Assembly (NCBI RefSeq): GCF_964204865.1
Contig: NC_135259.1
Span: 4,464,001 to 4,528,000, forward strand
Direction of reading: 5' to 3'
DNA length: 64,000 nt
From: Styela clava
Lineage: Eukaryota
The notes under the pieces are model-generated. The model searched no databases. It saw only the letters and a program-made list of their open reading frames with translations, and had not been told where the DNA came from. This document shows, piece after piece, positions 1-64,000 of the stretch. Position numbers and translations under genes: made by a program. Position 1 is the first letter of the stretch, and every line of letters starts with the position of its first letter.

Positions 1-3000
1 GGTTTGTCAATTCCACTATTTTGTGACAACATGGAGGAAAATATTGCACGACTATTCTGTAATTTGTGAGAAGATGTGGATTCATGGTGTTCTAGAGCGC
101 TTGATCCTGGAGAGAAGTTCAAATTCTTTTTAGCGACTGGCATAACCCTTTCCTTGCTAATAGGCAATGAGGGACAATTTCTGTTTTGCCCTTGATCTGA
201 AAAATCTAGCCTTTGTTTCGTTTTGGAACGTCGTTGTTTTGCCAAAGAAACTTCTTCCAATTCAGAAGATCTTGCTTTCTTTTCTGGACTGGAACTCGTG
301 AAATCTTCAGTATTTGAAGATCTGTTTTGTGTAAATCTTTCTGTTAATGTCAATTTTCGTTTTGAACTTTCTTTTTTAGCACTCGATTTCCTCTTTATCA
401 GCATAGGATGGTTGATTCTTGAAGCTGTTGGAGAGGAAAACAGCCAGCTGTAAAGCAAAAAACAACAATTTCAAGAAAAATACACCGGTATAAAAACAAA
501 GGTTATATGTGTAGCCTATATATGTATATTAAAACGGTGATATCTGTCATGACTCCCTTGATGACCTATGAAAAATTTATTTTTTACGTCAATATCAAAA
601 TGCTACTACAAACTAGGTTTTACTAAATTATTTGAACTTATTATAAACATCAAAAAAACCCAAATATTCTCACACTAATATCCCTACTAAATCTCTCAAT
701 ATGTTAATATACAAATACAATAATAATAATAAATCTAACCTCGAGTCTTGATTCTGTACTGCTTCTTTTGGTTGCTTAACGACAAATATTTCACTGTTTG
801 TTGGCGATGAACTTTGGTCAAGCTCGAACAGTGGATGTACAGAAGAAACTTCCCGGTTCTGAAAATCAAGCACATAGCAAATTCAACTATGTACCAGAGA
901 TGGGCCACAACTACAGAATTTAGTATTATGAAAATTTTTCATACTAAATGTAAGTTTTCATCGAATTTAAACAAATCAAGGTTATATTTATATAAATAAA
1001 ATAAACATAAAAAAGAGAAATAATCATCGAAATATATTCAAACCAGATTTTAATCAGACTCAGGCATTTCCGAAGCAAATCAAAACGTTTAATAATTCTA
1101 TATTAATTACACTTCACATAAAAATTCTTGATTTTAGGAGTTCATTTATTTGAAAATTTATATAAAAAATTCATTAAATTTTCCAAAACTGTAAACATGT
1201 TGAAATACCATTTGAAGAATGGTTTTGATATCTGAGACCCATTGCTCACCACTGCAACTCTGCAGTATCGCTTAAATCAGATAGGCTTATTCAATATATA
1301 GAATATATCATTTTTATATTGTTATATTGTTCAAAAACAAGCGAGACCTCGCAATAGCCTACCTGCGAATTGGGTGAGAACTTTAAACCTTGATAGAAAT
1401 TTCCAAAAATAGCTGCTAAGTGAAAAAAACATTTGATACCCTCCAACCCTCATAAAATAAGAATTCAATACAACCAAGTACCAGTTTGTTCAAAGACTAC
1501 TAACTAGAATGTCAAATGAAACTAGATGACTGACTTGCTTTTCCATCACGAAATGATCAAATTATTTTACCTGTAGAATATTGATTGAACTTTTTTGCTC
1601 CTTATCAGATCCCAAGTCTTTATTGAATGAGAGTCTAAAACAATACAATAAATACTTTAGATAGGTGGCACGGGATGGAGGACCACACATGACATTTTGA
1701 TTTTATGAAAACCTCATCAAAATTCAATATAATTTTATGGGAACAATCACCCCGTAAAAGGGACTCTATAGTTTAGCTAGATCTATGAGCAGGTGGCCTA
1801 GTGGTCATTAAAGCATTAGACTAGACTAGTAATTCTCAAACTTTTCAAGCCAATAGAATAACAATAAATATCCAGTTATTGATCTATCCAGAGCAGGTAG
1901 GGAATAGTAATTAACTGTATAATATGAAGTCAACACAGTGATCTTTGCATAAAAATATATCTCTCAACATCAAATCAATATCATACCTTCTCCTCAGCAA
2001 TGAATTTTGTGAATGTTTTGGAGTTAGAGCCGGTGAAGCCACATATGACATCTTTGATCCCGATTTTGTTGCACTTATCACTGTCAAAAAATAGAAAGTA
2101 TTATTGAGCTTCTACTGTATTCTGTATTTCTATGAGTCTTGATACATATTGTATTCTCGTAAATGAGTAACATTTAAATTTATCATATTATAAAAAAATG
2201 CTCCCCTCAGAATGCTGCTATATTTATGAAATAGGTTAAAAAATGTCAGTTTAGTAAAACTATAACTATCAGTTGTGGTTATGCAAGACTCACTACGTGG
2301 TATATGCCTTTGTGCAGGTGGACTGTGTATAATACAAGGATGTCTTAGTAAGAATAAAGAAAAATTTTTGTCTGACATCATATAGAAAAACATCTAAGTT
2401 AGTGTGCAACAAGACTTTTGAATCACATACGATAAAAACTAGATTGTTAATTTTAATAAACCAGATTGGAACCAATTGCTATAAACCAGAGCTAATCAAT
2501 TTCTGGAAAGACCGGACCCAAATAATTTTGAAGTTTAAAGTAATTTACTGTATTGAAAAGAAAAAAACTTACTTTTGGTGTACTTCTGTATAATGTTGTT
2601 AGATGAAACCACCTAAAAGAAAAAAAAATATTCAAAAACGATTCCTAATGTTGACGAGTATATACATATCATATCATAATTGCTAAATTAAAAAAAATCA
2701 CCCTTCGTTCTGGCGAGGAGTGATAATCTGTGGAAACTCCTTCATGAATGTATGGTGACCCATAGGATTTAGCCACACTCTTACGTGATGACACAATCTT
2801 TTCAAACAAGTGTGAGGAATCTTCAGGTGACATGAGTGTCGCAATTGAATCTGAAAAAAAAATGAAAATATGTCAAAATTTTATGAGCACCAGTTTCTAA
2901 ACAGAGCAGTTGTTAATTAATGCAGCAGTTCCCAAAGGGTGCACCGCGGCGCAGTAGTGCGCAGAATTATGTTATACAGAACTAAAATATGATTGAATAT

Positions 3001-6000
3001 CTTATATATTGTATTTATTAGAAAAGTTTTATTGTTTCCTATTTTAAATGTTGTGTATATGAATCAATAAATTCATTTTACCTTTCCATGTCGATTACTT
3101 TCTGTTACGTAACAATAAATATAGACACTACTTGCTGCAATTTTGTGAGTTGCAGTTTATTTATCTGACGAACGGAGTTTAGTGAAAATGACAAACTTAC
3201 ACAAAATGACAAACTTACAAACTTTAAAAGGCGTGACGTACACAATAACACAACGGTCACAAAATTGAGTTTTATTTAAACGCAGCATTTTTTTTCGTGT
3301 AAATGCGCTGTGAGTTTTTCCCCTGATAATTTGCTGTGCACAAACAAAAAGTTGACGTATGTGTTTATTCAACATTACCAGATTCCTTTAGTTTATTTCG
3401 CTGGCTAGTTTTTTTTATTTGATGGTGTGATGATCTCCTTTTTTCACTATGCTGTGTCGACTGATCAACAAACATCTTGCTTGTATCTGTGGAAGAAAAT
3501 GGTATACTTGATAAAAAGCAAAAACCATGAACATGTACAGCGGGTCACACCTTCACTCAACATAGGCTTTCTAGTGGTTGCATGTGCAAAAGTTTAGGTT
3601 ATTGATATTATGACATGCGATGTTCGCTTCGCACAAGCTGTAAAGGCATTGTAACGTCAGAGGCATAGATAATAAATTACCCGCATGTACCAGATTACAC
3701 TTAATGGGCCGCAAACCCTTCAAAACTGTCACTTCTCCACGGGGTGCACAATACGTCCATGTGCGTCGCATTTGGCCCGCCGGCCGCAGGTTGCACACCC
3801 CTGAATTATGTTATTGATTATGGCGCTTCAATAATCAAAAACTTTTTTTTTCTTGCTATTACCTAACTGGTTTTTAGTTACAAGATCATTCATTACCAGA
3901 TTTATTTTTATTCTTTTCCTGGCTTGATTCGTTCTTCTGTGATTGTGATGTTGCTCTCATTTCCACAACGTCGTCAGAATACGAGTGTTGTATTGACTGA
4001 TCCACTAACGTTCTTCTAATGACTGGAGGGGAATGTTGAACAGACTGGTCAACAAAGGTCTTGCTTGTTGCTGCGGAAAAAAGACCGAATAATTGTTTAA
4101 TAGTATCCCTATTGAGAAGCAGCTCAATAAAAAACAATGATTTGTCTTATTCTATGGCCGCAATCCACAATGCATTAATTATTTTACTTCTATTTTTTGG
4201 CTTTCTATTTATACTAAGGCAAATGAAATAACTGATGAAAACAAAATTGTTTTTTATTGAAAAGCAGGGGCAGTGTTGAAGTCTCTGAAAGGGGGTCGCA
4301 GATTATGAAAGTCCACTTGTTCAGACTTGCGCATAAATAAATTTACTCTGCCAGATATTAAACTACACATGAATTATGATGTTTTTTAGGAGAGACAGGG
4401 CTTTCCAAACCTTTAAGCTCGCAATTCCTGCCAATACATGGAAATTTTCTGCGGTCCCCGCTTCTCATTCAAAATTTTTCTATGTCACTCCTTGGGTCTT
4501 GCGATTGAAGTCGGCATTGTTATGCAAGCGCCGCTTCTCTGATCATATGTATGGTCTCGTAATCGTGAGACTTATGTTTTGCGCTAGTTTTCATAATTGT
4601 GTTACGAATCAAAAGTTTAAAAAAGTACAATACATATAGTACTTCGTGCGACCTCTTCGTGACCCCTAAAATACATTGAGCCCCCCTGCCCCAACTGGGT
4701 CGCGACATCCAGTTTGGGAAACCCGGGTTTGGAAAACAAAATAGAAGACGTTATAGCTTACATGATCCAGGATCCAAATTTTGTATTTGAGTCGCTTCCG
4801 CCACTGTAACGCCATCGTCAATGCAGTCTCCACTGTCACTACTGTTATCAAATGCAGGAGGGTCCGGAATGCTAACAGATTTTACTGAAACCTGCGTGAA
4901 ATTGAGGATTAGGAACTATAGGTATCTGAATAGAGCAGTTTAAAATATATGCTCAAAAAAAATTTGTGACCAGAGATTAATTCCTCATTGTCACCATCAC
5001 CCACAGTTGGCACATTACATTGGGTAAGATATGTCAACTCAGATATTACTGCTATGTTATTGTTGATATTGGAGTGGTAGAGCGTAGAGGTATTTTGAAT
5101 TTTTCGTTCAAAGTCAGAATTTCAGACTTGATAGTGATAATTTTAGTGAAAATTCCACATGGAAGATCGAGGAGCATTTAAAACAAACAATTAAAAAAGT
5201 ATTGCATACGCCAACATTTTTAATTCACTTCAACCCGAAGTATTTTTTGATGATTTTTTTGCAAAAATTTATGCATTGTTCTACTTTAGGTTTCGTCCAA
5301 AGATTCTTGATCTGATAGCTTTGATTTACTATAACGTTCCCAAATGAAATATTATTCTTGAGACCATGATGCAACACAAAACTTATCATCCCCAAGGATG
5401 ATTTATATTATAGATGAATAGATTGTGCCTCAAAGATACATATTTAGCACTAAAATCATGAACTCACCGGTACAGATGCCCTTGAAGTATTCAAGTTCAC
5501 AGATGAATCTGTAAAGGAATAATAAATTAAAGGAACAGATGTACTGTGAAAAATTAGCATCACGCAGATGAAATAAGTGAGAAAGTAATATCTTTCAACT
5601 TCTAAGGCTGACAAAGGCAAACTACGGCCCGTGGGCCAAATCCGGCCCATTGGGTAATTCAATCTGGCACGCCTGATGCTGCCACAACCAAACTTAAAAC
5701 AAATTTTGATGTTTGAACTAAAAAAATAGCTCAAGTATTTGTTGATATTGCGATTAAATTTAGTTTTTGCACAAGGCTAATTGTTTTCCCTTTTTGCTTG
5801 TGTAACACTGAGAATATTGTTCATAAAATGTAACTTTATATCAAATTATATGTCACACTTACATGGCCCGCTAGTCAAGGAGGGGAAAATTTTTGGCCCT
5901 TGATCCAAAAACCTTGCCCACCCCTGTTCTAAAGCAACGTATATATAGCAGGGGTGGGAAACATACGACCTGCGACGAGATTTCGACCGGCACGATGACT

Positions 6001-7498
6001 GTTCATCAGTACATTATAATATTTCATTATTACACTTTTAGTACAATATGATAAATTCATTTGTGTTTTTTGGTCTCTATTTTTTGTAAAGTTTACACTT
6101 TACTTTAAACATGATTTATAACTTTCTTTCTTGCATTAGGGAATGAATATGTGATTAAGATATTGTATACTACTCATGTTATAATCCGGCCCACCAAGGA
6201 CTTCATTTTCCCACATCCAGCCCGCCGACTAGAGAAGTTGCCCACCCGTGGTATACAGAGTATTACTGTTGCCTAATTAACTCGTCCACTTCTCATGTTT
6301 TTAAACTACTAGATTCATACATAAATGAGGATATGTTGTAATATGTCAGTAATTTTACCAAACTTTTGCTGTAATATGCACTGGAAGAAAACATTTCAAT
6401 AAATTCATGTTTTTTTATTTGTATACAACATACCTGATGAATCGAGTGACTTGAAAAGTGATGATGTATCATGCATACCACCAATTTTAATAATCTTTCC
6501 TGTACGCCTGAAAGAAGAATAAGCTATAAATTTTTACTTGAAATGAAAAAAATTTCAAATATTAAAAGATAGTTCACTTTTGTTTACTTAGGTATTGTCC
6601 AAAAATAAATAGCATATAAATATACACCTGTTTCAGAATAAATTTTATTTTTCTGTATTACTTCATTTGTAAATTTCATTAGTTACGTGATGGTATCATC
6701 ACTTATAACAAGTTATAAATACTAATTGACAAAATTTGTGCAATCTTTCCCCAGTCAAATACATTACTTATTAATTCAACATACTTCCCAATATTACTTT
6801 TCTGATAAGCTCGAGATCGTTGTGACTTAATTCTTCCTCTTTTTTTGTTCAACTAAAAAATAAAATATCGAAATTATATAAATATTAAGAAACAATACAC
6901 AGACAATTTACTACATAGCACAAATTATACTCTTGTGGTTGCAAATGATGCACATATGGTTTGTTTAAAAAAAAGGTCAAGGTTCAAACTCTAATGTAGT
7001 CTGTAAACTATATAAAATTCTTTTCAATATAGTATAGTGTGCACATAACAGAGTTGCAGAGTTTTACATTATTTTGCCAGCACCTGAATCCAAGTACATT
7101 TTTCAAACTCTCAGGATTGACAAGTTCATATTTTTATAAGTGAGATCAAAATCAAGATTTTTTAGCATAAAAACTGAAAAGAGACTACCGGTATAATATA
7201 CGGTAATATCAGATATTTGAAACATAGTCTAATAAAAATATGCACTCCTCAATTTTTTTTTTTTTTTCAGAATTTGGAGCTCAAGTCAAATTTTCTTTAA
7301 ATTGGACCATTTAAAAAGCGTGGAGAACTTATAAAACGAACTCATTATAAACCGAATCTAGGTACTTGAACTATTTTCTCCTATGAACAAAAAGTTTTAC
7401 AATGAAAACAAAAGCATATCGTTTTCACTAAATTTGGTTTAAAAGTATTTCATTTGGAATACACATACCTCCTGAACATATTTTACTATGTCTTCCAT
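1..7498 (-). CDS. Spliced gene, 5' part (about 476 aa in window, continues past left edge); S/P-rich protein, candidate centromere protein C (CENP-C/Mif2)-like
   Basis: Phase-consistent GT-AG coding exons on minus: 7469-7498, 6785-6852, 6434-6507, 5468-5508, 4762-4891, 3897-4070, 2702-2850, 2573-2612, 1987-2080, 1571-1634, 740-858, 1-447; an optional in-frame exon is possible at 1209-1259. Translation starts MEDIVKYVQELNKKRGRIKSQRSRAYQKSNIGKRTGKIIKIGGMHDTSSLFKS and stays open to position 1. The gene itself is well supported; the CENP-C identity rests only on recalled motif similarity (about 0.45). Confidence 0.8.
2923..3803. mobile_element. Degraded non-autonomous hAT-type element(s) in intron
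   Basis: Left end CAGCAGTTCCCAAA and right end GGCCCGCGGCCGCAGGTTGCACACCCCTG are typical hAT/Charlie ends. No clean TSD; may be a composite. Confidence 0.5.
4396..4726. mobile_element. Degraded hAT (Charlie-like) MITE
   Basis: Ends CAGGGCTTTCCAAAC ... GGGTCGCGACATCCAGTTTGGGAAACCCGG form an imperfect terminal inverted repeat. Confidence 0.5.
5608..5926 (+). mobile_element. hAT MITE family A, copy 1 (about 310 bp)
   Basis: GGCAAACTACGGCCCGTGGGCCAAATCCGGCCC ... TTGCCCACCCCTG; flanks TTCTAAGG/TTCTAAAG give an 8-bp TSD with 1 mismatch. Homologous copies at 39466, 44724 and 52610. Confidence 0.85.
5949..6250. mobile_element. hAT MITE (related ends, different internal sequence)
   Basis: CAGGGGTGGGAAAC ... 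GTTGCCCACCCGTG; flanks ATATATAG/GTATACAG look like a degenerate 8-bp TSD. Confidence 0.7.
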
Positions 7499-9376
7499 CG
7501 TTTTTGGAATGTTATGAAAGAACAAAAATTCAATGCACTTTCAGAATGGAAAATTTCTTTTCCTCTGGCTTCTTTTGCAAAACACAGAATATAACACAGT
7601 TGAAATCAATTTCTAAACTACTTATAGCGATGAAGTAAAACGTGAAAAACCATAACCTAGACAAAAAAAATTTATACAAAATTAACAATCCAAGAACATC
7701 GAAGACATTTACAAAAGTTACCAACTACAAAAATCAAAACAGGCAGTGGTGGAAAAAAAATCAAAATCGAACAGAACACAAACATAGAACCATCTTTCAT
7801 TTAACCCAGATCATTCGGAAGGTGTATACAGAATCCAAAATAGTATTATACATCTGAATGGCTTACCAAAGATAAATTAAGCACGAAATGTAGATGAATG
7901 GAGCATTTTTCAACAGTTCAAAGAATACATTGGATAATGTATTTAGGTGTATAACACAGCAGCGTAAATAAAAAGTATATGTTTTATATTATCACACCAT
8001 GAACCCACGCTAACCAGATACTTAATGCTTTATATTTATAAGAGGCTACCAGATATGTGGACTATCCGCACAATTATTAAGAATTGTACACAAGCCATAT
8101 TGGAAGAGTATAATGTGGGCCAATTTTTAAGTCTAGCAACCAACAACTACATACAATTTAAGCACATGTAATTCAAAAATGAAGAAAGATTCAGTCAATA
8201 AATCTGATTAGTTATGCAATTACAACCAAATTCATGATTTTGTTGTTACCGCAACTAATTGGCCTACTAGAATGGCCATATCTGAAAATGCGAATATATT
8301 GCAAAACAATAGATTTGTGGATGAAATATATATTATTGGTTCAGAAAAAAGTTCGATACATTCACTAAAATTGACTTTTAAAATATGAAAAATTTCGTAC
8401 AGGCCGTTTTAATTGGATTTCTACAGCAATCAATTTTGAATAAGCATTAGACAGTCTGAACATCAGATGCCAATTGCACAAAATTGTATATTTTCATTAA
8501 AAAATTATCAAAATTCGACCAGAATTTACTATATTCAATATACCTAATTTCAAATATATTCGAACATTTAATTCATTTTGGACTAACCAGTATACCAGTA
8601 CAAAAATATACTGGTACATGTTTTAAAAGTAATCTGAACATTGACATTTGGAACATATAACACAGATATAATTCTAGAATTATCTGGACATACAGCACCA
8701 GTCGAACTTGATTTATAAACAGCATCAAAACATAATAAAAATCAGGTTGCCATTAGCAATATGGAATAAACTTCAGGAGTTTCATCATTAGTACTGCAAG
8801 TAAATAGAACATTCAAAAAATAAAGCCAGTTTACTACTGGTGGTAATTATCACAAAATAAGCCAACTTTCAAAATTGGAACATTTAGGTTTTGAAGAAAA
8901 CAATTTCAGAATCTTGGAGAGGGGTCTGACCAACTTCTGAGCAATAGCTATCCATAAATAGATTATTGCAAAATTCCCAAAACCAGGTCATGTTAGATAA
9001 AAAAAAAAGTCACTGGTGACTACAGCAAGATTTAGTATTCTAATGAAATGTTTCTGAGCCACGCAAGTAGTGGATTTAACAATAATCATTCATCTTCACG
9101 TGATACCGGTAAATTTGGCCAAATCACAACAAGATGAGTATTTTTGTATTGCATTTATAGCAATCTATACTTCTATAGCCTTATATAGGATATGAATGAA
9201 CTGCATTTTTGAAGCAAACATTCACATATCCTGAAACGAATGAAACAAGCTTCAATGCATGAGTTTTCCAGACTTTCAGTCTAATGCTCTTTCAACAACT
9301 AATCAAAATATTTGTCACCAATCATACAATAAAAAGTCATATTTTGTAAAAACATGAAAACTTTAAAATGGTCCCA

Positions 9377-12300
9377 TTATCCATGCATTGTATCATCTTC
9401 CACAAATTCTCTTGCTTCCTCTTTAGAAATTGTTCGAACGAGGGAAACTTTATTTCTATAGATAACTCCATAAAACTTGTCAGCAGCTTCCAGCAACTCT
9501 GGTCTAAAAGTAGTTGTGATAAATTGTGCGGACTGGCATAAATCCTTGATCATATTTGCGACTGAAGATCTGTGGGCGGGGTCAAGCGCTTGATCAATCT
9601 CATCAAACAAATAGAAAGGTGCGGGATCGCACTTTTGTATAGCAAAAATCAGTGCAAGAGCGACCAATGATTTCTGCCCACCAGACAGCTGTTGCATTTC
9701 TCGTGTCTCTGCTGCCTTACCAGAGAATGATACTTTGATTCCGACGCCGACAAACTGGTCCACGATCGAGGCAGATGGTTCACTTTCTGCGTCACCATCG
9801 GGTTGCGATTGATTTTCACCTTTCTTCATGATCAAAGTTGCTTTTCCACCAGGAACTAATTTCACAAATACGTCACTAAAATTCTTTGAAACTTGTCTAA
9901 AAGTGAATTGAATCGCTTCGTACTTTTGATGTTCCATATGCTCCATGAGATTCAAAATTGCTTGTTTTCCTCTGTCAACTTCCTCCTTCCTCTTTAGCAG
10001 TTTCTCCTTCTGTTCTGAAAAAGAGACAAATTGGTCGAGAGCTTTTTTATTTACGTGAGAATATTTTTTCAACTCTTGATTGCACTCATCCAGACGCTTC
10101 ATTAACTGACGTACACTGAGCCCTTGATATTTGTCAAATGAATCCTGCGGCAAAGAGCCGAGATCACGAATTTTTCTCATGCTCTCGTCTTTCTTTTTAA
10201 TCAGCATACTTTGCTTGTTCGTTACTTTCTCCAGCTCTCTTGCATCATCGGTGATTTTTTCTCTCATTTCACGTTCCTTTGATCTCAAATCTTCAACTTT
10301 TGCTGACAGATTTCCTTGATCTCGTTCTAGCTTCATGACTTCAGTTTCCAGTTCTTTCAATCTCGCATCAGTTGAACGAAGTTTTTCTTCTGTAATGGTT
10401 CGGTCTTTATCACTCTGTTCCAGTTTTTGTTTTCTGACATCAACGGAAAGTTCTTGCATTTCCTGCATAAGTTGTTCCTTTCGTCTAACAAGATTATCTT
10501 CCAGTAAGTTCTGTAAGCTAGTTTTCTTCCCTTCCAATCTCACTCTTTGTCCCACTGCATCTTTGTGTTGAACAGTCAACTGTTTGATAAGATCATTTAA
10601 GCGATCAACTTCCATTTGATCTTCCGCGGATAGCTGTGATAATAAATTGGTCCCAACTTCCTCTTTAAGAGATTTTTCAGTCGACTTGAGGGCTTCGCAA
10701 TGAGTTTGAAGAGCAGCTAATGATCTTTCTTTTGGTTCTCGAGCACGTTGAGCTGCTTGCTGTTGTTCTTTCAGCATCCTTACATCTGCTTTCAATTTTT
10801 CGAAAACATCTTTATTTTTTTTATTTTTTGTTTCTAATTTCTGCAAATCATCCATTACTTTTGTGCTTTCGGCTTCAAGTTTTTGTTGTTCTCTCTTGTT
10901 ACTAGCAATCTCTTCTTGCTTTTCTTCCAATTTTGCATGAAGATCTTGTTTGGCAGTGTACAGATCAAGACGAGATTTTCTGTTATCAACATAACCACCA
11001 GTGAGAGCTCCACGACGACTCACTTGGTCGCCTTCCAGTGTTACACAATCCAATTGGTGAACTCGAGCGAGCTGAGTTGAAACTTCCATGCTGCGACAAA
11101 TTAAGGTTTTACCAAATACATATTTAATAGCGACTCCATAATCATCAGAAAATTGTAATTTACTTATCATAGGTATGGCATCCGATGTTTGCGGGTATTC
11201 AACGTCTCTAACTTCTAGTTTATTGAGTGGTAAAAATGTGACTTCACCAGGTAGTTTTTGTTGATTCATTTCATTGAGATATTTTGTACCGATTCGATCA
11301 GTGCTCACGACGTGATTGAATAATCTTCCTCCAGCAGTGACTTCAACACAAGTGAAGAAATTTTTTGAACATCTAAAGTTTTCCATTAACATACCTTTAT
11401 ACCCATCAACTAAATCTTGCTGACCTCTTTCAGAGAAGGTTTTCATTACTCTTTTGATGCTTTCGAGGCCATGAACAGTGGCCTTTCCTATAATTGAATT
11501 TAGAGTATGTTCTTTAGCTTTTATCTCAGAGGAAATCGAATCCAGTTCTTGCAGTATCTTTGATTCATCTCTCCATAATCTTTGTCTCTGTCCCTGTAAA
11601 TCATCCTTCAAACGCTTTAAATTTGTCGATTCTCTCGTGAGAGCATCCATCCTTGTTTTATGTTCTTGAATATTCAAATTTTTTTCTGAAATAGATTTCT
11701 GCAAAGTTTCTTGATTTTTTTGACTATTTTGGATTTCTTCTTGTAGGTTTGTGATCTGCGTTTGTTTGTCACGAACGCCACGTTCAAGCGTTCTCAATTC
11801 ATTTTTAATCCACGTATCTCTTTCTTCACGAGATCGAAATTGATTTCCACGACCTTGTTTTGCAAAAAGTTCTTTTCTTCTTTGCTCAGCAACTTTCAAT
11901 TCTTTTTCAGTTTCTCTTTCCAGTTTTTCCATTTCTTCATATTGCGGAGTGACTGCATTTAGTTCATCTGTCTTTTTCAGGATTCTTTCATTCATTCCAC
12001 CCAATTCAGCTTGCGCTTGCTCCAGGGAACGTTGATCGGATTCCATTTCTTCACGAAGATCAGTACAAGCAAGTTCCAGCTGTGCTTTTTTCTTGATCAA
12101 TTCTTGTCTATCAGAAGTTGCTAGATCTTTTTCTTCTGAAAGTTGATCGATACGAGTATTGACATTGGACAGTTGCTTTTGAGCGTCTTTAGTTTGCCTC
12201 TGTGCTTCTTCTTGCTGTTGTCTCAAATGCCTTGTTTGAAGTGAATTGTTTTCCCGTTTGTTTGAAAGAGTATCAAGTTTATTTCTGGTGTCTGTCAATT

Positions 12301-12991
12301 CTTGATTATAAATTGTGTATTCGAGAGCTCTCCTTGTTTTATCCCACTGTTGATATTGAGCCAATTCTTCTTTTTCTTCATTTAAAGTTGAAAGTCTATC
12401 TTCTATCATAGCAAGAACCTTTTCAATATCAGCAAGTCTTGTCTCAGATTCTTTCATCAAAGTTTCGCTCTCACTTTTTCTTTCATCGTATACTCTAGTG
12501 CCTGCAACTTCACGAAGAAGCCGAAGTCTGTAAGAATCCGGAGCTGTAGCCATTTGGTTAATCTTGCCCTGTTTTACAATATAGTATGGATTACTTCTCG
12601 AAAATCCAGCAGATTCAAGCAAATTCATGACATCGTTTTTTGTCACCATTTTTTTGTCCAAAAAATACTGATCTTTTTTGGAACCAATGACTCGTCGAAG
12701 TGTGACTTCATCTTTTTCAATAGGTAAGCGATTGTCTGAATTGTCAAACACAATTTCAACACATGCAGATATGACTCTAGCACCTGTTCCCTCGTGAAGT
12801 AATTGCTGCCTTTGCTCTGCTCTCAAATTACTGTATTCGTCACTGAAAACAAATTGGATAGCAGAGAAAAAGTTACTTTTCCCAGATCCATTTCTTCCGA
12901 CAATGATGTTGTGCTTAGGACTAAATGGTTCGATTTCAGTTGACTCACGATAGCTTCTAAATCCTTGTATGCTGACACTTTTGATATGCAT
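9377..12991 (-). CDS. SMC3: Structural maintenance of chromosomes protein 3 (cohesin subunit), 1204 aa, intronless CDS
   Basis: Single ORF with Walker A GRNGSGKS, the SMC3 acetylation-site motif GSKKDQYF, coiled coils, hinge (VTFLPLN, GDQVSRRGALTGG), signature LSGGQ and Walker B/D-loop FYLFDEIDQALD. Confidence 0.98.
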   Translation of the reverse strand: MHIKSVSIQGFRSYRESTEIEPFSPKHNIIVGRNGSGKSNFFSAIQFVFSDEYSNLRAEQRQQLLHEGTGARVISACVEIVFDNSDNRLPIEKDEVTLRRVIGSKKDQYFLDKKMVTKNDVMNLLESAGFSRSNPYYIVKQGKINQMATAPDSYRLRLLREVAGTRVYDERKSESETLMKESETRLADIEKVLAMIEDRLSTLNEEKEELAQYQQWDKTRRALEYTIYNQELTDTRNKLDTLSNKRENNSLQTRHLRQQQEEAQRQTKDAQKQLSNVNTRIDQLSEEKDLATSDRQELIKKKAQLELACTDLREEMESDQRSLEQAQAELGGMNERILKKTDELNAVTPQYEEMEKLERETEKELKVAEQRRKELFAKQGRGNQFRSREERDTWIKNELRTLERGVRDKQTQITNLQEEIQNSQKNQETLQKSISEKNLNIQEHKTRMDALTRESTNLKRLKDDLQGQRQRLWRDESKILQELDSISSEIKAKEHTLNSIIGKATVHGLESIKRVMKTFSERGQQDLVDGYKGMLMENFRCSKNFFTCVEVTAGGRLFNHVVSTDRIGTKYLNEMNQQKLPGEVTFLPLNKLEVRDVEYPQTSDAIPMISKLQFSDDYGVAIKYVFGKTLICRSMEVSTQLARVHQLDCVTLEGDQVSRRGALTGGYVDNRKSRLDLYTAKQDLHAKLEEKQEEIASNKREQQKLEAESTKVMDDLQKLETKNKKNKDVFEKLKADVRMLKEQQQAAQRAREPKERSLAALQTHCEALKSTEKSLKEEVGTNLLSQLSAEDQMEVDRLNDLIKQLTVQHKDAVGQRVRLEGKKTSLQNLLEDNLVRRKEQLMQEMQELSVDVRKQKLEQSDKDRTITEEKLRSTDARLKELETEVMKLERDQGNLSAKVEDLRSKEREMREKITDDARELEKVTNKQSMLIKKKDESMRKIRDLGSLPQDSFDKYQGLSVRQLMKRLDECNQELKKYSHVNKKALDQFVSFSEQKEKLLKRKEEVDRGKQAILNLMEHMEHQKYEAIQFTFRQVSKNFSDVFVKLVPGGKATLIMKKGENQSQPDGDAESEPSASIVDQFVGVGIKVSFSGKAAETREMQQLSGGQKSLVALALIFAIQKCDPAPFYLFDEIDQALDPAHRSSVANMIKDLCQSAQFITTTFRPELLEAADKFYGVIYRNKVSLVRTISKEEAREFVEDDTMHG

Positions 12992-13801
12992 ATTTGAACT
13001 GTTGTATCAATTCTTCATTTCGAAAAAGGTAAATAATACTTCTAATGTATACCCAAATCATGTCCAGTATGGAGCATTATACAGAAAGTAGTCCATGAAC
13101 CGAGTTATATTACAATATTATTCATATTGAGTAAGCATGTAAAAATGGAAAAAATGCATTATTGAAAACATGTGCAAAAAGTTTCATCTTGTCAACTTTT
13201 ACTCCTATGTCAATATATTCAATTATTACTTTATTTATTCAATAATTACTGTAAAAAAATAGCAGAATAAACCAGCTTTTTAACTTGACAGATATAAAAA
13301 TAATAAACCCTACAAAATTATTAAAAAATGTATTTTAAAATGAAACATAAAAAAATGAAACAATTTAATATAACCTTGTCTAGAAATTTTAAAGTTTTGA
13401 AATAAAAAGAACAACAATTTTTATATTACTAACATTAAAAATCAGTGTTTACGGAAATTAATAAAAAGCACTGAAAGAATCTGGCACCACTGCCGATTCG
13501 TAACATCGTGCCATGTTTGTTGCGATTATAATATAAATCAATTCGATTCAATTCTACAATTGAAAGTTCGTTTCCTGACTGCAGGACTGTTTTAGCTAGA
13601 AACTCTCGAATTCTAGAGTAAATTTATTTCGAATGATTTCACTATTTATTTAGCAATAACTTATCCATTCCGTACAGCAAAGTTCTATGATTTCAAGGAT
13701 ATCGCCTATATTGAAAGACATTGATTATAACAGTAGGAGCAAACCCCTCATTTACGAGACAGTCTGTAGAGACAGTCAATTAAATATTTACTGGGGCATT
13801 C

Positions 13802-14007
13802 CAAGCATGGCACGATCTGATGCATCTGCCTTCGTGTCGGGGCAGACACTCTTGTTTCAGAGACAAATGAAGTGTTTGTTTTCATTGCACACTTTCCAAA
13901 TTCCAAGAATGTCCCGTCATTTGGTTCAATAAAACAAACACTCCATGTGTCTTACAAACGAGGGGTGTCTGGCACAACGGCAGATGCGTCATATGGTGCC
14001 ATGCTTG
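13802..14007. mobile_element. Palindromic MITE (about 206 bp)
   Basis: CAAGCATGGCACGATCTGATGCATCTGCC... and ...GGCAGATGCGTCATATGGTGCCATGCTTG are imperfect inverted arms of about 85 bp. No TSD seen. Confidence 0.75.
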
Positions 14008-14338
14008 CCTCGATTATAATCTAATATAATCGTGGCGGGCACACTGGCACATGACCAAAATTGCCATTTTTTGCTAAAAACTCTCAAATGCCACGGTCAG
14101 ACGATAGAAATAATTCTCCTTCTGTAAATCGGACTATTTCTTCACCGAGGGAGTCAACTATGACGTTTTTAGATTGCGCTTCTTTGTAGTTTTTTTGCGC
14201 AATTCCATATATTCGTATATCAATGAATGCAACCTCCCCCCCCCTCCTTCCTTTAACAAGCCAGTCTGGGCCTTCAAGGGGACAAAATCTAAAAATTACT
14301 CAGAAAAAAATAATCTGATTTACCCAAAGAAAAATATT

Positions 14339-15554
14339 GGGTCTAGTATAGTTTAGTACAACAAGTACTTCCAGTAGGCGTAGCATAACGAATTTTGCAT
14401 ATGTTATTCCTAACCACCACCTGACTATGCCATCCAAAAATCACGTCACTACGACATCACCATTACGTCATAGGGCTTGCCAAATTATAATTACGATCGC
14501 CCGGAAATGGCATCTGCGTCGCGATAACGAACTCGGTAAAGCCGGCGATCTCTCTCCTATCGAGTCTGGATTTCATGGCCATTTTGAACGAGAAATCGGG
14601 CGTGCAATCAGAAATTCCCACGTGCAAATCAGAATTCCCGGCGTGCAATTATAGCTCACGACGTGCAAAGCAACTGCGCCCGCGTGCAACTGACTTTGAC
14701 TTTAGATACTGTTCAATATATCCGCCTAAAATTACCGGTATTGTATTGTATTACTATTTATATACTTTGTCATTACTTACTCAAATGTCTAAAAAATGAA
14801 CGTTTGACATTTGACCCACAAACATTATTTTTATTTTTTGACATCAATTTTGGGAGTGTTTTTGCGTAAAATCATTGGATAAAAAATAAGCCGAATCAGA
14901 GCCGTGACTGACCAGCGTCTGCGAGGAGTCTGGGGATCTATTCGCCCATAACTATTCTCACGAAGTCCCTATCAATCAACACGATGCGCCATACCGCCAA
15001 GCAATTATGAAAAACATGATCTTTTTTGCTTAGGCATTTTCTGACCAGGCCAAATCTTGCAAGCTAGTATGTCTGTATGCAGGTATGAAATCGACAATTG
15101 TGGAGCTACAATTTGTTGGCATCTTTATATTACTGGATTATTAATTTAAAAACCAATTAAACCAATTTTCATTGGTGAGCAATTGCAAATTCTCGGCGTG
15201 CAAAATTGAATTTGCTTGCATGAATTTATGCGGAGCGCTAGCAACCTCGGGCGTGCACCTGCCATGGAATTCAGTCTGGTCTCCTAGTCCTATCGCAGTA
15301 TCGTGATCGTTGTGACAAGAAAACGAGAAAAATAGCTTGCTCGATTTCGGGTGATCGTCTGCGCGTTTTGGACGACCATTCGCATACTTTGGTGGGCCTT
15401 ATTACGCCACTGTGATGTCGAGATGACCTAATTTTTCGGTGACGTAGTCAAGTGGGGGTTAGGATTGACATACGGTAGCCTATGCAAAGCCTATGCAAAA
15501 ATTGTTGAGCCAGGCCAACTAGAAATGCATGTGGTACTAAACTATACCAGACCC
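14339..15554. mobile_element. Non-autonomous long-TIR DNA transposon, possibly Mutator/MULE-like
   Basis: Termini GGGTCTAGTATAGTTTAGTAC / GTACTAAACTATACCAGACCC; imperfect inverted similarity extends over 200 bp; internal CGTGCAA repeats. A-rich flanks AAAAATATT/AAAAAATTA may be a degenerate 9-bp TSD. Superfamily assignment is inference. Confidence 0.8.
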
Positions 15555-16281
15555 AAAAAATTACCATAGCATTTGGGAGTTTCAAAGTTTATCATGAATG
15601 GCATTTTTGCAGAAAAAAAATTTTCAACATTAGTTTTAATTTAACAAAGAGAAACATTTTACAAAAATTAAATTTGTCACCAAAAACAATAATAGGCTAT
15701 TCATTTCAGCATTTGGTAGCACAGTCAGACAGTAGCAATCACGGTACCGGTAGCAGGGTAGTGTATGCGTGTAAGTCGGTTCTGCAATCAGTCACTGGAC
15801 CTCCATCTCTGAAACTCCTCAACGTCAAGAAGCTGAAAATTCATGCACCTATCACTGTGACGTATCTGTATCATCATGCAGTTTTGAAAATTTTGCGCTC
15901 GACGGTAAAAACTATTGTCCAAGCTAACTCCATTTCAAATTAGTGTCTTTCAAATGTCTGATTGTCTGCAAATAATAGGCAAAACAAAAACAAATCAGAA
16001 ACGAAAGCGAAGGAAAAGCGACTGAACCCGAGTTGCCGCCATTTTACGTTTTGCGTCATAATATGACCCCTGACCCTCTTCACGCAACAATGGATTTGTT
16101 ATTTCAAAATTTCACGTCGCTTTGGTTGTGGGGTTGTTGGTATGTATATAAATTTATAAATAGATGTGTAGACTAAAATAAATAGATGACTATCCTTTCA
16201 AAAATGTCTCTTTACATCTTTTATTCAAATGTTAATAATATTACTCTACTGTTATAATTGTAACATTTATGGATATATAAC

Positions 16282-16482
16282 CAGTGGTGGGATTCAGCCG
16301 GTTTGCACCGATTCTACAGAACCGTCTCACGGAATTTTCTGAGATCAGCGAACCGGTTAGCATTACTGGTTACTGTCAATGGATTTTTGCATCTTACCTG
16401 AGACACCGATTTTTGAGAACCGGCTGGAAAATATGACTTTTGTGATGGAACCGTCTGACAAAACATTTGAATCCCACCGCTG
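16282..16482. mobile_element. hAT MITE (201 bp)
   Basis: TIR CAGTGGTGGGATTCA / TGAATCCCACCGCTG; perfect 8-bp TSD TATATAAC. Confidence 0.9.
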
Positions 16483-16839
16483 TATATAACGCTTATTGTA
16501 ATGATGGTAAAACGAGTTGTTAACAGTAAAATATTTCACTTATGTTATTAAAAAAAAATTTTGGTTACCGATGTTCTATTTCCGATATTAAACGACAGAT
16601 GTCGTTTTTATCTCAAAAATTTAAACTAAAATTGGAGGTATTCGGGAGGTATGTACTTTGGGTGCGAGTAAAGTCGTAACCATTGAAGCGAACTGCTCCC
16701 GCAGTGGATGATTACCCCAATTAAATGTTTGTTATACTTCACCATATCAAAATTTTTGATGTGAAAATTTTAGCTTAGTTGGTCGCAGCTTTGGGGCTAA
16801 TTTTTAATGCTGCAATCACACTAAAATGCTCGACAGTCG

Positions 16840-18800
16840 ACAAAACCCGATATTCCACTCAGTGACCATTTCACGGTGACAAATACAGCTATGTCTACGC
16901 CCGTTTATACAAGAAAAAACGCTCAGCCTCAACAGTTGCTGCTACTTGCTAGTAGCGTCATAACGATCTGTATTGTTGTGTGCACGCTTGGATAATCTCG
17001 AGAGCTCAGACGAATCTCCTCCAAACATTCGTCATTTATGTCGGAGCTCAAAGAAGCTCACCACAGTCTCACTTCATTCTGGAGGTTATCCAGAAAATAC
17101 AGACGCTCAATCTCATCCACCTGGACTGGTTTATTCGGGTGAAAAATTGATATCAAGGAAAAAGTGAAGGATTGTCAATGGAGCGTTCCCGAATAGAGCA
17201 GCTGAAGCCGTCGGCATATGGAAGGTATACGGAACGTTGGGAATACTGGGAGGCTGAATCAGCACAGACGTTGTCGCGTTGAACTTGTACTTCAACTACT
17301 CTGGGTATTGTAAAATCTTTCAAGTCAGCTATTTCACAAGTTTCTTTGTAAATATTCGATGCAATGTCCGATTCATTGCGTTCTTAAGTGAGAACGCTCT
17401 AAACGGAGGATGTGAGGCTCTTTACTGACGCACACTGACTCCGACCGCGTGGAGTATGCGCGCGAATGGTTCTATCAGAATGGTTCTATATGATAGAAAA
17501 CAGTTCGCTACCTTTCACATATCTTAAAACAATGCTTAGTTGTTCTGTCCCTTACGGACACAAACGTTCTCCATAATTATATCTTGCATTATCATATTGC
17601 TTGCTACCCCGAGAATCTCCTTTTGTATCAAATCTCCACCCCCGGTGTCGATACGAAATTGAAGATGCTTTGCAAAATTTCCATTTCCCAAATGTCCACG
17701 CGAAGGTATGTTACTCGAAGCATAGAACATAACAGTCTTGACAATGAAAGCCATTATCATAGGCGTAGCCAGCAGGGGGCGAGAGGGGCCATGGCCCCTC
17801 CCAAATTTCCAAGATTACCAAGATCTGATAATGCCCAGAGTAGTCGAGATACAAGTTTATCACGACAACATCTGTGCTGATTCAGCGTCCCAGTCCCAAC
17901 GTTCCGTATATCTTCCATACGTCGACGGCTTGAGCTGCTCTATCCGGGAACGCTTCATTGGCAACCCCTCGTTTTTTGCTTCACTATCAATTCTTCCTCC
18001 GAACGAACCAGTCCGGGTGGATGAGATTGAGCTTTTGTATTTGTTGGATAACCTCCTGAATGAAGTGAGACTATGGAGATCTTCTTTGAGCTCCGACGTC
18101 AACGACGAAGGAGCTTCTTCTGAGCAGTCGAGATTATTCAAACGTGCACACGGCAATATAGATCGGTATGACGCTACCAGCAACAACCGTTAATGCTGAG
18201 CGTTCTTTTTCCTGTAGGAAACGGGTCAAGACATGGCTGCGCCCATCAATGACGTCCAATCCCCTTTTCGATTTGTGTGTCCTTTATTGTCATCGTGAAA
18301 GGATCACTAAGGAGAAGATCAATCGGGTTGTGGCGAGCATAGTTGGCGGAAAGCGAAGGACGGGTTTTTACTGGTTCAGATTGCCTCATAAATATTTGTT
18401 GTATCAAAGAAAAAGTTGTTCGGGAAAAAATATTGTATTTACAAAAAGCCAGCTAAGTTGTTGAATGTTATTTTCCTTAACGATCGAATGTGGTCTTTTT
18501 CTGCTTAAAGAAGTGATGTCTCAGACCCAATATCATTGCTTGAAAATACAATATATATTTGGCCCCCACCAAAATTTTGGGCTGGCGTACTTTTGGCCAT
18601 TATTATTCTGTTTTCTTTTGTTTGAGTAGCATATTGGGCCTTTAAATTCACACACATAATTTGACCAATTTTAATGCTTTTGACGATGTATGACTCAGGA
18701 CTTACCCTGCGTTGCGCTGGAAACGAAACAACAACTATCGCCATGTAGTTCACATTTTTGTCACGCATTTTAGCCATTTTCCGAAAAGAATGATTTACTC
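16840..18800 (-). mobile_element. Decayed hAT transposase remnant (PRKRIR/ZMYM1-like), interrupted by a sister copy
   Basis: Removing 17758-18595 and one TSD joins ...ENRIIMA to FIVKTVMFYASSNIPSRGHLGNGNF..LQFRID, a DUF4371-like hAT segment. 16840-17320 is the reverse complement of 17820-18370. Boundaries approximate. Confidence 0.75.
17758..18595 (+). mobile_element. Internally deleted hAT element retaining the C-terminal dimerisation domain
   Basis: Left TIR CATAGGCGTAGCCAG, degenerate right TIR CTGGCGTACTTTTG, perfect TSD GCCATTAT. Encodes TLPATTVNAERSFSCRKRVKTWLR...HRE (hATC motif). Confidence 0.9.
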
Positions 18801-20069
18801 GGCGGCAGTGTATGTATGTGGAAGGGTAATATATGAAACTGGCGGTGTCGAAAAATAAAGAATTTTTTTGGATTCATTTTTACGGAGTTATTCCATAACT
18901 ACGTACTACTAAATAGCTTTATTGACAGTGACAATATACGCAGGTATATGCATTAGTTGATGACCATATATCCATAACAAATAAAGAAGGAACCTGGCGA
19001 ACGTTGGAAGTTATTGAAAAAGCGGCGATGTAATGTTCTTATATGTTGCATAGTTAAGATACTATCAGTGTAAAGCGTTTCAGATATACACTGTAGATAA
19101 ACAGCTCTTTACCTATATTTCGCTAAGCAACTATATGAAATAGGGTAAGTTTGAAACAGTATGTATCGCATAGATCAAAATAGTCGATTCCCCAATATAG
19201 AAAATCTAGTTAGCCATTTATCGCTGGAAATTTTGTTATCCATTCGGGATTTGAGAAGAATAACAGCTTATCGTAAGCTTGCTAATTGAACCCAGTTGCA
19301 GGCATGCAAATCAACATCCGTTGCACCAGTTTTATCACCATTTACTTTGACTCTCCCGCCGCGTTTGTTATTTGTGCGATGTCCTCATGCTCCGCATTTA
19401 GCAGCTCTGATAGTACTTGCAGCTTCCGCATTTCACAGGAACCGATTCCGATGGTTTAGCACCGATTGGTAAAATATAGTAACTAACTACAAACGAACAT
19501 TTGCCACATTTGAGAGTGGAGTTGCTCAGAGGACGCTGTGTTAATATTCCAGTTATAGTTTTAGAATCGCTCAAACGTGGACTCATTTTTAAAATATCAG
19601 TTTTAATTGTAATGAGGCTATAGAGATCACTAAATTGTATTCTATGGAGTTTAAAGGACTGCTAGCTTGGACACTATAATGGATAACTTTTATGGATACA
19701 GCATAACGCAAAGCGAATGAACAAGAAGCTAGTCCAAAATCTCTGGTATAATGTTTCTATATTTTTTTGAGAGGACGACAAAATAATATCGAGGACAAAA
19801 TTAGCAAAAATACTAAAGTTCAATTTGCTTGAAATGGTAATCTATTTGTTGAATAAGATTCATAAAATGATATTTGCCATTATGGTTAATTGTTTTCCAA
19901 AACTTTTCAGCTTCAATTCATTATTGCAAGGGTGCAGACTAGCCGAGATTGCTGCATTTTGTCAATCAATTATAACAATTCAACAATTGACTCCCTTCAA
20001 ATACTTCTCATTGTATAGCGAAGATATAACAATGCTAAATTAATTAGTCGATTTTCAAAACTAGGAATT

Positions 20070-20220
20070 TTCTGCCCCCGCGTCTGTGACATACAGACGT
20101 TATTTTTCTCCGAGGTTCTTTTTTCGCTTCGCCGATGCGGGCCCGAAAGTAGAGAGAAGTCGTGCAGTCGACCGAGGTCTTTGCTCGAGGCGGGTCGTGT
20201 TTGCGATAAGCTGGTAAATT
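20070..20220 (+). promoter_or_regulatory. Putative ROR promoter or untranslated first exon
   Basis: Locally GC/CpG-rich patch about 0.8 kb upstream of the ROR ATG, ending in a donor-like CTG|GTAAAT. Acceptor-like sites lie near 20520 and 20795. Position-based inference only. Confidence 0.3.
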
Positions 20221-20956
20221 TCTTGCGTCGTTATAAATGCTGTTTGTTTCTATCCAAACTGTTTAGCAAAATGTGTGATCTTGTAATGGTTAGAGACAGA
20301 ACATTTCATAAATATATTAAGGTATGCGAAAGAGACGGTAGTTTTGTTTCTATAAATTCGTAAACAAAATGCCGGTACTATATATCATTTGGATGGGAAA
20401 CCAGGACCGTTCAGCGGCAACCAATGTTAACAATAAATTGAGTTTAGTTTCAGGGTTCAAAACTGTACGAGGCTTGTAATTTTCAGATACAGAATACTGC
20501 ATTTTAAATTGACCCTGCAGGTTGTTTTGCTTTTGTAAACACTCAACGATGGAGGAAGTTAAATCATGTACGTCGCTAATGAAGTTTTGAACGGCTTATA
20601 ATGTATTCCCTACTTATTTTGATATCTAAATTGCTTGTTGTGCTTACTTGACACAAGATTATACGAACACCTCTATGGCAACAACTGTCGGCACTGTCCT
20701 TAATCCTGTAAATGTCCGTTTTTCAAACGAGGGAAATGCTGAAATAAAATTTGACCACAAAGTTACTTATTTGATGAAATTATTCTCTTTCTCAGCAGAA
20801 AACAAAGCAAAGACGAGGTAGGGTGATTTATAGCTAGTAGGTAAATAGTGCTTTCCTGATACGGGATTTAGTAAGCGGTGTAACTTGATTGAGAAATTCA
20901 ACCCACCGCGAAGCGACGTTCGTACCTGAAAAATAAGCACCTCGAAACAGCATAAG

Positions 20957-23900
20957 ATGGATCGCAGACGGAAACATTGCACGTGGAGAAGATCGACGTT
21001 ATTATGCCTTGTATTTCTTCTTTCTGTGTCATCAAAAGGTAAATTTAATTTTTATGTTTCAATATATTGCAGTCCATATAAAGATTCGAAGCTTGGCCAT
21101 TGTTTCGTGATTTTTTTTTTATGTGAAATTATCAACAAAAATGCTCAAAGCGAATGTAGTTTCCCATCAGGTGTTTATTTGAGCCTACATATATCCCAAT
21201 TTAGTCTCGGGGAAAACAACGAAAGTATATTCTTCTATAATTAAGTGTCTTAAATTGTACCATGTCGTATTTCGTCGTTCCATCTCTGTTAATAGCTGGG
21301 TCAAGCGTTTTGTTTATCGTAAAACATCGCGTAATGCGACGAAACGATTGTATTTTCATTGTGATCATTAAATTGCAACATTAATTGCCCGTATTAATCG
21401 TTGTCGCCGAGTGCGATTTTCTAACATTTTCGAAACAAAAGAGCAATTATGACAGACTAACTCTAAGTCGACGTACCGTTATATCACAATGAATAATTTG
21501 CCGGATAATTGCTGGAGGCGAGCTGAGGGTTAATTCAGCTGACCTTTCGGAGAAAGGTGAAGAGGGGAAAGACAATATCGGCTTGCTTGTTGCAATTGTG
21601 GGCTGTGGTGATTTCTTATTAAAATATCGCACCTATGGAATTAAATACTACCTTATGTTATTATGAGCAAGAATTAATCTTATCACATCGCGCAACGGAT
21701 TAAAAAGAAACCGGCCCTCTGAGCATTCATTTTAAATGTGATAAAAACTGGTGTTCATAGTTTGGGAAATATAATTCGGTTTCAAATTTCATCCAAACTC
21801 TACTATAATAGGATGGTTTGGATGTTAAACATTTGTATCAACTCGCCATGCATCTAATTCGAATTCGTCCAATAAATAATGTGTTATTCCATTGAAAATC
21901 GTTGATAATTGTTGCCAGGAGTGTCATACAAATTTACTATTATATGTAATTGCCCTATATAATATATATTAGCATATTTCCATTGGCGATCTGACAAGCT
22001 GTCGCGAATATGATGTTATATTTACCTTATGTCGATTTTTGCTCGAGATATGGTTTGATACTTCAGCAAAAGTGACAGACGTAATTATCAATCGAGGTCC
22101 ACCTTTAATCGATATCAGAGGGTGGTCTTTATAATTGTTCGCGCGGTTGTGACGAAACTGCATTGTTTCTAATACAATAGGAGAACAGCGAGAGTTTTGC
22201 GTCGATAGGTCATTGAGGTCATTGTGGGGCCGGCAGCATTTAAATTAGTCTGCATGTCGAGAGAATTATTGTTCCTTTCTGACGTCATAAATGAGTTAAC
22301 TTCTAAATTCCCACTTAACGCTTGTCGCTACAACGAATGAAATTTTCTTACAACGAATGAAATTTTCTTACAATGTCCGCGGTGTGAATACTTTGATGTC
22401 GGCACAACTGACTGATCGTTGAGCTTCTTCACTTCCCGGTAGAAAAGTCAATTTGAGGTTAAATTTGTTAAATTTTAGGAATCGAAGCTAATGCAATATT
22501 CATTTTTAATTTCCACGTTTGACCCATGTCAAGCGACCATGTTTATGCAACTGTGCTACTGCGGACACGCCTATTACATTCTTGCCGGCATTTTATGCGT
22601 GGAAAATGGCATGGCCGGTAATGGACTTTGTCCAAATATCCTATATCACCGATGATCATTGCTTTGTGGAACGTGACACTAAATAATGTAAACTCTGTAG
22701 AAAGAGGTCAAATATTCATAATTTATACTTTGTTTACTTTGGGCATCATTCATCGTTACCGTTGACGGACGCTAAATGAAAATTATGGCCATTGTCTCCT
22801 ACCAGTAGCACCGACTTCAAAATTGATTAGTTCGTATATTGCTTTTTATTGGCAGTATAACGAGTTTCAGATTTTTTAGGCTGCTCATTTCTAAAGTTTG
22901 CGTCTTCCGAAAATACCACTATCACTGAATCGAACTTTTCTCCAGAGCGAAAAAATGCGATAATGTATATATTCTTTAATGTGATAAATGCATTTTAAAG
23001 TAGATTTGAAAATGATAATAACCTTATAACATGGAGTAATACACAAGTAGCCTATGAGGCTACAGTTGTTGAGTTGTTTGACAAGAGAATCGACGATCAA
23101 TCTAAATAGATTTTTGTGTACAAACATATAAGTTTGTTGTTCGTCGCTACGGGACATTAGGCTTTTGCTTCAACTAACAACAACGGTCTTTAACGTTATC
23201 AACTCCGTAATAAACGTCGACGTACTCGACTAATTTCATGCTGAGATATCAGCGTAATTAGGATAATTTGATTAAAGCCCGCAATCCAATTCACTCAACT
23301 ACATAATCTCCATTTTGATGACGCAATGAAATAAATATGCTTGGTGCCCAAAACATGAATCTATTTCGAAGGTTATTATTATCACAATACACCTATGGTA
23401 CATTCTGATTTTGTTGGCGAAATAACATTAGCATTCCCCAAATGCGAATTTGCGTCTTGTAAACACGTATAAATTTCATCAAAATGCATCTTAACTGCAC
23501 TTATTATGGTCAAATTATAACTTCAAACATTCACAAGTTTTGTAAAATTGACTGAACTCATGTAATGTATTTTCACAACAGCAAAAATTATAAGTTAAAG
23601 CGCCGTCATGCATGGTTGAGTTGTTCACCTGCTCGTTGGTTTATATTTACTATGCGAGTTTCATTTTCCACCTCGCTGCATCGCGAAATATCAATGGTAT
23701 AAACTTATAATCATCTCAAACATGGCCAATAAGTAAAGTATTGATAACCAAAGGCGAATTAACTCTTTTCACTATTGGATTATGTTGGCCAAGCTTAAGA
23801 AACTCAAGTTTTCTACAAAAAACGGCCCGCTTTTGAAAGATACATCAGTGTTTCAATATTACAAAAGTATTACAATAATAACCACAGCTCTTTGCAGATT

Positions 23901-26900
23901 TATTTGAAAGCTCGCGAAAAATAGGATTTTTTGTACTCTAATTTGACCGCACGGTAGCAATTACGTGTGCGGTAGTCCCATTTTGCCCCACACCCAGAGA
24001 ATGTTGTTTACCCCACGCTTTTGTCAAGCACCTATTCGACAGCATTTTGTCATAGAATCCGTAGATACAATCTAAATGGGCTGATGCATCTCCTGTACAT
24101 TAAACTGAAATCATAAGCTTTGCATTATCTCTACATATCACTTTTTTCTAAATTTTGACCCCCTTTGTGTTGCTTTGACACAATTACGTAATTCTTGTTG
24201 TGACGTCAGCCGGCATTGTTTAATAATGTGTACGTTACCGGACCTGCGGAAACCCTAATATGTGATAAGTACCGACCGCACTTTTGTTGCCTTGTTCACA
24301 ATAATGTATCATGACTCGATGTCCACCGGGACCCGATCTTTGCTTTGAAATTGTTTTGCCTTGTGCGTACGTATTCATTTCGTAAAAAGTTTGTACTACT
24401 AGACGATCCTACATGATCAGTACATACCAATATTCAACTCAATATCTAAAAAGCTTTCGATGTCACATTTATGACCCTTGAATTCCGCCGAGGCGATATG
24501 CGTTAGATGCTCGGCTAATCCAAAACCACACAAAAATCGAACTTAATCCATGCGTGCTAAACACCGTCTATCTTCTTGTATTGTTTATACTGCTTGGCAG
24601 TAAATCATTAGTATATACAAAATGTAATTTAATGGCGCAAAGGGACCTAATAGCAGAGAAAATTAGGTTTCCGACTTTTAATTTAGTGGTACCTAAGAAT
24701 GCGTTAATGAAGTTGCGATAAGAAAATATATAATATATTTATTTTTTCCATCATATTCTCATTTTTTCAACCAACATTTACAAAACACATAATAGGATTA
24801 GTCTGTTATACCAATCTGCTTTTTGTTCAATTTACCAATGTATACAGCTATTCTTAATTGACTGAAATATGCGTACAGTGATATAGCAATAGAAGCAATT
24901 CGTTGAAAGCTTTAAATTGGTGATTTGTTTAGTTATGAATCGTTTACGGACGACAAAGCGCACCAATCTGAATCCCAATGTTAACAACTATGACCACAGT
25001 GTTCTCTGGTGATTCAATCTTACCGGCAAGAATTATGGCGGTCGCTAATTTTTTGTAGCTCTATCAAGGTATTTGTGCGCTTCCCTGGCTTTCTAATCAA
25101 TCTAATCTGCAAGATACACTGCACTGATAATTAAAAATTTGATGATAATGTAAATTCAACGTTTAGGCACTTATTAACGTTACGCAGTAAGAAATGATAT
25201 TTAATAATCGTCGATTATTACTCCAAGCCAATATCGATTAAGTAGAACAACAAAGTCGTAATGTTTTACACCGCACACCATTGTTTCCCAATATCTTGTC
25301 ATATATGTGGGGTAGTTTATTACAACCTGGCCATACACTAATGAACTTTCAAACCGCCTTTTTTCTGTATCTCAGGCTTGGTTAAATGCTAAATTAAAAT
25401 CTGAACGAAACAGAATGATATAGTAGGGTTTTATGTACACGGCTTTTAGTGATATGATTAACGTCTTTACTTATTATATTACAAAACCAATTATCAATCA
25501 TGTCAAGGGGCTGACGTGCTATACAGATCCCTTTCGCGGTGTAAGAGTCTCTGGGAAGGCGACTAAATATTGTGCCGTGGCGGACGGAGACGCCCGAGCG
25601 GTAATTTATGTTTGATGGAATAACTAAGCTAACATTCTGATCCACGCAATCCCGATTTGCTTTTCAATACAGTAGACAATGAGACGATTTTATTTGCTTT
25701 ACGCAAATATGGATATGTCCAATTTTTTAAGAAATAAAATTTTCCATCATATATCAAAAGTTATTATTTTATTACTAAGTTGTTTTCGCAATCTTGTTCA
25801 CAGAATCGAATAACCTCGTATGTTATAGTAAGCTTCGGCCGTTGGCCTTGATGACGTCAAAGCCAAATAAAAGCTTAGTATAGTAAGTGTTACCCGTTAG
25901 GAAATAAAACTGAAAATATGGAGGTAATTTTATACACCTATCTTATAGGATTTTCAACAATATCATTCAAATAAAAATGTAAAATTGAATAGTACATTGT
26001 CTCTATATAACTGCTGATCAAATTTATATTTCCTACGTGGTAACCAATATTGCCACTTTATAGCCCATAAACTTTACGATATCACAGCGCTAAAGAAAAC
26101 ATAGTTTAGCGGCAACGTGTAGTCTAGCCGGTTTAATAACCTATCTTAAAAATGAATTTTTGAGGCGGAATTTTTAAGGAAGAAAACTTGTCTCTGCTGG
26201 AGAAGTTTTTTTGTACAAATCGGGCGATCCTAACACTCATGTGTCCCAAATCAGGAAGGTTTTCTTTCTGAGAAAGTTCAGTTCTCGGACATGGTGGTTC
26301 AAATTCCATGCGCACTTCACAACTTGAGAATTCTACTGTAGGAAATTGCTTTAACCTTTTTATCAGAATTCAAAAGTATTGTTTTCCATCGTTATCATGA
26401 ATTGGTTGGAGTGCAATTACGATCTATATAAGATATGTGAACGTACTGATAGTACATTGCAGTCTTAATGGGTTTCGTGCACTATTTCAACCGGTATGCA
26501 TTACCATAACTTGGCACCAATTCCCACCTGACTAGGAAAGTACTAAGTCTGTGGTATCACATTTCCTGACGAACTACAAGTCAGGTATTGTAAAGCCGAA
26601 ACTATTCGAGGCATCGAAATTCAGTAGCGCAGTGGTAGTGCATCAGGTCTGGTATTTTCCCCATTCGTCTTTGTTGATAGCTTTTTACTTTTGAACTTAT
26701 TGTTTCACGATTAAGACAGTTCCCCAAACACGTAAAGCAATCAAGATATACTAAAATTGACTGTGTAACAAGTTTATACTTTATACATACTAAATATGGC
26801 TGCATCGCGTTATGCGATGCTATGCTATCCTTTGCGGATTATCTCTATTTTGTGTTTTTCTTCATAAATCGTGGGAGCCTTCGGGATCTACCACATTTTG

Positions 26901-29900
26901 CCATTGTTTTCATGACAACAACCCGTCTGTCGATATTTGGCCTTCTTGGTTTAGGACCTAAATATTGAGGTTATGCATCTGGACTATATTTCCATCAAGT
27001 AATCTTGTATATTTTTACCAGATGCTCAAGGTATGGGTTCATATATAGCCAAGCTTGCACTGCATTGGTTTTTTTAATTCAATAAGCCGGTTCGGTAATT
27101 TCTATTTGCTTACACGACGGATGAGACGACCTTGCTATTGCTCTTTACTACATTGACTTATAGCTTTGAAGATTTACAATGTGACACCCTGTGTTTCACG
27201 TTTCTTAAGTGGACTTTGTTCTTATCCTGTTTGTTGTGGCTGTTCACTGGGGTACACTGTGTTACCATAATATTTTTCTCATTAGATTTTCGACCTTTTT
27301 AGTAAAGCGGTATTTAGGTTTCTGGTCCATAACGCTTAATTTGTTACGTAGTTGGATTTTTGATTGGGTTTGCATATTTTGCGAAAGGAAGTATGGTTAT
27401 AAGATTCTTTTTTCATGCCCATCGCTGGGGGAGGGGGGGTCTTAAAAATACTTAATTCCTCAAGGCTTACGTGGATAATTCATTAACATTTTTAATTTTT
27501 TGAGATATACACTAAGCGAGATGGTATTTCCATTATGTTGTAAATCTAATGATTCAAATCGAAGTATGACGTTGAATACATGCTTTACGTCACAAATCGT
27601 TATACGCGCCCGCTTTATTTACCGAATGCCAGCTATTATGTCATTTTTGAGGCATAGGAGAATAGCAAGGCAAAGAAGGCCTTTCCAAAGTCAGAACATT
27701 GAAAATGATTGGCATATTTATAACACGAATGATCTATTAATTTCTGTAACTTCTTTCGCAATTTTAAATCTACGTAAAGACGTAAAGAAATACTCATTCC
27801 CTTTCGCATTGAAAAGTAGCGTTGTAGCGATATTTCATCTTTCGAGTAAATTTGATTATTATTTTGATCAAACCACTATTTAGTTTCCGTTGGACTGGTA
27901 ATCGTCTACCAAACAATCCTTTGTAGCCATCGCCAACAATAATATTTTTAAGTTTTTAAATCGTGTGCGCAAATGAGGGACTCATTGGTTAACGAACAAA
28001 AGGACTAGATTTACCTTCCGGATTAAATTAACCAGTCATCTCCCACGGGCTTTAGTTTTCGTAAACCATTGAAAAATATAGTCTTGTTTGAAATCTTTTG
28101 TCGGGCTTATGAGTCGGTCCGGCGATTAAAAATATGATAAAATTGAATAATTTTTAATGTTATTGGCCCTTTTTATAAATGTAGTATTCAGCTTACTTAT
28201 ACAAGTTTGTTTTCGGTTGTATTAACCGCACGTTTCACATTGGTTATACATTATTTTTAAATATGATCTGTGGTAATACTTTTATTTTCCTCTTGGGCGA
28301 ACATCATTATTACCGGCAGTTGCTCATCTAATCACCTCTTTTGCTTTTTCTTGAGGCAAAATCGTCTTCCAATCCGATGACTGACATGAAAGTCGATGCC
28401 CGTAATGATATAATTCTCCAATGTCGGTGTCAATTTTTCATTACGAGTTCTCAAAAGCCATTTTCTGTACTGTTTGTCTGAAATATGGCACGGATCGCTT
28501 TTAAATCCGATTTGTTTAAAAAAATTTACGCAATATTAACTCAATAGTGGTAATGATTATGTGTCACTACAAATAATTTTATATAATTGTTATTTTTTCG
28601 TAGGCTTTGTGACGTCATCACCAGTTGACGAAGACCTTACGACGACGGCGGCGTCTGATTACGAAGAATTGTAAGTGCCTTTTTTTGAAAGTCCATCATG
28701 AAATCCGGACTCTTGTAGTAGGAATACGACTAATAGACATTTTGTCGACTGTGTACGAATAGACACAACCTCTGAGTACGTTACTCCTGTCCGATCATTT
28801 TAGTCACACCAGTATTGTTTTACTTTTCAAGTGCTTGTCATCGATTAGATATCCTAAGTTGCCCTGTATTTTGATACCAGCAGTTTTATTACCGTGTCAT
28901 TAAAAACAGTCATGTAAACACTTATTATTACCGTGTGGATTCATTTTGAGTTCATGGTACTATTATACTGTTATGATCCTTTTGTCATATATATAAACCA
29001 GACCGTCGGTAGTTGCATTTTGAGTACAATTGTTTGCTAATCAGTTGGCTTTACCCCCAATCACCCACCCCGTCGCACCTAATGATGTTACTATGACAAC
29101 GAATTAATAATTATTCCCTTTGTTTTTATTTCAGAGACGACGACAACTTCGAAGGTAAACTTCGTCTTTATATTTTAAATTCATGCATGAGCGTTTACTG
29201 ACATTAACGAATAATTCGCTCATTTTTGGTGGGATTTGTAATAAGGAGCTTAAAATACCCCTTGATGCTATTATACTTATCATATTGTCAAGTTAGTCAA
29301 ATGATCTTACGGTTTCCTTTTGTAACGAAAGGTGTTTAACATTTCCATAGTTTTCGATAGCGCTTTAAGAGCTTTATGTATAGAGTGGGTGGTAAAGGAA
29401 ACCTTAATGACAAGTAACTGCTTGAAATTTAGTTTCTGTTTTCTATAACGAGCGCTCACGCTTGTCACTGGCTCGCCAAACTTCTGCCAGGGGATATTAC
29501 GGAATGTTTATCTGCTCAAAAATGTTACCAATGTACTACGTTTGGTAAAGTACTTTGCAAACCCGCTATCAATTTTCTACGACAGTAGTAATTTAAACAG
29601 CTGCGTTTCGCTCTGATTGAAATTTGAAACGACGTAAAATTGTTTAGACTTTCGTTGATGTTATTTGTATTATGTCGCAGTGCCACTGGTTTACATTACG
29701 AATTAAAAACTTAATCATTAATAATACTTAGAAGTATACTATGGAGCTATATTATGATGGAACATAAATAGCCGGACAACAATTCAAAATTCCTAGTCGT
29801 TTTTAAGAATCATAAACATGGTAGATTCGTTTTGCTATGTATCAAACTTCATACGATTTTTCGTCAAGAATGAAAGTCTTACAACCCTATTGCTTTTCTT

Positions 29901-32900
29901 TTGGTGGAAATCAAGTTGCACACAAACACGATACATTTCGCGTCGGCTAAGATGTTATTGTCAGTAGACGCCGCAAACGGCACACCCTTGCCGAACTGCA
30001 GCCAAACTTACAGCACTTGATGTTGGGATGGTATCATACCCACTACACCAGAGAGCACATTGAAATCTCTCTCACCGGTAATAGTTATTTAGGGTTATTG
30101 GCAACGATAGTTTCGTTATGATTGCTAAAGTGCTTTTCGTCATTTGTCAAAGGCTGTCATAATTTTGTAACCAAACCCACCGGCCATGAATCACATTTCT
30201 CCAAAACCGCAAAGAGCTAATTTTCGTAATTAGTGTGGTGCAGTTAGGGATAGAACATTGCGCGTTTTTTTTGGCCACATATTTGCATTTTTCAAATTTT
30301 CTATATGTATTTGCAAAAGAATGTTTTAAGATACTATTACATCATGAAAATGGTATTATGCCGTACTCGAAGATTACAGTTTGGCTCGGTATCCAAAGCC
30401 GTAATCCTTCGAGGCAACTGTCAAATGACAACAAACAAACTCATCTTCCAACCATGTATTGCTCATCCGGCATAGCTGAGGATTTTAATATTACCTAAAT
30501 GCCTATGGATTATGCGGTTTGATTTGGTGTGATCTGACATTCTTAGAATGCAAAATATCTGGTCGTGTTGAATTATAGAGAATCTCGTTAGGTTTGATTT
30601 GGTGTGATCTGACATTCTTAGAATGCAAAATATCTGGTCGTGTTGAATTATAGAGAATCTCGTTATCATGGTCCTTCAGTAAGTCCCTGTTGCTACAATG
30701 AAAGGAAGTAATGTTTCTGTCGAATTTGTCTCATCATGACAAAGCAAACTTATGCGCTATTTCAGATTTTGCTTTGTTGTGTGGAAGATCACTTTATATA
30801 CCTCATTCTAATTGCAGTTTACACATTGTGCAGCGAAATTCTCCACAAATTAGCTCTCCCCACCACTTCAGCGCATGTATATATAATAATTGCCGCTTGC
30901 GAGTGCGGGAAACGGTGACGGTACTGAGTAATAATTACGGGTCAGAGCCCGTGTTTAACTGACATTGGCTTGGAATTTCACTTGACAAAATTGCGTTCCT
31001 AAGGTTCTTGACGGTCTAATTTTGGCGCGTTGGGTCACGTTTTCGAATTATCTTAACTATTTTACAAATATGCTCTTTGTCGGGGTTGTTGTCCTCTTTG
31101 TTTACATCAATTGTAAATTATTACGAAATCTATCTATTTGAAAGAGGCAAATTTCTGTTCCACAAATTGATTAACGTGAATTCTTTTATGTGGTCGATGG
31201 ATAAAGCCTACATTCCTGTCGCTTTTTTATCGGCGATAAATTTTTGATATTCATATAATATCCTATCGGAAATACACATGGCACAGCGTTCTATATTTAT
31301 ATACAGTATTCGATCCCGATCTGTTACCCACTTCGAGATATTGACACATTTTTGGCGGGTTTTGTGTCACGTTATCATAATATTTAATCAAAATTTAGTG
31401 GTGTCACTAGATATTTTAATGTCACTAGATCCTTATCGTACAAGTAAAGGGGATGAATGTGCCCAATTATGGACTGCTCGTAATTCCTTCGCTCGCAAAG
31501 TAGTCGCCATCAAATCTCATAATTTTTAGTCGATTCACTGGACTTTCTAAACTCTCTTTATATCAAGTAATCACACGAAATCGTGCTAGTTTTTCACAAG
31601 AACACTTATCGAATATGATTCTATCTCCTGTTTTTGTATGATCAAGTTAAATTTGATTTTTGGGGTTCCGGAATTTCTATTTTTCGGTATCTGTTTTCTG
31701 GTTTGTTAGCATCGAAAATTCCCAACTTTTCGTTCTAGGATTAGCAAAACCGCCACCATTCCGACGCCATCGCTGGCTCACCGTACCTTTAAATTATTCA
31801 AGAAATGAACTGTGTGGCATTGGCAGAGGCATCCAATGTCAACATTCAAGTAGCATTCGATGGTTGCCAGATAAACATAGTTTAAATTTTTAATCTACTG
31901 TTTATTGATAAGACGCTCAGTTTAGCGTGGAAGAAATATTTTTAAAGTATTATTATTTAGATAAGGAATAACGTTTGGTCGAGTATATGCCGTACATGGA
32001 ACGAACTATACATCACTGGCCCATCTATGGGAATATATATTTTAAAAAATAATATAAAATGAGTTGTTTTAGTTTTAAAGTTTGTCTCACTTCGCAATTC
32101 TATGCACCTAATGCAATTTTCATTACTTAGTATATGTAAAGTAAATAAAGAGTTTTCAGTGAGGGTGGACTGGGGGCCTCCATCCTATACTAGGAGATTT
32201 TTGATACATCATATTTTGTTGTTATTGGTGTGTTTAGTGCTCAAATTCTCTTAATTTTTAGCACAAAATGAAGACTAGTTTTGGTTATTGAAAAATCGAA
32301 AAAAGGATTTTTTTCTAAGATTCCATATTTCAATGCTGTTTTAATTTCAGACTGTAAAATTTCTACAAAAATGTTTCTATACTCAAGGGTGTTGAGGAGT
32401 TTTGTGTTTTCTTTGAAACACATTTTAGTTATTACATTTTTGAAAGAATATGCCATATTGTCCGTGGTCAGTAAAAAAGCCAATACTCCGACCCGTCAAA
32501 GCACCGTTAAATCCTATTAACACGCTTGGATTCGTTTTGACAATATTTAAATTAAATTTGAAATCTGTTGCCATGTGCCTGATTTAGTCGCGCGGCCGAC
32601 ATCGTCGTCAGTACTGAATTATGCAAACAAATATGTTGTATTTATATGGTACATGCTTTATAGGTGAAAACCATATAAGTCGTATATTCCATAAATCTAC
32701 AAGCTTGCTAATATATTATTTTTGTCTGGGTGAAACGTTTTTATTTAGGTGTCTATTTTGGTATTTTCCGTTTTTCGAACTACAATGAAAGAATTAAAAA
32801 ACTAGGAATTATTTTTGGGAAGTTTTCAAATTCAGTCGTATAAATTTTCAAGTGCGAAATTGAAATTCGATCTTGTTAGGGTATTGAATTTCGTTCCTAC

Positions 32901-35900
32901 ACAAATTTCGCACACCGTAATTTCAACATAATCTAATCTAAGGCGAAAATGCATCGTTATGCGAATTGCAAGCATTTGTCTCTTTGTCAAATCAGCATAC
33001 AGAATATTTCTTATTCTCATGCAACCTAAGTATATAGAACAATTGGCGTTGCCGCAAAGCGAAACGTCTTATACGCTTCAAATCCACCCAGCGTCTACCC
33101 TTACTCGATTTGACCCCGGGTTAAGGGTGAAGAAAAACTACAATAGGTGGGGTCTCAAATGCGCGATGTGAACCCACTAAACCTGTAAACTCAATTTATG
33201 CTCTAAATCTTATCCTTGCTAAGTTCTTGCAAATAATCTAAGATTTGTTGATGTTGGACAAAGCCGTATGCCTGTACTCCGCTAATAGTTCATATACAAA
33301 CTCATGGCTTGACTTGACACGGCAAATGGTCTGAATTAGCACGCACTTCAGGATTATCAAATATATATTTAATTGTGGCCTACTCCGTAAAAGCACGTTG
33401 GGCTGCCAGCCTGCCACATAGACCGCGGACATATACACAAACGTACAGAAGTGTACTATGTGAAGTGTGTTTATGTTATATGTGAAGACTTATTTTTCAA
33501 TTCTGTTCAATCACTGAAACGATGAGGAATGTGCCAAAATATGTGTAAAGTTGTGGTATAAGTGCCAAACTATAGACTAAGTCGAGCTCAAATAATCGAG
33601 TCATTATTTTAGTCGAAAATTGTGACAGTTAAGCTTTATCAGAAGTGATCCTTCGTAACAAAGAGTTCGTTTAATAATACGCGAACCACTAAAAATACTT
33701 GAATTTCGGAGTCGCTTTTCAATCTCGGAACACAATCACCCGCGGGCACTTGTTACGCTGAATGCCATCGACGTTCACAATCACCCAGCGAGATTCGCAA
33801 CTCTTGATAAATATGTCATTTAAATCTTCTGCACGAAACCGTTATTAATGACCCATTCACTTGTAAAAACCTTATCAAACGTAAAAATCACTCGGCAATG
33901 ATTTTTCATGAAAAAGAAAAAAAAATTTTGTGCATGGATTCGTGGTTTGGCAGTTTTTCAAATAACTGGAACTCCGGTTTCATCGCGTACAATAGTTACC
34001 ACTTAAATTCTCTTACTTTTGCGTTCTTTTTTTTCTTGTAATAAATCAAGTCAACTTCGTTTAATTTCGTTTATATAATTATTTTTACGTCAACGTAAAC
34101 ACTTCTTGACGGCGCTCATGAAAAATTAACAAGGATTAATTAACAAAACTCGAACTCATATAGACGGTAATCAACCTCTTTTGTGGCGTGATTCATCTTC
34201 GTCGACTTTTAATGTACTTATTTGCGAATTCTGTATATATGATTCATCCAATAACAGATATCCCATGGGTGTAAAATTGATAGAGGCAATTTCTAGTAGG
34301 TCTGGCATGGTGTATAAATTAATCGAGCCCCGAATAAAGGGTTTACAATTATTCACTCATCTTTGGACCGAATTGAATTTAATCGATTTTCTTCTACAAT
34401 AGAAAACGATTTTTAAGATGTTACTAAGCCGTTTCTCTGCCATAAACGCACAGTTTTGGTCGTGATTTGTTAACTGGAAGCTAACTTATATTTACTCAGC
34501 TTTAAAATCCGTAAGGTCCGGTTCCGTTTCCCATCTGCAGGTAGCACACAGTCGATGTGTTTAAAAAGACAACAAAGCGGTCCGTTATCTCTATTGTCAT
34601 CCCTCGGTTGCCGTGATCCTACAGCCCGATAAACCCATTGTTAAATATCAGACTGAAAGGAGAACTTAGGCTTAGACCTGGGTCGATTAGTCACCGCAAA
34701 AGTCACGTTAATTTATCAATATTCTATGACATTCTGGCCTTTCAGCCCATAAGGCGGTAGCACACGTTTTTCCTCTTCATATTCACGTTCGAATAACCAG
34801 TGACTTGGTGTTCTCACACGCAGAAGCGGATGTGGATTCTTTGGAACATTTGTCATTCATTATACGTGACTTTGACAAAAGTATTGAAATTTTTAGCACT
34901 GTGTATTATTATAAATTCCAATTTTACTACTGTTGAATTTTTTCACTATAGTATTGCGCGAACTCTAATTCACGCGATAGAATTAATAGTTTGATAAAAT
35001 GTTTCAATTTAATGGAGATTTTGCCGTTGCTATATTTAATACAAGACAAATCGTATTGATGAATTACTTTTTCGGTCGAATTTAATAAATTCACGTATTT
35101 TTGACGAAACAGGTGTAAGGGACCTATTTACTTTATTTACCAATTATTAATCAAATCTGTAACTCGTTCAACTTCAGCCGTTTCTATCTGTCGTATTTAC
35201 CATACGTTGTGTAAATATAATTGAATTCAGCGTAACTATATAATTTCACTTAAATTCACTTGTTTTGGCTTATTTGTTAGATCATCTTAAATCTACTTGA
35301 ACATGCGTGCTTTAGATTTGTTCCGTTCGACTCGTTAAAAAGATATATTGGCATTCTGAAAATTGATAACTTTGCGGATTGATGTTTAACTCCCCTTTCA
35401 CTTGGGGTTAATATGTCACGCACGTCGTATCGTGTGGCATAAAGATTTAACAAACGTTGGATATTTGTCAGAAAATGTACCGTTACTAATACTTCCTTTG
35501 CAAATAGCGAGGCAGTATGATTAAGCTTTGTGTTTACCTGAAGTTTTCACATAGAATGATATTTTTAGTAGCCACTTCTTGTGTTTTTTATGTTTCCTAC
35601 ATATCAAATAATCTGCATGTGTTACTTTTATATTCAGTAATAATTAGAAGTATAATCAGGTTTAAGACAACGTTATTTGTTTATTTCAGAGTACCATGAT
35701 TTAGAATTGACTGAAGGAATGGAAGATGAATATCTACAATCTGGAGAAAAACTTCAATTTCGATGTCGAGTTAGCGTTGTACCAAAACGGGATCTCACAT
35801 TCACTTGGTAAGATATGTTTGAGGTTGTTTAAAAATCTTTAAAATTATGACAACCAACATAGTATGATTGGGAATATAATTTAGACAAAATTTGTGAGGG

Positions 35901-38900
35901 CGACGATACGATACACTCACAGTCGTGAGAAGAGGGAGTTTGTTACGCCGTCGTCATTACGTCCCACGACGTGTTTACGTCGCGGCTACTTTCCATTTCA
36001 AAAACAAAATAAGCTTCATATTTCGCTGATGACACCATCTTGGAATTGTTTTGTGTCGTGGGCTCATTGACCTTCTAACCTTTTCACAAATCGGGATATA
36101 TAATCCTCTACTAAATTTTTGTGTCTTTCTCTTTCGATTATTTGGTTATTGATGGGAAGCTCGGTGAATTTTCTACTGAGCTCGATTGTGTATTTACAGG
36201 TATAAAGATAATATGAAAATTAAAACTGGCGAAGACGAAAGACTGTCAATGAAAGAAAGAGAATGGGGATCAAGACTTCAAATCCTTGACGTTTACACAG
36301 CCGATTCCGGCGAATACAGATGTGAGGCTTCTGATGGAGAAAAGAGCGTTTTCACTACCGCAAGACTGACGGTCGCTTTCAGTAAGTTTATTTTTTTTTT
36401 ATAATGCTACTAGTTGGTTTTATTTTGCGGAAAGTGTGATTCGAATGGCGTTCATTTTTGAACAAAATTTTTCTAATTTTACCCGTTGTCTATCTCTAAT
36501 GACTCGAGACGTTTTTTATTCTGACGCTACTGGTTCTACTTTACGAAAAGTATGACTCGGAAAGATTTCATTTTTGAGCAGATTTTTCTAATTTCTGCTT
36601 TTTTGTGAAAGGTTGTCTTACTTGTCTGTTCTTAATCGTTAGGGATTTGCCGTATTTTGACGAATATTCTATGCTGTGCGTTTCGTCCAGGTTACACGCC
36701 TTGGAATAACTTTTTTTCCAACTGTAACCAACAAAAAGAATCCATTTGTCAATATGACAGTCTGTCATCCATCACTCTATAGAATCAATTATCTTAACTT
36801 CATTTCCCACCAAACCATTAGAAAAAACGCCCATTTGTTATAAAGCTTTGTTTGTACTTGTTAAAAACACTAAGGCACGAGCTCAAAAGGTATCTGGTAG
36901 TCTAAACCGACCAAGAAAATTCGATCAAAATTTTCTTCAAAATTTCATTGTTATTTTTCTGCGATGTATATTTAATCGGAGGGCGGGGAATGGGAGCGAG
37001 TATTTCTTTTGTCAAAACTCTGTTTAAAGATATCATGCCGTTTAGATTTGGCCCTTAGGTATCCATGCTTTAAAAATTAAAAAGTATCTATCTTGTCTAC
37101 ACGGCCGTGTATACGTCATCGCGTGTTTGTACTAACTCTATTGTTGTGGTCAACTGGTAAAATGGCTCTTAGTAAAATCGCATTGTGGAAGTAATAACAC
37201 GGGATTTGTGGTTAGGCCGAAGTTTCTTCAAGAGAATATACACTTTCGTGTATGTGTTGTTCATTCTACTTAACTGCGTTCATACGTTGTGATTTGTGAC
37301 CGAGTCTAACTAATCTCCTACGATAACATTAGCCTGAGAAACACGAAAATGTACGAGTCGTTTTTTTGTAGTAAAGTGTTCTCAGGTGTTTGTAAACGTC
37401 ATCCGTATGGGAGGCGTCATGTCCCTTGACCGGACTACTTGAACTTCCCATATAGGTTAAATTATCACTATTCATTTCACTAACACATGCCAGGGATACA
37501 ATCATGATAAAATTTTCTCTTATCCATTGCATCGTAGTGAAATATTTTTCATTCGTATATTTGGGTTAGATTTTGAATTACTCATTAATAACTGATTTTT
37601 TTTTACTATATTCGAATTGTATTTACCAGACAACGGCGAATCTCCCAACCCGCTCTTTTAATTTATCATCAGATGGGGTAATGTATATATTACCAGTTCA
37701 CATTAATCATGTGCTATATTAATTTCAAAAGTACGACTCCAAACAAAACTTCCCATTAATATAAATTCAGTTTGTCTCTTTCAATTTCGCGTCTCGTATT
37801 TTATCTAATATCAAAAAAAAAATAGGTAATTTTACGCGTCTTCGAGTGTAACCAAAAAAAGAATTGTAAATATATTAACCGAATTATGTTCCACCATGTT
37901 TGGTCCAAACAAAGCTTGCAATATATCACTTCTTTTTACTAGTACTTTTTTTCTTCCGCAGCCACATAACTGCATATGCAGCCTAATTAATTGACGTTGT
38001 GAATTTAAAAAATAATTCACATAAATAAGATGAAAAAAATATATAATTTTATCAGTTAATTCACTAGTTGTTAATATTTATCGACAGGACTTCTCATCCC
38101 CACGGAGAGGTAATATTATGTAGTCGTTCTCGCTTATATATTATTCATGTAGTGAACCGATAATTTATTCTCGGAATCCACAGTTCCTGCATGTCAAGAC
38201 TATTAAACCCCTTTTGGGGCGAAAAGAGGTGCTTATTTCGTGGCAAACTAAAATTTGTGGTTGAAAGTAACCTATTTAGTGGGTTTTTGATCGATATTTA
38301 TTGCATTGTTTCTCCGTCTGTTGTTGTGTTCCCTCCATTGAGTACATTAATTATACAGGAAATTTCACTGTAGTCGTTATTTTGCAATTGCCGCTAATAG
38401 AAACGTTCCAGACTTTGGTAGTTGTGGGTAGACTTTCAAATCCAAATAACAGAGTAACCGAAATATAAATAAAGACCTCATTAAATTCCTAATAACTTGA
38501 ACTGTTTGGGTATGATTGTACCACAAAGTTTCAGTAATCTAGTACGCTTTGCACAAAAGTTATGTTTTCTCTAGAATATGTTCCAAATATATCATAAAAA
38601 TATGTTGGAATATGTACGGATGTGACTGCGAAATTTGTATTCCTAAATGTCAAGCGTCATTAGCTTGAAGTACACCCCCCTCGTTAAATTCTATAAGATG
38701 CCAGATTAACTTTTGGTGACGCCAATCAAACGTCACAAAGTATTTGTCTGATGCCACGTCAGTGACAGATTTCGCTGAAAGCTTGTCGAAGTCGATTCAT
38801 TCGAATTCATCCATCGAATTTCCTATTGTATCGATCAAAAGTTTGAACTTGGCGATTGACGATAATACCTTTACTAGAATATTACTTCTACTCGTTTGTT

Positions 38901-41900
38901 GAGTATGCAATATATTTTGAAAGACAGATTTATAATACTCCAGGGACATTATACGGGCAGCACGAAACTGTTTTTTCATTTTTTTTTAATTCCCTTTTTT
39001 TTGGCGGTAATATTTTATCTTAAGCTAGTTTTGATATTGTTAGATAAAATTCATCTGAATTAATGATTTATCCAAGCATAGTAATAAAGTATTCCGAACA
39101 TAATATGAAAGATAATAAGGAACAAGCAATAATGATTGTTCTGAATAATGCCATGTTTAACTGAAAGCATGTTTCGACAGACATTGTTTTGTTAGGTTCA
39201 CGTATATCAATTAAACGATGTATGGGACTTAAACGCGGACATTTTCTAAATGATTCCTCACTACATGACTAAAATGTTACATGTAATTAATTTAGAATAT
39301 ATCAAAGTACTAACATATTCAATTATTTTTACCCTCTTAACTTCACATTATAATGATTTCATATTATTTCCCATGTATGATAAACATTTTCGGAAATATG
39401 AATATGCACTAGATCCAAGATTCTCCAAGAAGCTCTAAAATTAAAAAAATTCCGAGAGTCATAATATGACATGGGCAAACTACGGCCCGTGGGTCAAATT
39501 CGCCCGTTGGCTAATTCAATCTGGCCAGTTGGATACTGTCACAATCAAATTAAAACCAAATTTTGATGTTTCAGCTAAAGATAGCACAAGGAGTTTGTGA
39601 AGATTGCGATTGAATTTAATTTTGTCACGGGGCTTATTGTTTTCCACTTTTGCTTTTGTAACACTGTAAATATTGTACCTATAATGTAACGTTTTACGTC
39701 ACACTTACATGGCCCGCCAATCTAGGTGGGCACAATTATTTGGCTCCTGTTCCAAAAACCTTGCCCATCCCTGGACTCCTGCTAAGTAATCGATTTATCT
39801 CCCATTTCGCTTACATTCTGGTACAACTAACTGCCAGTCACCGGGTATCAGTGTTTCCACCGAAATCGTGGTTCCGCTAATTTTCACCAGTCATCATTTC
39901 GATCAAATCTAAAAGATAGTCTTATCACAGAGCTATTAAAATTCATGTGTGTTTGTGTATATCTGTCTTGACTAGCTTTATTTCAAAGCGAGGCCGCTTT
40001 ATCAAAAGAAACCGACCTTGGTTTAATTATCCGCCGCAATGTAATTTCAATTTATTTTGATATTCTTACGTTTACATTATCCATTGCTTTAGTTATAAGA
40101 ATGATTAATAAAGGTGTCTGCTGGCATAATTTTATCAACTGGTCCAAGCGTGTCTCATTACGATTATCGGTGTTTTGGAAAGATACCGTGGCGACCTCTA
40201 CATGCTCCTGACAGTAATGTCACATTGACGGACATATTTTTATTGTTTATTTTATAGATGTATACTGATATTGGCTTACGCGGTTATGCGCTTCTTGTTA
40301 TGTCAAAATTCGATTTTTTTCCCTATTTAATCCGCAACAGTATTTTTCATACTCACGGTGGATTTTACCTTGCCAACCTAACAGCAAATAGCTTGCTTGA
40401 TTTTGCATATGTCTGTACAGTTGGGCAATGAGCTAAAAAAATTTAAGAGGATAAAATAAAACTATCCATCAAAAGCCATAATTGCAAAATTTAAAGCGAT
40501 GTGATTTCTTTGTGCATTATGAACGAAATGTCCACCACAGACCGTCAGAGAGAATTGTATTATTAATCGAATTCAGTCTAAGTTTCCGCTTCAAACTCAC
40601 ATAATTTAACGCTTCTGGCAATCGCATTTTGGCGTACCAAAATAAGTGCAACTGTAGACGGTAAAAATTAGTTAGAATCGATATGCAATCTCTAATAATG
40701 ACTAGCTTTTAAGTAAAAACGGTGTATGAAAACAGTATCTGTCAAAGAACGAACTTAAATGTAGCCTGAGGCAAACGCAAGCGACCGCAGTATGATATTT
40801 CAGGATGGTCGATGTAACACGGTTGCCTCACCGATGCTTTTAAAGAGATTAAAAAGCCAAGAAAACGTGGTGGTTTGAGACACCACGGAATTTTTTATAA
40901 AGGAAATCACTATGCCACATTAGGATTGCACCATCTGTATATCTTGTTTGAAATATACATAAAGTCGCATGAAATAAAAAAAATGCGCCCAAGTACCGAC
41001 AGATTTTGCGCATAATTTAATAATCATTCAGGATAAACCTGACGTTTTGACAGCAATTTACCTACAACGTTGAAATGTGGCTGTCGGTTTGATGGCGCTC
41101 CTAAAGTATGCGTACCAAGATGGCGGACACCGGAACCGTAGTATGTGTACCAGGTTAGGGCTAGGCCATAATTCAGGTACAAATACTACGGGAGTCACTT
41201 GGCTAGTCTCCGAACTCGTAACAGAACTAAAAAAAGGAAAATTGGAATACAATTATGGCTTAACCCTAATCTGGTACACATACCACGTCCCGGTGTCCGC
41301 CATCTTGGTACGCATACTTCAGGGAGTACCAATTTAAAAATACCATTCGATTCAAGTCAATATGGAGCATATTCTAGGTGGCCATTTGGTATTCTGTAGA
41401 TATTCGCCTTTGCAAGGTAAATCAAAGGTTCAGACGTTCAGGTTTATTACACACTCTGAAATTTTGACCTTATCGCGGCTTTGCGTTGGAGCGTTTTCGT
41501 AATCCTAGTATCATCCAGTCAAGGCAAACTTCGGCGCCAAAATTGCACGGGGCCCGGAGAAATCGTAATCCCCACTTTATACTTTAGTCTCTTTCGAACT
41601 GCTTTACGAGCAAGATAATTGCGATTAACCCTAATTCTTCAGTTCAAAGTTCAGAATAGACTACCATGTATGATTAAATGTGATCCGTGGTACTTGTTCT
41701 GTATGCGAGACTGTTATTTGCAACACAGATAGCGCTGAAATATGAAAACAAAATATTATAAGATAGTTAGGGACGAAAAGGTTAATGGCTCAATTTTTCG
41801 CCTCCTTAAACACTAATTGACGGTTATGTTTCTGGTCATGTTGTGGCCAAAACAGAAAAAATATCATCTTTAAAGAAAACCTAACAAAATGTACTTGTCA

Positions 41901-44900
41901 GTCGTTGAGATGACACGCGAGTACAATGTTGTGGTAATACATATTATCGGAACTCGTTCACTTTACAATAATTTACAGTTATGTGGGCTGTTTTATGGGC
42001 CATTTTTACACAGTCCCCATCCTTTAGAATTACGAGTCGTCATCATAACAATTCAGCAGTATGATTGTGCCCCTTCTGATGTTTGTGACGTCATCCTTTT
42101 TAAAATCCTTTATGAAGTCTTAAATTCTACTTTTTCAGATACTCCTCCAGACAGCGGAGACACCAACATAGATTCGTAAGTATTTTTCCTTATTTTTGTA
42201 CCGTATTAATAATGAATTTACAAAAACTTATTTACAAAAAAAATATTTTGCAGTGAAATTTTTGAAGGAAAGTGCGAATTGTATGAAGGATATGCTTGCG
42301 CCCAATACCTGAAAGGCAAATACATTTATGTCGAATCGTTTCAAGATCAAAAACAAATGGAACAACAGATTACTGCTGCACTCACATTAGTTGGTACGTA
42401 ACGTTAGCCAAAGTTAATCCATTAACCATTGCGCGATGATGAATGCAAACTCGGTTTCCTACACGTTCGATCTTTTCAATCTATGCAATTGTTTACCAGG
42501 TGACAAAAACAGAGTTTCAGAAGAATGTGCAGAGTACGCAAGACCCGCTTTTTGTCATTTCGTTTTTCCACTTTGTGAAGTAATAAATGATGAAACTACC
42601 GATGAAGGTTTTGTATATGAAGACTACAGTTTCGTTGACAGCGGAACTATTCTGGAAGACGACGACAACCTTGCTAATGCCGATGGCACTGCAACCGCTG
42701 TCAGACTTTGCCGCGAAGATTGCGAACTTTTACAATTTGACGTTTGCGCGAAGGAATTTGGAACAGAGGACGAAGTTATAAAGGTATAAATCGTTTCACT
42801 CACTATATGACAATTGGACTGTAACTGGGTCGGCGCGACGTTTTGCGCGTGAAGCATTACAGTTAACTATGATGACATCGCAAATTACACACTTTGGGGT
42901 CACACCCTATGCCACGTCACCCAGGGTGCATTAAATTGGTTTGGCAATGCCGATCCGAAAACTTTATAGCCCTCGCAAATAATAGTAGATCCTGGCATGA
43001 TGTTTGATATCAGTTGCGACTTGAAAGTATATCATTTTATTTACAAACATTCAGAACCCTTAGTCCGTAACAGCCTGTGCAACGAATCGAAGAATAAGTT
43101 TTACCGTTAACTTTTTGCCAATGTTCTCAATAAAATTACCGTACCTGTTATTCGTGTTATAGCAACTTGTCAAGACTGCTGATTGCAGCCGGCTTCCGCG
43201 AACAACTTCCACTGGCGCCAAGTGTTCTCGTTTGGGATTGAAAAGCGTGGTGGACAGGACACATGTATGCTACAACGATACGGGAACAGGATATCAAGGA
43301 GTGGTAGCTACATCACAGTCGGGAGAAAAATGCAAACCATGGCCTCCGAAAATGCTAGTCGAGGTTTGTTGGAATTTTATATCTGGCTTGACAACGTTCG
43401 ATTACATCGATTCAAGGTTAATTCTTCTGTTCAATCTTCACAGTATCCGGAACTGGCGGGAGGTCACAATTTTTGCCGTAACCCTGGTAACGCGATGGAC
43501 CAGCCTTGGTGTTATACTGATAGAGATCGAATTAGCAGAGACCCTTGCGAAATCCCCAAATGCAGTAAGTACTCTGTACCTTACAAATTTATTTTTCTAG
43601 AATTTAATTTAGAAAGAGCCCTTGCTAAATCCTCAAATACAGTAAGTACTTTGTAACTCCCAAATTTATTTTTCTAGAATTTAATTTAGAAAAATATGTA
43701 ACGAATAGATTTAAACGCATATTCAATTTCTGTCGATAGTTATGTTCCACCATGACACTGGTTTATTATTGTGTTATAGAATCATCTCTTGGCGGCGGTT
43801 CTTCAGATTTGTTGATGATTCTCATTCCTTGTGTCAGCATTCCCTTATTAATCGGATGTATTATGGTCGTGATGTGCTTCGTATGTAAAAAAGGAAAAGG
43901 GAAGGACATAAAGCACACCCCTGGTAAAAAGGTTGAACTGAAAACAATACCTTCGCAAAGAAATCGTGTTCCTGAGCTATCATCGACTATGGTTCATTTT
44001 GCTGTTGAGCTTGGCGAGGGAAAATACGGAAAAGTCTACAAAGCACAGATCATGAGTAATATGGTGTATGCGCCTCAAGAACCGGTAAGCTGAAGAATTA
44101 CAATTTTGCAATTGTTAGATGGTGTACAAACCATAACTTTTCAGCACGTTGCCTTATAATGTACGTTTGCAAACTATGGTAAAAACTTTGTTTGACTTTC
44201 CCCCTTTCAATCTATTTATTATGTTATTCAGGTAGCAGTGAAGACTCTCGCTGGAGGAGCTATGCAATCACAGATCAGCGATTTTCAACGTGAAATGGAG
44301 ATGTTTTCAGACCTACAGCATGTCAATGTATCCTGTTTGAAGGTCTGTTCGATATTTTGTAAATCAATTTGTTATAATTTATATGAAAAGCATTTGTCAT
44401 GATTGATATTATTAATCTAATCCTTTTTATTTATGTGCATACAGGCCGTGGTTTCTCAGCCGACAATGCGATGTATGATCTTTGAGTACACGAGTAGAGT
44501 AGATCTTCATGAACTTCTAACATTGCATTCTCCGCATTCTGATATTGGAGGGAAAATGTCAGGCAGTGCAAGCAGTCACACATCTAGTAGCTTAGAATCA
44601 GGAGATTTCTTACATATGGCTGTACAGGTAAGACAAGATAGACAAATACCAAGTAGTTTACTTTTATCCTAGGGCGAATAAAATACATATCAAACTGAGT
44701 TGATAAATGAGGAGTGGTTAGACCAGGTGTAGGTGACGGTTTTTCAACCAGAGTCCTAAATTTTTCCCACCTAGACTGACGGCCCGTAGAAGTGTGACGT
44801 AAAAAGTTACATTTTATAAACAATATTTACAGTGTCACAAAGGCAAAAGTGCGAAACATTAAAGCTTCGTGCCAAAACTAAATTTAATCGCAATCTCAGC

Positions 44901-47665
44901 AACTCCTTAGTTTATTTTTTTAGCTGAAACATCAAAATTTCGATTTAGTTTGCTTGTGGCAGCATTAAGCGGGCCATATTGACCAACCCAACGGGACTGA
45001 TTTGGCCCGCGGGCCGTAGTTTATTCATGTCAGGGTTGGACCGTTAGGGCATTGTCCGGTTTTCACAACGTTATATTCTGATCGATTATTAATTGGTCAC
45101 GGACTCGTGTAGGTCGTTATTAGCCATATATCTAGGTAGACTGTCCTATCGGCTTTCCTATCTATCGCGGAGAATATGAAAAAAAATACTCTCCTATTCC
45201 AAATGTTTACTCTTATCTAGCGGAATAAGTATGACGCAATCATATTTTTTATTGCCTAACTATAAAAAAATCAACCAAACATTTTTCTGCAGGTCGGTGC
45301 TGGTCTGGAATACCTTGCTTCAAATAACTTCGTTCACCGTGATTTAGCTGCTCGCAATATTCTTGTTTGCAATAATAATGTAATGAAGATATCTAACCTT
45401 GGTGTCGTCAGAGATTGTTATTTATCGAGTTATTATAGATCACCACAAGGTGGACATATGTTACCTGTCAGGTAAGATTTACAAGGATATATATTTCGAA
45501 GATTAAGAAGGTTTATTTTGTTAATTTAATCAATAATTATTAATTGTGAATAACAATGCTTTCCGCATTACAAAATTTGAAATAAAGACACCACTAGAAA
45601 CATCACTAATAGAGAGTATTACGATGGCATAGCGGAACTTGCTATAAAATGGAATGCGAAGTTATCCTCTCTTCCATTGAAATTCCCTTCATTTTAAATT
45701 TATTCCTTTATCACAACAGATGGATGGCACCAGAGAGCTTAAACCAAAACATGTTTTCTGAAAAGAGCGTAGTTTGGTCATTCGGCGTTATGATGTGGGA
45801 AATGTTTGCTTATGGAATGCAACCTTATTGTGGATATAGTAATCATGAGGTATGAAAACTTCATTATATAGAATGATAATAATTCCTAATTTTTTGGTCT
45901 GAAGTTGATTATAATTTGAGCTCACACACCGAAAAAATAAGGAAGTACTTTACCATTATTTTAGACATTCACCTGCTGGCTCGGGAAAGAGTTGTATTCA
46001 ATTAACTTTCATTTTTAAAGTATGATTCTCGTTTGTGAAGGTCATCTCAAAGTAAAAACTAACGTAATATCTCATTTTCAGGTTATAGACATGATATCAA
46101 AGGGACAAACTTTATCATGTCCTGAAAATTGCTCGTCACGTGTCTATTCACTCATGCGTGAATGTTGGGAAATCGATCCAGCTCAGAGGCCTACATGCAA
46201 AGTGAGTATATTTTTGTTATATTTTTATTTTCGGATTTAAAAATTGCGCTTTTTGAGTAATCAATTATGAACCATACATTTTTTCTCTAGGACGTTCATG
46301 CTAAATTGTCGGGCTGGGAAGGCGCAAGCACCACAAGAATGACGTCACAATTAGCACAAGGAATTCACAGGCAACTGACGAACGTGATGCGTGAAGGAGC
46401 CCCATTTGGGCAATACACCCCTCCCCAAGGAACTGTGTAAGTAGCAATGTATGACCCCACCCGAAAATTTGCCGTGTGTCTTGTCCGGAGCATGTTTTTG
46501 AATTGAAATAAAAACTTCATAAACTCACGCATTTTCTCCTTTCATTTGCAGCATTGATGGCTTCAATCAACCATACATGTCGCCCCCTCAGCCTTGCCCA
46601 CCCCATGCTAGCCCCGCCTCTCAGCCTTATTATACCTCGCCTTCTACCAACTCCTCTTCTGGTATGATGCCAGGCCAGCCTCCATCTTATCCTAGTTACA
46701 TGCAACAACCGCATGCATACGCTCCGGTGCAAATGTACCCCCAACCTCAGATGCATTATAGCAGACCCCATCCCGCATCATATCCATACAAATCGAGTCA
46801 CACACACAGCAGTAGCAGAAGTACGGACAGCTGTGGGTCATCCACAAGAAATCAGCTCCACGGACACCGACACCAGGGTGGGGTCACACAATCCGCCCCA
46901 CAGCAGTTCCAGAATCCACAAAATCACTACCAACCTCAAATTCCCGGAACAGCTGAGCAACCAGAATACGAAAATTTTCACCGAACACCCGATAGCGGGA
47001 TTCACAGCTCGAAAGGCACCGACGGAACGCAACAAAACCACGGGGAAAATTACGGATCCGGTCACGGTTCGATGACGTCTGCTTCTCCACCGCCCGCGCC
47101 TACCAGGCAGCGCCCCGGAAGTGAGGTCATTGCCCCTGGTGCACAAGAAGGACTGAGACAACCCTTGTCTGTATATAACAATTCTCAACACAGCAATTCA
47201 GCAAGTAACGTGAGCACCAAACCAGTTGTGGCTCCAAAACCGCCAATTTCACCAATGGATCCTAATCGCCCTAGAACTAACATCGTCATGGGAGTGAACG
47301 GCCAACGTAATCGAAACCATAATAACCACATCGATGGGCCAAAAACTGAAACCCAACAACAAGGGGGAACGCCAAATAGACTCCAGGCCAACCGAACTTC
47401 AACTTCTGGTAATATATTAGAACTACCGGCAGAAAACGAAAAACAAAAAAACTCGGCAAGCGGTAAAGCCATGTCTTGTGACTCTGGGCTTCCCAATGAC
47501 GAACCAGACGTTGTGGACAGTACAGAAACACAACCTTTCATTCCTCAGCAGTCAAATGCGAGAGTAAGTTACAAAGCAAATAAAGCGGTGATAACAATCC
47601 CAGGATCTTCGTCGTCATCTATGTCAGGATCTACAGCTGTGACGACAGAGTCGAGGTTAACTTGA
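20957..47665 (+). CDS. ROR: ROR-family receptor tyrosine (pseudo)kinase, about 1179 aa, 18 coding exons
   Basis: Exons 20957-21038 (signal peptide), 28604-28670, 29135-29154, 35690-35807, 36200-36381 (Ig), 42139-42175, 42254-42393, 42500-42783 (Frizzled CRD), 43163-43363, 43444-43564 (kringle, NFCRNPG..PWC), 43780-44084 (TM, GEGKYG), 44232-44342 (VAVK), 44445-44627 (SPHSDIG), 45293-45471 ([14 protein letters not shown]), 45720-45849, 46082-46201, 46291-46436, 46552-47665. All GT-AG and phase-consistent; total 3540 nt. Ig-CRD-kringle-TM-TK order is diagnostic of ROR. Confidence 0.95.
22329..22373. repeat. 20-bp tandem duplication
   Basis: TACAACGAATGAAATTTTCT x2 plus a partial third copy. Confidence 0.9.
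30516..30665. repeat. Perfect 75-bp tandem duplication in a ROR intron
   Basis: GGTTTGATTTGGTGTGATC...GAATCTCGTTA at 30516-30590 and again at 30591-30665. Confidence 0.95.
39466..39773 (+). mobile_element. hAT MITE family A, copy 2
   Basis: GACATGGGCAAACTACGGCCCG ... TTGCCCATCCCTG; colinear with 5608-5926. Confidence 0.85.
41094..41330. mobile_element. Palindromic MITE, Merlin-like family B
   Basis: About 90-bp inverted arms (AAGTATGCGTACCAAGATGGCGGACACCGG / CCGGTGTCCGCCATCTTGGTACGCATACTT) with GG...CC ends. Shares its right half with the copies at 59341 and 63075. Confidence 0.85.
43538..43693 (+). repeat. About 77-bp tandem duplication spanning the kringle exon end and its splice donor
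   Basis: CCCTTGCGAAATCCCCAAATGCA|GTAAGTACT...TTTAGAAA is repeated as CCCTTGCTAAATCCTCAAATACA|GTAAGTACT...TTTAGAAA. Confidence 0.9.
44724..45033 (-). mobile_element. hAT MITE family A, copy 3
   Basis: Reverse complement of family A; TSD GGTTAGAC/GGTTGGAC. Confidence 0.85.
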
Positions 47666-49143
47666 AAGTACACGAAATCTTTCGTTTAAGTGGGAAAAGG
47701 CTTTGGTTGTTCACCTACTCAGGCTTTATGAAGCCAATAGCGGTGTACTTGTGCGACAGAGGGATATTGCAAACTTGTTTAAATGATGCTTGATGTAAAG
47801 AAGGCGGGTGCTGTAGATGCAAAAGACTATTTTTCTGAACGATAAAATCTAAAATAAGATCTCAAAACGCTATCGTCTATAATTGTAATTAATATAAGTC
47901 TCGCACAGTTCAATACCACCATTTTGACAAGCATTTCTTGGAATATTATGGCTGTTTTCAAAACATGCATTTACATAATGTTTTCATTTTGGGCTGTGAT
48001 ACATGCTATCCCGGAGATTTATATATGTCGTTTCTGAATAGACGAACAATATAGTAATTCCACCATAATATTAATATTCATCAGCGTGAGTAGTTATCAA
48101 ATCAAAATTATATTCATATATTTCCAACTCACTTTAATTACGTGTACTACGAAGACAATCCTATTTTAAAATATTCGAGTTTCGATATGCCATCCGCTAG
48201 CTACAGGACAAGTTGAAATTTTAATATACCAATATATAATTTTTTGTTAATTTGTGTTAAGTTGCTGATGCGTCGTTGCAATCTTTTCTATATAAACTTC
48301 TGCAATGCAATAGGCTTGTTACTGGGCCACTCTCAACTCGCTTTTATGTATAATTTGCTGCGTGTTACTATATGGGTGAAGACAATACACAGTCTAAAAT
48401 ATTGGCGGCTTAGTGGAGGCTGTTAAACCTTCCTCATTTTGTCAGTGATTGTCACAGAAGATAATATTTTAAAGTTGACGTTTTGTGTCATGAATATTCG
48501 TTTTTGTTCTTTTATACCAAATATTCGTTTTTTGTACTTTTTTATTGTTTTATTTTTTTATTTTTATGTTGACTAATAATGAAATATTGTTTTTCATGTT
48601 TTTCGCGCAAATATATTAATGAAAATAGATATTTTGTCTATCAAATCAGTAGATAAGTATAATTTTGCGACCCGCTCAGATATCTTTAAACACTCGACTG
48701 TACATTGATAGCCATCCCGGACTATAGAGCTACGTTTTAGGGACAAACTTGAGATTTTGAGTGTTTGATTCTAAATGCTGCAGCTTTTGTAAAATGTCGA
48801 ACACGGGTGGATGAATTTTGTCTATGTGGATTCACTACCACACACGCATATATATATATAGTTGTTTCCTGAACGCGTAGACATGCACGAATTCAAATAT
48901 CATGTCCACAGGCAACTACTGTAGCGTAGTTGTTGCGCCAGCTCGTGTAATTCAGTGATAGCCCTCAATTTCATACAGCAAATTCACTCTAAAAATTCCC
49001 ACCATTACCCCTCGGGGAAAATTATCTGCGAATACCTAAAAAGCCGAACGGTCTAAACCAGTGGTTCTCAAACTTTTTTGTACGCCTCCACTGACAGTAG
49101 TCTACTTTATCATCATAGTGTGGTGAACAATATCATCTGTTCA

Positions 49144-49250
49144 GTTACCAGTCCATGTCGGGTCTCGGATTAGTTAACTAATTATTATTTGTTTCAGATG
49201 CATGGGCTTGATAGTGGAATAATCCGCAACCAACCAGCGGTCACGTGGAG
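49144..49250 (-). mobile_element. Fragment of the tRNA-like SINE family
   Basis: GTTACCAGTCCATGTCGGGT..GGATTAGT matches 57948-58045. An older plus-strand 3' fragment seems present at about 45090-45175. Confidence 0.65.
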
Positions 49251-49252
49251 TC

Positions 49253-52200
49253 CAGCGGCGAGCCCCGGGGCAATGCCCCGGTTGTTTTTTCGGTATAATA
49301 AAAAATATTCGAAAAATACCTCAATATCGGTTGCACAGACTGTCTACACTAGCCATATTCTCCCGACATGGTTCATTTTTCGCTCACAAAGCCGTCGCCG
49401 AACGTAGACGGGGCGACGCCGATTTTGCCCCGGTTGCTCATTGTATATCGTATAATCTCTCTTTTATCTTCCACTCGCCGCGTTTGTCTCGTTTGTTTTC
49501 TGTTTCTTTTACTAAATCATCGGGGCCGATCGGGGCTAGCCCCGAAATTATGACGACACAATGCCGACGTTTCTTACAACAACGTGTTGACATATTCCGC
49601 ATTCCTTCTCGTTCGTTGGTTGCTTGAAGAGTTGATAGTTTCCTCGCCTTCGTTTTTGTCGCTTGTTTCGCTATTTGAATCAGTTAGAGACCTTTAGTCC
49701 ATTTGCTTTCGATTTTCCACATTCCTTTTGAGCTCCTCACTTCTTTCCGGCTTCGCATTTCTTAGCCTTAGACCTCATAATGAATAAGGTTGATGCACTA
49801 CTTCGCACTCCGTTTTCGCAGCTGCCGCTGGAACAAAAATTAGGGGTACAACGTCTTGGGCCTTATCAACCAAAAAATTGTTCACTGGAACAATCCCATG
49901 ACGGAGGAAAGCGTCGGCGTACATTCTGCGCAGAAACTTGGTATAAAAAACACGAATGGTTGTGTTACAGCGAGGACAAAAATGCACTTTTTTTGTTTTT
50001 ATTGCCTACTTTTTGCTACCGCCCGTGACTCACGTTGGTGTAAATTTGGTTTTAGAGATCTTAAACATCTTTCCGAGCGTGCCAGGGATCATCAATCTTC
50101 TATGGAGCATCTGGACAATGCAGTAAAATACCGAACATTCGGAAATGTTAATATTGCAGCACAGTTGGATGAAGGACGCGCGGTTTCTATTCGTCGGCAC
50201 AACCAAAACGTCGAGAAAAACCGCCATGTTCTCGGTCGATTGATAGATGTTTTGAAGTTCATTGGTTGTCACGAGCTGTCCCTCCGTGGGCACGATGAAC
50301 GGGCTGGCTCTTCTAATAGAGGGGTATTTTTGGATATGGTGGAATACACCGCATCCCTAGATACAGTATTGAGAGATCATCTTGATGCCGCAACTGTTTC
50401 GAAAGGGACATCTAAGGATATTCAAAGTGATTTGCTCGACTCAATGTATAAAATTTATTTACAACATTTGGCTCTGGAAATTGAGAATTGCCAGTTCCTT
50501 TCGATTCAGTCTGACGAGACAACTGACATCACGTGCGTTTCCCAACTGGCTGTGATTTTTCGGTTTGTGAAAGATGGTAAACCTACCGAGAGATTTCACA
50601 GCTTTGTACCAATCGTTGATCGCACGGCTTGCGGGATATCGGCTGTACTGAAAGAAGTGTTACAGCCTTACAACGCGAAGTCAAAATTGATAGCTCAAAC
50701 TTATGACGGCGCGGCAGTCATGAGTGGGTCGAGACATGGTGTTCAAGTTTATATAAAAGAAGATTTTCCTCATGCGCATTTTTACAATGTTATGCACACC
50801 AATTTAACCTCGTTATTAAAAATATGTGTCTTGATACCCCTCTCGTCCGTATATTTTTTGCAAATGTTTCGGGGTTTTCTTCATTTTTTTTCCGTTTCGC
50901 CGAAGCGCTCTGACCTCCTTCGCCAGATATGTAGTCGCCGTCTCCCAGCTTGTGCACCAACACGTTGGAACTTCCAATCACGCGTGGTGCAGGGCTTGTC
51001 CGAAATTAGGTCTGAGATCATTGAGTGTTTCAATGGCATTCAGAGCTCTCCGGTTTGGGACGAACGCTCTGTGAGGGAGGCGGCAGGTCTAAAGCGTCTG
51101 CTAGAAGATGGTGAGTTTTCATTTTTTTCTCGCTTTTTTCTCCACAATATTCTATCACGTGGATGTATTATACGGCGCATTGCAGTCAAGGCTAATGGAT
51201 GGAGCGTCTGTGCAGTCGTGTATTTCAGACTTCTGCGATGCTGTATCTCGTATCCGGGAAACAATAAAATACGACGACACATGGAGTGCTTCTTTACGCC
51301 GCGGGCAAACAACGCAGCGTTTGATTTTGTCTGCAAAGGAATGCTGTGACATTCTGGTGAATCAAATAGGCGATCGTCTGCGCACTGAACACCTTGCCAC
51401 GTTCTCTTTGATGAACCCCAAAAATTTTTCAAAATTTGCACGTCAATTTCCCATCCATTTGTTGGCTACTGTCTCTAAATTTTACCCCATGATAAACGTG
51501 GGTAAATTGGAAAATGAATTGCGATGTATATACACCAATCAAACTTTTTTGAACATCACATCAACTTGCGCGCTCTATGGGTTCCTCATAGATAACACTC
51601 CAGTAACTACCTTTGCGGCGTCTGCAAAATTTCTGGACATCATTTTGACGACGCCTATTTCTTCCGCCGACGCAGAGCGAACATTCAGCACGCTGAAGCG
51701 TATTAAAACGTATCTCAGAAACACAATGAAGCAAGATAGATTAAATTCCTTGGCTGTTTTATCCATTCACAGAGACGTTATTTCTGGGATGCATGACTTT
51801 AATCAGCGCGTTATTGAGCATTTTGCTTCCAAGAAACCGCGGCGTGTTGCATATATGTTCAAGCAGTAGAAGTCTAGCAGCATATATATCTATGAGTGAG
51901 CGACGCATGTCCTTATCTTTGCATTACTTTTCCTTTCTTCATAGTAACGTTTTAAACCTTATTTTAGGTTTTGTCTGCTTTCCCGAAGTTTCTGTTAATA
52001 TGTCATTGTATTTATCTGGGTAAATATTGCCTTTCCTTTTGAAAGAGGTTTCAAAATAAACTATGTCTATATTTATTAATCCCCTGACTTGGACCGGTTT
52101 TAAAGACACTTTCTTATCGTTAAAAATTGTCGCTTTTGCCGATTGGTTGTTACCGATGGAATGGTTTTTATACTCATAAAATGATGGGAGAACTTACAGC

Positions 52201-52283
52201 GCTCATCCTGTCCCCGTAGATGGGGGTGACTTGGTCCCGCAGTAGCTTGCCCCGGTTGTCAAAATGACCACGCGCCGCCACTG
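49253..52283 (+). mobile_element. About 3-kb hAT DNA transposon (ZMYM1/TTF-zinc-finger type)
   Basis: Right TIR CCACGCGCCGCCACTG; damaged left end CAGCGGCGAGCC; subterminal TGCCCCGGTTG motifs at both ends; encloses the transposase. No TSD found. Confidence 0.9.
49780..51869 (+). pseudogene. hAT transposase with four single-base frameshifts (695 aa when repaired)
   Basis: TTF-type zinc finger (HEWLCYS..LFCFYC..H), LRGHDE, SDETTD, YDGAAVM, CYAH, TRW, AERTFSTLKRIKTYLRNTM..RLNSLA. Spread over track ORFs 49780, 49856 and 51108. Confidence 0.92.
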
Positions 52284-52609
52284 TCTGTCTCAATAAACAG
52301 GCCAATGCCACCAGCTTTTGTGGAAGAGGGGTTATGGATCGAGTTATATCCAGTAATATTGATATCACAAACTCGTGAATGAGCCAACTTAGTTTCGCTT
52401 AATTAAGGCGATTATATGGGGCACATGATGAAAGCAGGGTAAAAGTTGAATTAGGCAATGGATATGTTCCGAAATTGATATAACATTTAAGTGGATACAA
52501 TTAAATCAAATAACTTGAATCTGGGGGAAATATTTTTAACATCACGAGAATCTGAGTAACTACATTTGTTGTGGCAAATGGTCGAGGGCATATTCAAGGA
52601 TTTCCAAAT

Positions 52610-52970
52610 TGTGTTGGTGTTGAATTTCCCAGCGGGCCGGATTTGGCCCGCGTGCCGTACTTTGCCCATGTCTGCTATAAGCTCTTTGTACAAAGTACTG
52701 TCCGCTGGCTAATTCAATCTGGCCCACCTGATGCTGCCACAACCAAACTGACACCAAATTTTGACGTTTCAGTTAAAATTAGTTTAAGGAATTTGTTGAG
52801 ATTGCGGTTAAATTTAGTTTTGGTTCGAGGTTTATTGTTTTCCATCGTTGCTTTCGTAACACTGTAAACATTGTTCATAAAATGTAACTCTTTACGTCAT
52901 ACTTACATGGCCCGCCAGTCTGGGTGGGCAAAAATTTTGGCCCTTGATCCAAAAACCGTGCCTACCCCTG
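52610..52970. mobile_element. hAT MITE family A, copy 4 (rearranged)
   Basis: The 5' end lies in reverse orientation at about 52620-52674; the remainder is forward at 52701-52970, ending TGCCTACCCCTG. Confidence 0.8.
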
Positions 52971-53534
52971 GTCAAGAAGTTTCGTTGATGATGGTGATAC
53001 ATAAATCTGATTTATCAACAAATGCCATGATTTTTCATAAATGGCATTATGAGGTTTGTCATGACAACCTATATATCGAACGATTACAGTCGATTTCACG
53101 AAGAATCGATTCCGGGGACGATTCCGTCATCCCAATTCATCATAAGAAACGTAAGTTGCATATAATCTACATTCTACAACCAAAGAGATACCCAAGTCCA
53201 ATTCTTGTCCAATAAATGTTTGTTCAATACAAACTCAAATCCGAATTCGAGCCAATAGCTGTGCTTTACTTAAATTAGTTTTATATTACATTACATTCAA
53301 TTGGAGTACATAGCATATTAAATACATATGGACATATATACCGAGTTTCAAACTACTTTCTAACTAAACATTGCATATGCATGGCTTGAATATATTTTAA
53401 CACTCAAGATAATGAATATATTTGAGAGGGTAATATTAGGCATCGGATAACTCTTCAGTATAATGGTTAAAGTTTTCCCCATATATATATATATATATAC
53501 ACATTTAGAAAAATATAGTTTCATAGCATCTATT

Positions 53535-54210
53535 TCATATTTCAATCATTTTGTTGAGGACTCGCAGTAAATCTATTGCTGACGGATATCGATCACGCAT
53601 TTGTACCCAAACACCTCTCGAGCTTCCTTCAATATCTTCGTCAAGATATCTTGTGTACATTATGTGGTTTTCGTAATCATTATTAACAGAATACGTCAGC
53701 ATTGCAAAATCCATGGCGACTTTTTCGCCAATTGTTTGCTGTTTCGATGAAGACACACGCGTTTCGTTAAGTCACTATCATAATAGTCCCAATCATCATT
53801 TATCATTCGATATTCGTTACCGCCTATGTAATGTAAGTGAATCGGAAGCTTAGTATTCAGTATTATATTATTTAGTTGATTTATATTCTTTCGCAGCAAC
53901 ACATCCTAGGATGCTGTCGATCGTTAGATTAGCATTCAGAGCATCGAACCATTATCCGCCTAACATCTCCCAGTTCATCTGATACACAGTATCTTGTCCC
54001 CGAATACTTTTCTCATTTCCACCGCCATGTTGCTTTTAGAAAAATGCAAAGAGAGAATACCAAACCCACGAATGAAATTTTTATCTTCAGTCGCCAACGA
54101 TAAAATCATTCGAGTATTGTTTCTTGTCAATGCAACTTGTGAAAACTCAATGCTGCTTGTGACTGGTTTTGCTGCTTTTTTTGAAATGTATATCGATATG
54201 CCGTGAATTC
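53535..54210 (-). pseudogene. Degraded intronless coding-like sequence of unknown family
   Basis: Three adjacent or overlapping minus-strand open stretches with protein-like composition, separated by stops or frameshifts. No recognised motif. Confidence 0.35.
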
Positions 54211-54424
54211 ACAGACACGTTTTTATGCATATAATATAATCAATTTTAAGCATATCTTGAATCAATAATATTCAAATTTTACAAGTATTCCTTTACTGAA
54301 AACAGTACATGCCTCATAGACAAAAGCGTGATATATATATACCATCCATATATACAAATATACAATACGTCTTATATTGAGAATGAGATACTTCTTATAT
54401 CAATACTTCAATTTATTTAGCGTA

Positions 54425-54900
54425 AATATCATCTCAACTGAAAAACAGCGAGATCGGAGTGACAAATTAAGGCCACCCGGAAAATCTATCATTCTTCGCG
54501 ATATATCCTATGTTGTTTTCTGATTATATATCGGATTATCCTTAATTTTAGCTGTTATTGGGTCATTTGTACAAATTTGTCGGTTTATGAAAACTGTCGA
54601 AACTCACGTATATGTTGAATTCAAATTTCAAAGTATTTCTATACTAATAATAAAAACAGGACATTTGACATCGACATGATAGTGATATATGACGTTTCAT
54701 ATATATATATATATTGTCTAAGCCTGAATCTATGTAGCGCATGTATCGCCTCAACTGAAAGGCAGTGAGAGAGAGAGAGAGATCGAGTCATACAGCACTG
54801 ATGTCAAACATCTACCATTTCTCATGACATATATATCCTATGCTTTTGAGATTATACATGGGAATATTATTTATTGTAGCTTTTATTGAGTTATTTGTTT
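54425..54900. repeat. Diverged direct repeat pair (about 150 bp, about 320 bp apart)
   Basis: CTCAACTGAAA...GAGATCG...ATATATCCTATG...TTATTG.GT.ATTTGT occurs at about 54430-54570 and about 54748-54900. Confidence 0.65.
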
Positions 54901-55575
54901 ACTCGGTCATTTCATTATTATTTTTTCGGTCCGCGAGGTCAATTTATTTGATGTTACCGTTCTGCGAGGTAAAAGGGTTGGACATCCCTGATCTTTTGTA
55001 GACGGTACCAGCTGAAAGCACGAACTGCACCATGTTATTCTTCAGAATGTGATGTGCTGTTATCGCAACGGAATACTTCCTTCCATTGCCGTCGACGAAA
55101 TGCATCTTCCCGAGAGGATAAAAAAAATGCAGAATATTACTAAAGAAATTTATGCAAAAAATTTGCATTCCGAAGTTTTTGAGAAATAACCCATAATGTC
55201 TTAAGTCAATGTTCTGCACCCAATGGGTCGCGACCCTAAACTGAAATCTTCTTAGGTATCCCTTTTTCAACAAAAGACTGAAAGCTTACAGATTTTATTT
55301 TTCAGTAAATTTTATTGTTAACTCGTTTATTTTGTATTGAAGTGTCGCTCAATAGTAATATGTGGAAGTAAACACTTGGCAGCATCTGTTTCACCGAGTA
55401 AAGACACTCCACGATTTCAACTCGTTGATGGCAACATGCGCAGCTTACTCCCTTCATAGGGATTGTCATCGTTGGCGAAGTATTTTCAAATAACTGCAAT
55501 TTTAATTCAAATCGGAACAATCCTTGGGAGTTTTTTTAAACGAACCAATATAAATTTAAATTAACTTGCGATAAT

Positions 55576-56032
55576 TAGGGATGGCGGAATTAAGTCTGGA
55601 CTCGATTACAGAATCAATTCTCCGCGGAATCGACTAGAATCGATTCCGATACATTGGAATCGATTCATAAGGTTAAAACTTGGATTGCAAACAATGTGTA
55701 ACGTTTTATGGCGAGTCCTTCACATATATGTATAAACTGCTTTACTGAGTGGCTACGACGTCGCAAACTTCACTATATATGTATATTTTTTGCTAGAAGA
55801 CTTTTACGTTTATTTATTTCAAAAGTCTTTGAGGGGTTCGTTTTTTTTGTGTGATTATGTCTACTGTGACAGATTGAAGACCAATACTACTTAGTTTTGG
55901 CCTTCTTTTCCTTCCACATATTTAAATATAGCTTTTGTGTTTGATTTCATATAGCATTGTTTAAGTGGGTATTTCTCGGCAAGATATGTCGAGGAATCGA
56001 ATACTTGTAAGTAGTCATACTTAGCATCCTTA
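55576..56032. mobile_element. Non-autonomous hAT-like element with TAGGGATG ends
   Basis: TAGGGATGGC ... GCATCCTTA with repeated GAATCGATTC subterminal motifs. A related right end lies at about 53080-53135. Confidence 0.6.
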
Positions 56033-56149
56033 ACACGTCACATAGTATCCCGAGCTCTTGTCAAGCTCAGCTCATGGACTACTTACTGCTCAGACATTAT
56101 CAATCACTGGAATTATTATTGACCACCTTGGGTACTAGAATCACATGTA

Positions 56150-56620
56150 CTTTGAATGACAAACAATTCCGACCACCAATTCGTTAACATTTATAACCAG
56201 ACATTAGTTTTAAAATTTTAATAACTGGTTTTCTTTTGTATCGGTGTTACCAACAAAGGGTTCCATCATTTCAGAAAATCATAACTAACTTATAGCTCTA
56301 GAAATAAGATTGGGATAACTGAAGCTAAACGATTGCTGTGGATATTTCACAAGCTTTTGATAGAGTTTGGTACGTCGATCTCCAGCACGGAATTCAATCC
56401 TACGGCACACTTGGTCAGATTTTGGACATCTTTTCTCTCTGAAAGGAGAGCAACGTTGTCCTCGACGATCAGCGCTATCGGACATACTCAATTTCTTCCG
56501 GAGTCCCGCAGGGTTCAATACTTGTACCTACATTGTTGTCTATATTCATTTATCAATGGTCCATCGGATAATCTCCCTTGTTATGTTGACTACAACTTTT
56601 TTTTCTGGTCTCAATTATTT
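56150..56620 (+). mobile_element. LINE (CR1/L2/Jockey-type) reverse transcriptase remnant
   Basis: Frame from 56332 reads IAVDISQAFDRVW ... SGVPQGSILVPTLLSIFI (with a stop), followed by a degenerate YADD (YVDY). Confidence 0.85.
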
Positions 56621-57688
56621 TCATAGGTTAGGAGGCTCGAAACGCGTCAATTGGAGTTGAATATCTTTAGCAACTGCACTTATCATAATTTTGCAGTCGA
56701 CTGAAAGATGTTTTTCTTTATGAAATTCTCAAATCACAAACGGATATACACCGTAACGAATACGCCTTATACACGCCCATATATTTATATCAATAGTAAA
56801 ACAAATATTGTCGTGGCTATTTGAGGATAGAATATTGTCAACATGACATGGTCGGTTTTTCAGGGTACATGCATAAAAATATCACAAAGTGTTTGACGTT
56901 TTTGAATGTGAATGTTTTGTGGTAGAGTTAATAAACAAAGCGGCCCTTAAATTTCTTCAAACTGATGCATTGAACATAGAATAAATGTAGAATTAACATG
57001 AAAAGCACTGTATACATATATCAAAATATAACAAGGTCAGGGGCCAATATGGCGATGCTAAAAGAATGCAAATGGAAAAAGCAATATTTGCGATGACAAT
57101 ATAACATTCTTTAAATATAGGTATATATATCTTAACAATTCATTCAACCTCACATCAATGGATTTGACTAGACAACTTGAAAGCTAATAAAACATGCAAA
57201 GAAGTAGCAAGGAACTAGACTCGGCTATCTACCTACAGATTTCTTGAACTACGTAATGTGTGTGCAAAAACATGTAACAAATTAAAGTGGTCATGTTCGC
57301 AATTGTTGACATATTTCACTTCAATACTCGCAACTAATGGTGAAAAATTTGAGGAAGTTAAAAGCAATGATGTCGAAGATAAATAAAGCACAACCGTCTT
57401 TGTGCTTTATGTATCTTCGACATGAATAGACCTTTTGGCAATAATGCGCTATTAAAGGCAGTGTATGTTAATATATTTTCAAAATTTCTGCTTTGTTTTT
57501 ATTATACCCTGGATGGCATTTAATTATCATAAGACTACTTTTTACAAAAAATTTGTTATTTCTACAGAATAGTGTAAATATCGAGAGAAATACAGCTCTT
57601 GTAATTGTTTATGTTGGGTTAGTTAAAATGCAATGGTTACATAATATTGTAAGAAATTTCTTAAGTTATTTGAAAATCCTTTTATTTC

Positions 57689-60600
57689 TTATGACCTTGA
57701 TAACTTGTCTTTCATTAATTCAACATCATCTTCAGAATAGGAACTTAATGGAGGGCAGGTGCAAACTAAATTTTGATCTCCATACACATCATCGATTCGT
57801 CCAACGCTCGGCCAGATTTTGGAATCTGGTTTTATATAAGGCTGAAAAATGAGTGTTGAGTTAGGATAAGATTTATATATTTATCCCAGGGGAAAGGAAA
57901 ACCAATAAGACGACCTAATCATATTGCGAACCACGGCTCCTCGTCCTGTTACCAGTCCATGTCGGGTGTGGGATTAGTCAGTTATCTGTTTTCGAAAACA
58001 TGGACTTGATGGCCAAGAAAGCCGTAAACGATCATTGGCGCGTGAATTCTTCAGCACACAACCATCTCCCATTGGGGTGTGAACCTACGCAGAGTAATCA
58101 GAGGTGCGGTGGCGAGCGTATACCTAACGTTTGCACCACACCGCCGTAGTAAACAGCGGAGTTAAAATTTTTATTTTATCTGTCTAAAAGGGTCAGGTAA
58201 CTGACCCATTTAAATGAATGAGGATATCCAAAAATAATCTGATACAAATTCCTAATTTTAGTAGTCATTCAAATGAGTTTTGATTTGAGCGATCAAAGTT
58301 TCACAGTGTGAATAAACAGGCATACATTTATTCCCACAAAAACTAGAGAAATAACCAAACCACTGTTTATCTGCAACTTTCCAGCATTATCAAACAAACT
58401 TATTGACTACACATTGACTTTTATTTTGTTTTTCGTTGAACAAGACCACTGTTAGAATATACTGCCTATTCAGAAATAATACTCAGAATGTATTTGGAAG
58501 AGTAGCTTATTTGGTGTTAGTCTTTCTCATTGGGATTAGAGGTTTGAAAACTGTTTCCAGTCAAATAATGCTGTTTTTATTACAAATCTACTTTTATTTT
58601 TTTTACTTACCAAGGGGAAGGCAGCTTGTGTTCTTGAGTATGGTCTGTCCCATTTGTCGCCGGTAACAGTAGCCATTGTGTGAGGAGCCATTTTCAATGG
58701 ATTATTGTGTTTGTCCATGTGCCCTTGTTCAATGTCAGATACTTCTTCTCGAATAGCTTAAAGAGGAGAAAATAAATGAGTTTCAATATAATATTAATCC
58801 TGGGGGATTAAGAAATAGGAAAGGTATACTTCCAGCAAAAAATTCAACTCATCGTCAATATAATTGAAGCTATTAAACAGGAATTGAAAGTTAGGAAATT
58901 TGAAAAAGCTTATTTGGAGATATTAACTAAACTTGGCAGCCGGCATAATCATGGTAATGTTTCAAGTAAGAAAATGCAAATGGCTTGGGTTAAAATAAAA
59001 AATACCAGCTGCCGACAAAGCCTAAAATTGTGTGAGCTGCTAGGGATCAACCAGAACAATGGAGTCGAAAGTGTGACTACACACTAATGTTAGATTTAGA
59101 GATCAAGTCGTACTTTCAATATTCTTAAAAGTTAAAACTAGAGTTTGGAAGTTTTGAACCAATTGGGGACAGCAAAATTTCACTCTTCCGAAAGTTGGAA
59201 CAGTTTAAAATTCTTATTGAAAATGAATGAAATTTACATATAAAAAAGATTTCACAAATGCAAAAGTTAAATAGCTGGTATTTGGAATTTCCTGCATAAT
59301 AGAACATTTCTCTGGCCTTATGATCCTATGATTAACAATGGGTGATTCAGAAGTGTGTGTACCAATGTGGAGGCAACTAATTTTGTTCGACTACTTCACA
59401 TCAAGTTGTATAAAGGGACTGAAACCTGGGCATGGGGTATATTCACTTGGTCAACACAGACAGTCCCCGAACTCATAAAAGAACTAAAAAAGAGAAAATT
59501 GAAATAAAATCATGGCCTAACCCTAACCTGGTACATATACTACGAGGGTACCTAACAATGGCGACTCGACCGTGTATTAGAAACCACTCGCAATTACACC
59601 ACTGCATTTTCCAATAAGCGATGTTAATCTGTTTACAATGTGTACTCAAATATACAACTTACATATAAGTGCATCACAGTATCGATCCAATTCGTTTTTA
59701 TCTTCACTTTCAGTCGGTTCAAGCATCAAAGTATTTGTGACTGGCCATGACATGGTAGGTGCATGAAAACCATAGTCCTTAAACATGTAATTCACAATAG
59801 TTAAGTCCCGTGTTTTTAGAAAAATTGACATGATAACGTGACCGCAAATTAATTCAACAATTCAAGTGAATTTGCTATAATAATATTTGGGTATATGAGA
59901 TTAGATGAGCCATTGATTTTATTAACAGGCATTTGCTACTTTGGGCAGTCACGCATACTCACTCAAAAGTAAAAACCTCTCTGAGCAAAGCTACGAGCTA
60001 ACACAGCAATTTTGGTGAACATTGAATAACTGAAGTGGACGTCATCTAATCATCTCACAAACTGATTATTTATTTTAAAAAGGCTTTACATCAGATTTTG
60101 ACTCAAATATAATAATATAAAAAACTTCATATCTGGATGCTGCAAAAATTAACAAAATCCTCTTGTTTGTAAAAAAAATGCTAATTACCTGAAGTCGTTT
60201 AGCAATATCAACAACTTCAATATTCGCAGTTTTCTTGAAACCTCTCATATCAATGATAAATTCATGTGCGTTGTAACCTTTTTTACCTCTAAAAACAATC
60301 TAAAAAACAAATATAGTTATGATGCCAAAGATGAATACAACATTTCAGAATGTTTGTATTAGTAGTTTTTATATTTTAATTTTGCTATGACATGATTTAT
60401 CCCTGGTGTATTTGATAGGATATTATGGTTCTTAACAATATAAGGCCTACAAATTTTGACAAGCAGTAACAGCAATATTGTGGGTAGGTCTATTGTGGGT
60501 AGAAAATTGCTACCCTGTAACAAAAATAGTATCATTCATTGCTACTACCATCAAATTTAACAAATTTACCAACAACTCTAGCAATTTTTAATAGGGTTGT

Positions 60601-63600
60601 GGTCCACCTGAAAATGTCGGTGTGGCCCAGCAGCGGACAATGGCCCATTGGTTGAGAACTAGTGAACTAGACCTACCGGTAACTAGCAAGATGAGAAATA
60701 ATTTAAAATGGGAATGATTATGTCCAAAAATACACTTCATCAGTTTATTTCTATGTATATTGTATGATATCATATTTTTTATATCTAAAAAAATCAGATT
60801 TTAAAACCTAAAATAAACCTATGAATAGTAATTAGTATACAAAAAAAAAATTAAATTTATTTAATTATGAAATATCGAGCAATTTATACGTACATCATAA
60901 TGCTTTTGTAATCTTTTCGCCATGTAATTTGCGTTTAAAATTGCTACCTCGGATGCCTCTCGTAATCCTTTAGCTCCCATCAACTAAAACACAATATGGC
61001 AAAAATTAGCCTTTTCCAATTACAACTATCGTAATTATAATGGATATATTCTGGTTAGTTGCTAGCTCCTTTACTACAACTGCTGTAAAGACTATAATTT
61101 CATATAACACTTTATTTACGAGTTGGAATGGACATATATGGTTCCAACTTCCAATCACCATTTGAATAGGTGGCTTCCTTTGTGAAGGCTATTGAACTGC
61201 CATATAGACAGGTGTTTGTTTGTTTTTAAGTGCAACTACACAAAATGTATACTGACAATTAGGAAAAATGTCTTTTTTGCAACCAGTCAAAAAATCATGC
61301 ATCTATTATCCTTTACTAAAAATGCAACTTTGAGACAATTAAGTAGCAAATATAAATATATCTATAAGCAGATATTCATAGCATTTGAGCTTGGCATGTA
61401 TATTGGTTTCAAGTAGGCTTAATCATTCCACAAATATCAAAGGCCCAGATATAATCACATATTTATTAGCCTCTTACCTTAATATATGCCCAAGAAATAG
61501 GTAAAATACATGATGAACCCCATGGAGCTGCGCTTACTACCCCAAGGGGTTTTGCTCCCGGAAACAGTGATCCTGGAGGTGGGACCACTGGGTGTGTAGG
61601 TAAAAATGGTATCAAATGTTTTTTGACTCCGATCGGCCCCATTCCTGGACCCCCACCACCATGGGGTATACAAAACGTTTTGTGTAAATTTAAATGTGAT
61701 ACATCAGATCCATAATCACCTGGTCTGCAGAGCCCAACCTGAATGGAAATATGGAAATTACTTCATAAATGGTAGTGCCAAGCATGGGCGTAGCCAATGA
61801 AACATGGGTTTTCAAGAGTCTGTGGCATTTCAATCTACGGAAAATTGCTAGGTATAATACAGAAAAATGCTTTTTTTTACATTTCAAAGAGGGGGCAACC
61901 CCACACAGCCACACCTCTTGCTATGCCCCTGGTGCCAAGACAACGAGTACAGAGTTATACAGTCTTAGGTGAGAATGTTCAAAATGAAGTTTGAATAATA
62001 ATAGAAATTGTAATCAATATGAATAAAAAATGTCTTTTAGGAATTTAGAGTGCGAAAATGTATTTGATCGCCAACACATATTACAAAAATATTGCGAGCA
62101 TTGAAGACTTAACAATGTTAGCATCAGAGAGTAAAGTTTTTGCATTCAAACCCCATGCCCACATCCTCATACAAGGTGTAATAACATATGCTGAACTGTA
62201 AAAATTCTAGTTTTTCTAAAAACAGTAACTCTTTACCTACCAGTAATAATGAGCTTTTCTCAGTGTTAAGGTATGATAACCCTCATAAAAAGATAAATAC
62301 TCTACAAAAAGACTTTGTTGTTTAATTTAAAATTACGACTATTCCAAATTGAAATAACATTTTCTAGAAAATTCTTAAATCACCATGCTATTTATACTGT
62401 TGTAAAGAGATTGGGGATTTTGATCATTATAACTGACTTGATATGTGCACCTACCACACTAGCCTATCAAATTTTATTGTAACATTCAATTACAAAAGAA
62501 ATTCCCCTTGTAAGAATTTTATTAAGTCATATAACATCACTCAAATATGTAAGTATACAAAACACATACCATAGCAACAGCCAATCAGAATTACTCATTC
62601 CAGTGTGGTGTGTCTTACACTAGAAAAATTCCTCTGGGACTACATTATTATAATGTGTTTAAGTAACCAACTTGTTATAACGTGGAGGTTAACGACACGA
62701 AGACCACATAAAAGAAGAATTCTCATACAAACTAAATTCTACTACACTACATTTTAGTATCACCTGTGCATTCATATTAGCACCATCAACATATACTTGT
62801 CCTCCAAGTTCATGTATTAGATTACAAGTGTCCATGATATCGTCTTCAAATACTCCGTTTGTAGATGGGTATGTCAGCATGATTGCAGCAAGAAAATCAG
62901 CATATTTATTAGCCTAAAATATAAAAATCATATTGAAAAGTTTTTTAAAAAAATTATACAATTTAAGAGTATATTTAATAAAAAGAAACAGAGCAGAAAT
63001 GGTATTTCACAGTATTTAATCGGATTAAAATTGAACTGAATTTGGACGAGTCGACTTATCTACATAGGTATTACAGCACTCCAGAAGTATGTGTACCAAT
63101 ATGGAGGTACGGTAACTAAATTTGTTTGCCTACTTTACATCAAGTTTTGTAAAGGGACGAAAACTTATGGGCAGGGGGTTTATTCACTTGGCTAACGCAG
63201 ACAGTCCCCAAACTCGTAATAGAACTAAATTGGAATAAGGGAAAATAGGAATAAAATTATGGCCTAACCCAAACCTGGTACACACACTGCAGGAGTACCT
63301 AATTACTCAAACAGTGCCTTTTTTCTGAAATATTATTTACTCATAAGCAGATTGTCCAAAAAAACATAATCTGTCCAATCTAGTTCCAAAGTTTATTAAT
63401 TTATTTTAACATGAAAATGAATAAAATTCGATAAGCATGAATTTGCAAACCTTTTTACTAAGATCATCCAAATCTATTGAACCAGCTTTGTTCACTTTAA
63501 CTGGCACGACTTGCATGCCACACATTTGTGCAGATGCCGGATTAGTGCCATGAGCTGATGTTGGAATAAGACAAACAGTTCTCTTCTGTTCACCTTTCGC

Positions 63601-63652
63601 TCTCAGGTATGCTCGGATTGCAGCTAGTCCTGTGAATTCACCCTGAGCACCA
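57689..63652 (-). CDS. GLDC: Glycine dehydrogenase (decarboxylating), glycine cleavage P protein; last 8 coding exons, 5' part beyond right edge
   Basis: Exons 63451-63652 ([15 protein letters not shown]), 62764-62913 ([18 protein letters not shown]), 61478-61738 ([22 protein letters not shown] lysine), 60894-60983, 60189-60299, 59663-59777 ([19 protein letters not shown]), 58611-58756, 57689-57841 ([18 protein letters not shown], stop TAA). Confidence 0.97.
57862..58145 (-). mobile_element. tRNA-derived SINE (about 285 bp) in the last GLDC intron
   Basis: Minus strand starts GGCGGTGTGGTGCAAACGTTAGG (A-box-like), has GGTTCACACCCC (B-box-like) and an AT-rich tail; partial copies occur elsewhere in the window. 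Confidence 0.7.
59341..59552. mobile_element. Merlin-like MITE family B
   Basis: GG...CC termini, perfect 8-bp TSD TAACAATG, CCTAACCCTAACC motif; colinear with 63075-63299. Confidence 0.85.
61783..61931. mobile_element. hAT MITE (149 bp)
   Basis: CATGGGCGTAGC ... GCTATGCCCCTG; perfect TSD GTGCCAAG; TIR type shared with the 17758 element. Confidence 0.88.
63075..63299. mobile_element. Merlin-like MITE family B
   Basis: AGCACTCCAGAAGTATGTGTACC ... GGTACACACACTGCAGGAGTACC; homologous to the 59341 and 41094 copies. Confidence 0.85.
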
Positions 63653-64000
63653 CTGAAAAAATATTTGTTTGGTTAGTAGTGGCAAACAATAGAATATATG
63701 TCAGTGGGTGAGGGTAAAAAACGCCAATTAAAAAGCTTTTGGAGAGTATATAAAGCAAATAAGATTGGTGATCGCAAAGAATCAAAAAAAAAAAAATTGG
63801 GAAATTTATTTTTCACAAATTATTTTCACCCTTCATTAGGGAAAAGATAATTGAATTGACTGTGTATTTAGTTTCTGGCAAACAGAAAGTTAGTCTAAGA
63901 TTCCAGGTCAAAAAAAAATTTAACATCCATATAAGAGAAAGTCAAGTATTTGGCACATGCAAACCCCCTCAGCATATTTCTTACATAACCTAATTCTATT

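What the first reader, a model, noticed from the sequence alone, without database searches (positions are those of the whole stretch)
7469..13470. Possible chromosome-segregation operon or shared transcription unit: SMC3 followed by the CENP-C-like gene
Seen: both genes are on the minus strand. The ATG-bearing exon of the downstream gene begins at a splice-acceptor-like site (TTTAG at 7613), 1.76 kb after the SMC3 stop. In that AT-rich spacer I found no AATAAA on the coding strand (only two ATTAAA, about 8410 and 8570), no transposon remnants and no CpG-rich promoter patch, although TEs crowd both sides. A donor-like G|GTAAGC lies at 7866. Established: ascidians have operons resolved by SL trans-splicing, enriched in single-exon genes. 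Inference: cohesin and a kinetochore protein are made from one precursor, either as an operon or because SMC3 sits in a 5'-UTR intron of the other gene.
Basis: partly seen in the sequence, partly recalled or inferred. Interest (0 to 1): 0.7.

Follow-up and report, generated by a model that had tools for sequence, protein, structure and literature searches.

The report
Abutting SMC3 and CENP-C sea-squirt operon
In a sea squirt, the messenger RNA of the cohesin gene SMC3 runs through the whole supposed gap and gets its poly(A) tail a few bases before the messenger of the kinetochore gene CENP-C begins, so the two are likely cut from one transcript by leader splicing, a known sea-squirt arrangement; more unusual is that SMC3 carries two different leaders.

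Summary
The 1.76-kb 'spacer' is the 3' UTR of intronless SMC3. RNA contigs of three studies cover it, and poly(A) follows the G of an acceptor-like AG at 7657 in 2 of 4 runs. CENP-C contigs (Pfam CENP-C_C above cut-off) start at 7650-7652 in 3 of 4 runs. This matches Ciona operons without intercistronic DNA. The proposed acceptor (7613) and donor (7866) are unused, and nesting in an intron is not supported. Trans-splicing is shown in this animal: SMC3 carries a spliced leader at 13041. No leader and no bridging contig were seen at the CENP-C 5' end, so the operon is likely (0.75), not proven. In Ciona and Clavelina the two genes lie on different contigs, so this is no conserved segregation operon. 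Extra: SMC3's acceptor takes two different leaders (24 and 18 nt), each encoded in its own gene arrays; Ciona and Oikopleura are reported to have one. The scan noted leader-gene arrays in this genome and Ciona-type operons in other genomes before.

The parts
13043..13924 (-). Transcribed region upstream of SMC3's leader acceptor (likely outron); start site not located
   Evidence: RNA contigs 13040-13924 (X1), 13284-13928 (X2), 13273-13924 (X6); X3 runs unspliced across 13043; contigs end where a repeat begins
13042..13043 (-). AG used as trans-splice acceptor of SMC3; receives a 24-nt or an 18-nt leader
   Evidence: Loose ends at 13043 in X2 (22 letters) and X1 (20 letters); both are genome-encoded before a GT donor
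9377..12991 (-). SMC3 coding sequence, single exon, 1204 aa, single copy
7657..9376 (-). SMC3 3' UTR, 1720 nt, no AATAAA or ATTAAA in the last 100 nt
   Evidence: Tiled RNA contigs; X3 (8821-13320+) and X6 (9027-12955) cross the stop codon
7657..7781 (-). Acceptor module inside the 3' UTR: branch-point-like TTAAT (7685-7681), 8 T (7670-7663), TAG; also a TATAAA at 7676-7671
   Evidence: Sequence; kept in dispersed CENP-C 5' paralogues, TATAAA not kept
7657..7658 (-). AG whose G carries SMC3's poly(A); predicted trans-splice acceptor of CENP-C
   Evidence: 8 and 13 untemplated A in X2 and X6, other runs end at 7658 and 7661; no genomic A-run follows; leader here not seen
7469..7656 (-). CENP-C exon 1 (predicted start 7656; ATG 7498; 11-codon upstream ORF 7653-7618)
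   Evidence: Contig ends 7650/7651/7652 and joint 7469-6852 in 4 of 4 runs
1..6852 (-). CENP-C exons 2 onward; the 1515-aa gene continues 11 kb beyond the window to G000:C13:4452960
   Evidence: 11 introns shown as joints in 3 RNA runs, absent in the DNA run; exon map; Pfam CENP-C_C 35 bits, cut-off 29; PDB CENP-C hits
7613..7617 (-).
7861..7867 (-).
8502..8588 (.). Small dispersed-repeat relic in the 3' UTR
   Evidence: 8 hits elsewhere at 78-88%

Best explanation
SMC3's mRNA ends in poly(A) at the AG at 7657 and CENP-C's mRNA begins within 5-7 bases of it, so the two genes likely form a Ciona-type operon with no DNA between them, likely split by spliced-leader trans-splicing at that AG. Shown: SMC3 is intronless, trans-spliced at 13041, has a 1.7-kb 3' UTR and is polyadenylated on the G of the AG; CENP-C is spliced as a separate mRNA starting at about 7652. 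Inferred: one promoter upstream of 13924 drives a precursor through both genes; the spliceosome uses the branch-point-like TTAAT, T-run and AG at the end of the SMC3 3' UTR to join a leader to 7656; that cut frees the 3' end that is polyadenylated (the mechanism proposed for Ciona in PMC1488885, itself not proven). The pairing is probably a lineage-specific union of two proliferation genes rather than a conserved functional unit.
For:: poly(A) at 7657 in X2 and X6 (two studies), ends at 7658 and 7661 in X3 and X1; CENP-C ends at 7650-7652 in three studies; depth sums leave no contig over 7653-7656; leaders on SMC3 in X1 and X2. DNA run X10 passes 7399-13916 in one contig, so the breaks are RNA features. 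PMC1488885 section 14: in Ciona operons the G of the acceptor AG is the poly(A) residue; section 17: 16 of 18 lack AAT(T)AAA within 40 nt, as here. PMC2760879 passages: 60% of first operon genes are single-exon; 7657 ranks 5 of 69 AGs, within the range of real acceptors. CENP-C 5' paralogues keep branch-like motif, T-run and AG (86% mean identity at 7689-7670 over 6 non-redundant copies, 22-36% over most of the UTR behind the AG); three copies read GCTAAT, a canonical branch site (consensus recalled).
Against: No leader was seen on CENP-C in 0 of 4 runs although 2 of the 4 show one on SMC3; X3 and X6 end cleanly 5-6 nt short of the AG, X2 ends in unrelated letters, X1 in adapter. No bridging contig. 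A TATAAA at 7676 plus a GU-rich stretch behind 7657 could serve ordinary cleavage or a TATA promoter. The acceptor matrix is a poor guide to trans-splice sites: SMC3's proven site scores -10.5. The paralogues were found by a search centred on the module, which inflates its conservation, and they lack SMC3 upstream, so the module can exist without it. All RNA evidence is from assembled contigs, which drop true ends.
Confidence: 0.75

Rival explanations
1. Two independent, abutting genes: CENP-C has its own promoter inside the SMC3 3' UTR with a start near 7650-7656 and no leader, and SMC3 is cleaved by the ordinary machinery at a variant signal (TATAAA, 7676).
For: Leader-free CENP-C contig ends in 3 runs; TATAAA 24-26 nt before them; paralogues carry the last 125 nt without SMC3; Botryllus fuhc is a close pair whose second gene lacks a leader (PMC3691228, passages).
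Against: Poly(A) on the G of an AG followed by G is the exact Ciona operon mark; TATAAA is not kept in 6 of 6 non-redundant paralogues while branch motif and T-run are, and AG is at the same place in 5 of 6; contigs lose ends (X1 lost 7576-7660 altogether).
Confidence: 0.14
2. Hybrid: an operon in some tissues, plus an internal promoter in the long SMC3 3' UTR whose short outron is trans-spliced at the same AG.
For: Paralogues lacking SMC3 keep the acceptor module; Ciona outrons are mostly under 500 nt (PMC4691747, passages), which fits inside the 1.7-kb UTR.
Against: No start site seen; contigs cannot show one. Poly(A) at the AG still needs transcription across it from SMC3.
Confidence: 0.08
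3. SMC3 is nested in a 5'-UTR intron of CENP-C, or the donor at 7866 makes a small 5'-UTR intron.
For: A donor-like GGTAAGC exists at 7866.
Against: No canonical joint into 7612 or 7656 in 4 of 4 runs; the only other joint (7557-11719, X2) is non-canonical with a 21-letter side; no minus-strand gene found upstream by Pfam among 64 ORFs.
Confidence: 0.02

Closest known systems
Ciona intestinalis operons without intercistronic DNA (Satou et al. 2006, PMC1488885, sections 13, 14, 17 read; Satou et al. 2008, PMC2760879, passages)
   Same: Same strand, upstream poly(A) on the G of an acceptor AG, next gene directly abutting, no AAT(T)AAA within 40 nt, single-exon first gene, first gene may itself be trans-spliced.
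   Different: Different ascidian (Styela clava or very near it); this gene pair is not adjacent in Ciona or Clavelina; leader on the second gene not yet seen; two leader families instead of Ciona's one.
C. elegans SL1-type operons (as described in PMC1488885 section 17)
   Same: Little or no intercistronic DNA; poly(A) site and trans-splice site coincide.
   Different: Those carry AATAAA in the upstream gene; this one has only TATAAA.
Nematode SL1/SL2 system (PMC7986045, passages)
   Same: Two leader families in one animal.
   Different: No evidence of specialisation here: both leaders sit on the same first-gene acceptor; the leader of the downstream gene is unknown.
Oikopleura operons (PMC1488885, PMC7986045, passages)
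   Same: Tunicate, leader-resolved, no AATAAA.
   Different: 23-30 nt intercistronic DNA there, none here.

Membership tests
Ciona-type leader-resolved operon | Same-strand genes less than 100 nt apart at the mRNA level | tested here: met
   SMC3 ends 7657, CENP-C contigs begin 7650-7652
Ciona-type leader-resolved operon | Upstream poly(A) added to the G of an acceptor AG | tested here: met
   X2 and X6, 2 of 4 runs; not templated
Ciona-type leader-resolved operon | Organism performs leader trans-splicing | tested here: met
   Leaders on SMC3; gene arrays with GT donors
Ciona-type leader-resolved operon | Downstream mRNA carries the leader at the boundary | tested here: inconclusive
   0 of 4 runs show it; contigs drop true ends
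Ciona-type leader-resolved operon | Unresolved dicistronic transcript | tested here: inconclusive
   No contig over 7653-7656 in 4 runs; such molecules are rare in Ciona too
Ciona-type leader-resolved operon | No separate promoter for the downstream gene | not testable with these tools
   Needs cap-mapping or reporter assays
Ciona-type leader-resolved operon | No canonical poly(A) signal within 40 nt (typical, not obligatory) | tested here: met
   No AATAAA or ATTAAA in 7657-7756; TATAAA at 7676
CENP-C/Mif2 | C-terminal cupin domain | tested here: met
   PF11699 35 bits, cut-off 29; PDB 7x85 and 7by0; single copy
CENP-C/Mif2 | CENP-C motif before the cupin | tested here: met
   RRSKRVRMRPL aligns with the motif of 7by0_K, though that stretch alone is not significant; shared with tunicate homologues
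SMC3 (cohesin) | SMC head and hinge domains, best hits SMC3 | tested here: met
SL2-type specialised leader | One leader enriched on downstream operon genes | not testable with these tools
   No downstream leader read obtained; both leaders occur on SMC3
Conserved functional operon | Adjacency kept across related genomes | tested here: not met
   Ciona: contigs of 18.35 vs 8.45 Mb; Clavelina: 15.73 vs 28.79 Mb and 5.27 vs 14.21 Mb; indirect, from contig lengths; other styelids untested

The most novel reading that the evidence does not exclude
This chordate runs two separate spliced-leader families (a 24-nt and an 18-nt exon with their own arrays), and they divide the work as nematode SL1 and SL2 do: one is preferred at gap-free operon junctions such as SMC3/CENP-C, where the splice itself makes the upstream mRNA's end. 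That two families exist and are both used is well supported; the division of labour is the untested part.
Probability: 0.12. Interest if true: 0.78.

Novelty: new member of a known kind. Interest (0 to 1): 0.38.

Why it matters
The operon type is known and common in Ciona (about 1,300 cases), so one more pair is modest news; it extends the gap-free form to a stolidobranch-type ascidian and ties two essential segregation genes to one RNA cut, where each precursor may yield only one of the two mRNAs. The open question left in 2006, whether trans-splicing makes the upstream 3' end, is testable at this single AG. The side result matters more: two leader families used on one acceptor would end the 'single leader' picture of tunicates and allow a direct test for SL2-like specialisation outside nematodes.

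Tried and rejected
No run on record as RNA was listed; the runs used are guessed RNA, accepted because they show spliced joints absent from the DNA run. Contig depths of SMC3 and CENP-C differ in ratio between runs, but depth cannot rank genes, so it was not used. Absence of contigs over 7653-7656 shows no absence of a precursor. Relict-leader idea for SMC3's weak acceptor: likeness to the 24-nt leader is reached by 125 of 6322 AG sites, not convincing. First acceptor matrix held one wrongly placed site of 25; corrected, ranks nearly unchanged. Homologue search with the CENP-C C-terminus found only itself; the HMMER search found 9 proteins, of which 6 were looked up; 2 repetitive hits were dropped. 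Metagenome scan for SMC3 loci (61 loci, 47-67% over long matches) gave none recognisable as a close tunicate locus and was not followed. Rfam has no match for the leader arrays. Local repeats in 7400-13600 are chance level. In one search, 5 of 22 loci lacked the anchor motif and were left out; 17 were collapsed to 6; three of the five were read separately. PMC2860165 is not held. Supplements of PMC2760879 (listed) and PMC1488885 were not read; they may say whether Ciona SMC3 or CENP-C lie in other operons.

Full report
Genes and organism. The window is G000:C13:4464001-4528000 of a 377-Mb genome. The minus-strand ORF 12991-9377 is a single-exon, single-copy SMC3; its nearest named relatives are Phallusia, Clavelina and Ciona at 75-78%. 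A Styela clava protein matches the genome at 91-94%, so the animal is S. clava or very near it. The downstream gene encodes a 1515-aa protein whose exons map from 7498 to 11 kb beyond the window; it passes Pfam's CENP-C_C cut-off, hits solved CENP-C cupins, and its cupin is single-copy. Upstream lies a plus-strand receptor kinase (Ig, Fz, Kringle, tyrosine kinase); no minus-strand gene was recognised among 64 ORFs, so SMC3 is likely the first gene of its unit.

What the RNA shows. Five runs were laid, all as assembled contigs: X1, X2, X6 and the DNA run X10, then X1, X2, X6, X3, from three studies. Eleven CENP-C introns appear as joints in the three RNA runs and not in X10. The intron 6853-7468 has no cover, whereas the 'spacer' is tiled by contigs; X3 and X6 cross the SMC3 stop. 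The cover ends at 7657 (X2, X6), 7658 (X3) and 7661 (X1); X2 and X6 carry 8 and 13 untemplated A on SMC3's strand, and no genomic A-run follows. So the spacer is a 1720-nt 3' UTR and the poly(A) residue is the G of TTTTTTTTGTCTAG. CENP-C contigs begin at 7650 (X2, followed by unrelated letters), 7651 (X6) and 7652 (X3); X1 stops at 7575 in adapter. They cross 7613 unspliced, and the 3' UTR contigs cross 7866 unspliced. The per-bin depths are fully accounted for by these contigs, so none covers 7653-7656; X10 passes the region in one piece.

Trans-splicing is real here. At 13043 two SMC3 contigs continue into foreign letters. In X2 they complete a 24-nt leader identical, apart from a first G, to the 'Chordata 1' consensus of PMC3795323 (one passage; its attribution to Halocynthia and Botryllus is recalled). 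In X1 they complete an 18-nt leader that resembles Ciona's 16-nt leader (PMC7986045, passages). Both are encoded in this genome: 326 and 1022 exact copies, 0 for reversed controls; 64 copies of the first and 806 of the second are followed by a GTRAG donor, in tandem arrays of 1634 bp (C8), 490 bp (C6) and 831 bp (C4), with a similar short hairpin and a U-rich stretch behind the donor. Two dispersed copies of one element begin with one leader each (L005, L013). RNA upstream of the acceptor reaches at least 13924.

Is 7657 an acceptor? On a matrix from the gene's 25 acceptors it ranks 5 of 69 AGs in 7469-9376 (5.5 bits; real sites 1.1-15.6), and 7613 ranks 45. The matrix fails on SMC3's proven site (-10.5), so this is light evidence. 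Independent support comes from paralogues: the last 125 nt before 7657 recur on several chromosomes, mostly followed by a short ATG exon ending GAG|GT like CENP-C exon 1; two on C19 lead to exons with CENP-C motifs. Over 6 non-redundant copies identity peaks at 86% on the branch-like TTAAT and falls to 22-29% in the 60 nt after 7650; AG is at the same place in 5 of 6, TATAAA in none (alignment). The search was centred on this module, so the peak is partly by selection of hits. No SMC3 remnant was found beside the copies examined.

Comparison. Satou et al. 2006 (PMC1488885; passages and sections 13, 14, 17) describe Ciona operons in which the G of the acceptor AG is the poly(A) residue, 16 of 18 lack AAT(T)AAA nearby, and trans-splicing is proposed to make the upstream end. 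Satou et al. 2008 (PMC2760879, passages) count 1,310 operons with single-exon first genes in 60%. The locus meets every feature I could test except the leader on the second gene and a bridging transcript, both inconclusive. I read passages only of PMC11155486, PMC4691747, PMC3074122 and PMC3691228; the last gives a close gene pair without a leader, the model for the main rival.

Not a conserved segregation unit. In Ciona the SMC3 and CENP-C-like records sit on contigs of 18.35 and 8.45 Mb; in Clavelina on 15.73 and 28.79 Mb, and on 5.27 and 14.21 Mb in a second record set. This is indirect but consistent in 2 of 2 species that could be checked. Co-regulation for mitosis is neither shown nor excluded.

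Against my reading. No leader on CENP-C in 4 runs, although two of them show one on SMC3; a TATAAA at 7676 fits either a variant poly(A) signal or, loosely, a TATA box; paralogues keep the module without SMC3. Contigs lose true ends (X1 lost 7576-7660), so these blanks do not decide.

Novelty. Searches for Styela with spliced leader and trans-splicing (0 papers), the 18-nt sequence (0), Styela clava with operon (20 listed, none on this by title or abstract start), SMC3/CENP-C with operon and tunicate leaders showed neither this operon nor two leader families in a tunicate. The library lacks most subscription papers, including the botryllid and Halocynthia leader papers. Earlier notes of this scan report leader-gene arrays and leader-capped LINEs in this genome and Ciona-type operons elsewhere; they are unchecked leads and were seen after my own reading was formed.

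Verdict. Observation partly confirmed; likely a Ciona-type operon (0.75), a new member of a known kind; interest 0.38, carried mostly by the two-leader observation and the testable single-AG junction.

Noticed in passing
window 13042; G000:C8:4.34-4.61 Mb, C6:19.28 Mb onward, C4:23.30-23.48 Mb (L018, L019, L021-L026): Two spliced-leader families (24 nt and 18 nt, the latter with variants in an 831-bp unit), each in tandem arrays with GT donors, both found on SMC3's acceptor.
   Followed up: partly
L020 (G000:C1:13883500-13890800) and many pairs 5-6.5 kb apart: An LTR retroelement (gag, protease, RT, RNase H, integrase) carries the 24-nt leader sequence in both terminal repeats.
   Followed up: partly
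L091-L095, L100-L123, L126-L127 (C19, C17, C13, C4, C3, C2, C16): More than 20 dispersed copies of the CENP-C 5' region, nearly all within about 5 Mb of a contig end; a C19 copy has three CENP-C-motif-like exons and the genome has only one cupin. Possibly a family of truncated CENP-C derivatives.
   Followed up: partly
window 13040-13924: X1's upstream contig has 5 unaligned letters at 13040, right after the acceptor AG; if they are A's, the released outron (or an unrecognised upstream gene) is polyadenylated at the splice site. Letters not shown by the tool.
   Followed up: no
window about 16030-16060, minus strand: TGACGCAA and AAAATGGCGGC (YY1-like, recalled) motifs about 3 kb upstream of SMC3's acceptor; candidate promoter of the unit.
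   Followed up: no
window 36180-45852, plus strand: ROR/MuSK-like receptor tyrosine kinase (Ig, Fz, Kringle, kinase), head-to-head with SMC3.
   Followed up: partly
window 49844-51869 and 18162-18461, plus strand: hAT transposase remnants (DUF4371, dimerisation domain).
   Followed up: no
window 7653-7618: An 11-codon upstream ORF starts 3 nt after the predicted CENP-C trans-splice site; all three contig ends fall inside or just after its ATG.
   Followed up: no

What the first reader, a model, noticed from the sequence alone, without database searches (positions are those of the whole stretch)
46991..47020. beta-catenin-identical DSGIHS phosphodegron with S/S/T four-residue spacing in the ROR tail
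Seen: [10 protein letters not shown]. Established: beta-catenin DSGIHSGATT is phosphorylated by GSK3 at S33/S37/T41 and bound by beta-TrCP (DSGxxS). Here Ser, Ser+4 and Thr+8 match; the +12 priming serine is absent (Thr at +11). A second DSG (CDSGLP) lies near 47479. Inference: a Wnt co-receptor whose turnover is wired to GSK3/beta-TrCP, or which competes with beta-catenin for them, linking non-canonical and canonical Wnt signalling. I do not recall this motif in vertebrate RORs.
Basis: partly seen in the sequence, partly recalled or inferred. Interest (0 to 1): 0.7.

Follow-up and report, generated by a model that had tools for sequence, protein, structure and literature searches.

The report
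Two destruction tags on tunicate ROR
The cytoplasmic tail of this sea-squirt Wnt receptor (ROR) carries two conserved short motifs that likely mark it for removal by the ubiquitin ligase beta-TrCP; the likeness of one of them to beta-catenin is likely coincidental, and the other, barely noted at first, is the one kept across tunicate RORs.

Summary
The [10 protein letters not shown] is real, in frame and spliced into the last exon of a Styela clava ROR, probably a pseudokinase (P0001, aa 956-965). The beta-catenin story fails. This genome's beta-catenin reads DSGINS. The +8 Thr is Val or Ala in the two closest orthologues and Asn in one conspecific contig. There is no +12 Ser. DSGIHS recurs in 2 other long ORFs of the genome.

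The degron core does survive: QPEYENxxRTPDSG[IV]HSxK is a conserved island (15 of 19 identical, flanks 12 of 57) in an orthologue with 53% tail identity. It is confined to 3 of 18 tunicate-type RORs.

The second DSG is the stronger finding. S-x-D-S-G-[LV]-P-x-[DE] is in 17 of 18 tunicate-type RORs across paralogue groups. No DSG occurs in 106 non-tunicate ROR tails.

Both sites have Ser/Thr three residues before the degron Ser, the primed-CK1 layout of YAP's degron. Likeliest reading (about 0.5): kinase-primed, CK1-completed beta-TrCP degrons that down-regulate the receptor, as in VEGFR2. Binding and phosphorylation are untested. New member of a known kind; not a beta-catenin mimic.

The parts
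20957..47665 (+). ROR-family receptor gene, multi-exon (P0001/XP_039260764, 1179 aa): Ig, Fz/CRD, kringle, TM, kinase-like domain, about 400-aa tail
   Evidence: four splice joints between 45468 and 46552 seen
45395..45403 (+). NLG in place of the kinase DFG motif; Mg-binding Asp lost, so pseudokinase inferred
   Evidence: DFG in amphioxus P0014
46552..47665 (+). last coding exon, aa 810-1179, low-complexity tail predicted disordered
46808..46843 (+). Ser/Thr-rich stretch ([12 protein letters not shown]), probably the counterpart of the vertebrate ROR Ser/Thr-rich domain 2 (inferred from position)
46958..47014 (+). conserved proximal block [19 protein letters not shown] (aa 945-963)
   Evidence: 15 of 19 identical to P0268 versus 8 of 35 and 4 of 22 in the flanks
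46967..46975 (+). Y-E-N, candidate Grb2-type SH2 site (pYxN consensus recalled)
   Evidence: kept in P0001, P0002, P0268
46985..46990 (+). T954-P955, candidate proline-directed priming site three residues before S957
   Evidence: kept in 3 of 3 carriers; CK1 consensus pS/T-X-X-(X)-S/T (PMC4032983)
46991..47008 (+). proximal DSGIHS, canonical-form beta-TrCP degron candidate (S957, S961)
   Evidence: 3 of 18 tunicate-type RORs
47018..47020 (+). T965 (+8), the supposed T41 equivalent; not conserved
   Evidence: V in P0002, A in P0268, Asn codon in run X6
47465..47503 (+). distal motif [13 protein letters not shown] (aa 1114-1126); consensus [KR]xxSxDSG[LV]Px[DE]; candidate primed beta-TrCP degron with a fixed acidic second position
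   Evidence: 17 of 18 tunicate-type RORs; 6 of the 8 invariant tail columns past aa 795 in the 12-sequence alignment; also in the paralogue at G000:C13:17228563

Best explanation
This ascidian ROR, likely a pseudokinase, carries two conserved DSG motifs in its predicted disordered tail that likely act as kinase-primed, CK1-completed beta-TrCP phosphodegrons and would trigger ubiquitination and down-regulation of the receptor. Shown: both motifs, their distribution, and a Ser/Thr three residues before each degron Ser. Inferred for the distal, pan-tunicate site: a basophilic kinase phosphorylates S1117 (K/R at -3 in 14 of 17), CK1 then phosphorylates S1120, and the invariant Asp/Glu (D1125) replaces the second phosphoserine of a DSGxxxS-type degron. 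One degron phosphate would then suffice. Inferred for the proximal site, limited to one Styela-containing clade: a proline-directed kinase phosphorylates T954, CK1 then S957 and S961 (pS-x-x-x-S also fits CK1). It sits beside a YEN adaptor site, so it would add a second, signal-coupled off-switch. GSK3 could act on S957 if S961 is primed, but a beta-catenin-style S45-T41-S37-S33 relay is not there.
For: Distal: DSG[LV]P in 17 of 18, with Ser at -2 and D/E at +6 in 17 of 17. It supplies 6 of the 8 invariant tail columns past aa 795. Proximal: a conserved island over about 0.7 changes per column. The I-to-V change keeps the hydrophobic position of DSG-Psi-x-S (PMC10487276). Only 55 of 398 tail windows keep the same four positions in all three carriers (14%). 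Beta-TrCP accepts DSG followed by S, T, E or D; listed degrons include DLG1 KDSGLPS and p105 VCDSGVETS (PMC10317156). YAP S381 primes CK1 at S384 in the same -3 layout (PMC11545309, PMC4032983). Precedent: CK1-delta and beta-TrCP destroy VEGFR2 via several tail DSG motifs (PMC3405505). Vertebrate ROR2 binds CK1-epsilon and is phosphorylated by CK1 and GSK3. A beta-TrCP gene is in this genome.
Against: No binding, phosphorylation or turnover data. The proximal motif is absent from 15 of 18, and P0318 has RHPDPRVHL at the matching place. A Lys 9-16 residues upstream, part of the KX8-15DSG consensus, occurs in 3 of 17 distal sites and 1 of 3 proximal sites. The distal site has no second Ser/Thr, and its near-invariant Cys (15 of 17) and invariant Pro are not explained by beta-TrCP. 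In mammalian cells CK1-epsilon binding stabilises Ror2 rather than destroying it (PMC5928365). The tail has about ten other conserved blocks, so conservation alone does not name the ligand. One Ciona paralogue (P0159) lacks the distal motif.
Confidence: 0.5

Rival explanations
1. One reading: the tail copies beta-catenin's GSK3 ladder and degron and competes with beta-catenin for GSK3 or beta-TrCP, linking the two Wnt branches.
For: The DSG[IV]HS core is conserved in 3 proteins. No Lys lies within 60 residues upstream of it in P0001 or P0002, which would suit a decoy like LMP1 DSGHES (PMC10487276). Ror-a and Ror-b are called Wnt antagonists in Ciona (PMC6457572).
Against: +8 is T/V/A/N and +12 is not Ser. 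The genome's beta-catenin is DSGINS with its own full ladder. The Ciona RORs lack the proximal motif. Sequestration would raise beta-catenin, the opposite of an antagonist (inference). DSGIHS recurs in other long ORFs.
Confidence: 0.07
2. Only the distal motif is a degron. The proximal block is kept for another reason, such as an SH2 or kinase docking site around YEN and TP, and merely resembles DSGxxS.
For: Restricted to one 3-protein clade (100/99). R, P, H and K are also kept, which beta-TrCP does not need. The base rate of such conservation is 14% of tail windows. A DSGxxS-type match arises in 1.4-4.1% of shuffles.
Against: All four degron-defining residues and the hydrophobic position are kept while the flanks diverge (12 of 57 identical).
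Confidence: 0.2
3. Both DSG motifs are functional but bind something other than beta-TrCP: another phospho-reader, a caspase cleavage site (Asp followed by Ser-Gly), or a thiol-dependent site at the conserved Cys.
For: Near-invariant Cys and invariant Pro at the distal site; no consistent acceptor Lys.
Against: Invariant Ser at -2 and D/E at +6 match the primed-degron layout. There is no Asp at caspase P4, and Asp in 11 of 17 at the TRAF6 Glu position (both consensus motifs recalled). Cys is replaced by F and R in 2 of 17.
Confidence: 0.2
4. The proximal motif is a neutral coincidence in a Ser/Gly-rich tail.
For: 10 of 12 other genomic places fetched also read DSGIHS, most in short ORFs.
Against: Conserved island, Fisher p about 1e-5, post hoc. 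No change in the six core codons in the 4 runs.
Confidence: 0.03

Closest known systems
VEGFR2 (KDR) tail DSG degrons, CK1-delta / SCF-beta-TrCP (PMC3405505, passages read)
   Same: RTK-family receptor with several DSG motifs in a cytoplasmic tail; CK1-type sites
   Different: Here a probable pseudokinase Wnt receptor; one site has D/E for the second Ser; untested
YAP C-terminal phosphodegron (S381 primes CK1 at S384/S387; PMC11545309, PMC4032983, passages read)
   Same: Ser/Thr three residues before the degron Ser at both sites; basic residue at -3 of the distal priming Ser
   Different: No His at -5 (LATS consensus recalled), so the priming kinase is probably another; membrane receptor; DSGxxx[DE] or DSGxxS rather than DSGxS
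beta-catenin destruction motif (S33/S37/T41/S45)
   Same: DSGIHS matches the vertebrate hexapeptide (PDB 1p22/2z6g)
   Different: No conserved +8, no +12; this species' beta-catenin is DSGINS
NF-kB1 p105 (VCDSGVETS), DLG1 (KDSGLPS), CDC25 DDGxxD degrons (PMC10317156, PMC10487276, passages read)
   Same: DSGLP core; C-D-S-G-hydrophobic; DSGxxxS spacing; acidic substitution tolerated
   Different: The combination pSer first and fixed acidic second, with upstream priming Ser, on a receptor tail
Vertebrate ROR1/ROR2
   Same: Ig-CRD-kringle-TM-kinase-like layout; Ser/Thr- and Pro-rich tail; CK1 and GSK3 regulation reported for ROR2
   Different: 0 of 106 parsed non-tunicate tails have DSG; their tails are about 200 aa versus about 240-430 in most tunicate-type RORs

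Membership tests
ROR receptor family | Ig + Frizzled CRD + kringle + TM + tyrosine-kinase-like domain | tested here: met
   Pfam; all 120 listed homologues share Fz, kringle and kinase domains and most are named ROR
ROR receptor family | Degenerate catalytic motifs (pseudokinase) | tested here: met
   NLG for DFG; activity itself not tested
beta-TrCP phosphodegron (proximal) | DSG-hydrophobic-x-S core | tested here: met
   DSGIHS / DSGVHS
beta-TrCP phosphodegron (proximal) | Conserved in orthologues | tested here: inconclusive
   3 of 18; kept over about 0.7 changes per column, absent beyond
beta-TrCP phosphodegron (distal) | DSG-x(2-4)-[STDE] core, conserved | tested here: met
   DSGxxx[DE] in 17 of 18; broad consensus from PMC10317156
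beta-TrCP phosphodegron (both) | Disordered, cytoplasmic position | tested here: met
   C-terminal to TM and kinase; pLDDT below 50 (shallow alignment)
beta-TrCP phosphodegron (both) | Acceptor Lys about 8-15 residues upstream | tested here: not met
   3 of 17 distal, 1 of 3 proximal. Present for the distal site of the window protein, absent for its proximal site. Lowers membership; distal lysines can serve in receptors (recalled)
beta-TrCP phosphodegron (both) | Phospho-dependent binding and ubiquitination | not testable with these tools
   needs experiment
beta-catenin-type GSK3 relay | Conserved S/T at +8 and priming Ser at +12 | tested here: not met
   T/V/A/N at +8; Gln at +12
Primed-CK1 degron (YAP type) | S/T three residues before the degron Ser | tested here: met
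   3 of 3 proximal (Thr), 17 of 17 distal (Ser); phosphorylation untested

The most novel reading that the evidence does not exclude
Tunicate RORs evolved a lineage-wide, half-charged beta-TrCP degron (pSer plus fixed Asp/Glu), and one Styela-containing clade added a second, MAPK/CDK-primed degron fused to an SH2 site. This would make ROR a beta-TrCP substrate whose removal is timed by its own signalling. It would also point to the conserved vertebrate STG[HY]V[TS] stretch (97 of 106 tails) as a possible cryptic equivalent.
Probability: 0.3. Interest if true: 0.55.

Novelty: new member of a known kind. Interest (0 to 1): 0.32.

Why it matters
How ROR receptors are turned over is only partly known. 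The passages read report lysosomal loss of Ror2 without CK1-epsilon and name no ligase for it; a search listing names RNF43 as an interactor. A pan-tunicate degron gives a concrete, mutable site that can be tested in Ciona embryos, where Ror-a marks the anterior palp territory, and suggests where to look in vertebrate ROR1/2.

Tried and rejected
Beta-catenin identity as a signature: rejected (own gene DSGINS; motif recurs elsewhere).

S/S/T ladder: rejected (common in this tail, not conserved).

Tankyrase-binding motif for RTPDSG: Arg and Gly are spaced correctly, but Asp-Ser at positions 4-5 misfits the recalled consensus. TRAF6 PxExx[DE] for the distal site: Asp in 11 of 17. Glycosaminoglycan Ser-Gly site: wrong side of the membrane. 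LATS site: no His at -5. All four rest on recalled consensus motifs.

Laying four other runs at 80% likeness gave no divergent contig over the motif; one contig covered it without differences. No listed holder was on record as RNA; expression rests on the splice joints.

The last homologue search added one tail only (P0318). The trees do not resolve the orthology of the window gene to Ciona/Phallusia/Clavelina with strong support; I assign it from shared tail blocks. No complex prediction was run: no full-length beta-TrCP was at hand, and a textbook pair without phosphates would say little. The TAZ degron paper was not held. Earlier scan findings: none.

Full report
THE GENE. The window holds a multi-exon ROR gene at 20957-47665 (+). 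The tail ORF retrieved its own protein, P0001 = XP_039260764, Styela clava ROR1-like, 1179 aa, which maps exactly onto the window. Pfam gives Ig, Fz, kringle and tyrosine-kinase domains. The DFG motif reads NLG, and nearly all tunicate-type kinase domains examined have Asn there, whereas amphioxus has DFG; a pseudokinase is inferred. Contigs from 3 of 4 runs laid (three studies) show four GT..AG joints and run through the last exon. AlphaFold gives pLDDT below 50 for aa 771-1179, on a 12-sequence alignment. A paralogue lies about 12.7 Mb away on the same contig (P0005).

THE OBSERVATION. 46991-47020 reads [10 protein letters not shown], aa 956-965, with Thr at +11 and Gln at +12 as stated. In 100,000 shuffles of the 409-aa tail, DSGxxS arose in 1.4%, DSG.{2,3}[ST] in 4.1%, DSG-hydrophobic-x-[ST] in 0.39% and exact DSGIHS in 0.003%. 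The four-residue ladder is unremarkable: 25% of 55 serines have S/T at +4 and the tail has 7 such ladders. A loose genome pattern gave 84 matches, a lower bound. I kept the 13 with Ser-compatible codons and fetched the 12 outside the window. 10 of 12 read DSGIHS, and 2 of those lie in ORFs over 270 aa that look like disordered coding exons. None was beta-catenin. The genome's beta-catenin, identified by PDB matches, reads DSGINSGATTANPS: it has the full 0/+4/+8/+12 ladder but not the His.

CONSERVATION OF THE PROXIMAL MOTIF. I examined 18 tunicate-type RORs that have a tail: 9 named (Styela, Ciona, Phallusia, Clavelina) and 9 unnamed. The unnamed ones are assigned by similarity; the five full-length ones also fall in the 100/99 clade of 14 rows. 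I left out cluster members at least 90% identical to these and the tailless P0157. DSG[IV]HS is in 3 of 18: P0001, P0002 (88% tail identity) and P0268 (53%). These three form a clade (100/99), with about 0.7 changes per column between P0001 and P0268. The block QPEYENxxRTPDSG[IV]HSxK is 15 of 19 identical against 8 of 35 and 4 of 22 in the flanks (Fisher p about 1e-5, post hoc). Only 55 of 398 tail windows keep the same four positions in all three. The +8 residue is T, V and A in the three. One of four conspecific runs has an Asn codon there (47019 C>A, contig depth 19.5), and none differs in the six core codons. Against generality: P0318 reads RHPDPRVHL at the matching place, and the Ciona, Phallusia and Clavelina proteins lack the motif. 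The tail also has about ten other conserved blocks.

THE DISTAL MOTIF. S-x-D-S-G-[LV]-P-x-[DE] (aa 1114-1126; 47465-47503) is in 17 of 18, across paralogue groups; the exception is the Ciona paralogue P0159. Ser at -2 and Asp/Glu at +6 are in 17 of 17, Lys/Arg at -5 in 14 of 17, Cys at -1 in 15 of 17. It supplies 6 of the 8 invariant tail columns past aa 795 in the 12-sequence alignment. Of 108 non-tunicate RORs, 106 tails could be parsed and none has DSG. Among 90 parsed kinase tails from the 50% representatives, many not RORs, 6 have DSG: four tunicate-type and two others in a different context.

HOW IT LIKELY WORKS. From the papers (passages read in each case): the beta-TrCP consensus is DSG-Psi-x-S, with DSG(X)3S and DSG(X)4S variants and the non-phosphorylated DDG-phi-x-D (PMC10487276). 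DSG followed by S, T, E or D covers most partners, and listed degrons include DLG1 KDSGLPS and p105 VCDSGVETS (PMC10317156). Acidic substitution is tolerated (PMC4474599). CK1 reads pS/T-X-X-(X)-S/T (PMC4032983), and YAP S381 primes S384/S387 this way (PMC11545309; table in PMC12273402). VEGFR2 is destroyed through several tail DSG motifs by CK1-delta and beta-TrCP (PMC3405505). Both ROR sites have Ser/Thr exactly three residues before the degron Ser (shown). I infer the following. At the distal site a basophilic kinase primes S1117, CK1 phosphorylates S1120, and D1125 stands in for the second phosphate. At the proximal site a proline-directed kinase primes T954, and CK1 then phosphorylates S957 and S961. 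Beta-TrCP, whose gene is present, would ubiquitinate the receptor for endocytosis or degradation. The neighbouring YEN may recruit a Grb2-type SH2 adaptor (consensus recalled). Every step after the sequence pattern is untested.

AGAINST. An acceptor Lys 9-16 residues upstream is present in 3 of 17 distal and 1 of 3 proximal sites. The distal Cys and Pro are unexplained. In mammalian cells CK1-epsilon binding protects Ror2 from lysosomal loss (PMC5928365, passages), though ROR2 is phosphorylated by CK1 and GSK3 (PMC9343661, passages). A rough update with assumed priors of 0.15-0.35 puts the proximal site at 0.38-0.77 functional; the priors are my own.

NOVELTY. Searches for ROR2 + beta-TrCP + degron (7 papers), ROR1 + TrCP + ubiquitination + receptor name (49 papers, 15 listed), ascidian + TrCP + Ror (3 papers) and tunicate Ror kinase terms (5 papers) showed no report of these motifs or of a ROR-beta-TrCP link. 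I saw those results as search listings only. Subscription papers and interactome supplements were not seen. RNF43 is listed as a ROR interactor (PMC8550759, listing only). In Ciona, Ror-a marks anterior ectoderm and Ror-a/b are called Wnt antagonists (PMC6457572, passages).

VERDICT. The degron reading is plausible (about 0.5) and the beta-catenin mimicry reading unlikely (about 0.07). Degrons of this type in receptor tails are a known kind; a ROR instance, and especially the pan-tunicate distal motif, appears undescribed. Interest 0.32.

Noticed in passing
window 9380-13006 (-): A single uninterrupted 1209-aa ORF encoding SMC3 (cohesin). It was the only close match in the genome, so it looks like an intronless sole copy; another intronless SMC-like ORF (1281 aa) lies at G000:C2:14610138.
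   Followed up: partly
window 49844-51869 (+): hAT-type transposase remnant (DUF4371 plus hAT dimerisation domain) split over two overlapping frames, about 2 kb downstream of the ROR stop codon.
   Followed up: no
P0015-P0120 (non-tunicate ROR1/ROR2 tails): STG[HY]V[TSA] is in 97 of 106 parsed tails, next to mouse ROR2 S864. It loosely fits the broad beta-TrCP consensus and could be a cryptic degron.
   Followed up: partly
L024 (G000:C1:17843057): This genome's beta-catenin degron is DSGINS, with Asn for the usual His, and a full +4/+8/+12 ladder.
   Followed up: yes
window 45389-45472 and alignment A1: Tunicate RORs share DFG>NL[GA] and a YYR[SN]PQGG activation segment; the two Ciona paralogues have near-identical kinase stretches, suggesting gene conversion.
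   Followed up: no
window 42560-42700: An acidic insertion of about 30 aa in the Frizzled CRD, present in P0001 and P0002; a shorter non-acidic insert is in the paralogue P0005 and none in the other nine.
   Followed up: no
window 47525-47542: A [DE]x3-4-P-hydrophobic pair (ETQPFI; HRPLL, SQPLL, AKPLI in others) follows the distal motif in most tunicate RORs; possibly a dileucine-like sorting signal (consensus recalled).
   Followed up: no
L016:378-1202 (-), L020:369-1217 (-): Two other long, disordered-looking ORFs of this genome with DSGIHS; further candidate beta-TrCP substrates.
   Followed up: partly
window 43575-43700: Short direct duplication inside the intron after the kringle exon, seen by eye.
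   Followed up: no
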